Below, one piece after another: positions 1 through 64,000 of a DNA stretch of 64,000 bases; position 1 is the stretch's first letter, and every line of letters begins with the position of its first letter. The notes under the pieces were generated by a model. That model searched no databases. It saw nothing but the letters and a program-made list of their open reading frames with translations, and was not told where the DNA came from. Position numbers and translations under genes: made by a program. The stretch lies in assembly GCA_963795735.1 (NCBI GenBank), contig CAWCIU010000008.1, positions 1,751,836 through 1,815,835 of the forward strand, in the 5' to 3' direction. The DNA comes from an uncultured Acidobacteriota bacterium. Lineage in GTDB: Bacteria > Acidobacteriota > Thermoanaerobaculia > Multivoradales > UBA5704.

Positions 1-1
1 C

Positions 2-355
2 GTCCTCTCCCGCCGGTCGATCGACTCCCGGCTGGACAAGATCAACAACGTCGAGCACCGGCAGACCCTCTGGGGAAGGCTCTTCCACTATGGCGACGTC
101 GAGATCGACACCGCCAGCGAGCGGGGCGAGACCGTGTTCCCCAACATCTCCCATCCGCTGGAATTCAAGAACGCCATCCTGGCGGCGGCGGAGCAGTATC
201 GTTCCGCGGGCGCCGGGAACCGCATGCCGCTCGCCGCGCCCGCCGGCCCTTCCGGCGCCGAGCGGCTGCGCCAGCTCAAGACCCTGCTCGACGACGGCCT
301 TATCTCCCCGGAGGAGTTCGAGGCCAAGCGCCGGGAGCTGCTGGCCCAGTTGTAG
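2..355 (+). CDS. PH-domain (bPH_2/YdbT-like) protein with C-terminal SHOCT domain, 5'-truncated at window edge
   Basis: Frame 2 is open from position 2. It reads ...RLDKINNVEHRQTLWGRLFHYGDVEIDTASERGETVFPNISHPLEFKNAILAAAEQ, typical of bacterial PH domain proteins. It ends with SHOCT-like DDGLISPEEFEAKRRELLAQL. Confidence 0.5.
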   Translation, partial: VLSRRSIDSRLDKINNVEHRQTLWGRLFHYGDVEIDTASERGETVFPNISHPLEFKNAILAAAEQYRSAGAGNRMPLAAPAGPSGAERLRQLKTLLDDGLISPEEFEAKRRELLAQL

Positions 356-409
356 GGGCCGGTTGCGGGGGGCGGCCCGGGTCGGACGGCGTGCTACCAT
401 CAGGCGGTA

Positions 410-3400
410 ATGCCCCGTAATGCCTTGGCCCCCGTCGTCTTCCCTCCCGGCTCCACCCTCGGTCCCCTGCTCGAGGAGCTGCGCCTGGACGCCCGGCTCG
501 GCCCGCAGCTCCTCTACTCCACGCACCTGCCCGGCAGCGAGGCGCGGTACGGCGAGCTCGATCCGCCGCTCCCGGAGCCGCTCTCCCGCGCCTTGGGCCG
601 CGGGCTGGGCCATGGAAGCTCGCCGCGCCTGTGGACTCACCAGACGGAGGGGATCGCGGCCGTGCGGCGGGGAGAAAACGTGCTGGTCACCACCCCCACG
701 GCCTCCGGCAAGTCGCTGGTCTTCCAGGTCCCTCCCCTGGAGGAGGCGGTCCGCGGGGGACCGGGGCATGGCCTGTTCCTCTTCCCGCTCAAGGCGCTGG
801 GGCAGGACCAGCGGGGGAAGTTCCTCCGCCTGGCCGCGGAGGCGGGGATCCCGCCGGAGGCCGCCGGGTGCGAGATCTACGACGGCGACACCCCGGCCTC
901 GAAGCGCACCTCGATCCGCAAGAATTTTCCCCGGGTGGTGATCTCCAATCCGGACATGCTCCACCTGGGCGTCCTCGGCCACTGGACGGGGTGGGGGCCG
1001 TTCCTGGCCGACCTGCGCTGGGTGGTGCTCGACGAGCTCCACACCTACCGCGGGATCTTCGGCAGCCACTTCCACCACGTCCTCCAGCGCTTCTTCCGGC
1101 TCTGCCGCTCGGTGGGATCGGACCCGGTGCTGATCGCCTCCTCGGCCACCGCGGCCAACGCCGGGGAGTTCGCCGAGACCCTCACCGGGCGCAAGTTCCA
1201 CTGGATCTCCCAGTCGGGCGCCCCGCGCGAGGACCGCCACCTGCTGCTCTTCCAGCCGGAGGCGAGCCCGTACACCACCGCGCTGCAGCTCTTCGTGCGC
1301 TTCATCAACGCCGGGCTCAAAACGATCGTCTTCACCAAGGCCCGGCGGATCACCGAGCTGCTCTACTCCTGGCTGCGGCGGCAGGAGCCGGCCCTCGCCG
1401 CGCGGGTGGCGAGCTATCGCGCCGGCTTCCTCGCCGAGGAGCGGCGGCGGATCGAGGCCGCCCTCTTCGAGGGGAAGCTCGACGGCGTCATCTCCACCTC
1501 GGCCCTGGAGATGGGGATCGACGTCGGCGGCCTCGACGCCTGCATCCTGGTGGGCTACCCGGGGAGCATGATGGCCACCTGGCAGCGCTCGGGCCGGGTG
1601 GGGCGGGCGGGCCGCGAGTCGATCACCGCCATGGTGGCGATGCCCGACGCCCTCGACCAGTACTTCCTCGATCATCCCGGGCAGTTCCTCGAGCGCCCCT
1701 GCGAGCGGCTGATCGTCGATCCGGTCAACGATCCGGTGTCGCGGGCGCACCTGGTCTGCGCCGCCTCCGAGATGCCGCTCTGCGGCGACGACCGCGCCTA
1801 CCTGGCGCCGCACCAGGCCCGGGTGGAGAAGCTGCTGCGCCAGGGGCACCTGCTCGCCGCCGCCGAGGGGGACGAGATCTTCTCCCTGCGCCGCCGGCCG
1901 CAGCGCCACGTCAACTTGCGGGGGACGGGGGAGACCTTCGCCATCCTCGCCGGCGGCCGGACGATCGGCACGGTGGACGGCGTGCGGGTGCTCCACGAGT
2001 GCCACCCCGGGGCGGTCTACCTCCACGCCGGGCGGCAGTTCCTGGTCGAGGCGCTGGAGCGCGAGGAGCGGCGGGTGCTGGCCGCGGCGGCGGATCTCGA
2101 CTATTTCACCACCCCGCTGACCGAGAAGGAGACCGAGATCCTGGAGGTGCTGGAGGAGAGGAGCGAGGGGCCGCTCCAGGCCTGGCTGGGCCGCCTCAAG
2201 GTCACCGAAAGGGTGGTCGGCTTCGAGCGCAAGCGCATCCACGGTCAGGAGGTGATCGACCAGACGCCGCTCGACCTGCCGCCGGTCGAGTTCGAGACGG
2301 TGGGCCTCTGGTGGGCGGCGCCGCGGGCGGCGGAGGAGACCCTGCGCCGCCGGGGGGAGCACTTCCTGGGCTCCCTCCACGCCTCGGAGCACGCCGGCAT
2401 CTCGCTCTTCCCCATCCTGGCCCTCTGCGACCGCGGCGACATCGGCGGCATCTCCTACCCCCTCCATCCGCAGCTCGGCACCGGCGCCGTCTTCATCTAC
2501 GACGGCCATCCCGGAGGGGTGGGGATCGCCGCCCGCGGCTTCGAGGACCTCGCCGACCTGCTGGGGCGGATCGAGGCGCTGATCGCCGGCTGCCCCTGCG
2601 AGACCGGCTGCCCCTCCTGCGTGCAGTCCCCCAAGTGCGGCAACGGCAACCGGCCGCTCGACAAGCCGGGCGCGGCCCGGGTGCTGCGGCTGCTGCTCGG
2701 GCGGGAGGAGCCGGCGGTGGCGTGGGGGGAGGCGGTGCGGGTGAGTCTGGTGGTGGCGGAGGAGGCGGAGCCTCTCCCGGACCCTCACCCCCTGGCCCCC
2801 TCTCCCGTCCCCTCCCACCCTCCCTCGCCGGGAGAGGGGGAAACGGAAGGCTCTCTCGCAGTCGAGAATCTCCCCGGCCAGCGCCACGCCAGCCTGCGGA
2901 GCGCCCCTGCCACCTCGTTCGAGCCCCTCCAGATCGGGTCGGCTCTCCTGCCGTCGTCTCCATTCCCCCTCGCCCGGGGAGGGAGGGCGGGAGGGGACGG
3001 GAGAGGGGGTCAGGGGGTGAGGGTCCGGGAGGGAGAGCCGCGCACGATCCTCTTCGACCTCGAGACCCTGCGCTCCGCCGCCGACGTGGGGGGCTGGCAC
3101 AAGGCCCACCGCATGGGGATCGCCGTCGGGGTGGTCTGCCATCTGGAGGAGGGGCGCTTCGAGGTATATCCCGAGCTCCGGGTGCGCGACCTGGTGGAGG
3201 CCCTGCGCGGCGCCTCCCTGGTGATCGGCTACAACATCAAGCGCTTCGACTACCTGGTCCTCTCCGGCTACACGGGGGAGGACTTCTCGCGCACCCTGCC
3301 GACGCTCGACCTTCTGGAAGACGTCGCCTCCCGCCTGGGCTTCCGGGTGGGCATGGGCCACCTCGCCCAGGAGACGCTGGGGATCGGGAAGTCCGCCGAC

Positions 3401-3574
3401 GGCCTCCAGTCCCTCGAATGGGTCCGCCAGGGGCGGCTCGACCTGGTGGAGGCGTACTGCCGCAAGGACGTCGAGATCCTGCGCGACCTCTATCTGCACG
3501 GCCGGCGCGAGGGGCATCTCTTCTACCGGGACCGCAACCGGGACGTGCGGCTGAAGCTAGGCGTGGAGTGGTAG
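410..3574 (+). CDS. DEXH-box helicase with DUF1998/MZB zinc-binding domain (MrfA/YprA-like) fused to a C-terminal DEDD 3'-5' exonuclease domain (MrfB-like)
   Basis: Walker A TPTASGKSL, DEXH motif VLDELHTYRG, helicase C-domain. A 4-Cys cluster CPCETGCPSCVQSPKCGNG matches DUF1998. After a Pro/Gly-rich linker, the exonuclease motifs are FDLETL (Exo I), GYNIKRFDY (Exo II) and YCRKDVEIL (Exo III). Confidence 0.8.
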   Translation: MPRNALAPVVFPPGSTLGPLLEELRLDARLGPQLLYSTHLPGSEARYGELDPPLPEPLSRALGRGLGHGSSPRLWTHQTEGIAAVRRGENVLVTTPTASGKSLVFQVPPLEEAVRGGPGHGLFLFPLKALGQDQRGKFLRLAAEAGIPPEAAGCEIYDGDTPASKRTSIRKNFPRVVISNPDMLHLGVLGHWTGWGPFLADLRWVVLDELHTYRGIFGSHFHHVLQRFFRLCRSVGSDPVLIASSATAANAGEFAETLTGRKFHWISQSGAPREDRHLLLFQPEASPYTTALQLFVRFINAGLKTIVFTKARRITELLYSWLRRQEPALAARVASYRAGFLAEERRRIEAALFEGKLDGVISTSALEMGIDVGGLDACILVGYPGSMMATWQRSGRVGRAGRESITAMVAMPDALDQYFLDHPGQFLERPCERLIVDPVNDPVSRAHLVCAASEMPLCGDDRAYLAPHQARVEKLLRQGHLLAAAEGDEIFSLRRRPQRHVNLRGTGETFAILAGGRTIGTVDGVRVLHECHPGAVYLHAGRQFLVEALEREERRVLAAAADLDYFTTPLTEKETEILEVLEERSEGPLQAWLGRLKVTERVVGFERKRIHGQEVIDQTPLDLPPVEFETVGLWWAAPRAAEETLRRRGEHFLGSLHASEHAGISLFPILALCDRGDIGGISYPLHPQLGTGAVFIYDGHPGGVGIAARGFEDLADLLGRIEALIAGCPCETGCPSCVQSPKCGNGNRPLDKPGAARVLRLLLGREEPAVAWGEAVRVSLVVAEEAEPLPDPHPLAPSPVPSHPPSPGEGETEGSLAVENLPGQRHASLRSAPATSFEPLQIGSALLPSSPFPLARGGRAGGDGRGGQGVRVREGEPRTILFDLETLRSAADVGGWHKAHRMGIAVGVVCHLEEGRFEVYPELRVRDLVEALRGASLVIGYNIKRFDYLVLSGYTGEDFSRTLPTLDLLEDVASRLGFRVGMGHLAQETLGIGKSADGLQSLEWVRQGRLDLVEAYCRKDVEILRDLYLHGRREGHLFYRDRNRDVRLKLGVEW
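2782..3024. repeat. In-frame inverted pair of MITE/RPE-like repeat units inside the helicase ORF (units ~2782-2848 and ~2961-3024)
   Basis: The units match the dispersed family (ccctcacc...ctctcccgtcccctccc...gccgggagagggg and its reverse complement gggagggcgggaggggacgggagagg...ggtgaggg). They translate to the low-complexity linker PLPDPHPLAPSPVPSHPPSPGEGE...PLARGGRAGGDGRGGQG. Confidence 0.7.
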
Positions 3575-3602
3575 GGTGGAAGGGTCTGGAAAGGAGCCGC
3601 TC

Positions 3603-4097
3603 ATGACTCATCTCACCCGATTCTTCCTCGCGGCCGCCCTTCTCACCCTGGCGGGCTGCTCGGGCCTCGGCACCCTCGCCCGCATGGAGCAGCCGCGCGT
3701 GGACGTCACCGGCCTCAAGCTGGCGGGCACGACCCTCAGCGGCGCCGACGTGCTCGTGCAGTTCCAGGTGGACAACCCCAACGACGTGGACCTGGTGCTC
3801 GACGGCATCGGCTACAAGCTGCGCCTCAACGGCCAACCCCTGCTCGACGGCCGGTACGACCAGCGCACGCGGATCGCCGCCAGCGGCCGCACCGCCGTCG
3901 AGCTGCCGGTGACGATCCGGTTCGACGATCTCCTGCGGGTCATCCGCACCCTCGGCGACCACAAGAATCCCAATTACGATCTCGAGGCCGACCTCCGGTT
4001 CGCCGTCCCCGTCCTCGGCGAGGTCACGGTGCCGGTGACGCAGACGGGGAAGGTCCCGGTGGACCGGCTCATGCAGCAGATCGGGATCGGACGGTAG
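3603..4097 (+). CDS. LEA14-like / WHy (LEA_2) domain lipoprotein
   Basis: RBS ggaaaggag lies before the ATG at 3603. Lipobox LTLAGCSG is present. VDVTGLKL...LVQFQVDNPNDVDLVLDGIGYKLRLNG is typical of Water-stress/Hypersensitive-response domain proteins. Confidence 0.6.
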   Translation: MTHLTRFFLAAALLTLAGCSGLGTLARMEQPRVDVTGLKLAGTTLSGADVLVQFQVDNPNDVDLVLDGIGYKLRLNGQPLLDGRYDQRTRIAASGRTAVELPVTIRFDDLLRVIRTLGDHKNPNYDLEADLRFAVPVLGEVTVPVTQTGKVPVDRLMQQIGIGR

Positions 4098-4156
4098 GGG
4101 AGCAACCCCGGCGTCCTTCCTCCGTATACTCTCCAGCGCTCAACAGGAGAATCCCC

Positions 4157-6232
4157 ATGCGGAGCCCCCGCCCGTCCCTCGTTTCCGCGATTTCCGTGAT
4201 CCTCCTCGGCCTGTCCCTGGCCGCCTGCCAGACGGCGCCGCCGAAGCCTCCGGCTTCACCGGCCTCGCCGGTATCGCGCGCCGCCGCCGGGCCGGGGGAG
4301 ATCCGCTACGGCTTTCTCTTCTCCGGCAATCCGGCGGGCTCCGCCTCCTCCCGCGTCGAGCCGGACGGCACCCGGGTGGAGACCTTTGAGTTCAACGATC
4401 GCGGGCGGGGCTCCAACACCACCAGCCGCTACCGGCTCGACGACAGGGGGCTGCCGGCGTCCGTCAAGACGACCGGCGTCGACTACTGGAAGACCCCGGT
4501 TTCGGAGCGGTTCGAGCGGACGGGTAGCCATGCCTCCTGGAAGAGCGCGGCGGAGAAGGGGGAGCGCGACGTCCGCGAGCCGGCCTTCTTCCTCAGCCTG
4601 AACGGTCCCCCCCAGGAGAGCGCGCTGCTAGCCAAGGCGCTGCTCGCGGCGCCGGGCCACCGCCTCCCGCTCCTGCCGACCGGGGAGGCCCGGCTCGAGG
4701 AGGTCACCTCGCTGCCGGTCCAGGCCGCCGGGCGCTCCCAGACCGTCCACCTCTACTCGCTCGCCGGCCTCGGCTTCACCCCCGGCTATCTCTGGCTCGA
4801 CGAGAGCCGGGATCTCTTCGCCAGCGTCAGCGGCTGGGGAGCCCTCTTCCGCGAGGGCTGGGTGGACGCCGTCCCGCAGCTCACCCACGCCCAGGATACG
4901 GCCGAGAAGGCGCGGTTCAAGGAGGCCGCCGCCCGGCTCGCCCATCACCCCCAGGGGGGCGGGCTCGCCATCCGTCACGCCCGGCTCTTCGATCCGGCGA
5001 CCGGGGCGTACCGGCCGGACACCACCGTGCTCGTTGCCGGCAACCGCATCCAGGCCGTCGGCCCGGACGCCGAGGTGACCGTGCCCCCCGGCGTCGAGGT
5101 GGTGGACGCCCGCGGCAAGGCCCTTCTGCCGGGCCTGTGGGACATGCACGTCCACCTCGGCGAGGAGCAGGGCCTCTTCAACCTCGCCTCCGGCGTGACC
5201 AGCGTGCGCGATCTCGCCAACGACGTCGACCAGCTCATCGACATGCGCCGGCGCTGGGATTCGGGCGAGGGGATCGGCCCCCGCGTGCTGATGGCCGGCT
5301 TCCTCGACGGCCCCGGCCCCTACGCGGGTCCCACCAAGGCGCTGGTCTCCACCGAGGCGCAGGCTCTGGAGTGGGTGGACCGCTACGCCAAGCTCGGCTA
5401 CGTGCAGATCAAGCTCTACAGCTCGCTCGATCCCAAGCTGGTGCCGCCAATCGTCAAGCGCGCCCACGAGCTGGGGCTGCGGGTCTCCGGCCACATCCCC
5501 AACGGGATGAGCGCCGAGCAGGCGGTGCGCGCGGGGTACGACGAGATCCAGCACGTGAACTTCCTGGTCCTCAACTTCCTCGACCCGAAGATCGACACCC
5601 GCACCCCGGCCCGCTTCTCCGAGGTGGCCAGGCACGCCGCCGAGCTGGACCTCCACTCCGAGCGGGTGAAGGATTTCATCGCCCTGCTCAAGGCGCGCGG
5701 CACCGTTTCCGATCCCACCCTCAACGCCTTCGAGGGGATGTTCAAGGCCCAACCCGGCGAGGTGGACCCCAGCCTCGCCGCGGTGGCGGACCGCCTGCCC
5801 CCCCAGGTGCAGCGCGGCCTCTACAATGCCGGCCTCAACCCGCCGGCCGACCAGGTGCAGCGCTACCGCGACTCCTACCGCGCGATGCAGAACCTGGTGA
5901 AGTCCCTCTACGACGCCGGGGTGACGATCGTCGCCGGCACCGATGCCATGGCGGGCTTCACCCTCCACCGCGAGCTGGAGCTCTACGTGGATTCGGGGAT
6001 TCCCGCCCCCGAGGCGCTGCGCATCGCCACCCTGGGCGCGGCGCGGGTCATGAAGCGGGACCGGGACCTCGGCTCGGTCGCCCCGGGCAAGCTGGCCGAC
6101 CTGATCCTGGTGGACGGCGATCCCGCGGCGCGCATCTCGGACATCCGCCGCGTGGTCCTCACCGTCAAGGACGGCGTGGTCTACGACCCCGCGGCCCTCT
6201 GGCGCGAGGTCGGGGTCAAACCGGTGGAATGA
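4157..6232 (+). CDS. amidohydrolase family protein (secreted/lipoprotein, N-terminal extra domain)
   Basis: Signal/lipobox LGLSLAAC. Metal-binding motif PGLWDMHVHL. The C-terminus AGTDA...LILVDGDP is typical of the amidohydrolase superfamily. Confidence 0.8.
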   Translation: MRSPRPSLVSAISVILLGLSLAACQTAPPKPPASPASPVSRAAAGPGEIRYGFLFSGNPAGSASSRVEPDGTRVETFEFNDRGRGSNTTSRYRLDDRGLPASVKTTGVDYWKTPVSERFERTGSHASWKSAAEKGERDVREPAFFLSLNGPPQESALLAKALLAAPGHRLPLLPTGEARLEEVTSLPVQAAGRSQTVHLYSLAGLGFTPGYLWLDESRDLFASVSGWGALFREGWVDAVPQLTHAQDTAEKARFKEAAARLAHHPQGGGLAIRHARLFDPATGAYRPDTTVLVAGNRIQAVGPDAEVTVPPGVEVVDARGKALLPGLWDMHVHLGEEQGLFNLASGVTSVRDLANDVDQLIDMRRRWDSGEGIGPRVLMAGFLDGPGPYAGPTKALVSTEAQALEWVDRYAKLGYVQIKLYSSLDPKLVPPIVKRAHELGLRVSGHIPNGMSAEQAVRAGYDEIQHVNFLVLNFLDPKIDTRTPARFSEVARHAAELDLHSERVKDFIALLKARGTVSDPTLNAFEGMFKAQPGEVDPSLAAVADRLPPQVQRGLYNAGLNPPADQVQRYRDSYRAMQNLVKSLYDAGVTIVAGTDAMAGFTLHRELELYVDSGIPAPEALRIATLGAARVMKRDRDLGSVAPGKLADLILVDGDPAARISDIRRVVLTVKDGVVYDPAALWREVGVKPVE

Positions 6233-6321
6233 CGCCCGTTTTGTTGTAACATTCGCGTCACATTGATGGTTGTTTCTGCCCGCCCCTAAGGTGGGTTTCG
6301 TCATTCTCGGGGGGAAAATCC

Positions 6322-8349
6322 ATGCGGAGAGCGTGTCTTTTCACGCTGGGGCTCCTGGTCTGTTCCGGGCTCGGGGCCGCGGCGGCTGCGGCATCGCCGC
6401 CCCTGTTCCGGCCGGGCGAGGAGCTTCGCTATACCGTCTTCTTCGGCAATCTGCGGCCGGTGGGGCTGGCGACCTTTCTCGTCGAGCCGGCCGGCGACAG
6501 CGTCCTCACCCTGAAGGTGAGCGACCGCGGGCGCGGTGAGAGCTTCAACTCGCGGCTCCGCCTCGACGCCGACGGCATTCCGCTGCGGGAGCACCTCACG
6601 GGCGTCGACTACTGGCAGAACCCGGTCGACGAACGGCTCGAGATCGCCGGCGGCCGGGCCACCTGGAGCGGCGGGCCGGAGAAGGGCGAGAAGAAGATCG
6701 CTCATCCCGCCTTCTACGTCACCCGCGGCGGCCTCAGCCTGGAGGCCGGCCTGCTGGCGATGGCCCTGCTGCACAACCCCCACCATCGCCTGCCGCTGCT
6801 GCCGGAAGGGGAGGGGCGCCTCGAGAAGGTCGGCGCGGCGCGGATCGCGGGCGGGGGAAAGGCGCGCGACCTCTCGCTCTTCCTCCTCACCGGCCTCGCC
6901 TCGCCGCTCTACGTCTGGATGGACGGCGACGGCGTCTTCTTCGGCCGCTACGACGGTTTCATCACCTCCGTCCCGCAGGGGTGGGAGGAGGCGGCGCCGG
7001 CGATGATCCAGGCGCAGACCCGGGCCGTGGCGTCGCGGTGGAAGGCCGTCGCGGCAAAGCTCGCCCACCGCCCGTCCGGAGCGCTGGCGGTGACCGGGGC
7101 CCGGCTGTTCGACCCGGAAGCCGGCACGGTGACGCCCGGCGTCACCGTCGTCGTCTCCGGCAACCGCATCCAGGCCGTCGGCCGGGACGGCGAGGTCCCG
7201 GTGCCCACCGGGGCCAAGGTGGTCGAGGCCCACGGCCGCATGCTGCTGCCGGGCCTCTGGGACATGCACCAGCACCTCACCGACAACGACGGCCTCCTCG
7301 ACCTGGCCGCCGGCGTGACCACCGGCCGTGACATGGCCAACGACATGGACTACCTGCTCGACCTCAAGCGCAGGTGGGACTCCGGCGAGGCCCTGGGGCC
7401 GCGGGTGGTGCTGGCCGGCGTCATCGACGGTCCGGGCCTGTACGCCAGCCCCACCAAGATGCTGGTAGAGACCGAGGAGAAGGCGCGCGCCACGGTGGAC
7501 CGCTACGCCGGGATGGGCTACGCGCAGATCAAGATCTACAGCTCGCTCGACCCCAAGCTGGTCCCCGCGATCGTCGCCGAGGCCCACCAGCGCGGCCTGC
7601 GGGTCTCCGGCCACATCCCGTACGGGATGACGGCCGCGGACGCGGTCCGCGACGGGTTCGACGAGCTCCAGCACGTCAACTTCCTCTTCCTCAACTTCCT
7701 CCCCGGGGTCGACACCCGCACGATGGCCCGGATGACCGCCGTCGCCGAGCACGCCGCGGAGATCGATCTCGCCTCCGAGCCGGTGCGGGCCTTCCTGCGG
7801 CTGCTCAAGGAGCGGCACACGGTGGTGGACCCCACCCTCAATATCTACGAGGACCTGTTCACCGCCCGCCCGGAGGAGGTGCGCCCGAGCTTGGCGCCGG
7901 TGGGGGAGCGGCTGCCCTACCAGTTGCGCCGCACCCTGCTCGGGGGGAGTCTGGCGATTCCGCCGGGCCAGGAGCAGCGCTACCGCGACTCCTACCGCGC
8001 CTGCGTCGCCATGGTGCGCCTCCTGCACGACGAGGGCATCCCGATCGTCGCCGGCACCGACTCCGCCGCCGGCTTCGACCTCCACCGCGAGCTCGAGCTC
8101 TACGTCGCCGCGGGCCTGCCGGCCCCCGAGGTGCTGCGCCTCGCCACCCTGGGAGCCGCCCGCATCATGAAGCTCGACCGCGACCTCGGCACCATCGCCC
8201 CCGGCAAGCTCGCCGACCTGATCCTGGTGGACGGCGATCCCACCAGGAGCATCAGCGACATCCGGCGCGTGGTCCTCACCATCAAGGACGGCGTGATCTA
8301 CGACCCCGCGGAGCTGTACCGGTCGGTCGGGGTGAAGCCGGCGGTGTGA
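6322..8349 (+). CDS. amidohydrolase family protein, tandem paralog of the upstream gene
   Basis: Same architecture and motifs as 4157..6232 (PGLWDMHQHL, VAGTDSAAGF, LILVDGDPTRS). A signal peptide is present. Confidence 0.8.
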   Translation: MRRACLFTLGLLVCSGLGAAAAAASPPLFRPGEELRYTVFFGNLRPVGLATFLVEPAGDSVLTLKVSDRGRGESFNSRLRLDADGIPLREHLTGVDYWQNPVDERLEIAGGRATWSGGPEKGEKKIAHPAFYVTRGGLSLEAGLLAMALLHNPHHRLPLLPEGEGRLEKVGAARIAGGGKARDLSLFLLTGLASPLYVWMDGDGVFFGRYDGFITSVPQGWEEAAPAMIQAQTRAVASRWKAVAAKLAHRPSGALAVTGARLFDPEAGTVTPGVTVVVSGNRIQAVGRDGEVPVPTGAKVVEAHGRMLLPGLWDMHQHLTDNDGLLDLAAGVTTGRDMANDMDYLLDLKRRWDSGEALGPRVVLAGVIDGPGLYASPTKMLVETEEKARATVDRYAGMGYAQIKIYSSLDPKLVPAIVAEAHQRGLRVSGHIPYGMTAADAVRDGFDELQHVNFLFLNFLPGVDTRTMARMTAVAEHAAEIDLASEPVRAFLRLLKERHTVVDPTLNIYEDLFTARPEEVRPSLAPVGERLPYQLRRTLLGGSLAIPPGQEQRYRDSYRACVAMVRLLHDEGIPIVAGTDSAAGFDLHRELELYVAAGLPAPEVLRLATLGAARIMKLDRDLGTIAPGKLADLILVDGDPTRSISDIRRVVLTIKDGVIYDPAELYRSVGVKPAV

Positions 8350-8444
8350 GGGGGGTGGCGGTTGTCACGACATGCTTCGCGCGGGCACTTAATAGGTTAG
8401 AGACCCTGGCGGGATTCAGCCCGTCCAGATGGACAGGAGGAAAC

Positions 8445-8627
8445 ATGAGAAAGTTCCTGCTCGCTCTCGCCCTGCTCCTTACCATTCCCGCCCTGACTCC
8501 GCAGCCCGCAGCATCGACGAGCAAAATCGTTAGCAACTGCTTCCGCGTGTGCCGGGACTGCTCCGCCCAAGGTCAGTCTTGCTGTCAGAACGATCCACCC
8601 TACACAAACATTTGTTACTGCTGCTGA
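8445..8627 (+). CDS. small secreted cysteine-rich peptide (60 aa; Sec signal + 36-aa mature peptide with 8 Cys)
   Basis: RBS aggagg plus ATG. MRKFLLALALLLTIPALTPQPAAS, then TSKIVSNCFRVCRDCSAQGQSCCQNDPPYTNICYCC. This is the C-terminal in-frame part of the spurious long ORF 7374..8627. Confidence 0.5.
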   Translation: MRKFLLALALLLTIPALTPQPAASTSKIVSNCFRVCRDCSAQGQSCCQNDPPYTNICYCC

Positions 8628-8825
8628 GGCGACCCGGCCCGCGGTGCCTCGGCGCCGCGGACTTCACCCCCTCAACGCTGTCCCAAACCTCCCTGCTCAC
8701 CGGACAGCGAAATCCTGCCCAAGGTCCGTCTTATCTCCAGAGAGGAGGATTTTCCGGGAAAGTGTGTCCAGGCGTTGGAGATCTGTGAGATGTAAACCGC
8801 AACATTCTGACCAAGGGGATCATCA

Positions 8826-10040
8826 ATGAGCACGGAATCCGCTACGGGAAAACCCTGCGAGCCCGACGAATATGCGCTCCAGTATCCGCAGGTGGAGCCA
8901 GACTCCAGCTACTGGATGTACTGCTCCAAGCTGCACATTGTCACGATCGACGAGCTCAGGGCCGTCACCGACGACGAGAGCAACACGGACGGTTACTTTC
9001 CTCCCTATCCCGACCCCTGCACCAAAGAGGGCGAAGAGGAGATCGAAGAGGAGATGGAGGAGCTGCTGGCGCTCGCGAAGATGCGGGACGATCCGGATGC
9101 GCTGACCGGTGCCGCTCAGGGGGACCTCGGGCCTCGTCTCCCGATCAGCAAGCTCTTCAACCTGATGCCGCCGGCGCTCGGCGCCGTCATGGTGAACCGC
9201 TACCCGGGCGAGCAGATCATCCGGACGGGACGCGGCATGGCCCGCGCCGTCGAAAGCGAGACGCCCGGGTTCTTCTATCGCCACGCGCTCAATTACCTGA
9301 TCCCTCCGACGCGCTGGTCGCCGCCGCGCCAGGCCCTGATCTGGGCGGCCCTGGACGTGGCCATCGCCAGCGCGCTGCAGGCCGCGTGGTACTACAAGTG
9401 GCTCAGTCCCCGGCCCCTCACCGCGCGGCGGGAACGGCCGATCGAGTACTCGAATCGCGAGCACAGCGGGTTGCACGTCCTGTTCGATCATCCGGACCAG
9501 CTCAACCCGGGGTACAATTCCTGCCCTCCCGGAAGGGATCCCGGCACGATGTCGGGAACGCCCCGGCATCCCGCCTATCCCTCGGGGCACAGCACCTACT
9601 CCGGCGCCGCCACCGAGCTGTTGTCCTTCTTCTTCGGCAATCAGCCGTGCTACGCCGGCGCTCAACCCTCGCATGGAACGGGCTTTTCCGGGACCATGAA
9701 GGACGAGTTGGACAACATGGCGGACAACATCGGCATGGGACGGCTGTGGGCCGGCATCCACTGGCGGAGCGATCATGTCAACGGCATGAAGCTGGGACGC
9801 GCCGTCGCCCGGCTGGTGCTGCACCAACTGGCCGACATGGGCCTCAAGCTCTGCCCATCGGTACCGCCGTGCGATCCCAACGCGATGCCGCCGACCCGGC
9901 AGGAGCTGGAGCAGAGGGCGGAGGCTTTCCAACAGAATTGCGGCAAGCCGAAGCCGCTGGGTGATCCCTGCCCGGGAGATCCGCAGAGCCGGGAAGAGAG
10001 GATGGAAGCGAGCCGCGGCGTGCAGCAGACCGCCCAGTAG
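8826..10040 (+). CDS. PAP2-superfamily protein, vanadium-dependent haloperoxidase-like
   Basis: PAP2 motifs: RRERP, YPSGHSTYSGAA, RLWAGIHWRSDHVNGMKLG (R-x3-G-x-H-x2-SD-x3-G). Confidence 0.5.
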   Translation: MSTESATGKPCEPDEYALQYPQVEPDSSYWMYCSKLHIVTIDELRAVTDDESNTDGYFPPYPDPCTKEGEEEIEEEMEELLALAKMRDDPDALTGAAQGDLGPRLPISKLFNLMPPALGAVMVNRYPGEQIIRTGRGMARAVESETPGFFYRHALNYLIPPTRWSPPRQALIWAALDVAIASALQAAWYYKWLSPRPLTARRERPIEYSNREHSGLHVLFDHPDQLNPGYNSCPPGRDPGTMSGTPRHPAYPSGHSTYSGAATELLSFFFGNQPCYAGAQPSHGTGFSGTMKDELDNMADNIGMGRLWAGIHWRSDHVNGMKLGRAVARLVLHQLADMGLKLCPSVPPCDPNAMPPTRQELEQRAEAFQQNCGKPKPLGDPCPGDPQSREERMEASRGVQQTAQ

Positions 10041-10170
10041 ACCGGTGCGGACCGGGGAGCCCAACGGGCTCCCCGCGAGTTTTCATTCCATCCCCGCCGG
10101 GACGCGGTCTGCTCTCACCGGGACGCAACCGATCCCCGCGGGGAACGCGGCATGCCCTTTTAAAGAACCA

Positions 10171-11154
10171 TCATCTCGGATCGACGGCAAGGGCGGTCAG
10201 GGAGGGCGCTGCGCCGGCACGGAGGACGAATTCCGTCAGCTCCTCGATCGAGGCAATGGACTCCACCCGCCGCCGGACCTCGTCGGGCAAAGAGCCAAAG
10301 CGTTTCTCGAGATTCCGCAAGAGGACTCCACGAGACTTCTCTAGAGCGTCCTCCTGACCTTTCTGAAGCCCCTCTTCGAGCCCTTCCTGTTTCCACTCAT
10401 GGGTCCACTCTATGACGCGTTCGGCCAGCATCGACTTGACCTCCTGAAGATCGGCCACCTGCGGGATCACGGTTCCGGGCACCCGGGCTGGAAGCAGGAC
10501 TCTCAGCAGCCAAGTGGTGAACGACCGCCTCAGATCCGCGAGCTCCGGCTCGCCCAGCCACTCGATCAGCGCCATCAGCACCCGTTGGATGTCCTCCGGA
10601 CCGCGACTCTTCTCCAACCGGAACAGCGCCGCCGCCAGGTTGCGCAACGACTCCAGCTCCGAATCGGCGATCCGCGCCTCGTCCAGCAGGCAGTAGCGCA
10701 GGTGCGGCCGGTATCGCTCCAGACCGCCCGGTACCTCCTCGATCAGCTCACCCAACTCCCGGGCGGCTCCCCAGGGAGCGTAGCCATTATAGAGAACCAG
10801 GGGCAGGACGGGCGGCAGCTTGCCCGCAGCGGTGAGCTGCCGGTTCTGGACCAAGTCCTGGTAGAGAAACCCCAGATACACCATTACACGCAGCGCCATG
10901 AACGGATCGACGGTGGACTGGAACTCGATCAGCAGGTAGACGTAGAGCCAGCGGTCGCGCTCCCAGCGGACCCGCCAGACGACATCGCTCTCGTGACTGC
11001 GCAACTCCGGGGTGACGTAGCTGCCGGAAACCCGCTCCAGGGTTGAGAAGTCGAGATCCCGCACCCACTCCTCATGGACGAAGCCGCGCAGCAGGTCCGC
11101 GACCATTTCGGGATGGGAGAACAACCTCTTGTATCCGGTATCGTGCTCGGCCAC
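10171..11154 (-). CDS. Rpn-family recombination-promoting nuclease / putative transposase (PD-(D/E)XK, YhgA-like)
   Basis: A GTG start is chosen, so the product begins (M)AEHDTGYKRLFSHPEMVADLLRGFV..., the characteristic Rpn N-terminus. The remainder reads ...ESDVVWRVRWERDRWLYVYLLIEFQSTVD. The upstream 800 bp of the ORF-track call is a GC artefact. Confidence 0.6.
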   Translation of the reverse strand: MAEHDTGYKRLFSHPEMVADLLRGFVHEEWVRDLDFSTLERVSGSYVTPELRSHESDVVWRVRWERDRWLYVYLLIEFQSTVDPFMALRVMVYLGFLYQDLVQNRQLTAAGKLPPVLPLVLYNGYAPWGAARELGELIEEVPGGLERYRPHLRYCLLDEARIADSELESLRNLAAALFRLEKSRGPEDIQRVLMALIEWLGEPELADLRRSFTTWLLRVLLPARVPGTVIPQVADLQEVKSMLAERVIEWTHEWKQEGLEEGLQKGQEDALEKSRGVLLRNLEKRFGSLPDEVRRRVESIASIEELTEFVLRAGAAPSLTALAVDPR

Positions 11155-11279
11155 CGCCGCTCCGTTCTGATACGTCGAAGAGAAACGGCGGCATTGTTGC
11201 AGGGACGGCGGTATCCGCAAGAGGTCCTTCGCCGGGCACTTCCGGGCTACTCCAACCGTCGTTTCGCTGTAAGGAGGGA

Positions 11280-12155
11280 CTACCCCTGCGGCCGGTACAC
11301 CGACCCCGCGAGCGGCTTCGCCCTGGCGGGGGCGGTGTGGGGATCGGGGAGGATCTGGCGGAGGTAGGGCTCGATGCCGCGGGCGGGGTCCCAGTTCTGC
11401 GGGTAGCCGAGCGAGACCTCCTCGAAGCGGACGCCGTCGCGGTGGTGGGTGGCGCGGATGTGGAGATGGCCGTAGACCACCGCCTGGGCGTTGAAGCGGA
11501 GGTGCCAGTCCTCGGTCCGCCGCGTGCCGCACCAGATGGAGAAGCGCGGGATGCGCGGCAGCACGGCGAGGTCCTGCCGCAACGGGAAGTGGTTGACGAT
11601 CACCAGCGGTCCCCGGCCCGCCGCCTCGGCCAGGCGCGGCTCGGTGAGGCGGACCCGCTCGTGGCACCAGGCGGCGCGCGAGGGGAACGGGTCGGGGTGG
11701 AGCAGGACCTCGTCGGAGCAGAGGAGGTTCTCCTCGGCCGCCCATTCGATCGCCTCCTCGACCGGGACCTCGTCCGGACGGAAGGTGTAGTCGTAGAGCA
11801 CGAAGGTGGGCGCCAGGACGCAGCGCTCCCCCTCCCCCGGCCAGAGCACGTAGGGGTCCTCCGGGGTCAGCACGCCATACTGCCGGCAGATCTCGACCAG
11901 CCGCTCGTACTTCTCCTGGCCGCGCAGCTCGACCGGCTTGGTGGGGGTCGTCCACAGGTCGTGGTTGCCCGGCACCCAGAGCAGGCGGGCGAAGCGCCCG
12001 GCGAGGAGGTCCAGGGCGAAGCGCAGGTGCTCCTCGGTCTCGCCGACGTCGCCGGCCAGGATCAGCCAGTCGTAGGGGTGCGGCCGCAGGGCCCGCAGGG
12101 CTTGGCGGGTCACCTCGTAGCGCAGGTGCAGGTCGGCCAGGGCGTAGAGCTTCAT
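11280..12155 (-). CDS. metallophosphoesterase (calcineurin-like)
   Basis: MKLYALADLHL...LILAGDVGE...VPGNHD...VYGHLH motif series. The start lies 6 bp after the stop of the upstream gene. Confidence 0.7.
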   Translation of the reverse strand: MKLYALADLHLRYEVTRQALRALRPHPYDWLILAGDVGETEEHLRFALDLLAGRFARLLWVPGNHDLWTTPTKPVELRGQEKYERLVEICRQYGVLTPEDPYVLWPGEGERCVLAPTFVLYDYTFRPDEVPVEEAIEWAAEENLLCSDEVLLHPDPFPSRAAWCHERVRLTEPRLAEAAGRGPLVIVNHFPLRQDLAVLPRIPRFSIWCGTRRTEDWHLRFNAQAVVYGHLHIRATHHRDGVRFEEVSLGYPQNWDPARGIEPYLRQILPDPHTAPARAKPLAGSVYRPQG

Positions 12156-12160
12156 CGGGA

Positions 12161-12970
12161 TCAATTGACCGGATCGTCGGGCTCGGGCTCTTCGGGGTCG
12201 AAGTCCCGCATCACGCCCTGGATGATCTGGTCGGGGGTCACCACCCGCGGGCGCTCCTCGGGGGGCGCCTCGGCGGTCTCGCCGGGGAAGAGCAGGGCCT
12301 GGCGGGTCGCCCCCTCCTCGTTGAGCTCGACCTCGGTCAGCGGGTGGCGGACCGGCTCGACGGAGTAGTCGGGATGGTAGATGGCCCCGGCCCCCGCGGG
12401 GATGCCGAAGCCGCGGGCATGCTCTCCCGCCTTGGGGACGAGGCGCAGCAGGCGCGCCCAGGCGGGCTCGTCGTGGACGTCCACCACGAAGGGCACCAGG
12501 CGCAGGGCGTCGAAGGCGCCGGAGCCGTCCTCGTCCGAGCCCTTGATGCCGAGCTGCACGGCGCCGGCGGAGACGCCGATCAGCAGGGCGCCGGCGTAGT
12601 AGCGCGCCACCAGCTTCTCCTTGATGCCGCTCGCCTCGAACGCCTGCCACCCCTGCCGCACGTCGCCGCCGGAGAGGAGGATGAGATCCGCCTGCTCGAA
12701 GAAGGCGAGGTCCTCGGCCGACGGGCTCGCCGGCACGTGGCGGCAGTCGCTGGCGCGGATGCCGATCTCGCTCATGGCGCCGGTGAACAGGTCGTAGAAC
12801 TCCGGAGCGTCGCCGTTCGAGGCGCCGAGATAGGCGGCCTTGAGGGGATGGCCCGGCTCGTCCTCCTCGATCGCGGCCCGGGCGCGGTCGAGGAAGAGCT
12901 TGCCCTCCTCGTCGCGCCAGAAGAGGAGCTGGCTGTCGGCCAGCAGGAAGATGGGTTTGATCGTTGCCAC
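12161..12970 (-). CDS. peptidase S51-like / class I glutamine amidotransferase-like protein (dipeptidase E family)
   Basis: GTG start with a GGAGGG RBS. IFLLADSQLLFW...AYLGASNGDAPEFY...LLSGGDVRQGWQAF...LIGVSAGA resembles peptidase E/cyanophycinase-like proteins. Confidence 0.5.
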   Translation of the reverse strand: MATIKPIFLLADSQLLFWRDEEGKLFLDRARAAIEEDEPGHPLKAAYLGASNGDAPEFYDLFTGAMSEIGIRASDCRHVPASPSAEDLAFFEQADLILLSGGDVRQGWQAFEASGIKEKLVARYYAGALLIGVSAGAVQLGIKGSDEDGSGAFDALRLVPFVVDVHDEPAWARLLRLVPKAGEHARGFGIPAGAGAIYHPDYSVEPVRHPLTEVELNEEGATRQALLFPGETAEAPPEERPRVVTPDQIIQGVMRDFDPEEPEPDDPVN

Positions 12971-13081
12971 AGTGCGGCCCTCCAGGGAAGGAAGATAGCA
13001 GAGGGAGATCCGGCCGGCGCCGGAAAGGCGGCGGCGCGCCCTTTCCCGCCCTTTGCGCCGCCCTTTGCTAAGCTGACCGGC

Positions 13082-13954
13082 ATGGAAGAGACCCGACCCG
13101 AGAAATCCCCCGGACCCGTCCCCCAGGTGGAGAAGGATGCGGCGGCGCAGAGCGGCGAGCCGCCGCGCTGGGGCAAGGGGACCGAGCAGGCCGAGGACGG
13201 CCATTTCCTCGAGGGGCCGCACACCCGCGCCTCCGAGCTTAAGCGGCTGCTGCGCATCGGCGCCGACTTCATCCGCGGCTTCCGTGGCCTGCACTTCGTG
13301 GGGCCGTGCGTCACCGTCTTCGGCTCGGCCCGGTTCCACGAGGACCACCGCTACTACGCCCTCGCCCGCGAGATGGGCCGCCGGCTGGGCCGCGCCGGCT
13401 TCACCGTGCTGACCGGCGGCGGACCGGGGATCATGGAGGCGGCCAACCGCGGCGCCCGCGACGTGGGAGCGCCATCGATCGGCTGCAACATCATCCTGCC
13501 CACCGAGCAGAAGCCCAACCCGTACCTCGACCGCTGGCTCGAGTTCCGCTACTTCTTCGTCCGCAAGGTGATGCTGGTCAAATACTCCTACGCCTTCGTG
13601 GTGCTCCCCGGCGGCTTCGGCACCATGGACGAGATCTTCGAGTGCGCGACGCTGATCCAGACGGGGAAGATCAAGGACTTCCCGCTGATCCTGATGGGCA
13701 CCGAGTTCTGGCAGCCGCTGAAGGATTTCCTCTGCCAGGGCATGGTCGCGGAGAAGACCATCCTGTCCACGGACTGCGACCGGATCCTGTTCACCGATTC
13801 CCCCGACGAGGCCATGGAGCGCATTTTGGGGGCCGCCACCCGCGAGTTCGGCTTGGTCTGGGAGGCCACCGCTCCCAAGGACTCGCCGCGCTGGTACCTG
13901 GGCGAGGGGAGCCTGCGGAAAGCGGACGCCGGGAAGGTCGAGAAGGCGGGGTAG
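13082..13954 (+). CDS. LOG family protein (TIGR00730 Rossmann-fold nucleotide-binding, cytokinin riboside 5'-monophosphate phosphoribohydrolase-like)
   Basis: VTVFGSARFHEDHRYY...TGGGPGIMEAANRGA...VLPGGFGTMDEIFE. The native start may be further downstream. Confidence 0.8.
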   Translation: MEETRPEKSPGPVPQVEKDAAAQSGEPPRWGKGTEQAEDGHFLEGPHTRASELKRLLRIGADFIRGFRGLHFVGPCVTVFGSARFHEDHRYYALAREMGRRLGRAGFTVLTGGGPGIMEAANRGARDVGAPSIGCNIILPTEQKPNPYLDRWLEFRYFFVRKVMLVKYSYAFVVLPGGFGTMDEIFECATLIQTGKIKDFPLILMGTEFWQPLKDFLCQGMVAEKTILSTDCDRILFTDSPDEAMERILGAATREFGLVWEATAPKDSPRWYLGEGSLRKADAGKVEKAG

Positions 13955-13958
13955 GCGT

Positions 13959-15287
13959 CTACAGCAACTGGCTCGCCAGGTTCGCCAGCGCCGAGCGCTC
14001 TCCCTTCTCCAGGTTGACGTGGGCGTAGAGGGGGTTGCCCCGCACGCGGTCGATCAGGTAGGAGAGGCCGTTGCTGCTGGCGTCGAGGTAGGGGGTGTCG
14101 ATCTGGAAGATGTCCCCGGTGAGGATGATCTTGGTGCGCTCGCCGGCGCGGGTGATGATCGTCTTCACCTCGTGGGGGGTGAGGTTCTGCGCCTCGTCGA
14201 CGATGAAGATGACGTTCGACAGGCTGCGGCCGCGGATGTAGGCGAGCGGCACGATGTGGAGCTTCTCGGTCTCGATCATCTCATCGACCTTCCGGTACTC
14301 GCTCTCCTTCTCGTCGAACTGGTTCTTGATGATCCCCAGGTTGTCCCACAGCGGCTGCATGAAGGGGTTGATCTTGGACTGGATGTCCCCCGGCAGGAAG
14401 CCGATGTCGCGGTTCGAGAGCGGCACGATGGGCCGCGCCAGATAGATCTGCCGGTAGTGCCGCCGCTGCTCCATCGCCCCGGCCAGCGCGAGCAGGGTCT
14501 TGCCGGTGCCGGCGGCGCCGGAGAGGGTGACGAGCTGCACGTCCGGGTTGAGCACGGCGTGGAGCGCGAAGGTCTGCTCGGCGTTGCGCGGCGAGATGCC
14601 GTAGGCGAGCGGCTTGACCACCCGCTCGATGCGGTCGGTCTTCGGGTTGTAATAGGCGAGGGCCGACTTGGTGCCGCTGCGCAGGATGTAGTACTGGTTG
14701 CAGGGGGGGCGCTCGGCGAGCACCGCCTCGACCGCAACCGACTCCTCCTGGTAGAGGCGGTCGATGGCGCTCCCGTCCGCCACCTCGACCTCGTCCTTCC
14801 CCTTGGGGAGATGGGAGAGGTCCTTGATCTTGACCGTCTCGTAGTCCTCCGCGGCGACGTTGAGGGCGCGGGCCTTGAGACGGAGGTTGATGTCCTTGCT
14901 GACCAGGATCACCGGCCGGCCGGGCTGCGCGCGGGCGAGGCTGAGAACGGTGTTGAGGATGCGGTGGTCGGCCTTGCGCGAGCCGAAGACCTCGCCGGCG
15001 TCCACCCCGCCGTTCTCCTCGGTGAGCACGCGGAAGCTGCCGCTCGCCGGGCCGTTGAGCGGGATCCACTCCTGCAGCATGTTGTGGTCGGACAGCTTGT
15101 CGAGCTGGCGGATGAACTCGCGGGCCTGGAGGTTGAGGACCGAGTTGCCCTTCTTGAACTGGTCGAGCTCCTCGAGCACCGTGATCGGGATGGCGACGTC
15201 GTGCTCCTTGAAGTTGTGGAGCGCGTTGAAGTCGTGGAGGATGACGGAGGTGTCGAGGACGAAGATTTTGCGCTGCGGCTCGGGCAT
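13959..15287 (-). CDS. PhoH-like ATPase with N-terminal PIN domain (YlaK-like)
   Basis: PIN at the N-terminus: KIFVLDTSVILHD. PhoH Walker A: LSGAAGTGKTLLALA. Walker B: IFIVDEAQNLT. Confidence 0.85.
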   Translation of the reverse strand: MPEPQRKIFVLDTSVILHDFNALHNFKEHDVAIPITVLEELDQFKKGNSVLNLQAREFIRQLDKLSDHNMLQEWIPLNGPASGSFRVLTEENGGVDAGEVFGSRKADHRILNTVLSLARAQPGRPVILVSKDINLRLKARALNVAAEDYETVKIKDLSHLPKGKDEVEVADGSAIDRLYQEESVAVEAVLAERPPCNQYYILRSGTKSALAYYNPKTDRIERVVKPLAYGISPRNAEQTFALHAVLNPDVQLVTLSGAAGTGKTLLALAGAMEQRRHYRQIYLARPIVPLSNRDIGFLPGDIQSKINPFMQPLWDNLGIIKNQFDEKESEYRKVDEMIETEKLHIVPLAYIRGRSLSNVIFIVDEAQNLTPHEVKTIITRAGERTKIILTGDIFQIDTPYLDASSNGLSYLIDRVRGNPLYAHVNLEKGERSALANLASQLL

Positions 15288-15372
15288 GGAACGCCGGGGT
15301 CCTTTCGTGAGTCCACCGAGAGGCTAGCTCAGGCGGCGGGATTTCGCCAACTGGGGCTAAGATCCTCCGGCC

Positions 15373-16296
15373 ATGGAAACGGCCCCGAAACCCACCCCGC
15401 TCGCCTCGCGCCTGGAGGTGCTCGCCGCGGCGGCGCTGTTCTCCTCGGGCGGGGCGGTGATCAAGGCGGTCCACCTGGTGGGGTGGCAGGTGGCGTGCGT
15501 CCGCTCGGCGATCGCCGCGGTGACGCTCCTCCTGCTGATCAAGGAGGTGCGCCGCCGGCCCAACCTGAAGGTGCTCGGGGTGGGGCTCGCCTTCGCCGCC
15601 ACGATGATCCTCTTCGTCCTGGCCAACAAGCTCACCACCTCGGCGAGCGCCATCTACCTGCAATCGACGGCGCCGCTCTACGTGCTGCTGCTCAGCCCCT
15701 GGCTGCTCAAGGAGCGGATCCGGGGGCGCGACGTGATCTTCATGATCGCCCTCGCCGCCGGCCTCGGGCTGTTCTTCGTGGGGTTCGACCCGGTCTCGGT
15801 CACCGCCCCGAACCCGAAGCTCGGCAACGTCCTGGCGGTGGTTTCGGGGCTCACCTGGGCGCTGACGGTGATGGGGCTGCGGGCGCTCGGCAGGGGCGGG
15901 GAGTCGTGGGGACCGGCGGGAGCCTTCTGGGGGAACGTCTTCGCGGCGCTGCTCTGCCTGCCGTTCGCCTGGCCCGTCGTGGTGACCCGGCCCGCGGACT
16001 GGCTCCTGGTGGGCTACCTGGGGGTCTTCCAGATCGGCGTCGCCTACCTCTTCCTGATCCGCGGCCTGACCCGGGTAGGCGCTTTCGAGGGTTCGCTCCT
16101 GCTGCTGCTCGAGCCGGTGCTCAATCCCATCTGGACCTGGCTGGTCCACGGCGAGCGGCCGGGGATCTGGTCGATCGCCGGGGCGGCGGTGATCCTCCTC
16201 GCCACCCTGGTCAAGAGCTGGGCGGACGCCCGGACGGGGGCCGCCGCTTCCTCAACCCCTACTTCATCCCCACGGCCTTCTTCATCGCCGCCGTGA
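15373..16296 (+). CDS. DMT-family (EamA-like) transporter
   Basis: Ten predicted TM helices with the duplicated EamA pattern. The 3' end overlaps the convergent ligD gene. Confidence 0.65.
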   Translation: METAPKPTPLASRLEVLAAAALFSSGGAVIKAVHLVGWQVACVRSAIAAVTLLLLIKEVRRRPNLKVLGVGLAFAATMILFVLANKLTTSASAIYLQSTAPLYVLLLSPWLLKERIRGRDVIFMIALAAGLGLFFVGFDPVSVTAPNPKLGNVLAVVSGLTWALTVMGLRALGRGGESWGPAGAFWGNVFAALLCLPFAWPVVVTRPADWLLVGYLGVFQIGVAYLFLIRGLTRVGAFEGSLLLLLEPVLNPIWTWLVHGERPGIWSIAGAAVILLATLVKSWADARTGAAASSTPTSSPRPSSSPP

Positions 16297-19048
16297 CCGA
16301 CTGGCGGACCTTGAAGAAGTCCGCCCAGGGGTCCGAGGGGAGGGTCTCCAGGCGCTCGGGGAGGGTGCGGATGGTGTAGGTGTTGCCGCGCACTCCGGTC
16401 GCGAGCTCCTCCCAGAACAGGGGGACGGAGACCGGCGCGTTCTCCCGCGAGCGGGTGGAGTAGGCGCAGATCGAGGTGGCCCCCCGGCCGTTGCGCAGGT
16501 AGTCGATGAAGATCTTTCCCTTGCGGCTGGCCTTGGGAAGCTTCGAGGTGTACTTGGCGGGCTCCAGCGCGACCATCTTCTCGGCCACCGCTTTGGTGAA
16601 CGCCTTGACCTCGTCCCAGTCGTCCTTGCGGGTGAGGGGGAGCACCACGTGGAGCCCCTTGCCGCCGGTGGTCTTGAGGAAGGTGCGGAGGCCGAGGTCC
16701 TCCAGGAAGGCGCGCATGGCGACCGCCCCTTCGACCACCCGGTCCCAGTCCAGGCCCTCGTCGGGATCGAAGTCGAAGACCACGTAGTCCGGCTGCTCGA
16801 TCTTGTCGCGGTGCGAGCCCCAGATGTGCAGCTCCAGCACCCCCATCTGGGCCAGCGACAGCAGCCCCTCCAGGGAATCCACCGCCCCGTAGGGCTCGGG
16901 GTCTCCCACGTCCACCCGGTAGACCGCCGGCGGGAAGCGCTCGTTGACGTGCTTCTGGTAGAAGCACTGCCTGGCCCGCCCCTCGGGGCAGCGCACCAGG
17001 GTGAGCGGGCGGTTGGCGAGGTGGGGGAGGATCCAGTCGGCGATCCGGGCGTAGTAGTTTCCCAGCTCCCCCTTGGTCACCCCCTGCTCGGGGTAGAGCA
17101 CCTTGTCGGGATTGCTGAAGCGCACCCCGGAAATCTCGATCTCCCGATTCTTGCTCCGCCCGGTGGTGGGAACGGCCACCTCCTCGGGAGCCGGATGAAG
17201 CGCCGGCTTCGAGCCCTTGGGAAGAGATCCCTTGGGAAGCGCCGTCTTCTTCCCCGCAGTCTTTTTTGTTTTCCCTGCCGTCCCTGCCGTCCCTGGCGTC
17301 CCTTTCGTCTCTTTGGCCTTTTTCGCACCGCCGCCGGTCTCCGCCGGCAGCTCCTGAGGATTCTCGCGCACGATCTCCTCCGGTCGTTTGTCCTCGCGCA
17401 GCCCCTGGAAGGTGGGGTGGCGGAGGATGCCCTCGCGGGTCCATTCGGTGAAGGCCACCTCGCCGACCAGCTGCGGCTTCAGCCAGTGGCTGCGGCGGGC
17501 CTCGGCGCCGCGCGGGGCGTTCTGGAAGGCCGGCTTCGGGACCTCCAGCTTGTCCATCCGGGCGCGCATCTCGCGCAGGGTGCGGTCGTTGAAGCCGGTG
17601 CCGACCTTGCCGGCGTAGAGGAGCCCCCCCGCGGGATCGTTGACGGCGAGGAGAAGGGCGCCGAAGCCGACGCGGGACTTCTCCGGATCGGTGAAGCCCA
17701 CGATGGCGAATTCCTGGCGCTTCAGGCACTTCACCTTGACCCAGTCCTTGCCGCGGCCGGAGCGGTAGGGGGCGTTGGCGCGCTTGGAGACGATCCCCTC
17801 CAGGGCGAAGTTGCAGGCGTGGCGGTAGAACTCCACCCCGTCCCCCGAGATGTGGTCCCCCATGCGGATGGAGCCCTTGCGATCGGCCAGAAGCCCGGTC
17901 AGCGCCCGCTTGCGTTCGAGGAGAGGGGCCTGGCGCAGGTCGTAGCCGTCCAGGTAGAGCAGGTCGAAGGCGAAGTAGACGAGGTCGTCCTGGCGGTTCT
18001 CCGACAGGGCGTTCTGGAGGGCCTGGAAGCTGGAGGTGCCGTCCGGCTCCAGCACCACCACCTCGCCGTCGAGGATCGCCTGGCGGGCGGGGAGCTTCGC
18101 GGCCTCGCCGGCCACCGGCAGGAAGCGGTCGGTCCAGTCCTGGCCGCTGCGGGTGAGCAGCCGGGCCTCGCCGTCGCGGATCTCGCAGAGGGCGCGGTAG
18201 CCGTCGTACTTGATCTCGTGGATCCACTCCCCCTCGCGCGGCACCGCCTCGACCAGGGTGGCGAGCTGGGGCTCGGTCTCCGAGGGCATCGCGGCCTTGC
18301 GGGCGCCCGGCACCTGGGAGGGATCGAAGCCGGTGGCGGCGGGTTCCGGCTTCTTCTTGGCCGCGGGTTTCTTCGCTGTCTTCTTGGCGGCGGCCTTGGA
18401 AACCTTCGCCGCCTTCGCCGCGATACTGTCCTTGAAGCTGGCGGTCTTCTCGGCCCGGTTGGATTCCCAAACGTGCTCGGGGTCGGCGGCGATCTCCTCC
18501 AGGCTCAAGCCCGTCTCGACGCTGTTGGGGTACTGCTCGACCACGGCGTCGGCGCTGCCGGGCACGGCGGTCTCGTCCTTCTCCTTGATCAGGAGCCAGT
18601 TCTCGTGCTCGCCCTCCTGGTTCCGGGCCCCCATGCGCACCAGGGCCCAGTTGCCGTGCAGCTTCTCGCCGTCGAGCCGGAACTTGAGGTTGCCCTTCTT
18701 GTAGGCGGCGACCGGGTCTCCCACCGGGGTCCAGGTGCCGCGGTCCCAGAGCAGCACGGTGCCGCCGCCGTACTGCCCCTTGGGGATGATCCCCTCGAAG
18801 CCGCCGTAGTCGAGCGGATGGTCCTCGACGTGGACCGCCAGCCGCTTCTCGCCGGGATCGAGGCTCGGCCCCTTGGGCACGGCCCAGCTCCGCAGCACCC
18901 CCTCCATCTCCAGCCGGAAGTCGTAGTGCAGGCGGGTCGCCGCGTGCTTCTGGATGACGAAGGAGTTGCCCTCGTCCTTTCCCACCTTCCCCTCGGGCTC
19001 GGGGGTGGCGCCGAAGTTCCGCTTCTTCTTGTATTCGGTCAGTCCCAT
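16259..19048 (-). CDS. ligD: ATP-dependent DNA ligase LigD (phosphoesterase-ligase-polymerase)
   Basis: N-terminal PE domain (HYDFRLE). Ligase KxDG motif EIKYDGYR. C-terminal Pol/primase domain. Confidence 0.9.
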   Translation of the reverse strand: MGLTEYKKKRNFGATPEPEGKVGKDEGNSFVIQKHAATRLHYDFRLEMEGVLRSWAVPKGPSLDPGEKRLAVHVEDHPLDYGGFEGIIPKGQYGGGTVLLWDRGTWTPVGDPVAAYKKGNLKFRLDGEKLHGNWALVRMGARNQEGEHENWLLIKEKDETAVPGSADAVVEQYPNSVETGLSLEEIAADPEHVWESNRAEKTASFKDSIAAKAAKVSKAAAKKTAKKPAAKKKPEPAATGFDPSQVPGARKAAMPSETEPQLATLVEAVPREGEWIHEIKYDGYRALCEIRDGEARLLTRSGQDWTDRFLPVAGEAAKLPARQAILDGEVVVLEPDGTSSFQALQNALSENRQDDLVYFAFDLLYLDGYDLRQAPLLERKRALTGLLADRKGSIRMGDHISGDGVEFYRHACNFALEGIVSKRANAPYRSGRGKDWVKVKCLKRQEFAIVGFTDPEKSRVGFGALLLAVNDPAGGLLYAGKVGTGFNDRTLREMRARMDKLEVPKPAFQNAPRGAEARRSHWLKPQLVGEVAFTEWTREGILRHPTFQGLREDKRPEEIVRENPQELPAETGGGAKKAKETKGTPGTAGTAGKTKKTAGKKTALPKGSLPKGSKPALHPAPEEVAVPTTGRSKNREIEISGVRFSNPDKVLYPEQGVTKGELGNYYARIADWILPHLANRPLTLVRCPEGRARQCFYQKHVNERFPPAVYRVDVGDPEPYGAVDSLEGLLSLAQMGVLELHIWGSHRDKIEQPDYVVFDFDPDEGLDWDRVVEGAVAMRAFLEDLGLRTFLKTTGGKGLHVVLPLTRKDDWDEVKAFTKAVAEKMVALEPAKYTSKLPKASRKGKIFIDYLRNGRGATSICAYSTRSRENAPVSVPLFWEELATGVRGNTYTIRTLPERLETLPSDPWADFFKVRQSVTAAMKKAVGMK

Positions 19049-19051
19049 GGC

Positions 19052-19971
19052 TCAGGCGCTCTTCCGCCTCTTGGTGGCGGCGGGTTTGTGCGCGGCCTTC
19101 TTGGCGGGCGCTTTCTTGGCCGGCGTTTTCTTGGCAGCGGACTTGGAGGCGGCTGCCTTGGCGGGCGCCTTGCGACCGGGCTTGCCCCCCTCCTCGACGC
19201 TCTGCTTGAGCAGGGCCATCAGGTCGATCACGTTGCTGCGGGGCGCCTTCTCCGCCTTGGCAGCGGGCTCCGGAGACTTCTCGAGCTGGCCGGCCTCGAC
19301 CCGCTTCTCGATCATCTTCATCAGGTCGTCGCGGTAGGTGTCCTTGTACTTCTCGGGGTCCCAGGCGGAGACCATCCCCTCGACCAGGCGCTCGGCCATG
19401 TCGATCTCGCGGTCGCTGACCCCCTGCTTGCCGGCGGGGACGTCGAGCTCGGAGGGGTCGCGCAGCTCGTGGGCGTAGCGCATCAGCTCGAGCGTCAGCA
19501 CGTCGCCGCGGGCCACCACGGCGGCGAGGTACTCGCGGGTACGGATCACCACCTTGGCGATACCGACCTTGCCGGTGCGGCGCAGGGTCTCGCGCAGCAG
19601 CGCGTAGGCCTTGGAACCCTTCTTGTCGGGACCCAGGTAGTAGGGCTTGTCGAAGTAGAGGGGGCTGATCTCCTCGAGGTCCACGAAGTCCACGATGTCG
19701 ATCGTCTGCGTGGCCTCGGGGGCGGCGCCCTTGAGGTCGGCGTCCGAGAGCACCACGTACTGGCCGGACTCGAACTCGTAGCCGCGGACGGTTTCGTCCC
19801 ACGGCACCTCCTTGCCGCTCTCCTCGAGACCCGCTTGTAGTGGATGGGCGACATCGTCTTCTTGTCCAGCATCTTGAAGCTGATGTCGTTGCGCGTCTCG
19901 GCCGCGTAGAGGCCGACCGGGATGTTGACGAGGCCAAAGCTGATGCTGCCCTTCCAGATCGCTCGCGCCAT
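19052..19971 (-). pseudogene. ku: Ku protein (NHEJ) with an apparent -1 frameshift (N-terminus MARAIWKGSISFGLVNIPV in one frame, remainder from PWDETVRGYEFE in another)
   Basis: The Ku N-terminus is in ORF 19546..20052 and the rest in ORF 19052..19807. The junction is near 19815-19830. Restoring one G in tcgaggagagc (to tcggaggagagc) gives ...IHYKRVSEESGKEVPWDE. Confidence 0.7.
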
Positions 19972-20050
19972 GATCCGCCCTCCGTCCGTCTCATCCGTCC
20001 GTCTCAAAAGACGGGTGGGAACGCAAGATGCATGCCTTGGAGTCTTCGTC

Positions 20051-20932
20051 ATGGGTACGATTCACTTCCTGCAGCATCTTTTTGGCCCGCATCTCCACCC
20101 GGTCTTCCTCTTCCTGACCGGTCTCGGCACCAGCGCGGTGCTCTGGCCGCTGCTCCTCCTCTATTACTGGCTGGGCGATCCGGTCTTCGCCCGGCGGCTG
20201 TCGATCGCTCTCGCGGCGTCGCTCCTCGCCAACCGGATGCTCAAGGAGCTGTTCGGCACCGCCCGCCCCTTCGAGAGCGACCGGGGGGTGAGCACGGCCT
20301 CGGCGGAGCGGACGGCCCTGGGTCACGGCTTCCCGAGCGGCCACGCGCAGAACGCCGCCACCTTCTACCTGGCCTGGGCGTTCCGTTCTCCGGGGAGACG
20401 CTGGCTGTGGGTGGCCGCGGGGGCGATCACCCTCCTGGTGGGATTGTCGCGGCTCTACCTGGGGGTGCACCTGCCGGAGGACGTGGGGGGCGGTTTCGTC
20501 CTGGGGACGATCTTCGCCTGGGCCGCGGGGGGCTGGTCCGGCCCCAGGGTCTGGAAGCGCTCCTGGGAGACCCTGGTGGGAGCGGTGACCCTCGGCCTCG
20601 CCTTTGCCGTCGGGGCGGAGCCGGGGGCCTGCGGCCTGCTCGCCGGCTGCGTCGTGGCCCGCCCGGCCTTCTCGCCGCCGCGCACCGCCCGCGGCCGGAT
20701 CGGCATCGTCCTCGGCGGCGCCCTCGCCATGGGGCTCGCCTTCGCCCTGCTCTACTGGCTGCCGGGGAAACTCGATCCCGGCCTGCGGACCTCCCCCGCG
20801 CTCGCCTATCTGCTCTATCTGCTGGCCGCCCTGGTGGGCTTCGACCTCTGGCCGCGGGTGTGGCAGTCCCTGGTGGGACGGGCGGGGCCGGAGGTTCTCG
20901 AGACTCCGCGAGCCGCTCCTGTGAGAAGCTAA
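20051..20932 (+). CDS. PAP2-family phosphatase (membrane)
   Basis: KELFGTARP, PSGH, SRLYLGVHLPEDVGGG. Multiple TM segments. Confidence 0.7.
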   Translation: MGTIHFLQHLFGPHLHPVFLFLTGLGTSAVLWPLLLLYYWLGDPVFARRLSIALAASLLANRMLKELFGTARPFESDRGVSTASAERTALGHGFPSGHAQNAATFYLAWAFRSPGRRWLWVAAGAITLLVGLSRLYLGVHLPEDVGGGFVLGTIFAWAAGGWSGPRVWKRSWETLVGAVTLGLAFAVGAEPGACGLLAGCVVARPAFSPPRTARGRIGIVLGGALAMGLAFALLYWLPGKLDPGLRTSPALAYLLYLLAALVGFDLWPRVWQSLVGRAGPEVLETPRAAPVRS

Positions 20933-20936
20933 CCCC

Positions 20937-21833
20937 ATGCGCTTCCGTCTCGCCAAGCCGGGCACGACCGGCGCCCGGGTCTACCGGGTGGATTCAGGAG
21001 TCGATTCAGGAGAGATGGAGGAGCGCCCCGACCAGCTGGCGACCGAGGAGCCGCTGGAGATCCGGCTGATCCAGAACGGACGCCGCCGCACGGTGGCGAT
21101 CACCATGCGGACGCCGGGGTCGGACCCCGAGCTGGCCCTGGGCTTCCTGTTCGCCGAAGGGGTGATCCGCCGGCGCGAGGAGGTGCGGCGGGTCGAGCCC
21201 TGCTCTGATTCCGGGCTGGGGACCGAGGCCGGCTGCGCCAACATCATCGAGGTCGAGCTGGCGGACGGCCTGCCGGAGCCCGAGCTCGCCGGGCTCGAGC
21301 GGCACTTCTTCTCCACCAGTGCCTGCGGCGTCTGCGGCAAGGCGGGGCTCGACCAGCTCACGGTGCGGGTAACGGCGGAGCTCTCGGCGGGGCCGCAGGT
21401 CTCACCCGGGATCATCGCCGGCCTGCCGGACCGTCTGCGCCAGGCCCAGGGGCTGTTCGCCACCACCGGCGGGCTCCACGCGGCGGCCCTGTTCGATCCC
21501 CTGGGCGAGCTCCTCGCCGTCCGCGAGGACGTGGGGCGCCACAACGCCCTCGACAAGCTGATCGGCTGGGCCTTCACCGAAGACCTCCTCCCCCTCTCCG
21601 ACCGCCTGGTCCTGGTGAGCGGCCGGTCGAGCTACGAGATCCTCCAGAAGTGCCTGGTGGCGGGGGTGCCGATGATCTGCGCCGTCTCCGCCCCCAGCAG
21701 CCTGGCGGTGGAGCTGGCGGAGCGCTTCGGCCTCACCCTGATCGGTTTCCTGCGCGGCGACCGCTTCAACGTCTACAGCGGCGTCGGCCGGGTGGCGGGA
21801 GTCCGGACGCGGGCCCTCCTGCCGGTGCTGTAA
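20937..21833 (+). CDS. fdhD: formate dehydrogenase accessory sulfurtransferase FdhD
   Basis: SACGVCGKAGL and VGRHNALDKLIGW motifs. ~290 aa. Confidence 0.85.
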   Translation: MRFRLAKPGTTGARVYRVDSGVDSGEMEERPDQLATEEPLEIRLIQNGRRRTVAITMRTPGSDPELALGFLFAEGVIRRREEVRRVEPCSDSGLGTEAGCANIIEVELADGLPEPELAGLERHFFSTSACGVCGKAGLDQLTVRVTAELSAGPQVSPGIIAGLPDRLRQAQGLFATTGGLHAAALFDPLGELLAVREDVGRHNALDKLIGWAFTEDLLPLSDRLVLVSGRSSYEILQKCLVAGVPMICAVSAPSSLAVELAERFGLTLIGFLRGDRFNVYSGVGRVAGVRTRALLPVL

Positions 21834-21856
21834 AAGTTTCAGCCGCGTTGGTCCCG

Positions 21857-21918
21857 TAGGGTGCGCTGCGCGCACCTTCAACGGCGGTGCCGGTGCGCGC
21901 AGCGCACCCTACGGCGTT
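21857..21918 (+). repeat. 62-bp palindromic element (21-bp perfect stem gtagggtgcgctgcgcgcacc / ggtgcgcgcagcgcaccctac), possible terminator/REP
   Basis: Read directly from the sequence. Lies immediately downstream of fdhD. A second copy is at ~23526-23590. Confidence 0.6.
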
Positions 21919-22202
21919 CTGGCATACAGGATGCATTTACCTGATCCGTGAGCCGGTCGCACGGTGAACCGGCAGCAAGCAGTACCGGGGGCGTTCCCCG
22001 AGAGACGCAAACGCAGCACGGCGCGAAAGCAGCCTTTCGCGGCCCCTCCCTGAAGGGAGGCGTCCTGAGTCCCGCCTTCGCAGGAGGGCCAGCCCGCCTC
22101 CCCCTTTTTTTGCCCGAAGGCCTGCCGCGGTCCGCCGCTCGTCGGGTGCAGGAATTGCACCTCCCTTCCCTGAGGGAAACATCCCTCCGAAAAGGAGACG
22201 AC

Positions 22203-22736
22203 ATGATGAGAACGCGAGCACTTTCCATCCTGGCCCTGGGGCTGGGAGTCGTGATGGTCCCGCTGGCCGGCTGCAACAACAATCCCGACAGCGCGGTCCA
22301 CGCGGAACGGGACGCCCAGGGCAATACCCAGGTCCACGTGAACGGACCCAAGGTCGATCAGAACGTCGACAAGGCCAACCAGGACTTCAAGGCCGCGGGC
22401 GAGCAGCTCAAGGACGGGGCCAACCAGGCCGGAGCCGCCCTCCAGCGCGGCGCCGCCAAGGTGCAGACGCAGGTGGAGACGAAGGTCGTGCCGGCCGCCC
22501 GGGAGATGCTCAACGACGCCAACATCACCGCCAAGGTGAAGACCCAGCTGGCGGGCGATCCGGCGATCAACGCCCTCTTCGTCAACGTGGACACCTCCGG
22601 CGGCCGGGTCACCCTGACCGGCAAGGTCGCCCTGGACGGGCAGAAGACCGAGGCCGAGAAGGTCGCCCGCGGCGTCGACGGCGTCAAGGACGTGGTGAAC
22701 CAGCTCCAGGTGACCGGCCAGACGCCGGCGAAGTAG
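22203..22736 (+). CDS. BON-domain lipoprotein (OsmY-like)
   Basis: Lipobox PLAGCNN. Two BON-like segments: AKVKTQLAGDPAINALFVNVDTSGGRVTLTGKV and GVDGVKDVVNQLQV. Confidence 0.65.
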   Translation: MMRTRALSILALGLGVVMVPLAGCNNNPDSAVHAERDAQGNTQVHVNGPKVDQNVDKANQDFKAAGEQLKDGANQAGAALQRGAAKVQTQVETKVVPAAREMLNDANITAKVKTQLAGDPAINALFVNVDTSGGRVTLTGKVALDGQKTEAEKVARGVDGVKDVVNQLQVTGQTPAK

Positions 22737-22877
22737 ATCGGCCCATCTTCTCTCCAGAGGAACAGGGAAGGCGCCTCGCCGCCCGGGATTGAAATCCCGG
22801 GCGATGGGCGGCGACGGTTCGGTTCCTGGCCGCCCCGCGTCGCGATATGCTCCCCGGCAACCTCGCGGAGCCCGTCC

Positions 22878-23495
22878 ATGCGCCCCTTCTTCGCCCCCTA
22901 CATCCAGAGCTTCCTGCCGCTCTTCGTGGCGATCAACCCGATGGGGATCATCCCCATCTACCTCAGCGTCACCGAGAACCTCAGCGCGGCCGACCGCCGG
23001 CGGCTGACCCTGCAGGCGATGATCACCGCCGTCGGGCTCTCGGTGCTGATCCTCTTCGCGGGGCAGCTGATCTTTTCGCTCCTCGGCATCACCGTCAACG
23101 ACCTGCGGGTGGGGGGCGGCCTGATCCTGCTGGTGCTCAGCATCTCCAACCTGATCTTCGGCGACTACCGCCGGCGCGATCCGACCGCGGGGGAGGAAGG
23201 GGAGGACCTGGCCTCGGTCGGCATCGTCCCCCTCGGCATCCCGCTGATCGTCGGCCCCGCCGCGATCACCTCGATCCTGGTCTCGCGGGAGGCCTACGGC
23301 TATCTCCCCACCCTGGCCTCGCTGATCGTCAACATGGGGCTGGTGTTCCTGACCCTGGTGGCGAGCCCCTGGGTCGGCCGCGTCACCGGCAGCGCCGGCT
23401 CGCGGGCGATCGCCAAGGTGGCGAGCCTCTTCCTGGCCGCGATCTCGGTCGCGATGATCCGCGCGGGGATCATGGGGATGATCCAGGGGAGGTAG
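22878..23495 (+). CDS. MarC-family (UPF0056) membrane protein
   Basis: LPLFVAINPMGIIPIYLSVT, typical of the MarC family. Six TM helices. Confidence 0.8.
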   Translation: MRPFFAPYIQSFLPLFVAINPMGIIPIYLSVTENLSAADRRRLTLQAMITAVGLSVLILFAGQLIFSLLGITVNDLRVGGGLILLVLSISNLIFGDYRRRDPTAGEEGEDLASVGIVPLGIPLIVGPAAITSILVSREAYGYLPTLASLIVNMGLVFLTLVASPWVGRVTGSAGSRAIAKVASLFLAAISVAMIRAGIMGMIQGR

Positions 23496-23496
23496 G

Positions 23497-23676
23497 CCCT
23501 CACCGGGAGAGGGGAAACGAACCGGCGGAGCCCGTAGGGTGCGCTGTGCGCACCTTTGAGGCCGTCCATGGTGCGCGCAGCGCACCCTACATCGAACATG
23601 GAGCGCAGCGTCCCCCTCCTCTCCCGGTGCGGGAGGGCGGGAGGGGACGGGAGAGGAGGGCCGGGGAGGTGAGGGC
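23497..23676. repeat. MITE-like element: truncated forward unit (23497-23520) and reverse unit (~23611-23676) bracketing a second copy of the 62-bp palindrome (~23526-23590)
   Basis: Sequence identity of the palindrome to 21857-21918, with one U-G-compatible change. The flanks match the dispersed ccctcacc...gggagagg family. Confidence 0.6.
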
Positions 23677-24258
23677 CTACTTCGAAGCCGTCTGCGTCTG
23701 CGCCCGCATCGCGAACGGCTGGCCGCCGTGCAGGTAGCGGTAGGGGTTGACCGCCTCGCCGGAGGGGGCGTAGATGCCGTAGTGCAGGTGGGGAGAGGAG
23801 ACGGCCGCGTTGCCCGAGTTGCCCACGTAGCCGATGATCTCGCCGGCCTCCACCCAGTCGCCGACCGCCTGCGGACCGTAGTCCTCGAGGTGGGCGTAGT
23901 AGAGACGGTAGCCGCCCGGGCCGGTGATCGTCACCACCTGGCCGCCCAGCCCCCGCATCCCCTTGTTCTCGACGAACCCCTCGGTGGCGCTGCGGATCGG
24001 CGTGTTGCGCGGGGCGAAGATGTCGATCCCCTTGTGGTGCCGCACGCCGCCGTCCCGCGCGAAGCCCCAGGTGTTCTGGAGCTGGGAGGAGGTCACGCCG
24101 TCCACCGGGATCGGCAGCGTGCCCGGCAGCCCCTGCTGGAGCAGGGTGGTGTAGCGCGTGTTGTAGCGCACGGCCGCTTCGCGGCAGCCCCCGAGCGAGA
24201 GCGAGAAGAGAACGAGAAGGGCGACGAGACCGAGGGACTGGCGACGAACCATCTCCAC
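23677..24258 (-). CDS. M23-family metallopeptidase (peptidoglycan DD-endopeptidase-like)
   Basis: HKGIDIFAP...HLHYGIYAP motifs. Signal peptide. Confidence 0.8.
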   Translation of the reverse strand: MEMVRRQSLGLVALLVLFSLSLGGCREAAVRYNTRYTTLLQQGLPGTLPIPVDGVTSSQLQNTWGFARDGGVRHHKGIDIFAPRNTPIRSATEGFVENKGMRGLGGQVVTITGPGGYRLYYAHLEDYGPQAVGDWVEAGEIIGYVGNSGNAAVSSPHLHYGIYAPSGEAVNPYRYLHGGQPFAMRAQTQTASK

Positions 24259-24453
24259 CTCCTGGGGAATGCGGGCTCCTCGGGAACCCGTTCCGTTTTG
24301 CAGCAGACGATCAGGGACGGCGAGCCTCAGGCCTCAGGGCCGGGAATCCAGCCGCGGGGGTCCAGCTCAGCCAAAAAAACGTTCCGCCATCATTCGTGGG
24401 AAGATCCTAACCCAAAACGGGGCGAATTGTAGCGAAACGAGAAATATGGTGAA

Positions 24454-25467
24454 ATGACAAGAATCCGCCCCATGAACCTGGCGATAATCCGTGCCCTGGC
24501 GCTCCTCCTGATTCTGCTTTCCGGCGCCTTGGCGGCTCCGGCCCAGGAGCCTCCACGGGTTCCCCCCCAAGGGATCGCTCCCCAGCTCCTTGCCCCCCAG
24601 GTCATCGTGGAGGCCGCGCCCGGGCTGGAGGGGGTGGCGGCCCGGCTGCGCGGGATCGATCCGGCGCGTCTGGCGAGCGCCGTCCGCCTGGTGGGATTGA
24701 AGGCGCCGGGGCCGCCCATCCGGGTGATGCTGGCCCCCGAGGGGAGCGCGGCGGCGGCCGCCGTGCCGCCCTGGGTCTCCGGCTACGCCCTGGGAGACCA
24801 GGGATTGATCGTGCTCCTCCCCGGGCGGGTCCCGAGCTACCCCGACTCCTCGCTCTCGGACCTCCTCGCCCACGAGGTGACCCACGTGCTGATCGCCCGG
24901 GCGGCCGGAGGGGGGGACCTGCCGCGCTGGTTCCACGAGGGGCTGGCGATGATCGCCGGCCTCTCCTGGGGGATCGAGGACCGCTCCCGGCTGACCCTCG
25001 CCCTGCTGGTGGACCGGCCGATCTCGCTCGGCGAGCTCGACCAGCGCTTCGCGGGCGGCCAGGGGGAGGTCAACCGCGCCTACGCAGTGGCGGGCGCCTT
25101 CGTGCGCGACCTCTTCGACCGCTACGGCCGGCAGGTCGCCGCCCGCATCCTCCAGGGGGTGGCCCGCGGCCTCCCCTTCGACCAGGCCTTCCAGGCCGCC
25201 ACGGGAACGCCGCTCGCCGAGGCCGCTTCCGCGTTCTGGGACCGCCAGACCTTCTGGTACCGCTGGGTGCCCATCGTCACCAGCTCGGTCACCCTGTGGC
25301 TGGCCGTCACCCTGCTCGCCTTGTGGGCCATCCAGCGGCGGCGGGCGCGCGACGCCGCCCAGCGGCGGGTCTGGGACGAGGAGGAGGAGCGGCTGCGGCT
25401 GGCGGCGGAAGAGAGGGCCCGCGCCCTCGCCCAGGCCCAGGCCGAGAGCGGTGAATGGGTGAATTGA
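24454..25467 (+). CDS. peptidase MA-like zinc metalloprotease with C-terminal TM anchor
   Basis: HEVTHV...E zinc-binding motif. Signal peptide and a C-terminal hydrophobic helix. Confidence 0.45.
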   Translation: MTRIRPMNLAIIRALALLLILLSGALAAPAQEPPRVPPQGIAPQLLAPQVIVEAAPGLEGVAARLRGIDPARLASAVRLVGLKAPGPPIRVMLAPEGSAAAAAVPPWVSGYALGDQGLIVLLPGRVPSYPDSSLSDLLAHEVTHVLIARAAGGGDLPRWFHEGLAMIAGLSWGIEDRSRLTLALLVDRPISLGELDQRFAGGQGEVNRAYAVAGAFVRDLFDRYGRQVAARILQGVARGLPFDQAFQAATGTPLAEAASAFWDRQTFWYRWVPIVTSSVTLWLAVTLLALWAIQRRRARDAAQRRVWDEEEERLRLAAEERARALAQAQAESGEWVN

Positions 25468-25473
25468 CCGCCC

Positions 25474-26547
25474 TCAGATCTCCATCCGCGACACCAGGTC
25501 GCTGCTCGACCGCGTCACGTCCTCCCAGCGCCACCCCTCCTCCTCGACCAGGCCGAAGAGGAGCCGCCGGCGGTCGATCAGGGAGTCCAGGGCCAGCTTG
25601 AACTCTTCGTCCTTCACGGTGACGATCCCCGCTTCCCGCAGCGGGTCGAGGAGGGGCGAGGGCGGCGGGTTCCACGTCGGCTCGAGATGCGCCTCCGCCA
25701 GGGTCGAGAGGAACTCGGCGATCGCCTGGCGGAGGGGATAGAACGCTCCCCGGTCCGGCCGCTGCTCGGGGCAGACGCCGGCGAAGAGGGTGATCGCCTC
25801 GTCCAGCACGGCGATGCTCGGCGCCAGCGCCGTCTCCCGCGTGCTGCTGTGGACGCAGTGCAGGACGGGGTAGGCCAGGTGCCCCTGGCCGACCGACATC
25901 ATCGGCTCCGTCAGGGCGATCAGATGGTCCGGCAGCAGCCCGAAGCTGGAGCCGTTCCAGGCGCGCAGCAGGATCTCGTGCGGCGTGCGGCCCAGGGCCG
26001 TGATGTAGACCGCCAGCCGCCGCCGCTCGAGCTCGGCGCCGACGATCGGCAGCAGGTAGGTGATGATCAGGCTGACCAGCGAAAACCCGTTGGCGGCGGC
26101 GGCCAGGGTCACCAGCCGCCAGCCCGGGCTCCCGGGCCGGAATTCGGCGACGCCCAGGGTGATGATCGAGCAGCCCGCGAAGTAGGCCCGGTCCCAGAAC
26201 CCCGCCGGCTGGCCGCTCACCATTCCGACGACGGAGCGGGCCTCGCTGAGGAAGATCAGCGTCCAGCCGATCCAGACCAGGAAGACCCAGAGCACGACCG
26301 TGAACAGCACGATGAAGAACCCGAGCACCGCCAGCGCCCGGTGCGACCGGGTCACGCGCGTGGCGAGCTTCCAGAGCCCGTTGGTCACCCAGGCGGTGAT
26401 CGGCCCCCCGCTGGTGAGGCGCAGGGTGGTCCACAGGACGTCGTAGATGGTGACCAGCAGGACGCCGATGCCGAGGAGACTCAAGATGATGCGCACGCCC
26501 GCACTCTCCCTTCCCAAAGGGAGCGTCAGCAGCACGCGGCGTGCCAC
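25474..26547 (-). CDS. two-TM pore ion-channel-like membrane protein (Ion_trans_2-like)
   Basis: TM / pore-helix YFAGCSIITLGVAEF / TM arrangement, followed by a cytoplasmic domain. Weak assignment. Confidence 0.4.
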   Translation of the reverse strand: MARRVLLTLPLGRESAGVRIILSLLGIGVLLVTIYDVLWTTLRLTSGGPITAWVTNGLWKLATRVTRSHRALAVLGFFIVLFTVVLWVFLVWIGWTLIFLSEARSVVGMVSGQPAGFWDRAYFAGCSIITLGVAEFRPGSPGWRLVTLAAAANGFSLVSLIITYLLPIVGAELERRRLAVYITALGRTPHEILLRAWNGSSFGLLPDHLIALTEPMMSVGQGHLAYPVLHCVHSSTRETALAPSIAVLDEAITLFAGVCPEQRPDRGAFYPLRQAIAEFLSTLAEAHLEPTWNPPPSPLLDPLREAGIVTVKDEEFKLALDSLIDRRRLLFGLVEEEGWRWEDVTRSSSDLVSRMEI

Positions 26548-26571
26548 CGTCGGCCGGCTTCGCCTCGCCCG

Positions 26572-29500
26572 TCAGGGCGAGTCTCTGCCGAGGACCTCCC
26601 TCCAGGCGCTCTGGATGAGCCTCCTCGCCCCGGGACCCTCGCAGCAGATGGAGGCTTCGTAGCGTTGATAGCGATCCCCTTCATCCCGGACCGCCGACAG
26701 CCAGTTGAACGAGCCTTCCACGATCCAGTGGTCATCGACCGCGAGGGTCTTGCTGTGCATCCGGTTGGAGGCCACGACTTCGGCGCCGGCTTGCCGGAGC
26801 CCCTCCGCAGCCTTCAACGCCGAGGCTTTACGCACACCCTGGTTCAGGTCCACCGAATACACCACGCAGACCTGGACTCCCCGTGACCGGGCAGCTCCGA
26901 CCGCCTCCGGGATGCCGTCCGCTTCGAGAGCTCTCTCCGTGAGGAAGGGAGAGACGACGAGGACCCGGTCGGTGCTCCGGGTGAGGGCGCGGCTCAACAT
27001 CTCCCGATGACCCGCCAGGGTCGAGATGCGGTTCGTATCCTCCATGCCGACCAGATGCTGGGCGGCTTCCACGTCGGTGATCTCATGGTCCGGAGATTCG
27101 AACAGGAACCGGCCCAGCAGGCCGGAAGGCAGATGGGGCTTGTTCCTGTCGAACAGGCGGAGATCTCCGAAGACCAGGAACGAGTCCTTGGCCCTGGAGG
27201 CGGCGACGTTCAGCAGGTTCGGGCCCGCGTCGAAGAACAGGCGGTGAGGAATCTTCTGGGTCGAGGCGAGCGAATAGACCGGCGAGAAGAGCACGACCGG
27301 GCTCTCCGCTCCCTGAAAGGTATGGACGGTTCCCGCTTTGATTGCGGGCAGCCCCTGGGCCTTGAACGCGCCGGCCAGCACCCATCTCTGGGCGGCGAAC
27401 GGAGTGATGACGGCCACGATCCTCTCGATCGGGGCTTCATAGTGCCGTTCAAGATCGTCGCGATGGCGAGCGAGCCAGTCAGCGATCGCTCGGGCCTCTC
27501 CCGGGTTGCGGCGGCTTCCGGAAGAAATCTCTTCGGGCGAAGTGATATGGGCCCAGCCGAGAGGAGGCAGAATCCTCTCCTGCTTCGACGGCCTGAGAGG
27601 CCGGAGACGGTTCTTGTAGACCAGCTCGTTGCAGTACCGGATGATTTCCGGCACGCAGCGCCGGTGCTCGCCGAGGAACAGTCCCCGATCGTCCTCGCGG
27701 GTGACGGCGGTGGCGCGGCGGGCCATCAACATCAGGCTGCCCCGCGAAGCCCGGTGGGCGATCGCGTCCTCGCCGCCGTCCAGATCGGTCTCGAGACCGG
27801 CTTTGCGCAGATTCGCCGTGTCGATGGACGGACCGATCCCCCAGACCGGCTCGATCTGATGGAGATCCCCCACCACCAGTCCCCGCTTGGCCAGGGAGAA
27901 GGCGGCCGCTCCCACCTCCGGCGTCACCTGGCCGGCCTCGTCGACGATCAGGAGATCCAGGAAGTCGAACATCGGCACGTTCCGTTCCCGTCCTGGATCG
28001 AAGGAATCGAAGACCTTCGGCGACCGGTGGATCGTCGCGACGAGGCAAGGAGTGAGCTTGGCGAACCGCCGGAAGCGCTCTTCGCAGGCGGAACGGCTCC
28101 GGCGGTCCAATCTCTGGTCCGAGGCGAGCAGGCGCTCCATCTCCAGCAGCCATCGGCCCTCCCAGTACCGGCCCGCGAGCAGAAACAGCCGGTGGCGCGG
28201 TCCGCAGTCCAGCAGGTCCAGAATCAATTCGGGTCTCTCCAGGGCCTCTTTGCCGAGAGCCTGGAAATCCGATCGGTTGTCCTGGAGCTCCTCGACACGG
28301 GCGGCGAAGCGCGCCTCCAGCTCCTGCCACGGGCGGAGCTCGGGGATCTGGGATTTCAACGCATCCAGGGTTTTCCGCAGCGCATCGAGGAGGCTCCGCG
28401 CCCCGTCCGGACCGTGCACGGGCGGCGGCTCACGGCGGCGGCGAAGGAACGGCATCGAGAGATGGCGGTCCCGGTGCCGGCGGACCGGCGGCAGGAAGGC
28501 CAGCAGGTTCGTCCAGAGGGGGATGGCGCCCTCCGCCGCCAGGACCTCATCGTACAGGGCCGCCTCCTCGGCCATCCGAGCTTCCAGGGATTCGCGATCC
28601 TGGTCGATGCGCCGCCGGGCCTCCTCGGTCCCGAGGCAGCCATACCGTGTCCGCCATGCCTGGACCTCGCGAGCCTCTCCGATGCAAGCCGCGAGCTCGC
28701 CCTGGACCGCGACCAGCCGCTCCTGAAGGTGACGCACGATCTCCTTCACGGAGCCGCAGCGTTCCCGCGGCAGAACGGTCCGCGCCCGGGTGACGAAAAA
28801 GGCTTCGGCGCGCTCGACGTAGGCCCGGTTCTCCATCGACTCCGGCAGCCCCCGCCAGGGATTGCCCGGGAAGGCCTGTTGATATTTCGCCTCCTTGAAC
28901 TTGTCGGCGGAAGGGAGGTGCAGCCCATAGGCGCCGAGGTCCGGCAGCCAGCGCTCGGCCAAGGGGTCGCTCCCCTCGCAGGCGGCCGCGGCGAAGCTCT
29001 CCAGGATGTTGGTCACCGCCTGGTTGTTGGTGGAGCAGGCGAAGATGACGGGAGGCTCTCGATCGCCCAGGGCCGCTTCGACCCAGAGGGAGGCCACGAC
29101 GCTTTGCAAGAGCGTGGTCTTGCCGGTGCCGGGCGGACCGTTGACCGCCAGAATCCGGCCTGCGGCAAGCGGCAGCGCGCAATGGATCGCCTGCCTTTGC
29201 GAGGGGCTCAAGGGGAAGGATCTTCCCATCTGCCCGCAGTGTCTCGTCGCCAACGTCTCACGGCCCAGGTCGTGGGCCGAGGGGGCCGCCGCGGGCTCCT
29301 CGGCCGCTGCGAAGCTCCCAAGGAGTCGTGGAGTGGAGTCCCGGCCCAGCACCTCGTCGTAGAGCTCGATGAGGGGCCTGCCCACTCCTTTCTCGTCCTT
29401 CCAGAGCAGGACGACTCCCTGTTGATCCAGCACCCTGAAACCGTCCAGGACCAGGGCGGACGGTACGCAGTGCGCGACGGCCTGAAGCATCTGGCTCGCA

Positions 29501-30018
29501 TACCGGCGCACGCTCGTCCAATCCGCGGCTTCCGGCGGGGCCGTCTCCGTCAGGAACCGGTCGAAATCCGCCAGCGATCCAACGACAGGGCCATCGCCGG
29601 CCATCGGCTCCAGGCACTCCCGGCTCATCCACGGAAGCGCCTGGGGAGACCCTTGCAGGGAGCCGTCGGGAAGGACCAGGGCGGGTATCCAGAGCGGGAA
29701 GTATCTTTTTTTGGCGTCGCCCTTCTGAACGGTTCCGTGCTGAAAATCGCGTGCGATCGTCATGGGAGCGATCAGGATCGGCACGTAGCTCGGCGCGGCG
29801 GGCCTTTCCTCCTGGACGGTCTGCGCCCCGGCGCGAGCGCCCCGCTCGCGTTCCGCGCACCAGAAGATCTTCTGGGTCAGGGCTTGCGGGAGATTGCCGC
29901 CCACGATCTCCAACGGATGAAGAAGAAACGCGCCGTCTTCGCTCACGACGGGCGAGCGCAGGTCCGCGTCGGCAAGGCTGTTGCGCCAGTACCGGATCAG
30001 CGCCCGGGTCCGATCCAT
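26572..30018 (-). CDS. Superfamily-1 (Upf1/DNA2-like, COG1112) helicase fused to C-terminal PLD-family HKD nuclease; Mokosh type II (MkoC)-like candidate defence protein
   Basis: Walker A GPPGTGKTT, LIVDEAGQ, VVGDLHQIEP, TVHTFQGAE, VAASRAKDSFLVFGD. C-terminal HSKTLAVDDHWIVEGSFNWLS HKD motif. Confidence 0.7.
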   Translation of the reverse strand: MDRTRALIRYWRNSLADADLRSPVVSEDGAFLLHPLEIVGGNLPQALTQKIFWCAERERGARAGAQTVQEERPAAPSYVPILIAPMTIARDFQHGTVQKGDAKKRYFPLWIPALVLPDGSLQGSPQALPWMSRECLEPMAGDGPVVGSLADFDRFLTETAPPEAADWTSVRRYASQMLQAVAHCVPSALVLDGFRVLDQQGVVLLWKDEKGVGRPLIELYDEVLGRDSTPRLLGSFAAAEEPAAAPSAHDLGRETLATRHCGQMGRSFPLSPSQRQAIHCALPLAAGRILAVNGPPGTGKTTLLQSVVASLWVEAALGDREPPVIFACSTNNQAVTNILESFAAAACEGSDPLAERWLPDLGAYGLHLPSADKFKEAKYQQAFPGNPWRGLPESMENRAYVERAEAFFVTRARTVLPRERCGSVKEIVRHLQERLVAVQGELAACIGEAREVQAWRTRYGCLGTEEARRRIDQDRESLEARMAEEAALYDEVLAAEGAIPLWTNLLAFLPPVRRHRDRHLSMPFLRRRREPPPVHGPDGARSLLDALRKTLDALKSQIPELRPWQELEARFAARVEELQDNRSDFQALGKEALERPELILDLLDCGPRHRLFLLAGRYWEGRWLLEMERLLASDQRLDRRSRSACEERFRRFAKLTPCLVATIHRSPKVFDSFDPGRERNVPMFDFLDLLIVDEAGQVTPEVGAAAFSLAKRGLVVGDLHQIEPVWGIGPSIDTANLRKAGLETDLDGGEDAIAHRASRGSLMLMARRATAVTREDDRGLFLGEHRRCVPEIIRYCNELVYKNRLRPLRPSKQERILPPLGWAHITSPEEISSGSRRNPGEARAIADWLARHRDDLERHYEAPIERIVAVITPFAAQRWVLAGAFKAQGLPAIKAGTVHTFQGAESPVVLFSPVYSLASTQKIPHRLFFDAGPNLLNVAASRAKDSFLVFGDLRLFDRNKPHLPSGLLGRFLFESPDHEITDVEAAQHLVGMEDTNRISTLAGHREMLSRALTRSTDRVLVVSPFLTERALEADGIPEAVGAARSRGVQVCVVYSVDLNQGVRKASALKAAEGLRQAGAEVVASNRMHSKTLAVDDHWIVEGSFNWLSAVRDEGDRYQRYEASICCEGPGARRLIQSAWREVLGRDSP

Positions 30019-30027
30019 CGCTTCCTC

Positions 30028-31179
30028 CTAGACTTTGTTGGCCTTCAGCTCCGCCAAAGCATAATGCGTCCCGCGCCAATCGATGCCGTCGTTCCAGAGA
30101 GTCAGGACCGTCGCCCGCCAGACGATGTAGAGGAAGAGCAGGGTGGCGACGGGGAAGCCGATGCCGTGCCAGCGGCGCACCCCGGCGAGCGGGGCGTTGA
30201 TCCAGCAGAGTGAGACCAGCACCAGCACGCTCGCCAGGTTCAGCCAGCGCGTGGCCCCGGTGGTCACCAGGATCGCCAGGAACGGCCAGACCAGGAGCGC
30301 GAGCTGGATCACCGTCGCCCGCACCACCACCGAGACCCGGTAATCCACCCCGGAGAAGGCGTTCTTCATCAGCCCCTGGATCAGCTCGCGGACCGAGGCG
30401 TACCACTCCACCCGCAGCATCCCCTGGCCGAAGGCGAATTCTTGGCGGCAGCCGCCGGCCTTGAGGATCTTGCCCAGCTTGAGGTCGTCGTCCGGCCGCA
30501 TGGCGATCGTCCGGTGGCCGCCCACGGCGCGGTAGGCGGAGGCGCGGACCAGGTTGAAGGCGCCGATCCCCACGTGGTGGGGGCTCTTCGGGTCCTTCAC
30601 CTTCCAGGGCCGGGTGAACAGGGCGAAGAAGAGGGCGAAGGCGCCGATGAACATCTCGAACAGGGCGCTCGGCCGGTCGATCTCGGGCGAGGCGGTGAGG
30701 TGGTCGAGCCCGTCCGCCGCCATGGCGCCCACCGCCCGCCGCAGCACCGAGGGCGCCATCACCACGTCGGCGTCGGTGAACAGGAGGAATTCCCCCGTCG
30801 CCTTCTCCGCCCCCAGCCAGAGGGCATGGTTCTTCCCCAGCCATCCCGGCGGCAGCTCGCGCACCCGCACCACCCGCAGCCGCGGCTCCGCCGTCGCCAT
30901 GCGCTCGAGGATCTCCCCCGTGCGATCGGTGGAGCGGTCCTCCACCACCTCGATCTCCAGGTTGTCGTAGTCGAGAGCGAGGACCGAGCGCAGCGCCTCC
31001 TCCAGGTTCCGCTCCTCGTTGCGGGCGGGGATGACGATCGACACCCGCGGCAGGGGGCCCGCCAGCGGCGGCAGGTCCCTCAGGAACCGGATCGACCGGT
31101 TGCCGCGCAGGATCTCGAACGCGGTTGCCAGATGGGCGAGCAGGGTCGCCGCGGCGAGGAGGAGGAGGAACGCGGCCAT
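30028..31179 (-). CDS. family 2 glycosyltransferase
   Basis: SIVIPARNEERNL...DYDNLEIEVVEDRSTD...LFTDAD: GT2 DxD-type signatures. TM segments. Confidence 0.8.
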   Translation of the reverse strand: MAAFLLLLAAATLLAHLATAFEILRGNRSIRFLRDLPPLAGPLPRVSIVIPARNEERNLEEALRSVLALDYDNLEIEVVEDRSTDRTGEILERMATAEPRLRVVRVRELPPGWLGKNHALWLGAEKATGEFLLFTDADVVMAPSVLRRAVGAMAADGLDHLTASPEIDRPSALFEMFIGAFALFFALFTRPWKVKDPKSPHHVGIGAFNLVRASAYRAVGGHRTIAMRPDDDLKLGKILKAGGCRQEFAFGQGMLRVEWYASVRELIQGLMKNAFSGVDYRVSVVVRATVIQLALLVWPFLAILVTTGATRWLNLASVLVLVSLCWINAPLAGVRRWHGIGFPVATLLFLYIVWRATVLTLWNDGIDWRGTHYALAELKANKV

Positions 31180-31288
31180 GGGGCGGTTATCCTATCGTGC
31201 TGGTCCCGCGAAGCTCCCGATCCCGGAGATCGGACGTCGTTTCCGATCCTGGAGATCCGGTCTTCGGAACGGTGCCGGCGCCGCCGGG

Positions 31289-31355
31289 CCCCTCACCTCC
31301 CCGGCCCTCCTCTCCCACCTCCCCCCCTTCCGCCGGGAGAGGAGGGAGTGGTTAG
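31289..31355 (+). repeat. MITE/RPE-like repeat unit, forward copy (ccctcacctccccggccctcctctcccacctcccccccttccgccgggagaggagggagtggttag)
   Basis: Seen directly. Contains the internal hairpin ctcctctccc/gggagaggag. Confidence 0.8.
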
Positions 31356-31358
31356 TCT

Positions 31359-31748
31359 CTAGGAGGAATCGCGGTCGTGGTAAAGGCAGCCCAGGGCGTC
31401 GAGGAGGGCCGCGAGGTCATTCTGGACCTGGTCGTTGGTGAAGCGAAGGACCCGGTAGCCGAGAGCCTCGAGGTTCGCATCCCGATTGACGTCATGCCTG
31501 ATCTGGCGTTCTTCTGTATGAATGCCGCCGTCGATCTCCAGGACAAGCCTCATCTCGTGGCAGAGGAAGTCGGCGACGTAGGGTCCCACGGGAGCCTGCC
31601 GGCGGAATTTCAGGCCGAGGAACCGGCGGTCCCGCAGGTGGTCCCAAAGCATCTCCTCGGCCTGGGTGGAGGCGCGCCGGAGCCCCTTCGCGCGAAGCAC
31701 GGCACCAGGATTGGAAACCCGCACCGCAAAAGTATCCCACAAGCGCAA
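31359..31748 (-). CDS. DUF559 endonuclease-domain protein (Vsr-like fold), cargo of a MITE-like inverted-repeat element
   Basis: MLWDHLRDRRFLGLKFRRQAPVGPYVADFLCHEMRLVLEIDGGIH...LEALGYRVLRFTNDQV matches the DUF559 family. The gene ends 4 bp from repeat A and starts (TTG/GTG) ~7 bp from repeat B. Confidence 0.8.
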   Translation of the reverse strand: MRLWDTFAVRVSNPGAVLRAKGLRRASTQAEEMLWDHLRDRRFLGLKFRRQAPVGPYVADFLCHEMRLVLEIDGGIHTEERQIRHDVNRDANLEALGYRVLRFTNDQVQNDLAALLDALGCLYHDRDSS

Positions 31749-31754
31749 TACCCA

Positions 31755-31821
31755 CTAACCACTCCCTCCTCTCCCGGCGGAAGGGGGGGAGGTGGGAGAG
31801 GAGGGCCGGGGAGGTGAGGGG
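31755..31821 (-). repeat. MITE/RPE-like repeat unit, reverse copy, inverted partner of 31289-31355
   Basis: Reverse complement of the forward unit. Confidence 0.8.
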
Positions 31822-32039
31822 CCCGGCGGCACCGGCGTCGCTCCGGCTTCCTCCCATCTCGGGATCGGAGAAGACCGGCCGGAGAAGACGCGGTCGGAGA
31901 AGACGTGGCCGAGAACACCCGGCCGGAGAAGACCCGGCCAGAGAACCCGGCCGGAGAACACCTGGGAGGTTTCGCGAGCAAAGGCTGATCCTGCCGGCGT
32001 CAGCCCTGCCGGAACGGGGACCGTGCCGGCCGCTCCGGG

Positions 32040-32106
32040 CCCCTCACTCCCCCAGCCCCTCTCTCCCACCTCCCCCCCTTCCGCCGGGAGAGAGGGGAGT
32101 GGTTAG
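32040..32106 (+). repeat. MITE/RPE-like repeat unit, solo forward copy
   Basis: ccctcactcccccagcccctctctcccacctccccccttccgccgggagagaggggagtggttag, just downstream of the ABC permease gene. Confidence 0.75.
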
Positions 32107-32134
32107 AGGGGACTCGAGAAGCGAGGGGCCTCCC

Positions 32135-33205
32135 TCACCGCCAGCGGAAGATCTTCAGCGCCACCGCGAAGCTCACGAGTCCCCAGGCGGCCACGATGGC
32201 GAGCTGTGTGGCAACTCCGGCGAGGCCCCGGCCCTCGGTCATCACCCCGCGCAGGGCCTGGTTGAGGGCGGTCAGCGGCAGCAGATTGATCAGCGGCTGG
32301 ACGGCGTCGGGGAAGCGGTCGGAGGAGAAGAAGACTCCCGAGAGGAGCCACATCGGCATCAGGGTGACGTTGGCGAGGCCGCTCGCTCCCTCGACCGTGG
32401 TCACCCGCGAGGCGATCAGCAGGCCCATGCCGCAGAAGGCCATGGCGCCGAGCAGGCAGATGGCGAGGAACAGCGGGATCGATCCCCGCACCGCGACGCC
32501 GAACAGCCCCCAGCCGATCCCCACCAGGATGAGGATCTCCGGCAGCAGGAAGAGCAGCCGGCCGAGGATCTGCGCCAGCAGGTAGTGGCTGCGGCGCATC
32601 GGCGTCGCCACCAGGCGCTTGAGGATCCGCCGGTTGCGCGCCGTGGTCACCGAGAAGGCGATGCTCCAGATGCCGGTGCCCATCAGGTTCATCCCCAGCA
32701 GGCCGGGGATCAGGAAGTCGATGTAGCGCGAGCCCTTCTCGGTCACCTTCTCGGAGCGCACCTCCACCGGGTCCCGCCGCCCGGCCGCCCGCTGCAGGGC
32801 GTCGCCGGCCTCCAGCCGCGCGATGCGCGAGTCGGGGCGGGTCTCGTCGAAGTGGAAGACCGCCGGCGGCCCCGCCTCCACCAGCAGCGAGATGCGGCCG
32901 GTGCGCAGCGCCTCGCGGCCCGGCACGGGAGCGTAGCGGCGGACGAGGAGCCCGGGAGCGTGCGACAGCGCGGCCATCGCTCTCCCCGCGGCCGGATCGG
33001 TTTCGTTCACCGCCACCACGCCGACCGGGATCTGGTCCGGCCCCTTGGCGCGGAAGGCGAACCCCAGGGCGATCGCCAGCACCATCGGAAAGGCGAAGAC
33101 CCAGAAGACGGCCTCCGGCTCGCGCAGGAACTCCTTCATCTTGGCGGCCGTCAGCTCGAGCAGGGGGGAGTAGCGGCGGCTCATCGTCGGTCCATGGTCA
33201 GTCAA
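32135..33205 (-). CDS. ABC-2 type transporter permease
   Basis: Six TM helices. ABC-2 family pattern. Operonic with the ATPase (4-bp gap). Confidence 0.8.
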   Translation of the reverse strand: MTDHGPTMSRRYSPLLELTAAKMKEFLREPEAVFWVFAFPMVLAIALGFAFRAKGPDQIPVGVVAVNETDPAAGRAMAALSHAPGLLVRRYAPVPGREALRTGRISLLVEAGPPAVFHFDETRPDSRIARLEAGDALQRAAGRRDPVEVRSEKVTEKGSRYIDFLIPGLLGMNLMGTGIWSIAFSVTTARNRRILKRLVATPMRRSHYLLAQILGRLLFLLPEILILVGIGWGLFGVAVRGSIPLFLAICLLGAMAFCGMGLLIASRVTTVEGASGLANVTLMPMWLLSGVFFSSDRFPDAVQPLINLLPLTALNQALRGVMTEGRGLAGVATQLAIVAAWGLVSFAVALKIFRWR

Positions 33206-33208
33206 GGC

Positions 33209-34144
33209 TCAATCCTCTCGCAGCGCCCGGCCGGTGAGGGAGACGAACAGGTCCTCCAGCGTCGCCCGGTGGGTGGAGAGGTTCACCAGCTTCGCCCCCG
33301 AGCCCTCCACCCGGCCGAGCAGCGCCGGCACGGTCTCGGCGAGCGAGTTGACCGGCAGCGACCAGTTCGGCCCCCGCCGGTGCGGCTCGGTCACCCCGGG
33401 GAGGGCGCGCAGGCTGGGCTCGTCGATCTCCGGCTCGGAGGCGAACTCGATGACGTTCGCCGCGTGCAGCGAGCTGATCAGCTCCGGCGGCGTCCCCAGG
33501 GCGATCACCTGGCCGCGGTCGACGATCGCCACCCGGTCGCACAGCCGCTCGGCCTCGTCCATGTAGTGGGTGGTGAGCAGCACCGTGCCCCCCTGGGCGC
33601 GGAAGTCCATCACGATCTGCCAGAGCTGCAGCCGGCTCTGCGGATCGAGCCCGGTGGTCGGCTCGTCGAGGAAGAGCACGTCGGGGTCCCCCACCAGGGC
33701 GCAGGCCACGGCCAGCCGCTGCTTCTGGCCGCCCGAGAGCTTGCCCACCCGGGCGTTGCGTTTCTCGTCGAGGGCGAGCCGGGAGAGCACCTCCTCCGGG
33801 TCCCGCCCCGCGCGGTAGAAGGAGCGGAAGAGGCGGACCGTCTCGCCCACGGTCAGCTTCTCGGTGAGCTGCGTCTCCTGGAGCGAGATGCCGAGCCGCT
33901 CGCGCAGGGAGTCGGCGTCGCGCGCCCAGGTGGTGCCGAGGATCTCCACCTCGCCGGCGTCCGGCAGGGTCAGGCCCTCGAGGATCTCGATGGTGGTCGT
34001 CTTGCCGGCGCCGTTGGGTCCCAGCAGGCCGAAGCACTCGCCGCCGCGCACCTCCAGATCGAGGCCGTTGACCGCCGTCACGTCGGCGTAGCGCTTCACC
34101 AGCCCGCGGCAGCGGACGGCGATGTCGGTTCGTTCAGCTCTCAT
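33209..34144 (-). CDS. ABC transporter ATP-binding protein
   Basis: Walker A GPNGAGKTT, signature LSGGQKQRL, Walker B LFLDEPTTGLD. Confidence 0.9.
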   Translation of the reverse strand: MRAERTDIAVRCRGLVKRYADVTAVNGLDLEVRGGECFGLLGPNGAGKTTTIEILEGLTLPDAGEVEILGTTWARDADSLRERLGISLQETQLTEKLTVGETVRLFRSFYRAGRDPEEVLSRLALDEKRNARVGKLSGGQKQRLAVACALVGDPDVLFLDEPTTGLDPQSRLQLWQIVMDFRAQGGTVLLTTHYMDEAERLCDRVAIVDRGQVIALGTPPELISSLHAANVIEFASEPEIDEPSLRALPGVTEPHRRGPNWSLPVNSLAETVPALLGRVEGSGAKLVNLSTHRATLEDLFVSLTGRALRED

Positions 34145-34182
34145 TTGCCTGGATTGAATAGGCCTTTACGCTGGTTTGTAGA

Positions 34183-34554
34183 TCAAGTGGGCTTGTAGAT
34201 CGCGAGATAAGCGGCCGCGCCGCCCAGCAGGGGGAGCAGCCACCAGAGCAGCGTGCCGAGCTGCGGCGACCGGCGGACCATCACGATGATACCGCCGAGC
34301 ACCAGCCAGATCAGCAGCTTGAGCCAGACCCAGAGCGGCAGGTGCCCCGAATGCATCAGGCCCAGCCGGGCGACCGTCCCGAAGCCGGCCACCAGGACGA
34401 CCAGCAGCGCGATCCCATGCGTCATGCCGGCCAGCTTGCGGCCGTTCCCCCGCTCGATCCCCTCCCGCGAGGCGAGCATCAGCGCCCCCAGCGAGGTGAA
34501 GACGAACAACACCCCGAGCACGTGGATCACTTTGAACGCGGCATAGCTGATCAT
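34183..34554 (-). CDS. small integral membrane protein (4 TM), unknown function
   Basis: MISYAAFKVIHVLGVLFVFTSLGALML... is hydrophobic. The ORF-track upstream extension was rejected. Confidence 0.4.
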   Translation of the reverse strand: MISYAAFKVIHVLGVLFVFTSLGALMLASREGIERGNGRKLAGMTHGIALLVVLVAGFGTVARLGLMHSGHLPLWVWLKLLIWLVLGGIIVMVRRSPQLGTLLWWLLPLLGGAAAYLAIYKPT

Positions 34555-34677
34555 GGCTCCCCTCCCCTCCAGGGCAGAAAGAATGGAGGGATTGTATCCC
34601 GAAGGCGGGGCGGGGCTCCTGGAACGCGGGGTCATCTTGAGGTCGCAATTTGCGACCTCAAGATCGGCGAGATCCCC

Positions 34678-35778
34678 CTACCCCTGCGCCATCAGCTCCA
34701 GCTGCACCAGCCGCATGAAGTCCTGGGCGTTGGTGACCACCCCGAAGGCCTGGTGGGTGCCGCGGTCCTTGAGCTTGCTGACCACGAACTCGGTCTGGTC
34801 CACGCAGATGGTGGTGATCTCCGCCATCGTGCCGTCCGGGCGCAGGCAGAAGGTGGGCAGCATGTTGCCCACGGCGATCGAGTGGAGGGCGGTGGCCACC
34901 ATCACCACCATGGTGGCGTTCACCGTCATCTCGCGCATGGCGGCCTGCGCGTCCAGCGCCGAGGGGATCGTCTCCGGCAGCGGCCCGTCGTCGCGGATCG
35001 AGCCGGCGAGCACGTAGGGGGTCCGGGTGACCGTCAGGGCGTGCATGATCCCCCCGTTGAGCCGTCCGGCGTCCACCAGGGCCTGGATCGATCCCGCCTT
35101 CTTGACCTCGTTGATCGCCCGCATGTGGGTGGCGTGGCCGCCGGCGGTGCCCGAGCCGTCGGCCATCATGCCCAGCGTGGTGCCGTAGAGGGCGGCCTCG
35201 ACGTCGTGCACCCCCACGGCGTTGCCGGTGATCAGGCCGTGGCAGTAGCCGTTGTGGATCAGCCACTCCATGGCGATGCGCCCGCGGGCGTGGACCAGCG
35301 CCGGGCCGATCACCCAGAGGATGTAGCCCTCCTTGCCGCGGTTCTTCACGAACTCGCGGAAGATGGCGTCGTAGTTGACCGGCTTCTCGCGGCTGACCTC
35401 CGAGGACATGAACGCGAACGCCTCGGGGAGCTTGGTGTCGTCCACCTCGCCGAGGAAGCCGCGGTCCCAGACCAGCACCCCCTCCGAGCCGTCCTCGGCG
35501 GTGGCGACGGCCACCAGGTCCCCCTGGCGGACCAGGCGGAACTCCTTGATCAGCAGCCGCTCCGCCGCCGGGTCCCAGACCAGGTGCGAGTCCATCCGGG
35601 GCCGCTCCGGCATCCGCCACTGGCCGCCCACCTTCACATAGGTGGGGTAGTTCGTCGTCGACATGAAGCCGTCCGGCAGCACCGTATCCGCCGGCGAGGG
35701 CTCGAACCGGCACTCGGGAGCGCCGGCGAGGCTCGGCTTGGAGAAGTCGGGTTCTCGATACATGGAATCGTTCCTCAT
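34678..35778 (-). CDS. TIGR00300 / LOR-SDH-like family protein (ornithine cyclodeaminase / arginine dihydrolase-related), function uncertain
   Basis: ILWVIGPALVHARGR...GNAVGVHD...VDAGRLNGGIMHALTV resembles the conserved LOR/SDH N-domain family. Start is ambiguous (35778 or 35763). Confidence 0.45.
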   Translation of the reverse strand: MRNDSMYREPDFSKPSLAGAPECRFEPSPADTVLPDGFMSTTNYPTYVKVGGQWRMPERPRMDSHLVWDPAAERLLIKEFRLVRQGDLVAVATAEDGSEGVLVWDRGFLGEVDDTKLPEAFAFMSSEVSREKPVNYDAIFREFVKNRGKEGYILWVIGPALVHARGRIAMEWLIHNGYCHGLITGNAVGVHDVEAALYGTTLGMMADGSGTAGGHATHMRAINEVKKAGSIQALVDAGRLNGGIMHALTVTRTPYVLAGSIRDDGPLPETIPSALDAQAAMREMTVNATMVVMVATALHSIAVGNMLPTFCLRPDGTMAEITTICVDQTEFVVSKLKDRGTHQAFGVVTNAQDFMRLVQLELMAQG

Positions 35779-35848
35779 CGGGGGTGGGGCGGCGTTGGGA
35801 CCGGCCGGGCGGGATCGTAGCCAAACGGCGGCGGGGGGGCAAGGGCGG

Positions 35849-36016
35849 CCCTCATCACCCCGGCCCTCTTCTCCCACCTCCCCCCCTTCCGCCGGGAGAA
35901 GAGGGAGTGGTTAGCTCAAGAAAAGAAAAAGAAAGAAGAAGCGGTTGGTTTTAGCCCTCTCTCTCCCGGCGGTCGGGGGGGAGGCTGGGAGAGAGAGGGT
36001 TGGGAGAGTGAGGGCC
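35849..36016. repeat. Empty MITE/RPE-like element: forward unit 35849-35914 and reverse unit ~35955-36016 separated by ~40 bp A-rich spacer
   Basis: Both units match the family consensus. The spacer is aaaagaaaaagaaagaagaagcggttggttttag. Confidence 0.75.
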
Positions 36017-36114
36017 GCCCCGGAGGGGCGCCGGCGACGTTGCCTGTAAGACGTTACCAGTAAGACGTGCCTGTACGACGTGCCTGGAAGAGGCCTGCCT
36101 TCCCAGGCCCCCCC

Positions 36115-36510
36115 TCAGAACGCCTCCGCCCCCGCCTCCGCGACCGCCTGGTCCTGCTTGCCCATGCCGCCGCTCACCCCGACGGCGCCGACCACCTTGC
36201 CGTCGCGCTTGAGGGGGATGCCGCCGGCGAAGATCATCACCTTGCCGCCGTTCGAGGCGTGGATGCCGAAGAACTGGTCGCCGGACTGGCTCTGCTTGCC
36301 CAGATCGCCGGTCTCGATGTCGAAGGCGCGCGCGGTCCAGGCCTTCTTGATCGAGATGTCCACGCTGCCGATCCAGGCGTTGTCCATCCGGACGTGGGCG
36401 ACCAGGTTGCCGCCGGCGTCCACCACCGCGATGTTCATCGGCTGGCCGATGTCGGCGGCCTTGGCTTCCGCGGCGGCGATGATCCGGCGCGCGTCTGTGA
36501 GTGTGATCAT
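36115..36510 (-). CDS. GlcG/HbpS-like heme-binding protein (DUF336)
   Basis: MITLTDARRIIAAAEAKA...AVVDAGGNLVAH...AVGVSGG is typical of GlcG. Confidence 0.75.
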   Translation of the reverse strand: MITLTDARRIIAAAEAKAADIGQPMNIAVVDAGGNLVAHVRMDNAWIGSVDISIKKAWTARAFDIETGDLGKQSQSGDQFFGIHASNGGKVMIFAGGIPLKRDGKVVGAVGVSGGMGKQDQAVAEAGAEAF

Positions 36511-36721
36511 GACGTTCTTCCTCCGAGTGTAAAATCTGCCTTAAGGGATACCAACCTCTCCGCGGGAGGGCCGGCCGCCACGCCGTCCTGGACGGAGGTC
36601 GTGGACGGAGGAAACTCGTCCTTGCAGAAAACCTGCCGGTGTGTCCCTTCCTGAGGAGGTGTCCTGCTCGAGGATCAGGAGCTGGTATGCTGTCCGTGAA
36701 AGAGAGCCAGGAAACCCGTTC

Positions 36722-36958
36722 ATGCGAGCCATCAAGCTTCAAGCCCACGTCGAGAAGGATCACACCCTGAGCCTCAAGCTCCCGGAGGACGTGCGCGAGG
36801 GTCCCGCGGAAGTCATTGTCCTCGTCCCGGACAAAGCCGCGAAGCCCTCCCACTCGCTGAGCGATTTCTTGACCCGACTGCCTCGCCGTCCTCGCCAACT
36901 CCGCTCGAAGGAAGAGATCGACCGCTACCTGGAACAAGAGCGCCAGAGCTGGAAGTAG
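36722..36958 (+). CDS. type II antitoxin (VapB-like), 78 aa
   Basis: Small acidic/basic protein immediately upstream (2-bp gap) of a PIN toxin gene. Confidence 0.5.
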   Translation: MRAIKLQAHVEKDHTLSLKLPEDVREGPAEVIVLVPDKAAKPSHSLSDFLTRLPRRPRQLRSKEEIDRYLEQERQSWK

Positions 36959-36960
36959 CA

Positions 36961-37371
36961 ATGGCGAGCGTCTACCTGGACAGCTGCATCGTCATTTATC
37001 TGATTCAAGGTCCAGAAGAGCTGAGCAAGGCCATTCTCCAGGCTCTCCGCCCAAGCGAGGGAGAACCTCCCTGGTCCTTGTTCTCGGATCTGACCCGGCT
37101 GGAGTGCAGAGTCTGGCCCATGCGGCAGGGCAATGACCAACTCCTTCACCAGTTTGATGAATTCTTTGCGAGCGAGGATCTCACTAGAATTCCCATGACG
37201 GCCGAAACCTTCGACCTCGCGACAGAACTACGAAGTCTCCATGGCGTCAAGACGCCTGATGCACTGCATCTCGCGGCTGCCATTCTTGGAGAGTGCCAGG
37301 AGTTTTGGACCAATGACCTGCGGCTGAGCGCGTCAGCCGAGAAACGGATCGAGGTCAGGGTCTTCTCGTAA
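36961..37371 (+). CDS. vapC: PIN-domain toxin VapC
   Basis: YLDSCIVIYL (Asp in strand 1), TNDLRL near the C-terminus. PIN fold, 136 aa. Confidence 0.7.
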   Translation: MASVYLDSCIVIYLIQGPEELSKAILQALRPSEGEPPWSLFSDLTRLECRVWPMRQGNDQLLHQFDEFFASEDLTRIPMTAETFDLATELRSLHGVKTPDALHLAAAILGECQEFWTNDLRLSASAEKRIEVRVFS

Positions 37372-37466
37372 GTGGGCTGGGGGTAGCCAGGACGGCTGAT
37401 CACGGGTTTTCTTCGCAGAAAGCCTGCCGGTTTCCTTTCCCGGGGATCGGCCGGGAGGGGAAGCCT

Positions 37467-38063
37467 TCAGCGGCAGAGGACCATCGAGACGGCCAGCGCG
37501 AGCAGGGTGACCAGGGCGGCGAGCCCCAGCCCCGCCGGCAGCGCCAGGGGCGGCGGACCTCGCCGGAGGAGCGGGCGGGCGGCGAGGACCACGGTGGTCA
37601 GGGAGATCGCCAGGAAGACGAGCCCCACGGCGAGCGCGGCGGTCCAGCCGGCCTCCCGGAGCAGGAGCGCCATCACGGCCCCGCCGAGAGCGGAGTAGAT
37701 GACCGGCACGCCGATCAGGATCCAGAGCCATTCCCCCAGGCTCACCGGTCCGGACGGCGGCGGGGGCTCCTCGACCCTCCGCAGCCGGCCGCGATGGAGC
37801 CACAGGACCACACCGGCGGCGGCCATCAGGGCGAAATGCAGCCAGAGGAACCGGTCGACATACCAGCCGGTCGCCGGCGGGTAGTACCGCCAGTGGCCGC
37901 CGCGGAACCGGATGCCGTACGTGTGGAGGGCGTCGGGAGCCGGCACCCATCCCCACGTCGTCAGCGCATAGCCCACCCAGAAATTGACGAACAGGAGGAC
38001 GAAGACCACCCCGAAGGCCACCGGGGTCCGGCCGGTCCAGACGAAGCGGACGGACGTTTTCAT
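37467..38063 (-). CDS. integral membrane protein (5-6 TM), unknown function
   Basis: Hydrophobic profile. Adjacent to the tandem repeat array and the peptide genes. Confidence 0.4.
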   Translation of the reverse strand: MKTSVRFVWTGRTPVAFGVVFVLLFVNFWVGYALTTWGWVPAPDALHTYGIRFRGGHWRYYPPATGWYVDRFLWLHFALMAAAGVVLWLHRGRLRRVEEPPPPSGPVSLGEWLWILIGVPVIYSALGGAVMALLLREAGWTAALAVGLVFLAISLTTVVLAARPLLRRGPPPLALPAGLGLAALVTLLALAVSMVLCR

Positions 38064-38165
38064 CGATCGTTTCCCGCCGGCGGTCCCCCAGGGAGGGGGC
38101 CAGCGCCGCGAAGCTTATCCGACCGGAAGACGCCGGCGCCGTGTCCGCCGGCGCGCCTTCCGCCA

Positions 38166-38360
38166 AGGTTGGCGCAGAGCGCGTGAAGCTTGGCGCGGAG
38201 TGCGCGAAGCTTGGCGGGGAACGCGTGAAGGTTCGCGCGGAAGGCGTGAAGCTTGGCGCAGAGCACGCGAAGCTTGGCGCAGACCGCGTGAAGCTTGACG
38301 TGGAGCGCGTGAAGCTTGGCGCAGAGCGCGTGAAGGTTGGCGCGCTCTGCGCCAAAGCGA
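38166..38360. repeat. Tandem array of ~9 x 21-bp units (consensus ttGGCGCAGAGCGCGTGAAGC, each containing AAGCTT), ending in a perfect palindrome ggcgcgctctgcgcc
   Basis: Seen directly: ggcgcagagcgcgtgaagctt ggcgcggagtgcgcgaagctt ggcggggaacgcgtgaaggtt ... Period is 21 bp, i.e. two helical turns. Confidence 0.8.
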
Positions 38361-38415
38361 AGAAAGCGCCTTCACCCTGCCAGGAGCGGAGCCCCGGCCG
38401 CACCTTCCCTGCTTC

Positions 38416-38583
38416 TCAGCAGCAGATGGTGACCCTGCAACTGTGGCAGGCGGTCTTGCACGAGGTATCGAAGGAATCGCAGATGGCAGCGGTACGACCG
38501 ACCGCCCAGCGGAGCCACTCGCCGGTGTCGAGCGAGCTCAGAGTCTCCCGGTGCAGGGTCAGCTTCTTTTGGCTCTTCTTCAT
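38416..38583 (-). CDS. bacteriocin/RiPP-like precursor peptide (55 aa): leader MKKSQKKLTLHRETLSSLDT..., Cys-rich core ...AICDSFDTSCKTACHSCRVTICC
   Basis: Strong RBS aaggagg 6 nt before the ATG. Not in the ORF track because it is under 60 aa. The leader is conserved with the neighbouring peptide. 7 Cys in the last 22 residues. Confidence 0.6.
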   Translation of the reverse strand: MKKSQKKLTLHRETLSSLDTGEWLRWAVGRTAAICDSFDTSCKTACHSCRVTICC

Positions 38584-38770
38584 ACGGGGCCTCCTTTTTG
38601 AAGAGCTGCCATTCTACTCCCCAATTCGCCCTGCGGTGCTCCCGGCGGGACGTCTTTTCTAAGGGTTCGCCGCTCCATCGGCCACGCCCGGGTGAGAAGG
38701 TCCCCAGCCGGGGCGGCGTCTCGGAGCCGTCCGGACCCGCCACCCCGTCCTCAATCGGAAAACGACCGCG

Positions 38771-38998
38771 CTACTGGGCGCAGACGCACCAGGAGAAGGC
38801 GTTGGAGTCGGCGCAATGATTGGCGTCCCCCGAGGCGCAGAACTGCTCGTTGCAGTACGTGTACGACGCACCGCACACGTTGACGCTGTCGCACCCGGGT
38901 CCGCTCAAGGTGCCGCCGATGACGTGCCCGAGGGCAGGGTCCGTCAGATGCCGCAAGGTCTACCGGTGGAGAGTCAGGCTCTTCTTCAGCCTCTTCAT
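38771..38998 (-). pseudogene. second bacteriocin/RiPP-like precursor with in-frame TAG in leader: MKRLKKSLTLHR*TLRHLTDPALGHVIGG-TLSGPGCDSVNVCGASYTYCNEQFCASGDANHCADSNAFSWCVCAQ
   Basis: RBS ggagga plus ATG at 38998. The TAG sits at the codon that is GAG (Glu) in the paralog. Downstream is a double-glycine-type leader end (VIGG) and an 8-Cys core. The ORF-track call 38771..38956 starts at an internal TTG. Confidence 0.55.
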
Positions 38999-39527
38999 GT
39001 TTGTATCCTCCTACCGTCCAGAGTGCGTTCCGCGCCGGAAGGCGATACGGGCCGCCGAGAGGGCGGGGAGGGCTGGTTCACTCCCGTGAGAACGAAGACC
39101 GGCCCTGCGAGCCAGCAACGCCCGTCCTCGGAGGCGGTAGAGACGTTCCCAGGCGATGAACGACATCTTGGGGAGTCCACGGGGACGGCGGGACGTCTCT
39201 TCGGAGGGTTCGCCGAGATCCCGTAAAGGTCGACACACATCCCGTAACGTTCGCACTGTGCGCCAAGGCTGGGGGAGCCCCGGCAAGCTATGGGAGAGTG
39301 TGGAAGGTGGCAAAGACAGCGCGAATACTGGCGGAAAGTTAACGATGGACTTTTCAACGTGTTTCGCTTGAGATACAATGGCTCTATAAGCTAACCTGAG
39401 GCCTCCTGAAGGGTATGAACGAAGCGGCTGCCTGTCGAAGACATGGCTCTGCACTTCCAGACAACGGGTGAGGAATGAGGATTATTGGTTGGCATTCGTG
39501 TGTCATATCTCTGGGATCACTTGAATT

Positions 39528-41597
39528 TTGCACATCTTCATGACTTCACGCCAGTCAACATCTAGTCTCCAGAGCCGAGAGATACTGCTTCTTGAGGATA
39601 ACTCCGGGGCGTCGGAGAGGCGACATCAGGTCGGCGTCTCTCGTCAAATCGTTCACTCTACCATTACCATCAGGGTGCACCGAATAAGCGGTACATCTTC
39701 GCAACTAGCTGCGAGCAGGACCTACAAAGTCGGAACCTTATCCGGCGAGCGCAATGGGCGCATCCAACTCGCTATGCGTCTCCTTGATCGGGCTAAGCCT
39801 AAGAAGGGCTGCGTCGTCGCAGCTGGGACATCCTATGGCTCTGCGGCGACCTTTTTGAGGGCGCTGTCCAATATTGGTCTGTCCTTCGTTGTTCAGGTGA
39901 GGCCCAGCACATTGCTTGACGTGCTCGGAACGAAGGCTAAACTAAGCACGGCCGGGGAGCTACTGGCTGGAGGCCAATGGGAGGCGGTGACGTTGCCACT
40001 GCTGGACGGGACAAAAGTGGACTATGTAGCTGCTAAGCTGGCAGATGTCGACCTAACCATAGGTCCCGCCAAGCTCTTTGCCGCTCGTGTCGGTGGTGTA
40101 GAGGGCGCTCAGCGGAGTACGATCATCGGCCTCTCTTCCTTTGACGCGAGCATAAGTGAGCTTGTACAGATCATCGGCTACACACGATGGATAAGGCCGA
40201 TCTCCCGGAGACAGGACAGAGCGGCACGGGGGGTAGCCGGACGTGCGGAGCCAGAAGGTAATGCAGCAACTCTGAGAGCCCGCGCCAATATCACATCAGC
40301 TCGCCAGCAGGATGATCGTGCCAGAGAGGGGAATATGTACGTCCTCGGGTACTCCCCAAGAGGAGTTCTGCAATCCTGTGGGTCAACTCTTAACGTCGCA
40401 GAGTTGTTTGCGGGCGCCGGTGGTATGGGGCTTGGCTTTCTCTTGGCAACCGGAGGAGAGGGACGCTACCGTCTCGTATATTCCGGAGAAGTGAATCCAA
40501 TCTACGTCCAGACGCTTCGAACGAACCATGAAGCATTACCGGGCGTCGTGGGCGGAGCCGGTGAAGCGCTTATTCCCGAGTATACGGAGGCGGCGGATCT
40601 GCGACGAGAGGAAACCCTGGCTAGCGTCAAAGAGGTCGGGTGCCAAAAGGGTGGCATTCACGTGCTCATTGGTGGCCCCCCATGCCAAGGATTTTCCATG
40701 GCTAATCGCAATTCTTGGCACGGTCGCAACCCGCACAATCGCCTCGTGGATGTATTTTTTAAATACGTCGAAGAGCTCCGCCCAAAAGTCTTCCTAATGG
40801 AGAACGTGCAGGGGATCCTCTGGACTCCTAAGGGAGGTAGGCCGGTCTCGGTTGTTGACGTCATAGAACGTCGTATGCGAGCGGCAGGCTACATAGTATT
40901 TCCAAAGCTACTCGACGCAGTATGGTATGGCGTGCCTCAGCATAGGACTCGCTTCTTTCTAATGGGACTCCACCGTGATCTTGGATATCGCTCCGACAGC
41001 TTTGGAGAATGGGGGCCGTTTCCTGTTCCGACGCATGGCGGAGAGTCCTCGCCGTGGGTAACGACAAGGGAAGCACTTGCCGATCTTCCCCGCATAGGCA
41101 ATGGTGCGTCGGTGGAGGATCTCGCCTATATTGACCCTTCGCCTGCTGCGCTAAAACAGAATCCATTCCTCAATTACATCAGGGATGGGGCTGAGCGTGG
41201 TTTGGTCTTTGACCACGTAACCTCTAGGCATGCTGAATATGTAATCGACCGCTATCGTAAAATACCGCCTGGCGGTAATTGGGAAAGCATCCGCGAAGAA
41301 CTATCTAACTACGCCGATGTTTCGCGCACCCACAGCAATATTTACCGTCGCCTGCGATGGGACGAACCATCTATTACGATTGGACATTATCGCAAGAGTA
41401 TGCTCGTGCACCCTAGTCAGCATCGAGGTCTCTCCCTTCGCGAGGCGGCGCGGCTGCAATCGTTTCCCGATTGGTTTCACTTCGCGGGAACAGTAAGCGG
41501 GCGTGATGGAGGAATTGTTCATAAACAACAGCAACTCGCTAATGCTGTCTGCCCGCTGGTAACGAAAGCTGTTGCAGAGTTCATCCTGCATCTATGA
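39528..41597 (+). CDS. DNA (cytosine-5)-methyltransferase with ~280-aa N-terminal extension of unknown function; DruM-like
   Basis: Motif I AELFAGAGGMGLGF, motif IV PPCQGFSMANR, ENV motif FLMENVQG, later QSFPDWFHF. Lower GC than flanking DNA. Confidence 0.8.
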   Translation: MHIFMTSRQSTSSLQSREILLLEDNSGASERRHQVGVSRQIVHSTITIRVHRISGTSSQLAASRTYKVGTLSGERNGRIQLAMRLLDRAKPKKGCVVAAGTSYGSAATFLRALSNIGLSFVVQVRPSTLLDVLGTKAKLSTAGELLAGGQWEAVTLPLLDGTKVDYVAAKLADVDLTIGPAKLFAARVGGVEGAQRSTIIGLSSFDASISELVQIIGYTRWIRPISRRQDRAARGVAGRAEPEGNAATLRARANITSARQQDDRAREGNMYVLGYSPRGVLQSCGSTLNVAELFAGAGGMGLGFLLATGGEGRYRLVYSGEVNPIYVQTLRTNHEALPGVVGGAGEALIPEYTEAADLRREETLASVKEVGCQKGGIHVLIGGPPCQGFSMANRNSWHGRNPHNRLVDVFFKYVEELRPKVFLMENVQGILWTPKGGRPVSVVDVIERRMRAAGYIVFPKLLDAVWYGVPQHRTRFFLMGLHRDLGYRSDSFGEWGPFPVPTHGGESSPWVTTREALADLPRIGNGASVEDLAYIDPSPAALKQNPFLNYIRDGAERGLVFDHVTSRHAEYVIDRYRKIPPGGNWESIREELSNYADVSRTHSNIYRRLRWDEPSITIGHYRKSMLVHPSQHRGLSLREAARLQSFPDWFHFAGTVSGRDGGIVHKQQQLANAVCPLVTKAVAEFILHL

Positions 41598-41598
41598 C

Positions 41599-43596
41599 AT
41601 GAGCTCCTTCGAAAGGTATACCCTCTGGAACTATATGTTGGCGGAGCAATGCCTGCTAACGGGTTCTAATCAAGGCGCTGTACTGCTCACGGTAACGCCG
41701 CGGATCCTCGCTGCTGCGTTGGATGAGGCTAAAGAAGGATTGCAATCACCTGAGGAGGCTGAGGCGGACTTCGTTACAGCTGTAACATTTGTTTATAAGG
41801 AACATGTGCTGCGAAGGCCAGAAAGGTTGCGAGCTTTAAAGTCGTCGGATAAGACAGAGGTTCCCTTAAGTGTCGGGTTCCTCGCTCTTTCCGTTCTCGC
41901 TGCCTACCGTATGCGTACTGATGGTGAGCGCACAGGACGGGCCTATTATGCGAGGCTTGGCGAGATGGTCGGCTGTGGGCTAGTTGGTAATTTTCCCCTA
42001 GGGTTTGATCCAGATGCATTCGTGGAATTATGGGATGAGCTGGCGCAATGGCTCGAAACTCAGTACGGCCGACGGCTTGTCCTTCCTGTGGCTGGGGGTG
42101 TGCAAAAGTTCGTAGCCTACCCTCTTGCACATGTTCCATTGCGACGAGTGGACATTGATCGACTACCGCAGTTCTTTGATTCCTACGGTTACGAGCCAGG
42201 GATGCGCGCTCCGTTGGATTCGCTTGCCTACGATCTCTATAAAGGAGCCGGTCCTTGGCGACATCTAACGAGAGTAGGTCAACGTGCTCTGGAAGATCCG
42301 GGCCGTCGTCCTTTCGTGATTCGGCAAGTCGCCCATGAACTCGAGCACTGGGATGGCTGTCGAACTGACTCATACGGCACGCGGATAGCCACCATCGCAT
42401 TGTGGATGGACATCCGTCGACGGCGGGTTCAACTCTCCTTGCTCGCCAGACGGCCCCAGGGCTTTCCTGAAGAAATTGAGAATGAAGATCTTGTTTTTGT
42501 TTCAAGCCAAGAGGGATGGTACGAGCCAATCCTGCTCGGGCCCGATGACGGTGCTCTTCTCAGTGAGGGTCTTCGAATAGACGCCTGTGCATCCGGCAGT
42601 CGCTGTCTTCTCCAGCTTCGTGGATTCACTGTCGTTCCGTTAACGCCCTCTGAAGAGTATGCGGGTCTTGTTTCGGATTCCGTCCTGCGCGCGGGCACGC
42701 GATGTGCGGTGCTCTGTGCGGAATCGATGATTGAGGATGTTTCTCGATACCTTGAGTTGCTGAACAACGGGCCCGTTTATCCTCGCCGCGATGAGAACCT
42801 ACCTAAAGGCTGGTGCCTGTTCACCGATGTCGAGCTGTCTTCCGATGCCGCTCCGCCGGTTGGCCTCGAGCGTCTCCGGGCCGAGGCCAGTATTGCTCTG
42901 GTCCCTGTGGGAGGGCTGCGCCTCGGGCGTCGTTGGACTTGGCTGGAAGGTGCATCTGCGTGCCTCAGGATCGTCGGCGCTCGTCAAGGGCTAGAAGTAC
43001 GCGTCGATGGGCAAGAGGCGAAACTGGACAGCGAAGGACATCTGCCTGCCGCTCTCTTGAGGGCCGAAGGAACGCATGTTGTTGAGGTCGGTAACCGGTT
43101 GAGACAACTGATCGCTGTACTACCTGGCGCCGTGAATCCGGAGTGCAGGTCTTGGGAATGCAACGAGCCAATTCTCAGCCGGATTCCCGTAGCAGTACCT
43201 GAGGGACATTGGGCTGTTATTGGGTCCGTACCTGGCGAACTCGCAACCGTATTTGCGTCTTCCGAAGGTGCGCTCATCCGGCCAGACTTCTTTGCCCGGT
43301 GGGCAGTGAAGATAGGTACTCGTCGTAGTGCAACCGCGCTTCATCTCCATGACGTGGGTGCCTCTTTAATGGCCGAGTGGGATAGGGATGACGTAACAAG
43401 GATTCAAGCCCCGTGTTTACGCGCGGGGTTTACTTCGGCTCAGTCGTGGGCGGAAATAATCTATCAGGCCGGAATTCGCAGACCGCATCTCGTGTGTACA
43501 TTAAAGTGCCAAGTCCAGGAGCTTGCAGCTGAATGGCGACGCTTAATGGAGAAGGCACGCTCTGTGAAGCGGGAGATAAAGAGGGGGCGCCGGTGA
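41599..43596 (+). CDS. hypothetical protein (665 aa), DruF-like position in Druantia type II-like operon
   Basis: The ATG lies 2 nt after the MTase stop. No recognisable motifs. Confidence 0.5.
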   Translation: MSSFERYTLWNYMLAEQCLLTGSNQGAVLLTVTPRILAAALDEAKEGLQSPEEAEADFVTAVTFVYKEHVLRRPERLRALKSSDKTEVPLSVGFLALSVLAAYRMRTDGERTGRAYYARLGEMVGCGLVGNFPLGFDPDAFVELWDELAQWLETQYGRRLVLPVAGGVQKFVAYPLAHVPLRRVDIDRLPQFFDSYGYEPGMRAPLDSLAYDLYKGAGPWRHLTRVGQRALEDPGRRPFVIRQVAHELEHWDGCRTDSYGTRIATIALWMDIRRRRVQLSLLARRPQGFPEEIENEDLVFVSSQEGWYEPILLGPDDGALLSEGLRIDACASGSRCLLQLRGFTVVPLTPSEEYAGLVSDSVLRAGTRCAVLCAESMIEDVSRYLELLNNGPVYPRRDENLPKGWCLFTDVELSSDAAPPVGLERLRAEASIALVPVGGLRLGRRWTWLEGASACLRIVGARQGLEVRVDGQEAKLDSEGHLPAALLRAEGTHVVEVGNRLRQLIAVLPGAVNPECRSWECNEPILSRIPVAVPEGHWAVIGSVPGELATVFASSEGALIRPDFFARWAVKIGTRRSATALHLHDVGASLMAEWDRDDVTRIQAPCLRAGFTSAQSWAEIIYQAGIRRPHLVCTLKCQVQELAAEWRRLMEKARSVKREIKRGRR

Positions 43597-44489
43597 AGTG
43601 GGACTTGCTGCTTGAGTGGATGACACACATGGGCTCGGGCCACTGGGGTGCATTCCGCGAGGCCGTGGCGGAGCTTGCCGACCCCGATGATCCTGAGATG
43701 CCGGTGCTGGCCCAGAAGCTTCGTATTGCTCTTTCGGACCTTGGCCACGTGGATTTTTTCGTTGATGGGCCCCGACGCTGGCAGGTACTGCGGCCGGCCT
43801 TAGTTGGCTTGGCTGGTAGCAACGCGCACCTGTTCGTAGGCGGTCGTACCCGGCATCTTGCCGAGAAGTTGACATCGAGCCTGCTGGAAGGTGGAGCGTC
43901 GGTATCCATCACAAAAATCAATCCCGGGCTTGCACGTATCTGCCTGGAGGGCCCACAAGAGATTCTGCGCGCGACCGCCAAAGACCTCGGGCTTGAATAT
44001 GTGCCTGTAGCCTCAGCTCTGCTTGCTTCCCGACTTCTGCCGCTGCGGCATACGATCGAGTGGGCTCCTGCTCGTCCAGAGCCGATCAACTGGGCCGTAC
44101 GATCGTGGTCGTTTGAGAGCAAAGCGTGGATTCATGGCAGGTTCGCGCGTACTGCACTAGAGTACACTAACCGGCATGGGGCAAGTAGATACATGATCGA
44201 TCTTGGCCATGCCGGCCTTCGGGACTTCAACAAGCGCGTATCCATTTACGGGGCGGCTTTTTTGAAGGGTAGGCGGATTATCCGCTACTGCTTCGAGAGA
44301 GAACGCCTTCTGGTACCCCGTTGGGCTCCACTCCCGGAGCCTTATTCCCGTGTGGCGTGCTTGGCTGGCGGGCAACTCGCCACCGTTCAGGAAGATGATC
44401 TTGTCTTTGAATCCGTCACCCCCAATATAGCGTCGATGCTCTTGATTGCACTAGGACAGGGGTATCCAAAGCACGGAGATGTTTTATGA
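43593..44489 (+). CDS. hypothetical protein (~298 aa), DruG-like position
   Basis: GTG start overlapping the upstream stop (GTGA) with RBS agaggggg. The stop overlaps the next ATG (ATGA). Confidence 0.5.
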   Translation: MKWDLLLEWMTHMGSGHWGAFREAVAELADPDDPEMPVLAQKLRIALSDLGHVDFFVDGPRRWQVLRPALVGLAGSNAHLFVGGRTRHLAEKLTSSLLEGGASVSITKINPGLARICLEGPQEILRATAKDLGLEYVPVASALLASRLLPLRHTIEWAPARPEPINWAVRSWSFESKAWIHGRFARTALEYTNRHGASRYMIDLGHAGLRDFNKRVSIYGAAFLKGRRIIRYCFERERLLVPRWAPLPEPYSRVACLAGGQLATVQEDDLVFESVTPNIASMLLIALGQGYPKHGDVL

Positions 44490-47400
44490 ATGATCCATTT
44501 TTTACATTCCACCAGCTTCGGGAGACCTACCTTCGGTATCTGGACAGCCCTTTTCGCCTCAGGTATAAGGCACTGATGGAGGAGCGTCGCACTCTCCTTG
44601 ATCGGGATCGACAGCTCTACCGAGAACCTCTCTTTGAGCCAGTCGTGCCGTATGAGTCATCGAAATTGACCATGCGAGGTGCGTGTTCGCATCTCGGGGT
44701 TTCATCTGATGTCGCAGAGTATCTGGATACCGGTGGCCTCTTTCCGTCGAGTCGCGAACTCTTCCAGCATCAATTGGATGCTTGGGAATCTTCGCGCAAG
44801 GGTGATGCCGTGATCGTGACGACGGGTACAGGGTCCGGGAAGACGGAGTGCTATCTGCTCCCAGTGTTCGCCTACCTCGTTGAGGAATCGACAAGATGGG
44901 GTGCGCCATCGGCACGCTCGCCTCACTATCTCTGGTGGTCTCACCCACGGCAGCAACGTATCCCGCAGCGTGCCCACGACACTGGTCGAGCTAAGGCTCT
45001 TCGCGCACTTTTTTTGTACCCGCTTAATGCGCTTATCGAGGATCAGCTAGGGCGGATACGCACGGCTTGTGATGGTCCCAATGGACGGCGGTGGCTGACG
45101 AACTGCCGGGCCGGAAACCGTTTTTGGTTCGGGCGCTATACGGGTGCCACGCCTGTTTCGGGGCCCCAAACCAACGCTAAGCGACAAGAGTTGAAGCGGC
45201 GCCTGCAAGACATAGAAGATGAGTGGGATCGTGCCCGACTTTCCGCTGCCCGATCCGGTAACGATGACATTCTCTCCTATTTCCAAGACCCTGATGGAGC
45301 GGAAATGTGGTCTCGCTGGGATATGCAGGAGGATCCGCCGGACATTCTCATCACTAACTATAGCATGCTTAACATTATGTTAATGAGGAGCCTGGAGAGT
45401 GACGTATTCGACCAGACGAAGGCGTGGCTCGCGCAGGATCGCGACAGGAATGTGTTTCACCTCGTTGTGGATGAGCTCCATACCTATCGAGGCACACCCG
45501 GAACTGAAGTAGGCTATCTGCTTCGCGCATTGCTGCACCGCCTCGGCCTAACTCCGGACTCGCCGCAGCTTCGAATTATTGCGACAAGTGCTTCGATTGA
45601 TGCAAATGATCCAGGAAGTACCGAATATTTGGAGGAATTTTTTGGGAGAGACCCATTGACCTTCAAGATCATCGAAGGGAAGCGGACTGCCTTCTCAAGC
45701 GGAAGCGGCACGCGAAGTGCTCAGCCCTTCGTTGTCTTCGGACAGGGGCTCGAGGAAGGAACTCTCGCTACTGCCGTCGCACGCCTCGCGGCTGATACAG
45801 GTGTTATACCGCGAGAGTCGAGTCCCGAGCGTCGGCTGGCCGAGGTACTCAGCACCACCGGTGTTATGGAGCTGGTGCGTTGCGAAGGAGAGCAGGGACC
45901 ATTTACGAGCACGCGCCTTGGAGAGTCCCTCTTCGGGACAGATCCCGATGCAGGGGTAGCTACCCATGCCATAATTAGGGGGCTGATCCTCGCGCGGGAG
46001 GTACGGGGTGGGTTAGAAGTCGCTCCTCTTCCCCTCAGAGTACATTACTTTTTTCATAATGCTGGGCGGCTTTGGGTCTGCGTTAATCCACAGTGCTCTG
46101 GACGTACAGGGACCACGTCACCGGGTGCCGAGGTGCCTCCGGTTGGTAGACTCTATGTTGAGCCGCGGCCGCGCTGCGAAAACTGTAATGCCCGCGTACT
46201 CGAGCTTCTATATTGTCAGCCGTGTGGAGAGGTTTTTGTTGGTGGCTATCGTGCCGAAGATTGCAACATCAATAATGCATGGTTTCTATCGCCTGACTTT
46301 CCCGACCTGGAGCATGTCCCAGACCGGTCGACCTCACCAAAGAGGATTCACATTGAGTACCTTGTTTTCTGGCCCGCAAACGGGCGACCATTGGTGCGCA
46401 GTAATCATGCGGGCCCATCTTGGGGGTGGCAGCAAGACGGGCAGGCAGGCTATCAGTGGCGCCCGGCCTCGCTCGACATGGTGGAAGGCCGCCTCTCTCT
46501 AAGCCCGCCCCGGCGCTCCACTAGCCCATCCGAGATAGCAGGTTATGCCTTCATTGCTCCTTTGGCTCATGCCGATGCTTTTCCTGCAAAGTGTCCCCAC
46601 TGTGCGGCAAACTGGGGCAGGCGCCTTGGTGTTAAGTCTCCGATCCGAGATCTCGGATCTGGTTTTCAACGCATCATGCAGATTCTCGGCGACGCACTCG
46701 TACGTGAGATTCCTGAAGGACCGGGCCGGAAGCTGGTTCTTTTCTCAGATTCCCGACTTGATGCAGCGAAGCTCTCAACGGGGATCAAGCTCGCACATTA
46801 CAGGGATACTCTCCGCCAGATCGCATTTGAGACTCTTGGTACGGCGGGCACTGCGGCAAAGCGACTTCATCAGGAGAATCAGGAGATATCTCAGCAGGCG
46901 ATTGAGCTGTACGCCTTGCTACAGAAGCGGGAGGCGGAAGGCCTCTCCGACCGAGAGAATGCACGCCGGAAAGAGCTGATGAGCGCCCTTCCTGGAAGCA
47001 TCGTTGGGGATCTTACAAAGTACGCAGTGACAGGTGGAACTCCTCCCAATGTTCTCGTGCCTCCGGTGCCTCCTGGGGCTCTCATATTCATGCCCTTCCG
47101 ACAGCTCATCGATCTTGTACGTACGCAATTGTTCTCCAAGGGTATAAACCCGGGCGGCCCGTTGCCATCAGTCGCGACATACCAGCCTCAGCGAAGTGGA
47201 CCAAAAGCCTTGTGGACAAATCTTCTCGACTGGTCGACAGCTCAGCCAAACTATCAGGCCGGTCTGCAGCCTCTGGAGCGGAACCTTCAAGCGAGCATCG
47301 AGGTCTCTCTTCGCGAGAACGTTATATCCAGCGTTCTCTTTGCATCAGCGGCAAGAGACTTCGAGTCTCTGGGGCTCGGCTACTTGTGGACCAGCAACGT

Positions 47401-50020
47401 TCCTCCCTCAACTACGGTTCGGCAAGCAGCGGCAAGCGTCGTGCGTATTCTTGCGCAGAAGTGGCGTTGGACCGGGTCCGATGCCCAAGGCAGTGGCCAA
47501 GCGCCAGCCTACGTGACAAGCTACCTTGAAAAGGTCTCTATGTATCTTGGTATAACCGCAGGTGACCTGCAGCGTGATGTCGAAGATTCTCTGGGTCCTT
47601 GCCTGGACCAATGGCTCGTACGTCCCGATTCGATGATAGTTGTCAGTCCACGACCTCACCACGATGGCACGATTGATATGTATAGGTGCGGCCGTTGCGG
47701 TTGCTCACACCTTCATGCTTCGGGCGGGTTCTGCATCGCGTGCCATGCGACGTTGCCTGCTGGTCCAGTACGGCACGACGTGACCGGTACTCCAACAGAT
47801 TATTACGAGTACCTGGGGCGATGCCTGGAAAGGCCATTCCGTCTTAATTGCGAGGAGTTGACTGGCCAGACTAACCGAGTAGATCGGCGCCTGAGGCAGA
47901 GGCGATTCCAAGAAGTATTCATGGATGATGAAGTCGAGGTGGCAAGTGGCGTTGACCTTCTGAGCGTGACGACTACCATGGAAGCTGGTGTCGATATCGG
48001 CGCTTTGCAGGTAATCGCTCTGGCGAATATGCCGCCGGTCCGCTTCAACTATCAGCAACGAGTTGGGCGAGCAGGCCGGCGTGGGCTCGGGCTTTCCGCC
48101 GCTCTCACGCTATGCCGCGGAAGGAGCCATGACGACTACTACTTCGAGCGGCCTCACCTCATCACTGCCGAGCCGCCTCCTCGCCCGTACGTGGACGTGA
48201 GTAGGCCAGAAATCGCTCGACGCGTAATAAACAAGGAGCTGTTGCAGCGCGCCTTTGCAACCCTGAATCTTCCGTACAGCGGAGACAATGTCCACGGCGA
48301 GTTCGGTTTGGTATTGGATTGGCCGGGCTATCGTGGTCAGGTCTTGGCATGGGTTAACGCCAATAGCCGGATGGTGGAAGATATCTGCCAAGTTATTTTG
48401 CGGCGCACTAAATTAAACTCGGCAGCGGCTTTCGCCTCTATAGTCCGCCATGTTACCAATGATTTGATTTCCCAGATAGACCACGTTGCGCAGAATAGTC
48501 TCGGCCACGACGCTCTCAGCGAACGACTTGCTTCTCACGGCGTGCTTCCTATGTTTGGGTTCCCGACCCGAGTTCGTTACTTATTCCACGGGGGGCCGCC
48601 TCGTGCCGATGCCGGCTGGCCTCCTGAACGCGGCGTCGTTGACCGGCAACTCGACATTGCTATTAGCCAGTTCGCTCCCGGAGCGCAAACTGTGAAAGAC
48701 GACCAACTTCTAACATCCGTCGGCGTAGTCAACTACTACCCCTCTGGACGAGCCATTGTCACAACTCCGAATCCGCTTGGGGACTTTGTACCGGTAGGTG
48801 TCTGCCGAAGGTGCCAAGCGTTGGTGGAAGATCCGGCACCGGTCGGAGGTTGCCCGTACTGCACTGCCCCTCGCGGCAAGGACGACTATAGGACGGTAAA
48901 TCTCTCCGAGCCTCCCGGGTTCATGACTTGGTGGTCCGTCGAAGCGGAGTACAACGGTGTTTTCGAGTTTACACCGCGTGCACTCAGGGCTCGAATGGGC
49001 CGTGCGCCAGGAAATCCTGCTAGGCTCCAAAACTTTGAGGTCGACCAAGGACCAGCGCGAATTCACCGCATTAACGACAACGGCGGCGAAGACTTTCTCT
49101 TTCAGAAAATTGCCGTCGGCGACATCTGGATAGTTGATCAGGCGTTTCAGCGAGCCCTCCAAGATCTCCCTGCCGATCGGCAGCGAGCCATCCCCCCGCC
49201 TCAGTATGACAGGTCCGCTGCGCCGCTCACTCGTGCTCTTGCATCGATCGGCAGCACCGACGTGCTTGTGGCAGGCATTCAGAGCGTTCCCGTTGGTATC
49301 ACCTTGAATCCTGCCAATCCGGAGTCGCGGGCGGCCTGGTACTCTTTCGGCTTCTTCTTACGAAGGGCCGCAGCGGTTGTTCTTGACGTGGCAGAAGCCG
49401 AGCTCGACGTTGGCATTCAGCCCATGATGGACATGCAGACGCCCTTCGCGCCGCCTTCTGCGCGCATCTTTATGTCCGACAGCTTGGAGAACGGGGCAGG
49501 CTATAGCACACACCTCGGAGAACCTTCAAGGTTCGAGGAACTTCTCCGCTTCATGATGGGGCAGGGAACATCGGGCGCATCAAAAGAATTTTTCGACCCG
49601 CTTGTCGGTACTCCTCATGAACACGAATGCTCAAGCTCCTGCCATCGTTGTCTGCGTGACTATGGCAATATGCCGTATCATCCGCTTCTCGATTGGCGTC
49701 TCGGGCTGGATATGGTCCGCCTCGCTCTGGATCATGCCGCGCCGATGGACCTGTCGCAGCCATACTGGGACAGCCTCTTGCAACGTACGGCTCCTCCATA
49801 CTTTAAGGGATTGAACTATACACAGACTACCCTCGCTAACCTACCGGCTGGCTACGACCCAGGGACGGGCGATGTCGTTATTCTCATCCACCCGCTCTGG
49901 GATCGTGATCCCGCTAATCTCCGGCCTGAGATTGTTGCGGCTGTAGCACAAGCGGAATCGCGGGGGTGGCGCTGGAAGCTCCAGACCATCTTCCGAGCAG
50001 TCCGGTTCCCCTACGAATAG
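44486..50020 (+). CDS. 1844-aa DEXH helicase with C-terminal DUF1998/MZB domain; DruE-like (Druantia) defence helicase
   Basis: Walker A VIVTTGTGSGKTECYLLP, DEXH VVDELHTYRGTPGTE, helicase C motifs (QQRVGRAGRRG), C-terminal Cys cluster CSSSCHRCLRDYGNMPYH. Homologous to the MrfA-like helicase at 410..3574. Confidence 0.75.
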   Translation: MNDPFFTFHQLRETYLRYLDSPFRLRYKALMEERRTLLDRDRQLYREPLFEPVVPYESSKLTMRGACSHLGVSSDVAEYLDTGGLFPSSRELFQHQLDAWESSRKGDAVIVTTGTGSGKTECYLLPVFAYLVEESTRWGAPSARSPHYLWWSHPRQQRIPQRAHDTGRAKALRALFLYPLNALIEDQLGRIRTACDGPNGRRWLTNCRAGNRFWFGRYTGATPVSGPQTNAKRQELKRRLQDIEDEWDRARLSAARSGNDDILSYFQDPDGAEMWSRWDMQEDPPDILITNYSMLNIMLMRSLESDVFDQTKAWLAQDRDRNVFHLVVDELHTYRGTPGTEVGYLLRALLHRLGLTPDSPQLRIIATSASIDANDPGSTEYLEEFFGRDPLTFKIIEGKRTAFSSGSGTRSAQPFVVFGQGLEEGTLATAVARLAADTGVIPRESSPERRLAEVLSTTGVMELVRCEGEQGPFTSTRLGESLFGTDPDAGVATHAIIRGLILAREVRGGLEVAPLPLRVHYFFHNAGRLWVCVNPQCSGRTGTTSPGAEVPPVGRLYVEPRPRCENCNARVLELLYCQPCGEVFVGGYRAEDCNINNAWFLSPDFPDLEHVPDRSTSPKRIHIEYLVFWPANGRPLVRSNHAGPSWGWQQDGQAGYQWRPASLDMVEGRLSLSPPRRSTSPSEIAGYAFIAPLAHADAFPAKCPHCAANWGRRLGVKSPIRDLGSGFQRIMQILGDALVREIPEGPGRKLVLFSDSRLDAAKLSTGIKLAHYRDTLRQIAFETLGTAGTAAKRLHQENQEISQQAIELYALLQKREAEGLSDRENARRKELMSALPGSIVGDLTKYAVTGGTPPNVLVPPVPPGALIFMPFRQLIDLVRTQLFSKGINPGGPLPSVATYQPQRSGPKALWTNLLDWSTAQPNYQAGLQPLERNLQASIEVSLRENVISSVLFASAARDFESLGLGYLWTSNVPPSTTVRQAAASVVRILAQKWRWTGSDAQGSGQAPAYVTSYLEKVSMYLGITAGDLQRDVEDSLGPCLDQWLVRPDSMIVVSPRPHHDGTIDMYRCGRCGCSHLHASGGFCIACHATLPAGPVRHDVTGTPTDYYEYLGRCLERPFRLNCEELTGQTNRVDRRLRQRRFQEVFMDDEVEVASGVDLLSVTTTMEAGVDIGALQVIALANMPPVRFNYQQRVGRAGRRGLGLSAALTLCRGRSHDDYYFERPHLITAEPPPRPYVDVSRPEIARRVINKELLQRAFATLNLPYSGDNVHGEFGLVLDWPGYRGQVLAWVNANSRMVEDICQVILRRTKLNSAAAFASIVRHVTNDLISQIDHVAQNSLGHDALSERLASHGVLPMFGFPTRVRYLFHGGPPRADAGWPPERGVVDRQLDIAISQFAPGAQTVKDDQLLTSVGVVNYYPSGRAIVTTPNPLGDFVPVGVCRRCQALVEDPAPVGGCPYCTAPRGKDDYRTVNLSEPPGFMTWWSVEAEYNGVFEFTPRALRARMGRAPGNPARLQNFEVDQGPARIHRINDNGGEDFLFQKIAVGDIWIVDQAFQRALQDLPADRQRAIPPPQYDRSAAPLTRALASIGSTDVLVAGIQSVPVGITLNPANPESRAAWYSFGFFLRRAAAVVLDVAEAELDVGIQPMMDMQTPFAPPSARIFMSDSLENGAGYSTHLGEPSRFEELLRFMMGQGTSGASKEFFDPLVGTPHEHECSSSCHRCLRDYGNMPYHPLLDWRLGLDMVRLALDHAAPMDLSQPYWDSLLQRTAPPYFKGLNYTQTTLANLPAGYDPGTGDVVILIHPLWDRDPANLRPEIVAAVAQAESRGWRWKLQTIFRAVRFPYE

Positions 50021-50550
50021 AGAGATTAGGGCGTCACAGGCTAGCCGTCACGTTATTAAAATGCTTAGCAGTTTGAAGAACGATTTAGAATAGGGACGAG
50101 ATGCCGCGCATTCCCTCGGGGCAGCGTGGGTTCTAGCCTGCTGACCGAAGGCCCGCAACCGCCCGTCTACTTGGAAGCCGCGGGAGCCCGGAAGAGATCG
50201 GGGGAGACGGGCCCGGTCTTCACGGAGAGGAACTGGTTTTCCCGGGTGATCTCGCCGTTCGAGGTCTCCCAGGCGCGGACGGGGAATCCCTCGGCGAGGG
50301 CGTTAGGCATTGAAAGCGGTGGGCGGCTTGCCCTGGGACCGCTCGAGGAAGGCCATGAACCGGGAGAGCAGGCCCTGCCGGTCCCGCAGGTCGGCGACGA
50401 GGCCGGCCGGCAGGTTCAGCGATCTGGCGGAGGACAGGCAGAACGCGCGGGCCGGCTGCCCTTCCCGGCGGAGCTCGAAGTCGGAGCCGGCGAATCCGTG
50501 CTCGACACTCTGGACTTCCAGAAGTAGACTAACTTAGTCCAGGAGATCTC

Positions 50551-50787
50551 ATGGGAGTCTACAACGTTCACGAAGCCAAGACCCACCTCTCCCGTCTGCT
50601 CGAGCGGGTGGCCGAGGGAGAAGAGATCATCATCGCGAAGAGTGGCCGGCCGGTCGCCAAGCTGGTGCGCGTGGCGGTCGAGCCGCGCCGGCCCGGACGG
50701 CTGAAGGACCGCATCCGGGTCGGCCCCGATTTCGACGATCCCCTTCCGGAGGAGGTCCTGGCCGCTTTCGGCGGGGACAAGGAGTGA
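50551..50787 (+). CDS. Phd/YefM-family antitoxin
   Basis: MGVYNVHEAKTHLSRLLERVAEGEEIIIAKSGRPVAKLV is typical Phd/YefM. Confidence 0.75.
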   Translation: MGVYNVHEAKTHLSRLLERVAEGEEIIIAKSGRPVAKLVRVAVEPRRPGRLKDRIRVGPDFDDPLPEEVLAAFGGDKE

Positions 50788-51164
50788 GGCTCCTCCTGGA
50801 CAGCCATGCCTTCCTCTGGTGGCTCGCCGAGGACCCGAAGCTCAGCGCCGGAGCCCGGGAGGCGGTCGCCGATCCCTCGTCGATCGTCCATGTCAGCGCC
50901 GCGAGCGTCTGGGAGCTTGCGATCAAGGCGTCTCTCGGGAAGCTGGATCTCGACGGCGCGGACCTGGTGGAGGAGATCGAGGAGAATGACTTCGTCGAGC
51001 TCCCCATGAGGGCGAGGCACTCGCTCGCCGCCGCCACCTTGCCCCGCCATCACGAAGACCCCTTCGATCGCATGCTGATCGCCCAGGCTCAAGTGGAAGG
51101 CCTGACGGTCGTCACCCGCGATCCCGCCTTTCGGGCCTATGGGGTCGCCATCCTTCCGACCTGA
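50784..51164 (+). CDS. vapC: PIN-domain toxin VapC
   Basis: GTG start overlapping the antitoxin stop (GTGA). LLDSHAFLWW...ASVWELAIK...PFDRMLIAQA is typical VapC. Confidence 0.75.
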   Translation: MRLLLDSHAFLWWLAEDPKLSAGAREAVADPSSIVHVSAASVWELAIKASLGKLDLDGADLVEEIEENDFVELPMRARHSLAAATLPRHHEDPFDRMLIAQAQVEGLTVVTRDPAFRAYGVAILPT

Positions 51165-51229
51165 GCGCCAGGACGACGCGCCGGCGGAACCCGTCAGGCC
51201 GACAGCTCCCGCTTGCGGGCTTCCAGCTC

Positions 51230-51760
51230 TTCCATTCCAGCGGTGCCCCCCTGGATCTCCGTCATCGCCCTCTCTGCGCGCGCCATTGCCCTCCAGGCGT
51301 GCGCCTTCACCAACCAGGGGGACCTCATTGCCCTCTGGTGGTGCGTCATCGCCCTCTGGTTTTTCCTTCCGGCCCCCTGGTTTTGCGGGGTTGCCCACTG
51401 GAAATTCGACCCGGCCCTCTGGGTTGGCGGCTCCGCCCTTTAGTTTGATGGCTCCGCCCTCTGGTTTGACGGCGTGCCCCCTTCAGTCCGCGATACGTAA
51501 ACCCAGAGGGCCGCATCGCAAATCCAAGGGGCCGGCTCGAATTTCCAGGGGGCAGAGCCGCCGTCTCGTGGGGCGGAGCCGTAACCTCAGGGGGCCGATA
51601 CCGCAAACCAGGGGGCCGGGCTGGAAAAGCAAGGGGCGCGGCCGGAAATCCAATGGGCGCAGCCGGAAAACCAGGGGGCACGGCGGCCGCTCGGGTTCGC
51701 GCTGCGGGATTTCCAGGGGGCGCACCGGTCCTGGGGTCCCGGAGGAGGCCGCGCGGCCGC
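51230..51760. repeat. ~530-bp composite repeat: left array of ~11 x 21-bp units (cGGCnnnGCCCTCTGGTTTnA) and right array of ~11 units in inverted orientation (TnAAACCAGGGGGCnnnGCCg), centre near 51490
   Basis: Seen directly: ...cggctccgccctctggtttga... | ...aaacccagagggccg, aaatccaaggggccgg, atttccagggggcag, aaaccagggggccggg, gaaaaccagggggcacgg... 21-bp periodicity on both arms. Confidence 0.75.
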
Positions 51761-51827
51761 CGGCGTTTCCCCCTGGCGGCTCGCCCAGGCGGCTCCCGGG
51801 CACCGGGTTCGATAAAGGAGGAGAGAG

Positions 51828-52073
51828 ATGAAGATCAAGAAGATCGTCCGTTTTGCCGCGCTGCTCGGAGTGGTGTCCCTGGCGGCGGGCTCGAGCGTCC
51901 CGTGGGCCTGGGCGGGAGGCTGGTGCCGGATCTGGTGCGACAACGGCATCACCGTCCAGGGAGACTCCAGCTCATTCGAGGAGTGCCAGGCGTCCTTCGC
52001 GGGGAACTGCAACCAGCAGGGAACCTACGGCGGGACCTTCTGCTACCAAGGCTCTCCCTGCCAGACGTACTGA
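51828..52073 (+). CDS. small secreted cysteine-rich peptide (81 aa; signal peptide + 52-aa mature region with 6 Cys)
   Basis: Strong RBS aaaggaggagagag plus ATG. MKIKKIVRFAALLGVVSLAAGSSVPWAWA, then GGWCRIWCDNG...CQTY. Confidence 0.55.
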   Translation: MKIKKIVRFAALLGVVSLAAGSSVPWAWAGGWCRIWCDNGITVQGDSSSFEECQASFAGNCNQQGTYGGTFCYQGSPCQTY

Positions 52074-52484
52074 ATGCCGGATTACAGGAAAGGCGACCGC
52101 CTGCGCTGGGAGGGAACGGAGTACCGCGTCCTGGACGAAGGCGTGGGAGGGGAGCCGGGGGAGGGGAGAGGGTCCTTCTACGTGCTCCGGGCGGTGGACA
52201 ACGCTCTCGACACGCTCCGGGTCCCCGTCCGGGAGCTGGAGGCCCTGGGAGAGGAGGCCGGGAGGATTCTCCTGCGGATGGCCGGGGGCGCCGCGCTCCA
52301 GTGCCGGCAGACGGCTGGCGGCTGCAGCTTCTGGTTTCTGGACGGCTCGGTCGTCGGCGAGGGCGGGCCCTGGGAGCTGCTGGGCCGGCGATTGATCACG
52401 GCCGTTGCCGGAGCCGAGCCCCTAGCCCTGACGGAACGGGGCCGCGCGGTCGCCGGACGGCTCCAGGGGGAGGAAGGGGCGTAA
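52074..52484 (+). CDS. hypothetical protein (136 aa), translationally coupled to the Cys-rich peptide gene (TGAATG)
   Basis: The ATG lies immediately after the upstream TGA. No recognisable domain. Confidence 0.4.
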   Translation: MPDYRKGDRLRWEGTEYRVLDEGVGGEPGEGRGSFYVLRAVDNALDTLRVPVRELEALGEEAGRILLRMAGGAALQCRQTAGGCSFWFLDGSVVGEGGPWELLGRRLITAVAGAEPLALTERGRAVAGRLQGEEGA

Positions 52485-52504
52485 AGGGACATAAGGGACA
52501 GCAG

Positions 52505-52555
52505 GGACAGCAGGGACTTTTCTGGGGTCCCTGAAGTCCCTGCTGTCCCTTGGGT
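52505..52555. terminator. bidirectional hairpin between convergent genes (stem agggacagcagggac / gtccctgctgtccct, 15 bp)
   Basis: Perfect inverted repeat seen between 52074..52484(+) and 52569..53549(-). A T-run sits in the loop region. Confidence 0.55.
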
Positions 52556-52568
52556 CCCTTGTTTCTTC

Positions 52569-53549
<981 letters not shown>

Positions 53550-53641
53550 GGCGGGGATCGTAGCAGGGGAGGGTGGGGGCGGGCGACCGATACCCCGATG
53601 CAGGACGCTTCATGATCCCGGACGGCTCCGTGCCGCCGCGG

Positions 53642-53796
53642 CCCTCATCACCCCGGCCCTCTTCTCCCAGCCTCCCCCCCTTCCGCCGGGAGAAGGGGGA
53701 GTGGTTAGTCTGAAAAAAGACCAGAGCTTTTTGAGCCCCCTCTCTCCCGGCGGCGGGGGGGAGGTGGGAGAGAGGGGGTTGGGGGAGTGAGGGGCC
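53642..53796. repeat. Empty MITE/RPE-like element: forward unit 53642-53708, reverse unit ~53736-53796, 27-bp spacer
   Basis: ccctcatcaccccggccctcttctcccagcctcccccccttccgccgggagaagggggagtggttag ... ccccctctctcccggcggcggggggggaggtgggagagagggggttgggggagtgaggggcc. Confidence 0.75.
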
Positions 53797-54132
53797 TCAC
53801 GCCGTCAGGTCGTCGACCGCCGCCTCGGGGGCGTTCTTCTTGACCGATTCGAGCCCCTTCTCCATGGATTCGGGGGAGGAGTAGGTCTCGCTCTGGCCGA
53901 TCACCTGGCCGTTGTAGGCCTTGAGAACGAAGTAGGCTTCGCCGTTCTTGGCCGTCTTGCGCTCGTAGCGCTCGGCGATCGGGGCGCTGCGCTTGACCGA
54001 TTCGATGCCGCCCAGGGCGCCGCGCTTCTCGGTATAGAGCTCGCTCGCCAGGATCACCTCTCCATTGTCCGCCTTGAGATGGAACAGGTACTGCTTGTCG
54101 GTGGACATCTTCAGCTCGAACTTTCCAGCCAT
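53797..54132 (-). CDS. YegP/DUF1508 (UPF0339) family protein
   Basis: Two tandem ~50-aa repeats: KFELKMSTDKQYLFHLKADNGEVILASELYTEKRGALGGIESVK and AYFVLKAYNGQVIGQSETYSSPESMEKGLESVK. Confidence 0.75.
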   Translation of the reverse strand: MAGKFELKMSTDKQYLFHLKADNGEVILASELYTEKRGALGGIESVKRSAPIAERYERKTAKNGEAYFVLKAYNGQVIGQSETYSSPESMEKGLESVKKNAPEAAVDDLTA

Positions 54133-54288
54133 CTCGTTCTCCTCGTTCCACTGTGGATAGACAGCCGCCGGGGGCGGGCCCGCGGTGCCGGCTGCCGGTG
54201 CTTACGGAATCTCTGAAGACATGGTACCCCATCCGTCTCCGGGACGGGGAAGATCGGGTCAGGGGCCCCTAGGGCTGTTCCGTCGCGC

Positions 54289-56625
54289 TCATTCGCGGCC
54301 CTCCCCCGCATACCGCATCACGATCTCCCCGCCCTCGGCGTCCACGGTGGCGGTACCGCCGTTCTCCAGGGCGCCGAAGAGGAGCTCGTCGGTGAGCGGG
54401 CGCTTGACCGTCTCCTCGATCACGCGGCCGAGGGGGCGGGCGCCGAAGGTGGGGTCGAAGCCCTTCTCGGCGAGCAGCTTGCGGGCGGCTTCGGTGATCT
54501 CCACCCGCACCTTCTTCTCGGCGAGCTGGACGGAGAGCTCGCGGACGAACTTGTCCACGATCTTCTCCATCACCGCCGGCGAGAGAGCGTTGAAGCGCAG
54601 ACGGGCGTCCAGGCGGTTGCGGAACTCGGGGCTGAACAGGCGCTCGACGGCCTTGTCGGCGTCCGTGTCCTTGGCGGTGCGGGTCGGCAGGCCTGTGCCG
54701 TGGTCTCCATGATCGGCGAAGCCCAGCGAGCGGCCCGCCATCTCCCGGGCGCCGACGTTCGAGGTCATCAGCAGGATGACGTGGCGGAAGTCGGTGGGCT
54801 TGCCGTTGGTGTCGGTCAGCGTGCCGTGGTCCATCACCTGGAGGAGGATGTTGAAGATGTCGGGGTGCGCCTTCTCGATCTCGTCGAGCAGCAGCACGGC
54901 GTGCGGGTTCTTGGCCACCGCCTCGGTGAGCAGGCCGCCGCGGTCGTAGCCCACGTAGCCGGGCGGGGCGCCCACCAGGCGGGAGACGGTGTGCGCCTCC
55001 ATATACTCGCTCATGTCGAAGCGCAGGAAGGTGATGCCGAGCACCTCGGCGAGGCGCTTGGCGACCTCGGTCTTGCCGACCCCGGTGGGGCCGGTGAGCA
55101 GGAAGGAGCCGACCGGCTTCTGCCCGTCGCGCAGGCCGGCGCGGGAGACCTTGATCGCCGAGACCAGCCGCTCGATCGCCTCGTCCTGGCCGAACACCGC
55201 CTTGCGCAGCTCCTCCTGGAGCTGGCGGAGCTGCTCCTTGTCGCTCCCCTTGACCCGCCGCGGCGGCACCTGCGCCATGGTGGCGAGCACCTCCTCGAGA
55301 TCCGCTTCGGTGACCTCCGGCGGCCCGGCGTCTTCGCCCTTGCCGCGCAGGGCGACCGCGGCGCCGGCCTCGTCCAGCAGGTCGATCGCCTTGTCGGGCA
55401 GCCGCCGGTCGCGCATGTAGCGGTCGGCGAGCAGGGCGGCGTTGTCGATCGCCTCCTGGCTGTAGGTGACGCCGTGGTGCTTCTCGTAGCGTCCCTTGAG
55501 GCCGAGGAGGATGCGGGTGGTCTCCTCGGCGGAGGGCTCGGTCAGCTCGACCTTCTGGAAGCGGCGGGCGAGCGCCTGGTCGCTGCTGAAGGTCTGGCGG
55601 TACTCCTCCCAGGTGGTGGCGCCGATGCAGCGCAGGGTGCCGTCCTGGAGGGCGGGCTTGAGCAGGTTGGAGGCGTCCATGGTGCCGCGCCCGGCGCTGC
55701 CGGCGCCGACCACGGTGTGGATCTCGTCGATGAACAGCACCGGGCTCTCCTGCCCGGCGAGGGCGGCGAGCACCGCCTTCAGACGGTTCTCGAAGTCGCC
55801 GCGGTAGCGGGTGCCGGCGATCAGCGAGCCCATGTCCAGCCGGTAGACCTTGGTCTGGCGGAAGGGCTCGGGGACGTTGCCCTCGGCGATGCGCAGCGCC
55901 AGCCCCTCGACCAGGGCGGTCTTGCCGACGCCGGGGTCGCCGACGTAGATCGGGTTGTTCTTGCGCCGCCGCTGGAGGATGTGGAGGGTGCGCAGGACCT
56001 CCTTGTCGCGGCCGATCAGCGGATCGATGCCGCCGCGGCGGGCGAGCTCGGTCAGGTCCTGGGTGAAGGCCTTGAGCGGATCGCCCGCCGGGGCGCCGCC
56101 GCGGCGGCCGGGCTCCTCGTCCTCCTCGTCCTCGTCGCCGGCGGGCAGGTGGGAGCCGCCGGTGGAGGAGTCGCCGGTGAAGTAGGGGGGCTGGATGCGG
56201 GAGACGCCGTGGGCGAGGTAGCTCACCACGTCGAGCCGGCTGACCCCCTCGTTCTCGAGCACCAGGATGGCGTAGGAGTCGGGCTCGTCGAACATCGCCA
56301 CCAGCACGTCGGGACCGTTGATCTCCTGCTTGCCGGAGCTGTCGGCGCGGGCGGCGGCCATCGCGAGGACGTGCTGGACGCCGAGGGTGAGGCGCGGCTG
56401 GTGCCCGGCCTTCCCCACCGTCTCGAGCTCCTCGGAGAGGTACTCGGTGAGGCTCTCGCGCACCCGGCCGAGGTCCGCGCCGGCGTGCTGGAGCACCTCG
56501 GCGGTCTCCTCGTCGAAGGTCAGGGCGTAGAGCAGGTGCTCCAGCCCGGCGTATTCATGCCCCATCCGTTCCGCCTCGGCGATGGCGACGGTGAGGGAGA
56601 TCTGCAGGTCGTCGGAGATTTTCAT
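54289..56625 (-). CDS. clpA: ATP-dependent Clp protease ATP-binding subunit ClpA
   Basis: Start MKISDDLQISLTVAIAEAERMGHEY (Clp_N). Two AAA+ modules (GDPGVGKTALVEGLA; LLTGPTGVGKTEVAKRLA). ATGA overlap with clpS. Confidence 0.9.
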   Translation of the reverse strand: MKISDDLQISLTVAIAEAERMGHEYAGLEHLLYALTFDEETAEVLQHAGADLGRVRESLTEYLSEELETVGKAGHQPRLTLGVQHVLAMAAARADSSGKQEINGPDVLVAMFDEPDSYAILVLENEGVSRLDVVSYLAHGVSRIQPPYFTGDSSTGGSHLPAGDEDEEDEEPGRRGGAPAGDPLKAFTQDLTELARRGGIDPLIGRDKEVLRTLHILQRRRKNNPIYVGDPGVGKTALVEGLALRIAEGNVPEPFRQTKVYRLDMGSLIAGTRYRGDFENRLKAVLAALAGQESPVLFIDEIHTVVGAGSAGRGTMDASNLLKPALQDGTLRCIGATTWEEYRQTFSSDQALARRFQKVELTEPSAEETTRILLGLKGRYEKHHGVTYSQEAIDNAALLADRYMRDRRLPDKAIDLLDEAGAAVALRGKGEDAGPPEVTEADLEEVLATMAQVPPRRVKGSDKEQLRQLQEELRKAVFGQDEAIERLVSAIKVSRAGLRDGQKPVGSFLLTGPTGVGKTEVAKRLAEVLGITFLRFDMSEYMEAHTVSRLVGAPPGYVGYDRGGLLTEAVAKNPHAVLLLDEIEKAHPDIFNILLQVMDHGTLTDTNGKPTDFRHVILLMTSNVGAREMAGRSLGFADHGDHGTGLPTRTAKDTDADKAVERLFSPEFRNRLDARLRFNALSPAVMEKIVDKFVRELSVQLAEKKVRVEITEAARKLLAEKGFDPTFGARPLGRVIEETVKRPLTDELLFGALENGGTATVDAEGGEIVMRYAGEGRE

Positions 56626-56966
56626 TCGTCGTCGCTTCCTTCTTCCGCCGGCTCGGTGGTGAGCTTGAGCGGCATGCCCCGGGCGCGGGCCTCGTCGGTG
56701 ACCTCGGCCACCTTGGTCTCGGCCACCTCCCTGGAGTAAACACCGGCGAGGCCGACTCCCTTCCTGTGCACCTGGAGCATGATGTGGGTGGCCTCGGCCG
56801 GCGGCTTGTGGAAGTGGGTCACCAGGACCTCGACGACGAACTCCATGCTGGTGAAGTCGTCGTTGTGGAGCATCACCTTCCACTTGCGCGGACGCCTGGT
56901 CCGGCGCCGCTCCTCGACGCCGAGCTCCTCGTCCCGCTCGGGGTCGTCGTTCCATGCTTGCGCCAT
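56622..56966 (-). CDS. clpS: ATP-dependent Clp protease adaptor ClpS
   Basis: KWKVMLHNDDFTSMEFVVEVLVTHFH is the ClpS core. Confidence 0.85.
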   Translation of the reverse strand: MAQAWNDDPERDEELGVEERRRTRRPRKWKVMLHNDDFTSMEFVVEVLVTHFHKPPAEATHIMLQVHRKGVGLAGVYSREVAETKVAEVTDEARARGMPLKLTTEPAEEGSDDE

Positions 56967-57008
56967 GCCCTAACGGTATGCGGATCGGGATCGTGCCACA
57001 ATCCCCCC

Positions 57009-57389
57009 ATGCCCAAAGACCCCCTGGAGTCTCTCCGCGCGCTCTGCCTGGCCCTGCCGGAGACCACCGAGCGGCTCAGCCATGGCGAGCCGACCTGGTT
57101 CGTGCGCGGCAAGAAGACGTTCGTGATGTACGCCGACCATCACCATGGCGACCGGCTGGCGTTCTGGTGCGCCGCGCCGGACGGAATGCAGGAGGCGCTC
57201 GTCACCTCGGACCCCGAACGGTTCTTCGTGCCCCCCTACGTGGGGCATCGCGGCTGGCTCGGCGTCTATCTGGACCTTCCGGCGGCGCCTCCCGACTGGG
57301 ACCAGATCGCCGAGCTGGTCGTCGAGTCCTACCGCCGGGTCGCCCCCAGGGGCCTGGCGGCCCGGCTGGACGCCGGCGAGCGGGAGTGA
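57009..57389 (+). CDS. MmcQ/YjbR-family DNA-binding protein (putative)
   Basis: LESLRALCLALPETTERLSHGEPTWFVRGKKTFVMYA pattern. Confidence 0.5.
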   Translation: MPKDPLESLRALCLALPETTERLSHGEPTWFVRGKKTFVMYADHHHGDRLAFWCAAPDGMQEALVTSDPERFFVPPYVGHRGWLGVYLDLPAAPPDWDQIAELVVESYRRVAPRGLAARLDAGERE

Positions 57390-57502
57390 CGGCACGCGGG
57401 AGTGACGACAAGCGCGGTGCCGGGATTTCCCGGGCCTCTCCCTTTGTTCCCGCTCCTGACGCCCTTATCCTTACGAGCCATGATCCTGACGAGGTTGAAA
57501 CG

Positions 57503-58072
57503 ATGACCACCCTCTCCCGCGTTTTCCGCTCGCCGCGCCCCGTCCTGGTGGCCACCGCGCTGGCCTCCCTGGTCTTCCTGAGCTGCAAGGACGGCTCGTC
57601 CGCCGGCGAGGCGGCGAACGTAGCGGACGCGGCGGCCCAGACGGCCCCGGCCGCGCCGGCCGGCAAGACCGATTTCGGCTTCCAGTTGCCGACGGTCGAC
57701 GGCCGCAGCCTGGGTCCGAAGAGCTTCCCGGGCCAGGTGGTGGTGGTCGACTTCTGGGCGACCTGGTGCATGCCGTGCCGGTTGCAGGCGCAGATCCTGG
57801 AGCCGGTCTACCGCGATTACAAGGGGCGGGGCGTCCAGTTCCTGGCCGCCAACGTGGGCGAGGAGCCGGACGAGGTGAAGAAGTTCCTCAAGGCCACGCC
57901 CTTCCCCTATCCGGTGCTGCTCGATCCGAAGCAGGCCATCGCCGAGAAGCTCGGCATCGCCGCCCTCCCCACGCTGCTGGTGATCGACAAGAAGGGACGG
58001 ATGTCCTACTTCCAGCCGGGCATCGCCGACGGCGACACCCTGCGGGAGATCCTCAAGAAGGCGGGGGCGTAG
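57503..58072 (+). CDS. TlpA-family thiol-disulfide oxidoreductase (thioredoxin fold), periplasmic
   Basis: Signal peptide. VVVDFWATWCMPCRLQ (CxxC). LPTLLVIDKKG. Confidence 0.8.
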   Translation: MTTLSRVFRSPRPVLVATALASLVFLSCKDGSSAGEAANVADAAAQTAPAAPAGKTDFGFQLPTVDGRSLGPKSFPGQVVVVDFWATWCMPCRLQAQILEPVYRDYKGRGVQFLAANVGEEPDEVKKFLKATPFPYPVLLDPKQAIAEKLGIAALPTLLVIDKKGRMSYFQPGIADGDTLREILKKAGA

Positions 58073-58109
58073 GGGCGACCCGCCTGGAGGCCGCCCCTGC
58101 TCGGGGTCC

Positions 58110-58718
58110 CTACTGCAGCACCACCAGCACGACGCGGCGGTTCTGGGCGCGCCCCTCGCGGGTCTTGTTGTCCGCGACGGGCTGGGTCTCGCCGTAGGAG
58201 ATGACGTTGATGCGGTGGAGCGGGAAGCTGTGCTTCTGGTTGAGGTAGCGGCGGACGGACTCGGCCCGCAGCAGCCCCAGCTCCTCGTTGTACTTCGCCG
58301 AGCCGACGTTGTCGGTGTGGCCCTGGATCTCGACGTAGACGTTCTTGTTGTCCTGCGCGATCTTGTTGGCGAAGTCGTCGAGCGCGCCCTGGGCCTCGGG
58401 GGAGAGGTCGTGGGTGTCGAAGCCGAACTTGACCTTCTCGTCGGTCAGCACGGTCTCGTAGAGGAACTTCCCCTCGGCCAGCTTGCCCGCCTCCTGGGCG
58501 CGGCGCAGCGCGTCCTGGGCGGTCTGCGAGACCTCGCCGATCCGCTTCTCATGGGTGTCGAGGCGGGTCTGCGCCTTCTCGACCTGCCCCTGCACGTCGT
58601 CGACGCGGGTGTTGACCGCTCCGGTCTCCTGCTTGACGTATTTCTTGGTCGCGCAGCCGGTGGTGCCCGCGAGGGCGGCGGCCAGCGATACGACGACGAT
58701 CCACGGTTGAGCTTTCAT
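58110..58718 (-). CDS. OmpA-family lipoprotein with coiled-coil linker
   Basis: Lipobox LAGTTGC. C-terminal OmpA_C motifs IQGHTDNVGSAKYNEELGLLRAESV...NRRVVL. Confidence 0.8.
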   Translation of the reverse strand: MKAQPWIVVVSLAAALAGTTGCATKKYVKQETGAVNTRVDDVQGQVEKAQTRLDTHEKRIGEVSQTAQDALRRAQEAGKLAEGKFLYETVLTDEKVKFGFDTHDLSPEAQGALDDFANKIAQDNKNVYVEIQGHTDNVGSAKYNEELGLLRAESVRRYLNQKHSFPLHRINVISYGETQPVADNKTREGRAQNRRVVLVVLQ

Positions 58719-58779
58719 GGGTTGTCCTCCCTTTGGGACGGGGGGGCGTTCCTCCAGCGGGAACGGCCCCGGGGTTCGG

Positions 58780-59766
58780 TCAGCCGCCCGCGCGGGGTTC
58801 CGCGGGCGGGCTTCCCTTGTATCCCCGCCGGAAGACGACGCTCCGGCGGTCTCGGCTCTTCTTGACGTCGACGGTGAGGGAATGGAACTTCACGGGCCCG
58901 TCGCCGGTCGAGAACCCCAGCACGTACTGGTGCCGGACGTCGTCGAGGATCTCCGACAACGCCTTTTGCAGGTCCTCGTGCCGGTTGATGGGATAGTAGC
59001 GCCCGCCGGTCACGGCGGCGAGCAGGCTTAAGACGTCCGCGTAGCGGTAGATCTTCTTTCCCTGTTGATCGAGCTCATAGGGGTTGCCGGCGTCGAGCCC
59101 CAGCACGTAGGTGGGGAGGTGGGCCTCCTGAACGATGGCCCGCGCGGCTTCGGGAGTGAGGTGGCTCGCGTTGTCGACGCCGTCGGTGATCAGGAGGGCG
59201 AACCGCTTGGGGTTGCGCCCCTCGAGCGAGATCTGGGGCATGCGGGCCACCGCGTCGTGGAGCGCGGTGGTGCCGTAGGCCCGCCAGCGGTCGCTCGCCT
59301 CGCGCAGCGCCGCCTGGTTCTGGGTGAACGGGACCTCGATGTCGAACAGGTCGCTGGCGAAGGTGGCGATGGCGAACTCGTCGCCGGGGAGCGCCTTGTC
59401 GAGGAAGAAGCGCAGCGCCTCCTGGCTCTCCGCCAGCTTGCCGCCGTTGGCCATGCTCCCCGAGAGGTCCTGCAGGAGGACGATGCTGGCGGGCGCGTCG
59501 CTCCGGCGCTCGAAGCTCTCGATGGCGACCGGCCTGCCCTCGACCCGGAGCTGGAAGTCGTTCTTGTCCAGGTTCTTGGCGAACCCCGCGCCGGCGCGGA
59601 CGACCACCGGCACGAGCACGAAGCCGACCGAGACCGCGTCCTCGAACGCCGGGGTCGGCGGCGGCTCCTTCGGTGGCGCCGCCTGGGGAAGGGCGCTTCC
59701 CGGCCCGGCCGCCAGGAGACCCGCCGCCAGCGCCAGGGCCGCCGCGAGGCGTGGTGCTACTCTCAT
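58780..59766 (-). CDS. VWA-domain protein (secreted)
   Basis: Signal peptide MRVAPRLAAALALAAGLLAAG. MIDAS-like LLQDLSGSM...FALLITDGVDNAS. Confidence 0.7.
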   Translation of the reverse strand: MRVAPRLAAALALAAGLLAAGPGSALPQAAPPKEPPPTPAFEDAVSVGFVLVPVVVRAGAGFAKNLDKNDFQLRVEGRPVAIESFERRSDAPASIVLLQDLSGSMANGGKLAESQEALRFFLDKALPGDEFAIATFASDLFDIEVPFTQNQAALREASDRWRAYGTTALHDAVARMPQISLEGRNPKRFALLITDGVDNASHLTPEAARAIVQEAHLPTYVLGLDAGNPYELDQQGKKIYRYADVLSLLAAVTGGRYYPINRHEDLQKALSEILDDVRHQYVLGFSTGDGPVKFHSLTVDVKKSRDRRSVVFRRGYKGSPPAEPRAGG

Positions 59767-59839
59767 CGGGCGGCCTAAAGGTGCAAGAGGTGGGCCACCA
59801 TGGGAAGATCGCTTCCCGGAGGAAGTCCGGAAGGAGGTC

Positions 59840-60103
59840 ATGATGAACGACGACAAGATCAACATCCGCAACATCTCAATCAAGTGTGGCAACTGCAACA
59901 CTTACCAGACGCTCCTGCGCTACGAGCGGCGGGACGAGTGGAACGTCTATACCTACGAGTGCGAGAACGGCACCTGCGATCCCGGCGTCACCCGGACCCT
60001 CGTCGAGGTGCCGGCCGATCTGGACGTCTTCGCCCGCCGCGATCCGGGCTGGCGGGGGGGCGGCAAGCACGGCGAGATCGGGACCGGAGGCGAGGAGAGC
60101 TGA
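59840..60103 (+). CDS. small zinc-ribbon-like hypothetical protein
   Basis: RBS aaggagg plus ATGATG. CGNCNTYQT...YECENGTC gives a CxxC...CxxxxC arrangement. Confidence 0.45.
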   Translation: MMNDDKINIRNISIKCGNCNTYQTLLRYERRDEWNVYTYECENGTCDPGVTRTLVEVPADLDVFARRDPGWRGGGKHGEIGTGGEES

Positions 60104-60248
60104 GTTGCGGGGTGGCGTGCCATCCATCACATAGCGACTCTACTATATTTTGGCACGCCAAGATGGCACGCCGTGTGCTAATCTCCGGCCCGTCGCGGGT
60201 TTCAGCTCCTTCGCTTCGTCCTTCAACCGTCTTTCTCGTGAGGGCACC

Positions 60249-61310
60249 ATGAAAAAGATCGTCCACGTCGTGGGCACGGGCACGATTGGGGAGCCCCTGC
60301 TCGGTCTCTTCGCCGATTTCCGGGACAAGATGGGGATCGATGAGGTCACCTTCCACAAGCGGACGCCGCTGGCGTCCGACCGGGCCAAGCTGAACCACCT
60401 GATCCAGCGCGGCGCCAAGCTGGCCGTGGACGAGGACGTCCGTCCGGAGTTCGAGAAGCTGGGTCACGAGGTGAGCTTCGAGTCGCGCGAGGCGATGGAG
60501 CGGGCGACGGTGATCATCGACTGCACCCCGGCGGGAAACGAGAACAAGGAGAAGTATTACGAGAACCTGACCGGTCCCAAGGGGTTCCTCGCCCAGGGGA
60601 GCGAGTTCGGCTTCGGCAAGCCCTACGCCCGCGGCATCAACGACGAGGTGCTGGTGCCCGGCGAGGACCGCTTCCTCCAGATCGTCTCCTGCAACACCCA
60701 CAACATCACCACCCTGATCAAGACGATCGCCCACCAGGACGGCGCCTACGGCCTGAAGAAGGGGACCTTCGTCTGCATGCGGCGGTCGAACGACATCTCG
60801 CAGGCGGACAGCTTCGTGCCGGCCCCGAACGTCGGCAGGCACGAGGACCCCGAGTTCGGCACCCACCACGCGCGCGACGCCCACCACGTGTTCGAGACCT
60901 TGAACCTCGACCTCAACCTCTTCTCGAGCACGGTGAAGCTCAACACCCAGTACATGCACTCGATCTGGTTCAACCTCGAGCTCGAGCGCGACATCACGGC
61001 CGAGGAGGTCAAGCAGCGGCTGCGGAACAACCCGCTGGTGGCGGTGACCGACAAGCGCTACGCCAACCTGATCTTCAGCTTCGGCCGCGACCACGGCTAC
61101 TACGGGCGCATCCTGTCGCAGACGGTGGCGGTGATGCCGACGATCGCCGTGCGGCGCAAGCGCGAGGTCTACGGCTTCTGCTTCACGCCCCAGGACGGCA
61201 ACTCGCTGCTCTCCTCGGTGGCGGCGACGCTCTGGCTCATCGAGCCGGAGTGGGAGAGCGTGCGCAACCGCATCCAGCCGATCCGCCGCTGGCTGTACCG
61301 GGAGATCTGA
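60249..61310 (+). CDS. type II (archaeal-type) glyceraldehyde-3-phosphate dehydrogenase-like NAD(P)-dependent dehydrogenase
   Basis: GTGTIGEPL (Rossmann). VIIDCTPAGNENKEKYYE and VSCNTHNITTL resemble type II GAPDH IVIDCTPEG / VSCNTTGL. Confidence 0.5.
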   Translation: MKKIVHVVGTGTIGEPLLGLFADFRDKMGIDEVTFHKRTPLASDRAKLNHLIQRGAKLAVDEDVRPEFEKLGHEVSFESREAMERATVIIDCTPAGNENKEKYYENLTGPKGFLAQGSEFGFGKPYARGINDEVLVPGEDRFLQIVSCNTHNITTLIKTIAHQDGAYGLKKGTFVCMRRSNDISQADSFVPAPNVGRHEDPEFGTHHARDAHHVFETLNLDLNLFSSTVKLNTQYMHSIWFNLELERDITAEEVKQRLRNNPLVAVTDKRYANLIFSFGRDHGYYGRILSQTVAVMPTIAVRRKREVYGFCFTPQDGNSLLSSVAATLWLIEPEWESVRNRIQPIRRWLYREI

Positions 61311-61339
61311 GCGGGTTCGACCTTTGAGCCCGCCGCCGG

Positions 61340-62221
61340 TTGAGTCCGGGCGGCGGGCCTGCGATCCTCTCCAGCATGTCCAGCCTGCGACCCGTCGAGC
61401 TGCGTTTCGGTGACCTCCGCATCGAGGGGTGGTCGCGCGCCGGCGACGACAACTGGTTCCGCGTCCACCCCCCGGGGCTGGCGTTCGACGTCGGGCGGGG
61501 GGCGCTGCAGCTCGCCGGGGCGCAGGACGTCTTCCTCAGCCACGGGCATCTCGATCACGCGCTGGGGCTGCCGTACGTCCTCTCCCAGCGCTCGCTCCAC
61601 CGGCTGGTCCACACCCGGGTCTACTGCCCGGCGGAGATCGCCGAGGCGCTGGGAGCGTTCATCGCCGCCGCGGAGCGCCTGGAACGGGCGAAGTACCGGT
61701 ACGATGTCGTGCCGCTCTCCCCCGGCGACCGGGTGCCGGTGGGGAAGGGGCTGACGGTGGAGGCCTTCGCCACGGACCACGTGGTGCCGAGCCTGGGCTA
61801 CCACCTCTGGCGCCGCCGGCACCATCTGGCGGCGGCCTACGCGGGGCTCGCCGCCGCCGAGCTGATCGGCCTGCGCGAGCGCGGGGTGGAGATCGCCGAG
61901 ACCGTCGAGGACCTCTGGCTCTCCTACTGCGGAGACACGGGTCCGCGGATCTTCGAGCTGGAGCCGCGGCTCTTCCGCAGCCAGGTGCTGATGGTGGAGT
62001 GCACCTTCCTCGGCGAGGAGCACCGGGACAAGGGGGAGCGCTTCAAGCATCTCCACCTGGGGGACATCGCCCGCTGGGCGGACGAGCTGGAGAACGAGGC
62101 GATCGTGCTGCACCATCTGTCGCGCCGGTTCCGTGTCGAGGACCTGCGGGCCGAGGTCGAGCGGCGGATGCCGGCGCTGGCGCCGCGGATCCATATCCTG
62201 GTGGAGGGAAAAGAAGGATGA
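61340..62221 (+). CDS. MBL-fold metallo-hydrolase (RNase Z-like)
   Basis: HGHLDH motif and downstream His/Asp ligands. ~290 aa. Start could be the internal Met at 61376. Confidence 0.6.
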   Translation: MSPGGGPAILSSMSSLRPVELRFGDLRIEGWSRAGDDNWFRVHPPGLAFDVGRGALQLAGAQDVFLSHGHLDHALGLPYVLSQRSLHRLVHTRVYCPAEIAEALGAFIAAAERLERAKYRYDVVPLSPGDRVPVGKGLTVEAFATDHVVPSLGYHLWRRRHHLAAAYAGLAAAELIGLRERGVEIAETVEDLWLSYCGDTGPRIFELEPRLFRSQVLMVECTFLGEEHRDKGERFKHLHLGDIARWADELENEAIVLHHLSRRFRVEDLRAEVERRMPALAPRIHILVEGKEG

Positions 62222-64000
62222 GAGGACCACAGGGCGGGCGGGGGCCGGGCGGAGCGCGAGGCCCGGGCGGCGGACGCGGACCCGGCGGACCGGGCGGACC
62301 CGGCAGGCCCGGACCTCGCGGCCCCGGAGCCGGAGACCGGCCCGGAGACCGGCCTGGAGGACCCCGGCGGCCTCCCGCGGACCGGGGAGGCCGGGAGCGG
62401 CCCGGCGGCGGAGCGGCCGCTGATCGCCGTCCGCCGGGTCCGCCGCGGGGAGGAGAGGACCGCCGCCCGCCGTTCGCCAGGCGAGAGGGAAGGCCGGGAG
62501 AGGATCGCCGGCCGCCCGGTCCGCCGCGGGATCGGGACAATCGGGAGCGGGACAATCGCCGCCCTCCCTATCCTCCCAGGGAAGGGGCCGCCCGCCGTCC
62601 GCCCCCGCCGCCGCGCTTCCGGGACGACCGCCGGGGGCCGCCCGCCGGTTCGGGGCAATCCGGCCGCCCGGGGCAACCGGACCGCCCGGGGCAACCGGAC
62701 GACCGCCGCGGTCCCAGGTGGCCGCGGACGGCCGACGAGCGCCGGGTGCCGCCGCGGCGCGAAGCCCTGGAGCGCGCCGAGAAGGTCCTGGAGGGAGGGC
62801 CTCCCCCCGCGCCGCCGGCTCCGGCCGCGCCGCCTCCCGGCGCCCGGCTGGTCGACGTGACGGAGATCGAGACGCGGATCGAGAAGCTGGTGGCGGGGGG
62901 CGACGGGCTCGCCCGCTTCCAGGGGGTGCCGGTGTTCATTCCGCGCTCGGCGCCGGGAGACCTGGTGCGGGCGCGGATCGTCGAGCGCAAGCCGGACTAT
63001 GGCCGGGCGGAGATCGTCCAGGTCCTCGAGCCGGGGCCGGGGCGCCGGCCCGATCCGGCGCCGGAGCTGTCGCGCTCCGGCATCTGCGACCTCCAGCACC
63101 TGGAGGACGACGCCCAGACGCGCCTCAAGGTCCAGGCGGTGCGCGAGACGCTCGAGCATCTGGCCCACGTGGTGGTCCCGCCTGACGTCGAGGTGATCAA
63201 GGGGGAGCCCTGGGGCTACCGGCTGCGCACCCAGGTCCATACCGAGGTCGATCCGGTGACCGGAGGGGTGCGGGTGGGCTACCACGCCCGCGGGACCAAC
63301 GAGGTGATCGCCGTCTCCGGCTGCCCGCTGCTGGTGCCGGAGCTGGAGGCGCTGCTGCGCGAGCTGCCGGCGCACCTGGGGGCGGACGCGCCGCAACGGA
63401 TCGACATGGCGGCCGGGGACGACGGCGCGGTTACCGTGGCGCCGGTCATCGCCGGGCTGCCGCACGGCGAGGTGTCGACCAAGGTCGGGGAGATCACCTA
63501 CGCCTACGACGCCCGCGGCTTCTTCCAGTCCCACCGCGGGCTGCTGCCGCGGCTGGTGGAGGCCACGGTCGGCGCCTGGACGGGAGGGACGGCGGTCGAT
63601 CTCTACGCGGGGGTCGGATTGTTCAGCCTGCCCCTCGCCCGGCACTACCAGAGCGTGACCGCGGTCGAGTCCGACCAGATCGGCTCGCGCTACGCCCGGC
63701 TCAACGTGCGGAGGAACCAGACGGCCAACGTCGAGGTGGTGAACCAGGTGGTCGAGAGCTGGGTGAAGGGGATGCCCCGGGACCTGGACCGCGTGGTGGT
63801 CGATCCGCCGCGGGGCGGCCTCTCGCGCGAGGTGCGCCAGGCCCTGCTCGCCCGCCCGCCCGTCCGCCTGACCTACGTCTCCTGCCACCCCGCCGCCCTG
63901 GCCCGCGACCTGCGCCAGCTCCTGCCCACCTACCGGATCGAGAGCTTCCTCTTCTTCGACCTCTTCCCGCAGACCGGGCACATGGAGGTGGTGGTGCAGA
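62218..64000 (+). CDS. RumA/RlmD-family 23S rRNA (uracil-5)-methyltransferase with TRAM domain, preceded by ~190-aa RGG/Pro-rich N-terminal region; 3'-truncated at window end
   Basis: ATGA overlap with the upstream gene. TRAM domain: LVDVTEIETRIEKLVAGGDGLARFQGVPVFIPRSAPGDLVRARIVERKPDYGRAEIV. SAM-MTase motifs VDLYAGVGLFSLPLA and VSCHPAALARDL (catalytic Cys). Not in the ORF track because no stop occurs within the window. Confidence 0.75.
   Translation, partial: MRGPQGGRGPGGARGPGGGRGPGGPGGPGRPGPRGPGAGDRPGDRPGGPRRPPADRGGRERPGGGAAADRRPPGPPRGGEDRRPPFARREGRPGEDRRPPGPPRDRDNRERDNRRPPYPPREGAARRPPPPPRFRDDRRGPPAGSGQSGRPGQPDRPGQPDDRRGPRWPRTADERRVPPRREALERAEKVLEGGPPPAPPAPAAPPPGARLVDVTEIETRIEKLVAGGDGLARFQGVPVFIPRSAPGDLVRARIVERKPDYGRAEIVQVLEPGPGRRPDPAPELSRSGICDLQHLEDDAQTRLKVQAVRETLEHLAHVVVPPDVEVIKGEPWGYRLRTQVHTEVDPVTGGVRVGYHARGTNEVIAVSGCPLLVPELEALLRELPAHLGADAPQRIDMAAGDDGAVTVAPVIAGLPHGEVSTKVGEITYAYDARGFFQSHRGLLPRLVEATVGAWTGGTAVDLYAGVGLFSLPLARHYQSVTAVESDQIGSRYARLNVRRNQTANVEVVNQVVESWVKGMPRDLDRVVVDPPRGGLSREVRQALLARPPVRLTYVSCHPAALARDLRQLLPTYRIESFLFFDLFPQTGHMEVVVQ

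Follow-up and report, generated by a model that had tools for sequence, protein, structure and literature searches.

Background

The closest described systems are those of Bacillus subtilis, in which the helicase MrfA and the exonuclease MrfB have been characterized by biochemistry and epistasis (10.1101/426304, PMC7797055, PMC11194089). The hallmark of the MrfAB pathway is a mitomycin-C-specific sensitivity on loss of function that is independent of UvrABC. Contact between the two Bacillus proteins has been traced to the exonuclease core of MrfB by two-hybrid analysis, and to its N-terminal tail in an AlphaFold-Multimer model only. Both PMC7797055 and PMC11194089 treat the way in which MrfA and MrfB interact as still unsettled.

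Fusions of the two activities have also been recorded. An MrfA-MrfB fusion was noted by Burby & Simmons (10.1101/426304, legend to Fig. 6A), and a clade 'fused to MrfB/YprB homologs' appears in the accessible part of Bell et al. (10.1101/2025.09.15.676423). These proteins are of the same class as the one described here, in which a single polypeptide joins a repair-branch YprA helicase to an MrfB-like exonuclease at the C terminus. The accessible portions of both texts mention the fusion only, do not name the Thermoanaerobaculia, and do not describe a DEDDy core, a missing TPR and N-terminal tail, or a variable disordered linker; the MrfB-fused clade is also absent from the accessible supplementary listing of Bell et al. 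WRN and Staphylococcus aureus DinG (PMC12345164) likewise combine a helicase and a DnaQ/DEDD-type 3'-5' exonuclease in one chain. However, their exonucleases are N-terminal and their helicases belong to other families (RecQ, and the 5'-3' DinG/XPD family, respectively). Both are independent fusions. WRN is found among the PDB matches of the helicase core studied here.

Gene and domain organization

The gene was found in a window of 64 kb, this being the whole stretch of DNA that was analysed. The original prediction described one 1054-aa ORF with a helicase, a DUF1998 domain, a low-complexity linker and a DEDD exonuclease, and on this the ORF, the Pfam matches and the AF2 model agree (Table 1). 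In the ORF list the reading frame opens with ATG, and the start is supported because both M1 and R3 are invariant among the 50 homologues compared. The DNA is 71% GC, and a second ORF of 991 aa is open on this strand in a different frame (631..3606); homology identifies the frame beginning at 410 as the coding one. Full-length homologues contain 1000–1140 aa and are 65–94% identical. The ORF is confirmed as a real gene encoding a helicase, a linker and an exonuclease. A promoter and terminator scan of nt 1–4300 found nothing.

Table 1. Features of the fusion gene, with coordinates in the window
Feature	Residues (aa)	Position (nt)	Strand	Basis or remark
Fusion gene, MrfA-type helicase / DEDDy exonuclease		410..3574	+	Complete, 1054 aa, stop codon included
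RecA1/DEAD domain	77-249	638..1156	+	PF00270, 76.5 bits
RecA2/Helicase_C domain	298-401	1301..1612	+	PF00271, 54.9 bits
Winged helix	436-506	1715..1927	+	PF22982 WHD_HRQ1, 36.8 bits; aligns collinearly with MrfA (6znp)
Beta-rich region	~509-650	1934..2359	+	Putative counterpart of OB-CON in the MrfA 'canopy' (alignment and model)
MZB (PF09369, formerly DUF1998) and terminal helix	to 764 (Pfam 660-738)	2387..2701	+	69.2 bits
Linker, predicted disordered, low complexity	765-878	2702..3043	+	P18 G15 E13 A13 S11 of 114
Compact DEDDy 3'-5' exonuclease domain	879-1054 (176 aa)	3044..3571	+	AF2 fold, Foldseek, conserved catalytic residues
Catalytic residues	D883; E885; D947; Y1016; D1020	3056-3058; 3062-3064; 3248-3250; 3455-3457; 3467-3469	+	

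The first portion of the protein, of 764 aa, is a genuine MrfA/YprA homologue, an SF2 ATPase/helicase in which all of the motor motifs and the Zn-binding MZB can be recognized. Motif I (PTASGKS, aa 96-102), motif II (DELH, aa 208-211), motif III and motif VI (QRSGRVGR, aa 392-399) are invariant in 118 homologues, as are six cysteines of the MZB (C673, C728, C730, C734, C737 and C743). The AF2 model shows beta strands at 509-637 and a helix at 752-762. The protein matches the PDB entry for B. subtilis YprA/MrfA (6znp) with E=2.8e-126 over aa 52-740, and the HMMER alignment is continuous and free of large inserts. Identity to B. subtilis MrfA is 33% over ~730 aa, and the two are of similar size (~760 aa for the helicase part, 749 aa for MrfA). 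In domain names taken from the MrfA structure paper (PMC7797055), both follow the order NTR, RecA1, RecA2, WH, OB-CON, MZB (structures 6znp, 6znq and 6zns), and the motor motifs and Zn cysteines are kept. The fusion protein differs from MrfA in the ~290 aa of linker and exonuclease that follow the MZB, and in its host, which belongs to the Acidobacteriota (Thermoanaerobaculia-like) and not to the Bacillota. TIGR03817 (DECH_helic) is matched end to end (model positions 18-739 of 742) with 674.6 bits. This falls short of the curated cut-off of 874.1 bits, and by this score the helicase is related to that equivalog but falls outside it. By analogy with MrfA and SftH, it would act as a 3'-5' ssDNA translocase/helicase.

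The second portion is a linker, whose length is 114 aa by alignment boundaries or 92 aa if only the residues with pLDDT<50 (aa 783-874) are counted. The ~105 aa estimated earlier is a fair figure against either. Residues 783-874 have a pLDDT of 27-32 and no secondary structure in the AF2 model; the full-length model (pTM 0.56) confirms a disordered linker but is not informative about domain docking. Among about 119 close homologues the linker varies between 41 and 179 aa, with 37% mean identity in the aligned columns. It is shorter still in more distant fusions (from 24 aa, median 40, with 24-50 aa in many), and the view of the linker as a special insertion is not upheld.

The third portion has, on the evidence of model and alignment, the fold of a DEDDy (two-metal-ion) 3'-5' exonuclease, and its active site is intact. 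The three motifs quoted in the original prediction were confirmed along with their coordinates, namely TILFDLETL at nt 3044-3070, GYNIKRFDY at 3227-3253 and YCRKDVEIL at 3455-3481. The domain begins at beta1 directly after the disordered linker, proceeds in the order beta1-3/alphaA/beta4/alphaB/beta5/alphaC (AF2 pLDDT 96.2), and ends in a beta-hairpin 34 aa past D1020. Across the close homologues it contains exactly 176 aa without indels. D883, E885, D947, Y1016 and D1020 are kept in >=97% of close and distant relatives, and the prospect that the DEDD residues would prove missing from a proper alignment did not materialize. The domain thus agrees with the DEDD (DnaQ-like) superfamily, whose members have an RNase H-like fold, acidic D-E-D-D residues on beta1, alphaB and alphaC, and a Y or H assisting as general base 4-5 residues ahead of the last D. 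Y1016 is situated four residues before D1020, which makes the domain DEDDy; tyrosine occupies this fifth catalytic position in 132 of 135 relatives of the domain.

Foldseek matches include the PolB and Pol epsilon proofreading domains (E~1e-6), the T7 proofreading domain and phage exonucleases. A PDB sequence search, with either the C-terminal domain alone or a 49-sequence profile, gave no significant match. The best Pfam match is PF13482 (RNase_H_2, YprB-like) at 17.4-21.5 bits, just under the gathering threshold of 22 bits, which many close and distant relatives pass. The Pfam search proposed with the original prediction thus recovers DEAD, Helicase_C, WHD_HRQ1 and MZB above threshold, while the C-terminal domain falls below it and is, by its score, a borderline and divergent member of PF13482. 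The domain is nevertheless assigned to the DEDD exonucleases because of the AF2 model, the Foldseek matches, the relatives that pass PF13482 and the conserved catalytic residues, and the claim of a complete DEDD 3'-5' exonuclease domain stands on both fold and residues.

Relationship to MrfB

Where the MrfA-MrfB repair machine consists of two proteins, the gene probably encodes its counterpart in one chain. As had been stated earlier for Bacillus, mrfA and mrfB are separate adjacent genes, and this is the case in all 80 Bacillales loci examined, with mrfB downstream; in the fusion protein the exonuclease also comes directly after the MrfA part and is physically joined to it, here covalently. 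MrfB is 413 aa in length (UniProt P50837). It is a separate protein whose core is preceded by an N-terminal extension of ~100 aa and followed by a TPR domain, as described in PMC11194089, and which has a DEDDh active site (H258), histidine being the fifth catalytic residue in 80 of 80 Bacillales MrfBs. The fusion exonuclease, in contrast, is a bare DEDDy core closed by its beta-hairpin and tethered covalently, and no Pfam match to a TPR domain was found in the C-terminal part of the protein. What MrfB (8UN9) and the fusion exonuclease share is PF13482, on which MrfB itself scores 137.8 bits, PolB/Pol epsilon structural neighbours (reported for the MrfB core in PMC11194089), the long alphaC typical of DEDDy enzymes, and a position straight after MrfA. 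The term 'MrfB-like' therefore holds for the PF13482/DEDD relation and the aligned residues, but not for the type of active site or for the N-terminal extension and TPR.

A possible but rather unlikely alternative is that the C-terminal domain belongs to a separate compact (~176-aa) DEDDy family that was recruited independently, in which case the protein would be analogous to MrfAB and not a fused mrfA-mrfB operon. The differences in active site and accessory regions fit this alternative, as does the marginal profile similarity to MrfB. Comparison by hhalign with an 80-sequence MrfB family gives P=0.0013-0.007 (~0.001), MrfB 8UN9 was missed by the PDB profile search even at E<=10, and MrfB is absent from the Foldseek top 50. 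An HMM of the window domain finds MrfB ORFs at 11-14 bits, and the reverse search, MrfB against the window domain, gave no match. The domain family is also broad, with 1617 database representatives, among them stand-alone proteins of ~180 aa, fusions to Sipho_Gp157 and one gene beside a reverse transcriptase. The best viral Foldseek match is a 214-aa phage protein (E=5.5e-12), and phrog_403, 'DNA polymerase exonuclease subunit', matches the domain with E=1.7e-10. None of five stand-alone relatives of ~180 aa, representing four distinct contexts, was seen beside an MrfA-type helicase, although one contig is too short to tell; the neighbours observed are a reverse transcriptase, a phosphoribosyltransferase, an unrelated 460-aa gene and an acylphosphatase.

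Other observations favour common descent with MrfB. The best Pfam match is still the family of MrfB, and the MrfB ORFs, low as their scores are, rank first of 432 Bacillales ORFs. The catalytic motifs are in register over the whole core, with hhalign pairing D883/E885/D947/Y1016/D1020 with D107/E109/D172/H258/D262 of MrfB. An exonuclease C-terminal to MrfA reproduces the mrfA-mrfB gene order, the accessible text of Bell et al. groups such proteins with 'MrfB/YprB homologs', and both the loss of accessory regions and the switch from H to Y would be easy after fusion. Taken by sequence, the relationship is marginal: kinship of the exonuclease with MrfB appears to extend no further than PF13482 or the DEDD superfamily, and it is at most a putative orthologue.

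Tentatively, and with some doubt, the exonuclease could instead be seen as a portable 3'-end-trimming module of ~176 aa that was recruited separately by MrfA-type helicases, by phage Gp157 proteins and by a 1027-aa reverse-transcriptase locus. If so, the protein would be a convergent, naturally minimal helicase-exonuclease machine with a disordered tether in place of the MrfA-MrfB docking interface.

Genomic context

The gene is flanked by genes for SHOCT, LEA_2, amidohydrolase and PAP2-like proteins. In L002, one of the relatives compared, the surrounding genes are different, and no conserved partner genes were seen. No tRNA or Rfam elements were found within the window. A genuine Druantia island with a true DruE is present elsewhere in the window, at 54-58% GC.

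Helicases of the YprA family hold a central place in DISARM, Dpd, Druantia, ARMADA and TALON, and in several of these systems they carry a fused C-terminal nuclease. The fusion protein shares with TALON, ARMADA and Druantia the combination of a YprA-family helicase and a C-terminal nuclease-fold domain. An anti-phage or anti-plasmid effector of this kind, and not a repair enzyme, is nonetheless an improbable reading. PADLOC gives partial matches to BrxHI (124 bits, over the helicase core) and DruE (over the MZB region), and relatives of the exonuclease occur with RT and phage proteins. However, the PADLOC matches span generic helicase cores only, and the repair helicase MrfA, aligned from end to end, is matched far better than anything else. 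The HMMER alignment to MrfA contains neither the BrxA-like nor the Zn beta-barrel inserts, which characterize the ARMADA/BRIGADE/TALON/Druantia defence lineage and whose absence distinguishes the repair branch. The inactive RNase H, Vsr or PLD domains and the defence operon partners of these systems are also missing; in TALON the tail is a true RNase H that has been inactivated (KOG3752), whereas the exonuclease here is an intact DEDD enzyme, and no NERD, TPR-CSD, TBP, methylase or other defence gene is adjacent. Membership in TALON, ARMADA or Druantia was accordingly ruled out on inserts, nuclease type and neighbours. The local GC content of 71-72% is that of the surrounding high-GC DNA and differs from that of the Druantia island. 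Finally, practically all of the relatives sampled carry the gene, amid variable neighbours, in contrast to patchy defence genes. It looks like a chromosomal housekeeping repair gene outside any defence island.

Distribution and age of the fusion

The fusion is found uninterrupted in >100 Thermoanaerobaculia clusters (NCBI, JGI, ENA and Logan) and in all of the close homologues (about 119), whose mean identities are 85% for the helicase and 81% for the exonuclease. Among more distant long proteins, the 46 examined (35 without near-duplicates) contain it as well. These divergent fusions, one of which is named Ca. Aerophobetes, show 38-61% helicase identity, and the identities of their helicase and exonuclease halves to the window protein co-vary (Pearson r=0.71, n=35). 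As judged from such comparisons, the whole architecture is evidently under purifying selection in the Thermoanaerobaculia and in more distant lineages. The fusion is therefore old, being widespread and occurring in divergent versions with linkers down to 24 aa.

An artefact, in which helicase and nuclease genes were merged into the 1054-aa ORF by a frameshift in the GC-rich linker, is extremely improbable: some relatives are called as two genes (P0205/L001, P0086/L002 and P0021/L003), but these split cases are confined to one ENA assembly series, the intact fusion occurs in more than 100 independent clusters from four sources, and distant fusions with 24-40-aa linkers exist. The split-gene relatives were also considered as unfused intermediates, and this was rejected. 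L002 and L003 shift frame repeatedly inside the helicase and L001 shifts once in the linker, and the splits are regarded as artefacts or pseudogenes because of these frame changes.

The novelty implied by the original prediction is not sustained, the same fusion being present throughout the Thermoanaerobaculia and beyond and already mentioned in the literature. An ancient fusion, with relatives fused in the absence of a linker insertion, had been named as an outcome that would count against it, and the distant fusions with short linkers are of this kind. The protein is an ordinary case of a known architecture that is common among these bacteria and outside them.

Proposed function and significance

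As a single-chain counterpart of MrfA-MrfB, the protein is likely, by analogy, to work like MrfAB, unwinding DNA in the 3'-5' direction and breaking down the strand set free. The helicase would load on ssDNA at a lesion or nick and move 3'-5', unwinding the damaged strand as in B. subtilis MrfAB, and the tethered exonuclease would degrade the freed 3' end. The covalent tether may stand in for the non-covalent MrfA-MrfB contact, the N-terminal tail and TPR being missing here. Mitomycin specificity should not be assumed for the fusion because P. aeruginosa genes fail to complement, MrfAB function not being transferable between distant species.

No new kind of system is revealed, and what the protein offers in practice is modest. 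For structural and single-molecule work on the coupling of unwinding and degradation, a naturally occurring MrfA-exonuclease in one chain, its nuclease core minimal, could be convenient. The database label 'DEAD/DEAH box helicase' hides the nuclease half of these proteins, and in Acidobacteriota and other lineages YprA helicases of the repair branch routinely carry a fused nuclease.

Architecture of the fusion protein

The gene under study encodes an MrfA/YprA-type helicase joined by a linker to a C-terminal exonuclease (see table). The window DNA has a GC content of 71%, so long spurious ORFs are common, and a competing ORF of 991 aa occupies another frame of the same strand at 631..3606. Homology identifies the frame beginning at 410, and not that of 631..3606, as the coding one; full-length homologues of 1000–1140 aa share 65–94% identity with the fusion protein, and residues M1 and R3 do not vary across 50 of these. 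The presence of both domains in one polypeptide, as originally predicted, is confirmed by the ORF, Pfam, homologues and an AlphaFold2 model.

Features of the fusion gene, its product and other genes of the window (nt, window positions; aa, residues of the fusion protein)
Feature	Position	Strand	Remarks
SHOCT-domain ORF	nt 134-355	+	73 aa; PF09851, 39 bits
Fusion ORF	nt 410..3574	+	ATG start, 1054 aa
DEAD	aa 77-249		Pfam, above threshold
Helicase_C	aa 298-401		Pfam, above threshold
HRQ1-type winged helix	aa 436-506		Pfam, above threshold
MrfA Zn-binding domain (MZB, formerly DUF1998)	aa 660-738		Pfam, above threshold
Linker	aa 765-878	+	rich in P, G, E, A, S
Three exonuclease motifs	nt 3044-3070, 3227-3253, 3455-3481	+	
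LEA_2-domain protein and two paralogous ~680-aa amidohydrolases	nt 3576-8349	+	directly downstream of fusion gene
C5 cytosine methylase	nt 39528-41597	+	DruM/MTase_II-like
DruF-like gene	nt 41572-43596	+	
DruL4-like gene	nt 43533-44489	+	
DruE	nt 44486-50020	+	1844 aa; PADLOC DruE4, 1803 bits; weak MZB match

The helicase half is a bona fide member of the MrfA/YprA helicase family and falls in its 'repair' branch. It carries the four expected Pfam domains, including the predicted DUF1998, and its closest solved structure is Bacillus subtilis YprA/MrfA (6znp, E=2.8e-126), which aligns collinearly with aa 52-740 without large insertions. Motor motifs I (PTASGKS), II (DELH), III (SAT) and VI (QRSGRVGR) are invariant among 118 homologues, as are six cysteines of the MZB region. 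TIGR03817 matches end to end with 674.6 bits, below its cut-off of 874.1 bits.

The exonuclease half required separate scrutiny. Alone, the last 180 aa score 17–21 bits against PF13482, below the cut-off of 22 bits, and match nothing in the PDB by sequence or profile search, so the initial exonuclease call could not be assumed. The AlphaFold2 model of the domain (built on 49 sequences; pLDDT 96.2, pTM 0.90) has its elements in the DEDD order and ends in a beta-hairpin at the C-terminus. Foldseek matches include the proofreading exonuclease domains of archaeal family-B polymerases, yeast Pol epsilon, T7 and RB69 (E~1e-6), and, with a best E of 5.5e-12, small phage exonucleases, one of them named 'YprB ribonuclease H-like'. 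In PHROGs the domain matches phrog_403, 'DNA polymerase exonuclease subunit' (E=1.7e-10). Far from being missing in a proper alignment, the catalytic positions D883, E885, D947, Y1016 and D1020 are at least 97% conserved among 119 close homologues and also among 135 divergent relatives. Essentially all close homologues have the domain at exactly 176 aa and free of indels; its mean identity to the query is 81%, compared with 37% for the linker. Given this confident fold, residue conservation, fixed length and high identity, it is an intact predicted 3'-5' exonuclease of the DEDDy type that is kept by purifying selection, and the complete DEDD domain claimed at the outset is borne out, with its motifs in place.

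Distribution and age of the fusion

The fusion is not special to this protein: the same architecture occurs in all of the best 120 full-length matches (mostly labelled Thermoanaerobaculia or Acidobacteria), barring contig fragments and one split call. An exhaustive search with 50% clustering yielded 1617 representatives related to the exonuclease domain. Many are proteins of 920–1180 aa that end in this domain; the complete DEAD/Helicase_C/WH/MZB set was present in each of four long relatives scanned with Pfam, and one cluster of long fused relatives is named Candidatus Aerophobetes. Among 46 such distant fusions (35 once near-duplicates were dropped), identity to the window protein is 38–61% for the helicase and 38–68% for the exonuclease, and the two co-vary (Pearson r=0.71, n=35). 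For Bacillus MrfA, identity to the window helicase drops to 33%. Since the fusion is widespread, its halves co-vary and divergent short-linker versions exist, it is old and vertically maintained rather than special to the window.

The low-complexity linker was correctly recognized. Close homologues have linkers of 41–179 aa, and aa 783-874 lack secondary structure in the full-length model (pLDDT 27–32). The shortest linker in the distant fusions measures 24 aa (median 40); the long linker is thus a lineage-specific expansion. An ancient fusion without the insertion is among the outcomes that the original prediction named as refuting it.

Three relatives (L001–L003; ENA ERZ25039606, ERZ25039550 and ERZ25039541, one assembly series) are annotated with separate helicase and nuclease genes. 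L002 and L003 contain several reading-frame changes inside the helicase and L001 a single one in the linker, so they were rejected as unfused intermediates and are assembly artefacts or pseudogenes. Such frame changes within orthologous genes suggest that the series consists of indel-rich long-read assemblies, whose fragmented gene calls can mimic 'split' architectures.

Relationship to MrfB

Using part of B. subtilis MrfA, rebuilt from the 6znp alignment, as query, 80 Bacillales loci were fetched. All 80 have a separate downstream mrfB ORF with invariant DEDDh residues, in agreement with the expected adjacent gene pair. MrfB clearly belongs to PF13482, with a score of 137.8 bits. The window domain family and the MrfB family show weak profile-profile similarity (P=0.007 for a shallow profile, 0.0013 for a deeper one), and the alignment spans the whole core, placing D883/E885/D947/Y1016/D1020 on MrfB D107/E109/D172/H258/D262. 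The window-family HMM ranks MrfB ORFs top among 432 Bacillales ORFs at only 11–14 bits; the reverse search, MrfB family against window domain, gave no match. The published structural neighbours of MrfB, PolB, Pol epsilon and NrnC (PMC11194089), are the same as those of the window domain.

The label 'MrfB-like' therefore holds for the broad family and the register of the motifs, but not for the details: MrfB is DEDDh with an N-terminal extension and a TPR domain, whereas the weakly similar window domain is DEDDy and has neither. These differences also speak for a possible, though less likely, alternative in which the exonuclease was recruited independently and does not derive from a fused ancestral mrfAB operon. 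Its closer relatives, among them stand-alone proteins of ~180 aa, fusions to Sipho_Gp157 and a gene that borders a reverse transcriptase, point the same way, as do five stand-alone relatives (four distinct genomic contexts), none adjoining an MrfA helicase. On either origin, we conclude that the window exonuclease belongs to the same broad family as MrfB and is predicted to work like it.

Two of the relatives, P0306 and P0317, are N-terminally fused to Siphovirus Gp157 domains (PF05565, 65–74 bits), so phages also use the compact DEDDy module. There is a 13-nt overlap between the gene for P0369, a stand-alone relative of 179 aa (39% identity), and the start of a reverse-transcriptase gene (RVT_1, 1027 aa); this gene pair lies at L084 574-4184 and L085 499-4109. 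A partial gene upstream (L084 2-547) resembles, by eye, a DEDD/PF13482-type exonuclease (ILFLDVEDTG ... YNKNDCEAM). These loci may represent a reverse transcriptase-based defence or retroelement module with the same compact exonuclease.

Genomic context and function

Several defence systems centre on YprA helicases, some with C-terminal nucleases (Bell et al., 10.1101/2025.09.15.676423), but a role as defence effector instead of repair enzyme is very improbable here: the protein has neither the BrxA-like nor the Zn beta-barrel inserts that mark the defence lineage, the DEDD exonuclease at its C-terminus looks active, unlike the inactive RNase H of TALON, the gene's neighbours (a SHOCT protein, an LEA_2 protein, two amidohydrolases and a PAP2-like protein) are not conserved in L002, the gene matches the high-GC DNA around it in GC content, and the real Druantia-type operon of the window sits apart in a low-GC island at 39.5–50 kb. 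This island (39528-50020, plus strand) has 54–58% GC against ~70%. Because it encodes DruE, the window contains YprA-family helicases of both the repair and the defence branch.

A gap of 55 nt lies between the end of the SHOCT ORF and the start codon of the helicase, and one base separates the fusion-gene stop from the next start, that of the LEA_2-domain protein, which by eye looks like a lipoprotein. The close relative L001 (7191-10418) has the same downstream order and L003 has part of it, namely LEA_2 and one amidohydrolase; L002 lacks it. This probably reflects neighbourhood conservation among close relatives and not a functional link.

For the predicted repair enzyme, the analyses show an intact MrfA-type motor and an intact two-metal DEDDy active site on a flexible tether, with the parts jointly conserved. 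By analogy with MrfAB (10.1101/426304, PMC7797055, PMC11194089), the helicase would translocate 3'-5' on ssDNA and unwind the damaged strand, the tethered exonuclease would digest the freed 3' end, and the covalent linker would stand in for the MrfA–MrfB protein contact. Distant MrfAB homologues do not cross-complement (10.1101/426304).

An MrfA–MrfB fusion was noted by Burby & Simmons (10.1101/426304, Fig. 6A legend), and Bell et al. describe a repair-branch YprA clade 'fused to MrfB/YprB homologs', so this class of architecture is already on record. The protein thus belongs to a known and widely distributed architecture, and the remaining novelty lies in the compact DEDDy nature of its nuclease and the possible independent origin of that domain.

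Follow-up and report, generated by a model that had tools for sequence, protein, structure and literature searches.

The window considered here, a stretch of 64,000 nt, contains a gene that encodes a helicase joined to a 3'-5' exonuclease, and the linker between these two enzymes includes a pair of inverted repeats that are translated in frame. This arrangement raises the question of how the repeats came to be inside a conserved gene and whether they had any part in bringing the two enzymes into one protein. In the preliminary description of this DNA, the repeat pair was regarded as a single MITE-like unit that forms the linker and whose insertion may have given rise to the gene fusion or stabilised it. 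The coordinates of all features discussed below are collected in Table 1.

The ORF has a GC3 of 0.94 and its product matches the Pfam families DEAD, Helicase_C, WHD_HRQ1 and MZB, all above threshold; its score against NCBIfam TIGR03817 is 674.6 bits, under the curated cutoff of 874.1. The DEAD and Helicase_C core, the winged helix and the C-terminal four-cysteine MZB (DUF1998) domain are the features of the MrfA/YprA family, and Cys728, Cys730, Cys734, Cys737 and Cys743 of the MZB region are invariant across 31 orthologues. The exonuclease domain was identified by fold search only, as sequence searches of the PDB, with the single sequence or with a profile, returned no significant match, and the match to PF13482, recorded for three homologues, was weak and below threshold. 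The best Foldseek matches in the PDB are family-B DNA polymerase chains (E = 8e-6, TM 0.64), and the assignment follows from the polymerase exonuclease domain being the sole plausible counterpart for a query of 181 residues. In this domain D883, E885, D947 and Y1016 are invariant, as is D1020. The predicted structure points to an exonuclease of PolB-type fold, a DEDDy variant that lacks the TPR domain and is likely to be MrfB-like in role.

This protein resembles the mitomycin repair pair MrfA-MrfB (YprA-YprB) of Bacillus subtilis, which consists of a helicase with DEAD, Helicase_C, WHD and four-Cys MZB (DUF1998) domains and a 3'-5' exonuclease of the DEDD type, close in structure to PolB-type exonuclease domains. 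In contrast to that pair, the exonuclease is tethered here through a disordered linker of 62-201 aa, carries Tyr (Y1016-x3-D1020, DEDDy) in place of the His of MrfB (DEDDh), and ends 34 residues past this motif without a TPR domain.

Table 1. Features of the helicase-exonuclease gene and copies of repeat family A in the window
Feature	Position	Strand	Details
Fused MrfA/YprA-type helicase and C-terminal 3'-5' exonuclease gene	410..3574	+	1054 aa; ORF and translation
MZB / DUF1998 zinc-binding domain, last folded helicase module ahead of the linker	2387..2623	+	aa 660-738; Pfam PF09369, E = 5e-19
Inter-domain linker	2702..3046	+	aa 765-879, 115 residues; bounded by conserved anchors RVLRLLLG and ILFDLET
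Left arm, family-A repeat, C-rich strand, read in frame	2774..2842	+	aa 789-811; nhmmer 2771-2849, E = 5e-11
Ancestral host linker segment between the arms	2843..2962	+	encodes ..PGQRHASLRSAPATSFEPLQIGSALL..; aligns with arm-less orthologues
Right arm, second family-A repeat, inverted, G-rich strand in mRNA, read in frame	2963..3031	-	aa 852-874; nhmmer 3033-2958, E = 2e-8
C-terminal DEDDy 3'-5' exonuclease domain	3047..3571	+	aa 880-1054; AlphaFold2 pLDDT 92.9
Intergenic family-A copy	23609..23687	-	between convergent ORFs 22737-23495 (+) and 23677-24333 (-)
Family-A inverted pair around DUF559 endonuclease ORF	31278..31833	31278-31354 +, 31756-31833 -	ORF 31359-31754, - strand
Solo intergenic family-A copy	32031..32105	+	nhmmer E = 6e-16
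Intergenic family-A inverted pair, A-rich spacer	35842..36024	35842-35913 +, 35950-36024 -	nhmmer
Intergenic family-A inverted pair	53631..53805	53631-53707 +, 53730-53805 -	nhmmer

For aa 782-875, which cover most of the linker, AlphaFold2 gives pLDDT values below 50 and no secondary structure, and disorder is predicted. A repeat search of this region found two arms of 69 nt each that are 94% complementary and lie 120 nt apart. With up to three mismatches allowed, an arm 21-mer occurs three times in the window against 0.05 expected, and the RNA fold of positions 2760-3045 reaches -222.7 kcal/mol (z = -11.5 relative to shuffles); the inverted-repeat pair is beyond chance. The left arm is translated as LPDPHPLAPSPVPSHPPSPGEGE and the right arm as FPLARGGRAGGDGRGGQGVRVRE. 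The left arm also forms a hairpin of its own, with stem halves at 2796-2807 and 2829-2840 and a local fold of -28.6 kcal/mol. These boundaries are at most 8 nt from the positions given in the preliminary description (~2782-2848 and ~2961-3024, with ~110 bp between them), which also correctly placed the arms between the DUF1998 (MZB) and exonuclease domains, described their translation as in-frame low-complexity sequence (the arm peptides are rich in Pro, Gly, Ser and Arg) and recognised them as two inverted members of a dispersed palindromic family. The arms do not form the linker as a whole: they account for 46 of its 115 residues and the rest is ancestral linker.

The repeat family, which we refer to as family A, has the consensus CCCGAACCCTCACCCCCCGG followed by a 12-bp stem CCCCCTCTCCCG, a 21-nt loop and the closing stem CGGGAGAGGGGG. 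The palindromic unit of ~65 nt is free of stop codons in five of the six frames. At least five stem variants exist, each pairing 12/12, so the hairpin is what the family conserves; an Rfam scan of the entire 64-kb window returned no family at the gathering score. With the family profile, nhmmer detects 10 copies in the window, and the eight outside the linker appear to be intergenic, as they are located between coding-like ORFs. Of the other copies in the window, the one at 23609-23687 is the paralogue most similar to the arms (about 88%); a GTAG-type REP doublet and a truncated copy (23497-23519) adjoin it. A further candidate, at 52855-52927, lies in coding sequence and was discarded as matching by chance. 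An exact arm-specific 21-mer is present in 106 metagenome stretches, of which 80 were retrieved, and only 2 of these 80 have it in a helicase-exonuclease gene; in unrelated contexts, a copy typically matches the left arm at 61-65 of 69 positions and has sharp ends. Family A also occurs in frame inside several unrelated proteins, namely in a loop of an Lhr-like helicase (L091) and at loci L163, L150 and L133.

The placement of the repeats exactly between the two enzymatic modules, together with the existence of mrfA and mrfB as separate genes for the two activities in Bacillus, could be taken to mean that a repeat insertion made or stabilised the fusion, for instance through loss of a stop codon or closure of an intergenic gap. 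MrfA-MrfB fusions have already been reported (bioRxiv 10.1101/426304; 10.1101/2025.09.15.676423), and among the best 120 protein homologues (65-93% identity, 994-1140 aa) all are full-length fusions except one truncated entry. All 78 genome loci that could be measured, with identities as low as 56%, have helicase, linker and exonuclease together; the linker varies from 186 to 603 nt and is in frame at 77 loci, one of which has an in-frame stop. Family-A matches are absent from 56 of these 78 linkers, including those of the deepest branches (56-66% identity), and every one of the genes concerned is still fused. The comparison with repeat-free orthologues that had been proposed in the preliminary description thus gave the same fusion and linkers of comparable length (62-201 aa), and the suggested role of the element in creating or stabilising the fusion is not upheld. 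The sole split or disrupted versions, namely L083/P0085, with a 1-nt insertion beside another repeat, L032, with a frameshift, and L030, with an in-frame stop, are broken fused genes or assembly errors and not ancestral states. These orthologue alignments indicate that the fusion is class-wide and much older than the repeats, which are not its origin; for the clade sampled here, a repeat-made fusion is hardly credible.

The same orthologues bear on whether the pair entered the linker as one unit. Family A has some properties of a MITE, being a short, non-coding, multi-copy dispersed element (~65 nt, 10 copies per 64 kb) that is often found in inverted pairs of constant order with interiors of 20-600 nt, some of them with a DUF559 gene as cargo; such pairs resemble units bounded by terminal inverted repeats (TIRs). 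The compact pairs at loci L015, L037, L031 and L018, which are located entirely upstream of the conserved linker motif, do look like unit insertions. Transposition of a single TIR-cargo-TIR element into the linker would account for these observations. However, the 120-nt interior of the pair in the window aligns, as DNA and as protein, with the arm-less orthologues L003, L008, L009 and L010, which also carry its motif RHAHLR..EPIRAEP.LLQR. The arms therefore flank ancestral linker sequence of the host and represent two separate insertions, not the single MITE-like unit that had been envisaged. Single arms also exist: there are solo copies in the window (23609-23687 and 32031-32105) and linkers with only the left or only the right arm, and the linker of L012 has a separate right arm in addition to the complete compact pair that both it and L013 have upstream of the motif. 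In the DNA analysed, no parent element with a transposase sharing the ends of family A was found; the sole bracketed gene is that of the DUF559 endonuclease, which is not among the known transposases. A target-site duplication could not be defined, as neither the comparison of filled and empty sites (L002 with L001, and the window with L009) nor the flanks of 81 copies showed a consistent one; the outer boundary comes in two forms, short and long. One regularity counts against two insertions: in all inverted pairs (4 in the window, 9 in linkers and 9 at metagenome loci) the C-rich arm comes first and the G-rich arm second, a constant order that is not predicted by two fully independent random insertions. 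On balance, entry of the pair as a single MITE is very unlikely.

Across the class, the linker has received repeats more than once. The density of family A is 1.17 per kb in linkers versus 0.0185 per kb elsewhere, an enrichment that overstates the number of independent events because the linker counts are inflated by shared ancestry, and dispersed-DNA matches are present in 36 of 78 linkers, compared with 1 of 78 control helicase windows. Linkers of relatives have at least four other repeat families nested in them, GTAG-type REP doublets among these, and the family-A element is read in different frames depending on the lineage, giving either PSP..GEGE or LTP..RERE peptides. The linker is best regarded as a sink, or hotspot, that tolerates repeats.

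Within this linker the arms are both strongly conserved and readily lost. The left arm is identical to those of the L005 and L002 orthologues at 68 of 69 positions, and the right arm to those of L005 and L006 at 65/67 and 67/69 positions, respectively, so that the arms are 97-99% identical between the window and L005, L006 and L002, whereas identity within these genes falls to 76-82% at third-codon positions and to about 70% in the intervening linker (the local identity of the interior, 2843-2962, to L005 is also about 70%). Yet the closest relative, L001 (93% aa identity), has no left arm and retains a right-arm remnant with a 39-nt in-frame deletion, the right arm of L002 has an 18-nt in-frame internal deletion, and those of L004 and L007 have diverged to 74-79%. 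The change in the arms, slower than neutral, needs an explanation; possible causes are a constrained hairpin, ectopic gene conversion by the many copies in the genome, or re-insertion.

One such explanation is that the inverted pair is a functional RNA or DNA structure. Its stem, located between the enzymatic halves, could be cut by RNase III, act on stability or make the ribosome pause, and selection on pairing would keep the arms nearly invariant. The two arms can pair as a near-perfect mRNA stem of ~80 bp, the fold is very stable (z = -11.5, as above), and so stable a stem would probably affect translation or RNA stability. The arms are conserved in the three species that keep both of them while the flanking linker and synonymous sites diverge, the left arm of L006 has two right-arm-type bases that make the pairing perfect there, and the unpaired right arms of L004 and L007 are the diverged ones. 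Against this, L001 dispenses with the left arm and most orthologues with both, the solo arms of L032 and L036 are still 92-95% conserved, and the Rfam search gave no match. Arm-arm covariation is of little help, since at 97-99% identity there is almost no variation and the two-base change in L006 is the only informative case. Orthologous arms resemble one another no more closely than they resemble same-subfamily copies from unrelated intergenic contexts, which makes the conservation a property of the family and not of the locus. A locus-specific constraint on the near-invariant arms was dropped as an interpretation, given equally similar subfamily copies in dozens of unrelated metagenome contexts. 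We regard a functional structure at this site as unlikely, though somewhat less so than entry of the pair as one unit.

Another line of evidence concerns the gene that family A brackets. The product of ORF 31359-31754 matches DUF559 (PF04480, E = 2e-35), and among the scanned ORFs near family-A copies in the window DUF559 alone emerged. DUF559 genes are bracketed by these repeats at seven independent Thermoanaerobaculia loci; outside the class, repeats flank a DUF559 gene in Methylocystis, a repeat lies only upstream of one in Brevundimonas, and on a Phycisphaerae contig that ends at the DUF559 gene no repeat link was seen. A literature search found no paper tying DUF559 to repeats. Tentatively, family A and its relatives with a CCCTCTCCC..GGGAGAGGG hairpin might be cognate repeats of DUF559 (Vsr-like PD-(D/E)xK) genes, in which case, in a partnership akin to that of REP and RAYT, this small nuclease, and not a tyrosine or HUH transposase, would mobilise or maintain the family, the tether would be a preferred landing or retention site and the arms a by-product; this is a possibility that we consider doubtful. 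A DUF559 link, if general, would give this large family a testable function and explain a very common G+C-rich repeat type.

Family A can be compared with two known groups of repeats. In-frame MITEs of bacteria, among them the Rickettsia palindromic elements (RPE) and the QMITEs of Coxiella, have been reviewed (PMC10969869, PMC5896051, PMC3184786). Like these, family A consists of short high-copy palindromes that are mostly intergenic but are sometimes found stop-free and in frame within ORFs, where they extend an otherwise conserved protein by a peptide segment in a tolerant region. RPEs are roughly 100-150 nt long, whereas the family-A unit is shorter (about 65 nt), is unrelated in sequence, has no Rfam match and belongs to Acidobacteriota of the class Thermoanaerobaculia; no transposase partner or target-site duplication was found for it, and its host site is a disordered inter-domain tether that has been struck repeatedly by several families throughout the class. 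The analogy with RPE drawn in the preliminary description accordingly holds for behaviour and not for homology, and the arms in the linker are a new example of a known phenomenon.

The second group comprises the GTAG- or CGTC-tagged REPs and REPINs that are associated with RAYT transposases (PMC3733652). Shared features are a conserved G+C-rich stem-loop with compensatory changes between subfamilies, a high copy number, a mostly extragenic location, frequent inverted doublets and a protein gene bracketed by repeats. Family A differs in lacking the GTAG/CGTC tag, in its length (about 65 nt versus 20-40 nt for REPs) and in bracketing a gene for DUF559, a Vsr-like PD-(D/E)xK endonuclease, instead of RAYT. 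True GTAG-tagged REP doublets, which are different families, are present in the linkers of L001, L002, L003 and L008 and in the window at 23537-23590.

Taken together, these data are probably best explained by an old class-wide fusion with a tolerant tether, in which the arms are two independent family-A insertions and passenger DNA. An MrfA/YprA helicase and an MrfB-like DEDD exonuclease are joined by a disordered tether that is almost free to vary in length and sequence, and the conserved linker motif would have come to be flanked by two family-A copies that inserted independently and in opposite orientations. Such a tether could tolerate any in-frame low-complexity insert, with selection sparing only insertions that are stop-free and in frame, so that the in-frame state of the arms may reflect survivorship. 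The arms, presumably neutral, would persist because they are harmless in the tether, being translated into additional disordered linker. They are gained, trimmed by multiples of 3 nt and lost as species diverge, and the same tether gathers several other repeat families.

These observations correct the attractive idea of a repeat-made gene fusion and document translated palindromic repeats in conserved proteins beyond the obligate intracellular bacteria, their best-known setting. Contigs end inside these linkers, so short-read assemblies break there, and for annotation such linkers yield apparent frameshifts, split genes and inflated 'low-complexity' protein regions. Throughout a bacterial class, a disordered inter-domain tether can time and again offer several repeat families a safe harbour.

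The linker between the MZB and exonuclease domains of the helicase-exonuclease gene carries two inverted copies (arms) of the dispersed palindromic repeat family A. Each is 69 nt long; they are 94% complementary and 120 nt apart. They lie within 8 nt of the positions in the preliminary description, whose inverted pair inside this ORF and whose reading of it as an in-frame palindromic element both hold, as both arms are translated through in the frame of the gene. The match between the arms is not due to chance, since the arm 21-mer occurs three times in the window with up to three mismatches against 0.05 occurrences expected. In the full-length AlphaFold2 model, pLDDT stays below 50 across residues 782–875, which lack secondary structure, and the left (residues 789–811) and right (852–874) arms both fall inside this predicted disordered tether.

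Features of the window and of other loci with in-frame family-A copies (L-numbers); protein identities for L091, L163, L150 and L133 are judged from translations alone
Feature	Position	Strand	Remarks
Fused helicase-exonuclease ORF	410-3574	+	1054 aa; codon-position GC 0.74/0.49/0.94
MrfA zinc-binding domain (MZB, formerly DUF1998)	aa 660-738		Pfam
Left arm	2774-2842	C-rich strand	encodes LPDPHPLAPSPVPSHPPSPGEGE in the gene's frame
Right arm	2963-3031	inverted	encodes FPLARGGRAGGDGRGGQGVRVRE in the gene's frame
Truncated family-A copy	23497-23519		part of 23497-23687 nest
GTAG-tagged REP doublet, GTAGGGTGCGC...	about 23537-23590		part of 23497-23687 nest
Family-A copy	23609-23687	-	BLAST/nhmmer
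Family-A copy	31278-31354	+	BLAST/nhmmer
DUF559 / Vsr-like endonuclease ORF	31359-31754	-	131 aa; PF04480, E = 2e-35
Family-A copy	31756-31833	-	BLAST/nhmmer
Family-A copy	32031-32105	+	BLAST/nhmmer
Family-A copy	35842-35913	+	BLAST/nhmmer
Family-A copy	35950-36024	-	BLAST/nhmmer
DruM-like C5 cytosine methylase	39528-41597	+	
DruF-like protein	41572-43596	+	
DruL-like protein	43533-44489	+	
DruE4-like helicase	44486-50020	+	1844 aa; PADLOC 1803 bits
Family-A copy	53631-53707	+	BLAST/nhmmer
Family-A copy	53730-53805	-	BLAST/nhmmer
In-frame family-A copy, Lhr-like DEXH helicase	L091 3406-3475		between motifs II and III
In-frame family-A copy, VWA/TPR BatB-like protein	L163 882-949		
In-frame family-A copy, membrane protein	L150 10243-10313		
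In-frame family-A copy, membrane protein	L133 557-610		

The product also contains DEAD, Helicase_C and HRQ1-type winged-helix domains (Pfam); against NCBIfam TIGR03817 the protein scores 674.6 bits, below the curated cutoff of 874.1. The C-terminal 175 residues gave a single, sub-threshold Pfam match (RNase_H_2) and no match in a sequence search of the PDB. The AlphaFold2 model of this domain is confident (pLDDT 92.9) and its best Foldseek matches are family-B DNA polymerases (E = 8e-6, probability 1.0, TM 0.64), apparently through their 3'-5' exonuclease domain. Residues D883, E885, D947, Y1016 and D1020 do not vary among 31 orthologues, so the domain is a DEDDy exonuclease. MrfB, the partner of MrfA in B. 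subtilis, is a DEDDh exonuclease whose structure is nearest to DEDDy and PolB-type domains and which carries a TPR domain, whereas the window protein is of the DEDDy type and has no TPR domain. Since fusions between homologues of MrfA and of MrfB have been reported before (bioRxiv 10.1101/426304; 10.1101/2025.09.15.676423), the window gene represents a known type of helicase-exonuclease fusion.

The suggestion that repeat insertion created or stabilised this fusion is refuted by orthologues that lack the repeat and are fused all the same. The 120 best homologues (65–93% identity, annotated Thermoanaerobaculia or Acidobacteria MAGs) measure 994–1140 aa and, with the exception of one truncated entry, are full-length fusions. 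A genome scan with one genome per species yielded 80 loci down to 56% identity, 78 of them with both flanking anchors, and helicase, linker and exonuclease are contiguous in all 78. The linker is 186–603 nt long, a multiple of 3 in 77 of these loci, and contains a family-A copy in only 22; in a tree of the flanking domains the family-A-bearing linkers are confined to one subclade, and no linker copies were found in the deep branches (L050–L082). Within the sampled clade, this contradicts insertion as the maker of the fusion. Interruptions were seen in three loci: a frameshift in the linker (L032), an in-frame stop at the linker start (L030), and one extra G just upstream of a GTAG-type REP (L083 5290–5420; protein entry P0085), which splits the ORF into overlapping helicase and exonuclease ORFs. 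L083 derives from a long-read MAG, so the extra G may be an assembly error. These exceptions are disruptions, not ancestral split states; they may be real splits or pseudogenes to which unstable repeats gave rise, or else mistakes of assembly in G/C-rich repeats.

Nor do the arms form the linker, as had been proposed. The 120-nt interior encodes ..PGQRHASLRSAPATSFEPLQ... and can be aligned, as protein and as DNA, with a motif found in five arm-less orthologues (L003, L008, L009, L010 and L059), PG.RH.HLR......EPIRAEP.LLQR; this identifies it as ancestral host linker. On this alignment the arms are best read as two separate insertions around host sequence, and the host-derived interior makes a single TIR-cargo-TIR element improbable. 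In L015, L037, L031 and L018 a compact pair lies entirely upstream of the motif; the same holds for L012 and L013, and L012 has a separate right arm as well, so the linker has been hit several times. Every inverted pair seen has the C-rich arm first and the G-rich arm second, a constancy of order not predicted for two insertions made independently and at random.

Arm turnover was followed in a DNA alignment of the closest orthologues and their tree. The left arm is present in the window copy (WIN), L005, L006, L002 and L032, partial in L036, and absent from the closest relative, L001 (93% aa identity), and from L003, L004, L007, L008 and L009. The right arm is intact in WIN, L005 and L006, has internal deletions of 18 nt in L002 and 39 nt in L001 (both multiples of 3 nt), has diverged to 74–79% in L004 and L007, and is absent from L003, L008, L009, L032 and L036. 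The arms of WIN are 97–99% identical to those of L005, L006 and L002; at third-codon positions these gene pairs share only 76–82% identity, and in the mid-linker about 70%. Because family-A copies in unrelated contexts are as close to the arms as orthologous arms are, we attribute this conservation to the family (hairpin constraint, ectopic gene conversion among copies, or recent re-insertion) and not to selection at the helicase locus. The RNA of 2760–3045 folds at -222.7 kcal/mol (z = -11.5); that this long mRNA stem is functional, whether as a site for RNase III or by pausing translation, seems rather improbable.

BLAST and an nhmmer profile identified ten family-A copies in the window, both arms included, and all eight outside the linker fall between ORFs of coding-like composition and thus appear intergenic. 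In each unit, a tail of roughly 20 nt (..GAACCCTCACCCCCCGG) precedes a hairpin whose G+C stem has 12 bp and whose loop has 21 nt. Stems differ among copies, each being perfectly complementary (CCCTCTTCTCCC/GGGAGAAGAGGG, CCCCTCTCTCCC/GGGAGAGAGGGG, CCCTCCTCTCCC/GGGAGAGGAGGG, CCCCCTCTCCC/GGGAGAGGGGG and others), so structure is the conserved feature. Among public metagenome contigs, 106 stretches contain the exact arm 21-mer GGGAGGGGACGGGAGAGGGGG, bearing out the dispersed family. Two of the 80 stretches fetched lie in this helicase gene; the remaining copies have unrelated contexts, sharp ends and typically 61–65 of 69 positions identical to the left arm of the window. Family A is a real element, homogeneous and present in many copies; Rfam holds no match resembling it. 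Between convergent genes at 23497–23687, a truncated copy, a REP doublet and a full copy form a composite nest, the same nesting as in orthologous helicase linkers.

Other repeats also occupy the linker: the GTAG-tagged REP doublet GTAGGGGCGACCTGCGGTCGCCC in L001, L002 and L008, GTAGGGGCGGGGCTTGTCCCCGCCC in L003, and additional palindromes in L036, L004 and L007. Against 1.13 Mb of DNA with helicase genes masked, a database enriched for family A, dispersed-sequence matches were found for 36 of 78 linkers versus one of 78 length-matched helicase-domain control windows, and family A occurs at a density of 1.17 copies per kb of linker versus 0.0185 per kb elsewhere in the examined loci, linker counts and densities alike being inflated by shared ancestry. 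Contigs of four species-representative MAGs (L043, L044, L048 and L072) end within the linker at or near repeats; this fits repeats that fragment assemblies of short reads and so cut the annotated protein short. The element is stop-free in five of six frames, and its reading frame differs by lineage (PSP..GEGE or LTP..RERE), which argues against selection for one particular peptide. The family is also read in frame in a few proteins unrelated to this helicase (L091, L163, L150 and L133 in the table); by strict scoring, only 13 of the 154 copies that could be evaluated lie within genes.

The DUF559 ORF of the window is bracketed by a family-A pair (31278–31833), as are all those in the first loci examined (window, L095/L112, L114/L125). 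Four further Thermoanaerobaculia homologues (L190–L193) each lie within a family-A cluster: the bracketing arms are 81 nt and 94% complementary in L191, 68 nt and 100% in L192, and more divergent in L190 (57 nt, 75%), and L193 has copies upstream, at the 3' end and downstream. Altogether, at seven independent Thermoanaerobaculia loci a DUF559 gene either stands between family-A repeats or lies inside a cluster of them (window; L095, L112, L114, L125 and L190–L194 examined). In Methylocystis echinoides a DUF559 gene sits between the arms of a 37-nt inverted repeat in the same CCCTCTCCCGC..GCGGGAGAGGG style, and that of Brevundimonas has a repeat pair upstream only. No such repeats were seen in a Phycisphaerae contig, whose sequence stops at the gene. 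A literature search found no published description of this association. The arrangement resembles REP-RAYT systems in that a gene is bracketed by repeats, with a different kind of protein, and by this analogy family A and DUF559 may form a REP/RAYT-like partnership.

Separately, an approximately 11-kb island (39528–50020, +; G+C 53–58% against the 67% background of the window) encodes a Druantia-type defence operon and was probably acquired horizontally; DruE and the repair helicase at 410–3574 share the YprA family.

Like Rickettsia palindromic elements (RPEs), the arms are repeats translated in frame, and they constitute a new Acidobacteriota example of this known phenomenon. Its moderate interest lies in a tether where, across a class, several repeat families have settled again and again, and in repeats that may be partnered with DUF559 endonucleases.

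Follow-up and report, generated by a model that had tools for sequence, protein, structure and literature searches.

Type II Mokosh has been defined as one gene whose product has a COG1112/Upf1-like helicase at its N-terminus and a PLD nuclease at its C-terminus (Millman et al. 2022, 10.1101/2022.05.11.491447). Mutants of the ATP site and of the PLD site of validated Mokosh members lose defence, and the published type II protein, a 132-kDa monomer in solution, protected against an ssDNA phage. For the Mokosh helicase and PLD nuclease, Cury et al. proposed a parallel to MOV10L1 and PLD6, which form a helicase-nuclease pair in the piRNA field. A review from 2026 describes Mokosh as incompletely characterised. 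Our literature search revealed no paper on the mechanism of Mokosh type II, and neither the molecular target nor the helicase polarity nor the nuclease substrate was found to be published for any Mokosh system.

The gene analyzed in our study lies in a 64-kb stretch of DNA, the whole of which is referred to as the window. The original prediction had described it as a 1148-aa fusion of an SF1 helicase with a PLD nuclease and as a candidate for MkoC, the protein of Mokosh type II, and had named PADLOC and a comparison with the MkoC HMM as ways of checking it. The fusion proved to be real: an intact minus-strand ORF with an ATG start runs unbroken over 1148 codons according to the ORF list and the translation, and Pfam assigned AAA_11 to residues 270-344, AAA_12 to residues 777-952 and PLDc_2 to residues 1010-1106, which all exceed the gathering thresholds. 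The codon-position GC (GC1 0.70, GC2 0.49, GC3 0.83) follows the coding pattern GC1>GC2<GC3. The start of the gene matches that of the homologs, as the same MDR...YWR residues open the protein. An antisense ORF of 1068 aa on the plus strand (27007..30213) was rejected as a high-GC shadow ORF.

In the PADLOC search the MkoC profile PDLC03924 matched end to end, with residues 3-1142 aligned to positions 4-1132 of the 1136 profile positions (E=0, 1033 bits), and this coverage includes the N-terminal residues 3-270. The domain architecture also corresponds to the published definition. Judged by its sequence, the gene is an ordinary full-length member of the already known Mokosh type II family. Mokosh type I was rejected since a single fused gene is present, Pfam matched no kinase domain in MkoC, and the type I models covered parts of the protein only (MkoA residues 688-958, 4e-33; MkoB residues 1000-1142, 8e-18). 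A 1009-aa relative lacks the PLD domain (P0031), but it is uninformative as a possible split variant because its gene ends 81 bp from the contig end.

MkoC consists of an N-terminal domain, an Upf1-like SF1B helicase that is split by an insertion, and, at the C-terminus, a PLD nuclease that carries one HKD motif (Table 1). The full-length AF2 model reached a pLDDT of 93.7 and a pTM of 0.91. As had been anticipated, all seven SF1 motifs (I, Ia, II, III, IV, V and VI) were legible, and they were invariant or nearly so in a conservation set of 110 homologs. The HKD string HSKTLAVDDHWIVEGSFNWLS comprises residues 1088-1108, and its HKD residues together with G1102-S-F-N1105 are kept in at least 90% of the 110 homologs; the translation of MkoC showed no further HKD. 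The region of about 270 aa that had been described as lacking a known domain indeed gave no Pfam match in residues 1-269. The model of this domain reached a pLDDT of 84, and its conserved or invariant columns in the homolog alignment include Y10, W11, G41, R133, P138, W167 and H260. A comparison with PDB folds gave no match for this domain (best Foldseek E=0.45). Its profile retrieved 1006 cluster representatives, and in the best 150 of these the domain always started within about 130 residues of the N-terminus, the carriers being helicase-length proteins or fragments. The insertion contains 11 helices in the AF2 model. In a sliding conservation analysis residues 401-600 scored 0.32-0.47 versus 0.6-0.77 for the motor and PLD domains, and among syntenic alleles no parts varied more than the helical insertion and the N-terminal domain.

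Table 1. Positions of the MkoC gene, its domains and motifs, and the neighbouring genes in the window
Feature	Residues	Position	Strand	Basis
Peptidase_MA_2 gene, convergent, 3' anchor of hotspot		24454..25467	+	Pfam
Ion-channel-like membrane protein, downstream neighbour		25474..26547	-	weak Pfam Ion_trans_2, 2.9e-5
MkoC (Mokosh type II) gene, 1148 aa		26572..30018, including stop codon	-	ORF list, translation, PADLOC, AF2
N-terminal family-specific alpha/beta domain	1-268	29215..30018	-	domain model and domain profile
Helicase RecA1, first part	270-397	28828..29211	-	Pfam AAA_11/AAA_30/AAA_19
Walker A GPPGTGKT	294-301	29116-29139	-	G294-T301 invariant in 110 homologs
Motif Ia STNNQAVTN		29008-29034	-	read in translation
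All-helical insertion within RecA1, about 260 aa	398-655	28054..28827	-	AF2 secondary structure
Helicase RecA1, second part, and RecA2	656-960	27139..28053	-	Pfam AAA_12, invariant columns
Motif II DEAGQ	693-697	27928-27942	-	invariant or near-invariant in 110 homologs
Motif III VGDLHQIEP		27847-27873	-	read in translation
Motif IV		27628-27675	-	read in translation
Motif V GTVHTFQGAE		27304-27333	-	read in translation
Motif VI NVAASRAK		27187-27210	-	read in translation
C-terminal PLD-family nuclease domain	995-1148	26575..27036	-	Pfam PLDc_2, 1.5e-9
HKD motif H1088-x-K1090-x4-D1095...G1102-S-F-N1105	1088-1108	26695-26757	-	translation and homolog alignment
Shine-Dalgarno GGAGGA		30023..30028	-	read directly from sequence
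GT2 glycosyltransferase, 5' anchor of hotspot		30028..31179	-	Pfam Glycos_transf_2

Two findings had been named that would speak against the original prediction, namely that the closest characterised relatives are RecD-like housekeeping helicases and that the HKD motif does not align with PLD nucleases. Neither was borne out. The top Foldseek matches of the helicase were SETX, IGHMBP2 and UPF1 (E 1e-19 to 1e-16), and for the best matches to the motor, with Aquarius, DNA2 and ZNFX1 included, E ranges from 7e-19 to 2.5e-12. IGHMBP2 was the sole match when the full-length protein was used in a PDB sequence search. A RecD or RecD2 identity was rejected, as both models stayed far below their cut-offs (RecD2 23.8 bits versus 500, RecD 15.5 versus 310); no NCBIfam model reached its cut-off on MkoC. 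The RecD2 fold was also a much weaker structural match than senataxin, IGHMBP2 or UPF1, and the RecD2 structure 3gpl ranked 50th (E=9e-8). With SF1 motifs I-VI in the sequence and a modelled two-RecA fold near Upf1, IGHMBP2 and Sen1, MkoC is placed among the Upf1-like SF1B helicases. The profile of the PLD domain matched Nuc (1byr, 2.7e-6) and Zucchini/PLD6 (4ggj, 2.8e-5), and in both cases the HKD and GSxN residues line up.

The gene is accessory cargo that directly follows GT2, the glycosyltransferase gene whose adjacency had already been noted, at the GT2|Peptidase_MA_2 junction. In relatives this junction is empty, holds other cargo or carries deeply diverged MkoC alleles. Locus L020 represents the empty site, where about 10 bp separate the end of Peptidase_MA_2 from the stop codon of GT2 and the flanks are 74-92% identical to those of the window, and other cargo is found at the same junction in L019 and L023. 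In six related loci MkoC begins 4-17 bp past the stop codon of GT2, which itself is 77-85% identical across loci. One of the loci (L016) carries additional SIR2-HATPase and Mrr-like genes at the same site (PDC-S02, 1e-44), and a Druantia system was detected 9.5 kb from MkoC. When the hotspot was sampled without bias through its GT2 anchor, the set was small, with three informative loci. The genomes with the same junction are probably Thermoanaerobaculia-like (Acidobacteriota). Besides, a DUF559 mini-element is located 1.2 kb upstream of MkoC.

Since the site is empty in a relative, the hotspot is variable and Druantia lies nearby, MkoC is not a core gene. The gene is regarded as accessory, horizontally mobile and defence-associated on account of the empty site, the alternative cargo in L019 and L023, the SIR2-HATPase and Mrr-like genes in L016, its GC3, its plasmid homologs and Druantia. 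The original prediction had located it in a core-GC region rather than in an island. This statement is only partly right: GC3 amounts to 0.83 versus 0.95-0.96 in both neighbours, the regional GC falls to 0.67-0.68 and a relative has the empty site.

The alleles at this site have diverged strongly. Sequence identity falls sharply at the start of MkoC and recovers in the next gene; MkoC alleles are 50-55% identical, whereas the flanks of the same loci reach 64-92%. The same contrast was observed for dS, which ranges from 0.93 to 1.30 in MkoC versus 0.27 to 0.77 in the flanks. Weaker codon bias as the cause of the high dS was rejected for the window allele, because the divergence at four-fold sites normalised to saturation was 0.81-0.86 for MkoC versus 0.44-0.53 for the flanks (window versus L013/L016). 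For the pair L015-L017 the dS excess was marginal in the four-fold-site test. Moreover, the alleles that accompany the closest backbones do not cluster with that of the window. At this site MkoC falls into at least four deep allelic lineages. The higher dS of MkoC compared with the flanks suggests that the cassette at this hotspot has been exchanged or maintained for a long time.

The gap between GT2 and MkoC measures 9 bp, and the Shine-Dalgarno sequence 4 nt 5' of the MkoC ATG overlaps the stop codon of GT2 in the final base of the latter. In this interval neither a promoter-like nor a terminator-like site was found. Because of the short gap, the Shine-Dalgarno sequence and the lack of such sites in the interval, MkoC is probably co-transcribed with GT2: it would be read off the transcript of the upstream ABC-2/GT2 operon by means of its own ribosome-binding site, and such read-through would keep the protein constitutively present. 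A housekeeping-looking operon, the lack of an own detectable promoter and the use of the same site in six loci are less typical of defence genes and were counted against a defence role.

Because of the full-length match to the MkoC profile, the intact catalytic sites, the low dN/dS, the fold, the precedent of the family, the accessory status, the cassette behaviour and the co-transcription signals, we consider it likely that the gene product is a functional Mokosh type II (MkoC) enzyme, which acts as a single protein in defence against phages or mobile elements. A more far-reaching interpretation for this clade would be that MkoC is a long-lived allelic cassette, rather than a transient island gene, maintained at one site by balancing or frequency-dependent selection, with several lineages apparently older than the split of the backbones, that it is wired into the envelope operon of ABC-2 exporter and GT2 so that an intracellular nuclease defence and a function in surface glycans are expressed together as a composite anti-phage module, and that the hypervariable N-terminal domain and insertion determine the specificity of the individual alleles. 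In this entire form the scenario seems unlikely.

It is very unlikely that the gene is instead a domesticated housekeeping enzyme, i.e. a resident helicase-nuclease for RNA or R-loop surveillance or repair like senataxin, UPF1 or DNA2, which is expressed with the ABC-2/GT2 operon and has no role in defence. Such an enzyme would fit the constant position behind GT2 in six loci despite a difference of 45-50% between their MkoC proteins, the lack of a detected promoter or terminator of its own, the purifying selection on MkoC (dN/dS 0.21-0.41) and the fact that the nearest solved folds are eukaryotic RNA-quality-control helicases. However, the site is empty in L020 between closely related flanks and is occupied by other cargo in L019 and L023, the GC3 of MkoC is foreign-like, its dS is higher than in the flanks, and the allele of the window is not grouped with the alleles of the closest backbones. 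The patchy phyletic distribution, which includes plasmid-borne copies, and the match over the full length to a defence family with experimental validation also argue against a housekeeping role.

The gene directly downstream raises the question of a two-gene system, in which MkoC would act together with the channel-like protein, for example as a nucleic-acid sensor with a membrane-depolarising effector. In the window, in L013/L014 and in L016 the channel-like gene follows MkoC in the same orientation, and in the loci sampled it was never found at the site without MkoC. Nevertheless, L015, L017/L018 and L099 have MkoC but lack the channel-like gene. The empty locus L020 lacks the channel-like gene as well. 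Its GC3 of 0.96 and dS of 0.33-0.42 are host- and flank-like, so that its history differs from that of MkoC, no match was obtained for it in PADLOC, and type II Mokosh as published consists of one gene with a monomeric product. The channel-like gene evolves like the backbone and is probably not part of the Mokosh system; we attribute a very small probability to such a partnership.

Homologs of MkoC were found on 66 plasmids, and 40 of these 66 records are conjugative or mobilizable. In a scan of genome contigs, relatives were detected at about 30% identity only and none of them was syntenic. Judged by the plasmid records, MkoC might mainly restrict plasmids or other mobile elements rather than phages, or might be a selfish cassette exchanged with little benefit for the host. 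The hotspot, which also gathers toxin-antitoxin and other selfish genes, and the DUF559 mini-element would be in line with this. In contrast, validated Mokosh members protect against phages, and neither a transposase or integrase nor direct or inverted repeats (att sites, transposon ends) were found flanking the cassette in the window; the 64 kb contain no tRNA either. We regard this explanation as highly improbable. That MkoC is a decaying relic without function has next to no probability, as the lack of an own promoter signal is the only and rather unspecific hint at it, while the 1148-codon frame is uninterrupted, the catalytic residues are all intact, dN/dS is low and the AF2 model is very confident.

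If MkoC is the defence enzyme that we propose, its Upf1-like SF1B motor would load on single-stranded phage nucleic acid, which may be RNA, an RNA:DNA hybrid or ssDNA replication intermediates, and would translocate in 5'->3' direction at the expense of ATP. Recognition of a substrate or phage factor might be set by the variable N-terminal domain and helical insertion, which phage inhibitors might alternatively target. Cutting of the nucleic acid would then fall to the C-terminal PLD domain. In Nuc and Zucchini the active site is built from two chains. Given one HKD per MkoC chain, two-chain sites in these relatives and a type II protein that was monomeric on purification, two MkoC molecules probably have to come together on a substrate for cleavage. 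This requirement could serve as a safety catch against self-damage.

The kind of system described here is already known, and the understanding of the Mokosh II class is not changed by it. Our analysis extends this validated defence family to an environmental phylum of high GC that has been little studied and supplies a high-confidence full-length model of MkoC. Moreover, the fixed insertion point, the relative with an empty site and the at least four lineages provide a clean natural experiment on which parts of MkoC diversifying pressure acts, and the map of allele variation may guide work on how Mokosh recognises infection.

Compared with known systems, MkoC shares the SF1 motif set with the Upf1-like SF1B helicases (senataxin/Sen1, IGHMBP2, UPF1, Aquarius, DNA2 and ZNFX1), but sequence identity amounts to 12-16%, and MkoC adds the long all-helical insertion, an unrelated N-terminal domain and the PLD fusion. 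The nuclease of DNA2 is of the PD-(D/E)XK type, whereas that of MkoC is a PLD nuclease. Salmonella Nuc (1byr), Zucchini/PLD6 (4ggj) and NucT have one HKD per chain like MkoC, and H-x-K-x4-D and GSxN can be aligned for Nuc and Zucchini/PLD6. However, these nucleases are free-standing homodimers, while the PLD domain of MkoC is tethered to a helicase in a type of protein reported to be monomeric. With Hachiman HamAB, Gabija and Druantia III DruE, as far as the available descriptions of these systems go, MkoC may have in common the logic that a helicase sensor licenses a nuclease; according to the same descriptions they are multi-subunit systems with other helicase superfamilies or nuclease folds, and the PADLOC profile search gave no sequence relation to MkoC beyond P-loop motifs. 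The MkoA and MkoB proteins of Mokosh type I share a homologous helicase core and PLD nuclease with MkoC, but they are encoded by two genes and MkoA has a Ser/Thr kinase domain, whereas MkoC is one fused gene. Mokosh type II itself likewise consists of one polypeptide, about 1130-1150 aa long, in which an N-terminal region, a COG1112/Upf1-like SF1 helicase and a C-terminal PLD domain follow each other, and the ATP-binding and HKD residues needed for defence in validated members are intact here. What distinguishes the present protein is its identity of about 33% to the plasmid-borne proteobacterial homologs found, its high-GC Acidobacteria-like host and its location, which is not a classic multi-system island but an ABC-2/GT2 operon at a fixed hotspot.

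MkoC in the window has every defining feature of Mokosh type II that can be tested on sequence. In our study the PADLOC MkoC profile aligned end to end (residues 3-1142 to profile positions 4-1132 of 1136, E=0, 1033 bits), which bears out the original prediction of a Mokosh type II-like candidate. The type I profiles MkoA and MkoB matched only the shared helicase part (688-958) and the shared PLD part (1000-1142), respectively. Millman et al. (10.1101/2022.05.11.491447) defined type II Mokosh by the same architecture and reported that mutation of the ATP site or the PLD site led to loss of defence. Conservation was scored on an alignment of 110 full-length homologs, and the motif residues (Table) are intact in the window MkoC. 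Homologs are widespread (>2300 clusters at 90% identity) and are carried by 66 plasmids. Many proteins with the MkoC N-terminal domain are only ~900-1000 aa long, helicase-sized and too short to hold a PLD domain as well (P0124, P0130, P0131, P0139, P0143, P0144, P0150 and locus L102, among others). These may be contig-truncated fragments or true split variants with a separate nuclease; P0031, the sole example checked, was uninformative on this question.

The 1148-aa frame is real, as its composition (GC1/GC2/GC3 0.70/0.49/0.83) is a coding signature and protein-family matches at E=0 fall on it. Besides, a ribosome-binding site (GGAGGA) precedes the ATG and homologs share the start residues. 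Window GC is roughly 68-70% and long antisense ORFs are frequent; the 1068-aa frame antisense to MkoC was rejected as a high-GC shadow ORF because the coding signature and all homology lie on the minus strand. SF1 motifs I, Ia, II, III, IV, V and VI were all legible as claimed, the quoted HKD string was found at residues 1088-1108, and Pfam had no match over residues 1-269, in line with the proposed unknown N-terminal region of ~270 aa.

Features in the window and at related loci. Each motif residue is invariant or conserved in at least 90% of the 110 homologs.
Feature	Position	Strand	Remark
MkoC	26572..30018	-	ATG start, 1148 aa
AAA_11	MkoC 270-344		Pfam
AAA_12	MkoC 777-952		Pfam
PLDc_2	MkoC 1010-1106		Pfam
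Walker A	G294-T301
DEAGQ	693-697
Motif III	G717/D718/Q721/P724
Motif IV	H785/R787
Motif V	G896/H899/Q902/G903
Motif VI	N937/V938/S941/R942
HKD/GSFN	H1088, K1090, D1095, G1102-N1105
Antisense frame	27007-30213	+	rejected
Peptidase_MA_2	24454..25467	+
Channel-like gene	25474-26547	-	weak Ion_trans_2 match
GT2	30028-31179	-
ABC-2/GT2 insert	31265-32110		~950 bp
92-nt inverted repeats	31265-31356 / 31754-31845		96% complementary
DUF559 endonuclease-like	31359-31748	-	129 aa, Pfam 2.2e-35
Tandem repeats, 14-15 nt	31860-31965
Third 92-nt repeat copy	32017-32110
Druantia island	39528-50020	+	GC 0.55-0.58 vs about 0.70
DruM-like C5 cytosine methylase	39528-41597	+
DruF	41572-43596	+
DruL4-like	43533-44489	+
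DruE	44486-50020	+	PADLOC DruE4 E=0, 1803 bits
PIN-domain gene	50784-51164	+	2e-18
SIR2_2-HATPase_c (765 aa) and Mrr_cat	L016 12924-16542		PADLOC candidate PDC-S02, 1e-44
P0018/P0020 with AAA gene	L100 8001-12378, L101 8001-12391

A housekeeping RecD-like helicase would be one alternative to a defence protein. No NCBIfam model reached its cut-off, RecD2 (23.8 bits, cut-off 500) and RecD (15.5 bits, cut-off 310) stayed far below theirs, and RecD2 ranked only 50th among structural matches (E=9e-8). The AlphaFold2 model (110-sequence alignment, pLDDT 93.7, pTM 0.91) placed the motor closest to senataxin, IGHMBP2, UPF1, Aquarius, DNA2, Sen1 and ZNFX1 (E 7e-19 to 2.5e-12), so that Upf1-like SF1B helicases, which act on RNA, RNA:DNA hybrid or ssDNA, are the best structural matches. 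A sequence search of the PDB returned IGHMBP2 as the single match. In the model an all-helical insertion of ~260 residues (398-655) separates motif Ia from motif II. A profile of the C-terminal domain matched Nuc (1byr, 2.7e-6), Zucchini/PLD6 (4ggj, 2.8e-5; 9lkx, 3.1e-5) and NucT, and HxKx4D and GSxN lined up with these single-HKD nucleases, so the HKD motif does align with PLD nucleases. Neither of the two grounds for refuting the original prediction was thus borne out. The N-terminal domain had no match among solved structures.

Upstream of MkoC on the same strand lie an ABC ATPase, an ABC-2 permease and the glycosyltransferase GT2, the neighbour already named in the original prediction; downstream follow an ion-channel-like membrane protein and the convergent Peptidase_MA_2 gene. 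These look like housekeeping genes, and PADLOC gave no convincing defence match among them (generic ATPase-domain hits only for the ABC ATPase). Since the GT2 stop codon and the MkoC start are 9 bp apart, with no promoter-like or terminator-like site in the gap, the two genes are presumably co-transcribed. The order ABC ATPase, ABC-2, GT2, MkoC recurred in all five distinct contexts examined (P0006 in L013/L014, P0007 in L015, a Thermoanaerobaculia MAG, P0017 in L016, P0009 in L017/L018 and P0003 in L099) with a GT2-MkoC spacing of 4-17 bp, followed, where the contig was long enough, by the channel-like gene at some loci and Peptidase_MA_2/M23. For the more distant P0018 and P0020 (46-47% identical) this synteny is lost. 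In both cases a MoxR/CoxD-like AAA gene (300-314 aa) begins no more than ~50 bp downstream, next to CO-dehydrogenase or XdhC-type genes; the AAA gene may be a partner, or another lineage may have its own, second fixed insertion site here.

We searched metagenome contigs for an empty site with the conserved GT2 as bait. On the 375-kb contig L020, whose flanks match the window at 74-92% identity, ~10 bp separate the GT2 stop from the point where the convergent peptidase gene ends, with neither MkoC nor the channel-like gene between them. The cargo differs elsewhere. L019 has an MBL-fold gene; the ~6 kb in L023 encode, among other things, an ECF sigma factor and a Gp49/HTH toxin-antitoxin pair; and in L016 MkoC and the channel-like gene are joined by genes for a SIR2-HATPase protein and for an Mrr-like PDC-S02 nuclease. 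Therefore, the GT2-Peptidase_MA_2 junction is a variable-cargo hotspot at which MkoC is accessory and, given the SIR2_2-HATPase_c and PDC-S02 genes of L016, one that accumulates defence genes. The original prediction had placed MkoC in a core-GC region outside any obvious island; its neighbours are indeed housekeeping-like, but MkoC is accessory and cargo GC3 (window 0.83, L016 0.75, L019 0.81) is below that of the backbone (0.91-0.96). No flanking repeats, tRNA or integrase accounting for the insertion were found at the MkoC site.

The channel-like gene (pore TLGVAEF vs canonical TVGYGD) occurred at the site only alongside MkoC in this sample (window, L013/L014, L016), a pattern that sits oddly with its backbone-like evolution. 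It has backbone-like GC3 and dS, is absent from three MkoC loci and is probably not part of the Mokosh system. The insert between ABC-2 and GT2, specific to the window and not in L013, bears the DUF559 gene with an inverted repeat on either side and looks like a small mobile element. Moreover, ~9.5 kb from MkoC a low-GC island carries an unmistakable four-gene Druantia system; the PIN-domain gene at its right-hand edge may encode the toxin of a toxin-antitoxin pair and mark the border of the island.

Proteins encoded in the flanks share 64-92% identity between loci, whereas even the nearest MkoC homologs share only 50-55% with the window allele. At the nucleotide level the window and L013 have an identity of 0.80-0.90 along GT2, which drops to 0.48-0.77 precisely where MkoC begins and recovers within the channel-like gene. 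Syntenic alleles fall into at least four deep lineages (50-59% identity between them): group A (65-85% internal identity), group B (68-87%) and two singletons, P0003 and the window allele, which is equidistant from A and B although its backbone, judged by the flanks, groups with group-A genomes. Values of dN/dS (0.21-0.41) indicate purifying selection on MkoC, with dS at 0.93-1.30 vs 0.27-0.77 in the flanks. As flank GC3 is extreme, four-fold-site mismatch was normalised to composition-specific saturation; it was 0.81-0.86 for MkoC vs 0.44-0.53 for the flanks between the window and L013/L016, and only marginally different for L015-L017 (0.72 vs 0.53-0.72). The data are most simply explained if the MkoC alleles predate the backbones carrying them, in addition to faster protein evolution. 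Such older alleles would arise by recombination replacement in the conserved flanks or from long-maintained polymorphism. Variation falls mainly in residues 41-240 of the N-terminal domain and residues 401-600 of the helical insertion, in contrast to the conserved motor and PLD domains.

A 2026 review describes Mokosh as incompletely characterised. At family level, type II Mokosh is reported to be a ~132-kDa monomer that, in one phage panel, protected against an ssDNA phage and no other; type I is escaped by T-even phage via DNA glucosylation and the Alt ADP-ribosyltransferase. In a possible mechanism, MkoC would be expressed constitutively from the operon transcript, its SF1B motor would load on single-stranded phage RNA, RNA:DNA or ssDNA intermediates and translocate 5'->3', and the PLD domain would cleave nucleic acid. 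The variable N-terminal and helical modules may set recognition or be the surfaces targeted by phage inhibitors. In Nuc and Zucchini of the PLD superfamily the catalytic centre is built from two chains, and each MkoC chain has one HKD; by this analogy, activity probably needs two molecules brought together on substrate, and such substrate-dependent pairing would limit self-damage. Of modest interest are the host phylum, the fixed hotspot and its empty counterpart in a relative, the deep divergence into allelic lineages and the N-terminal domain unmatched among solved structures. The window MkoC belongs to the already known Mokosh type II family and differs from Mokosh type I and RecD-like helicases, whose defining features it lacks.
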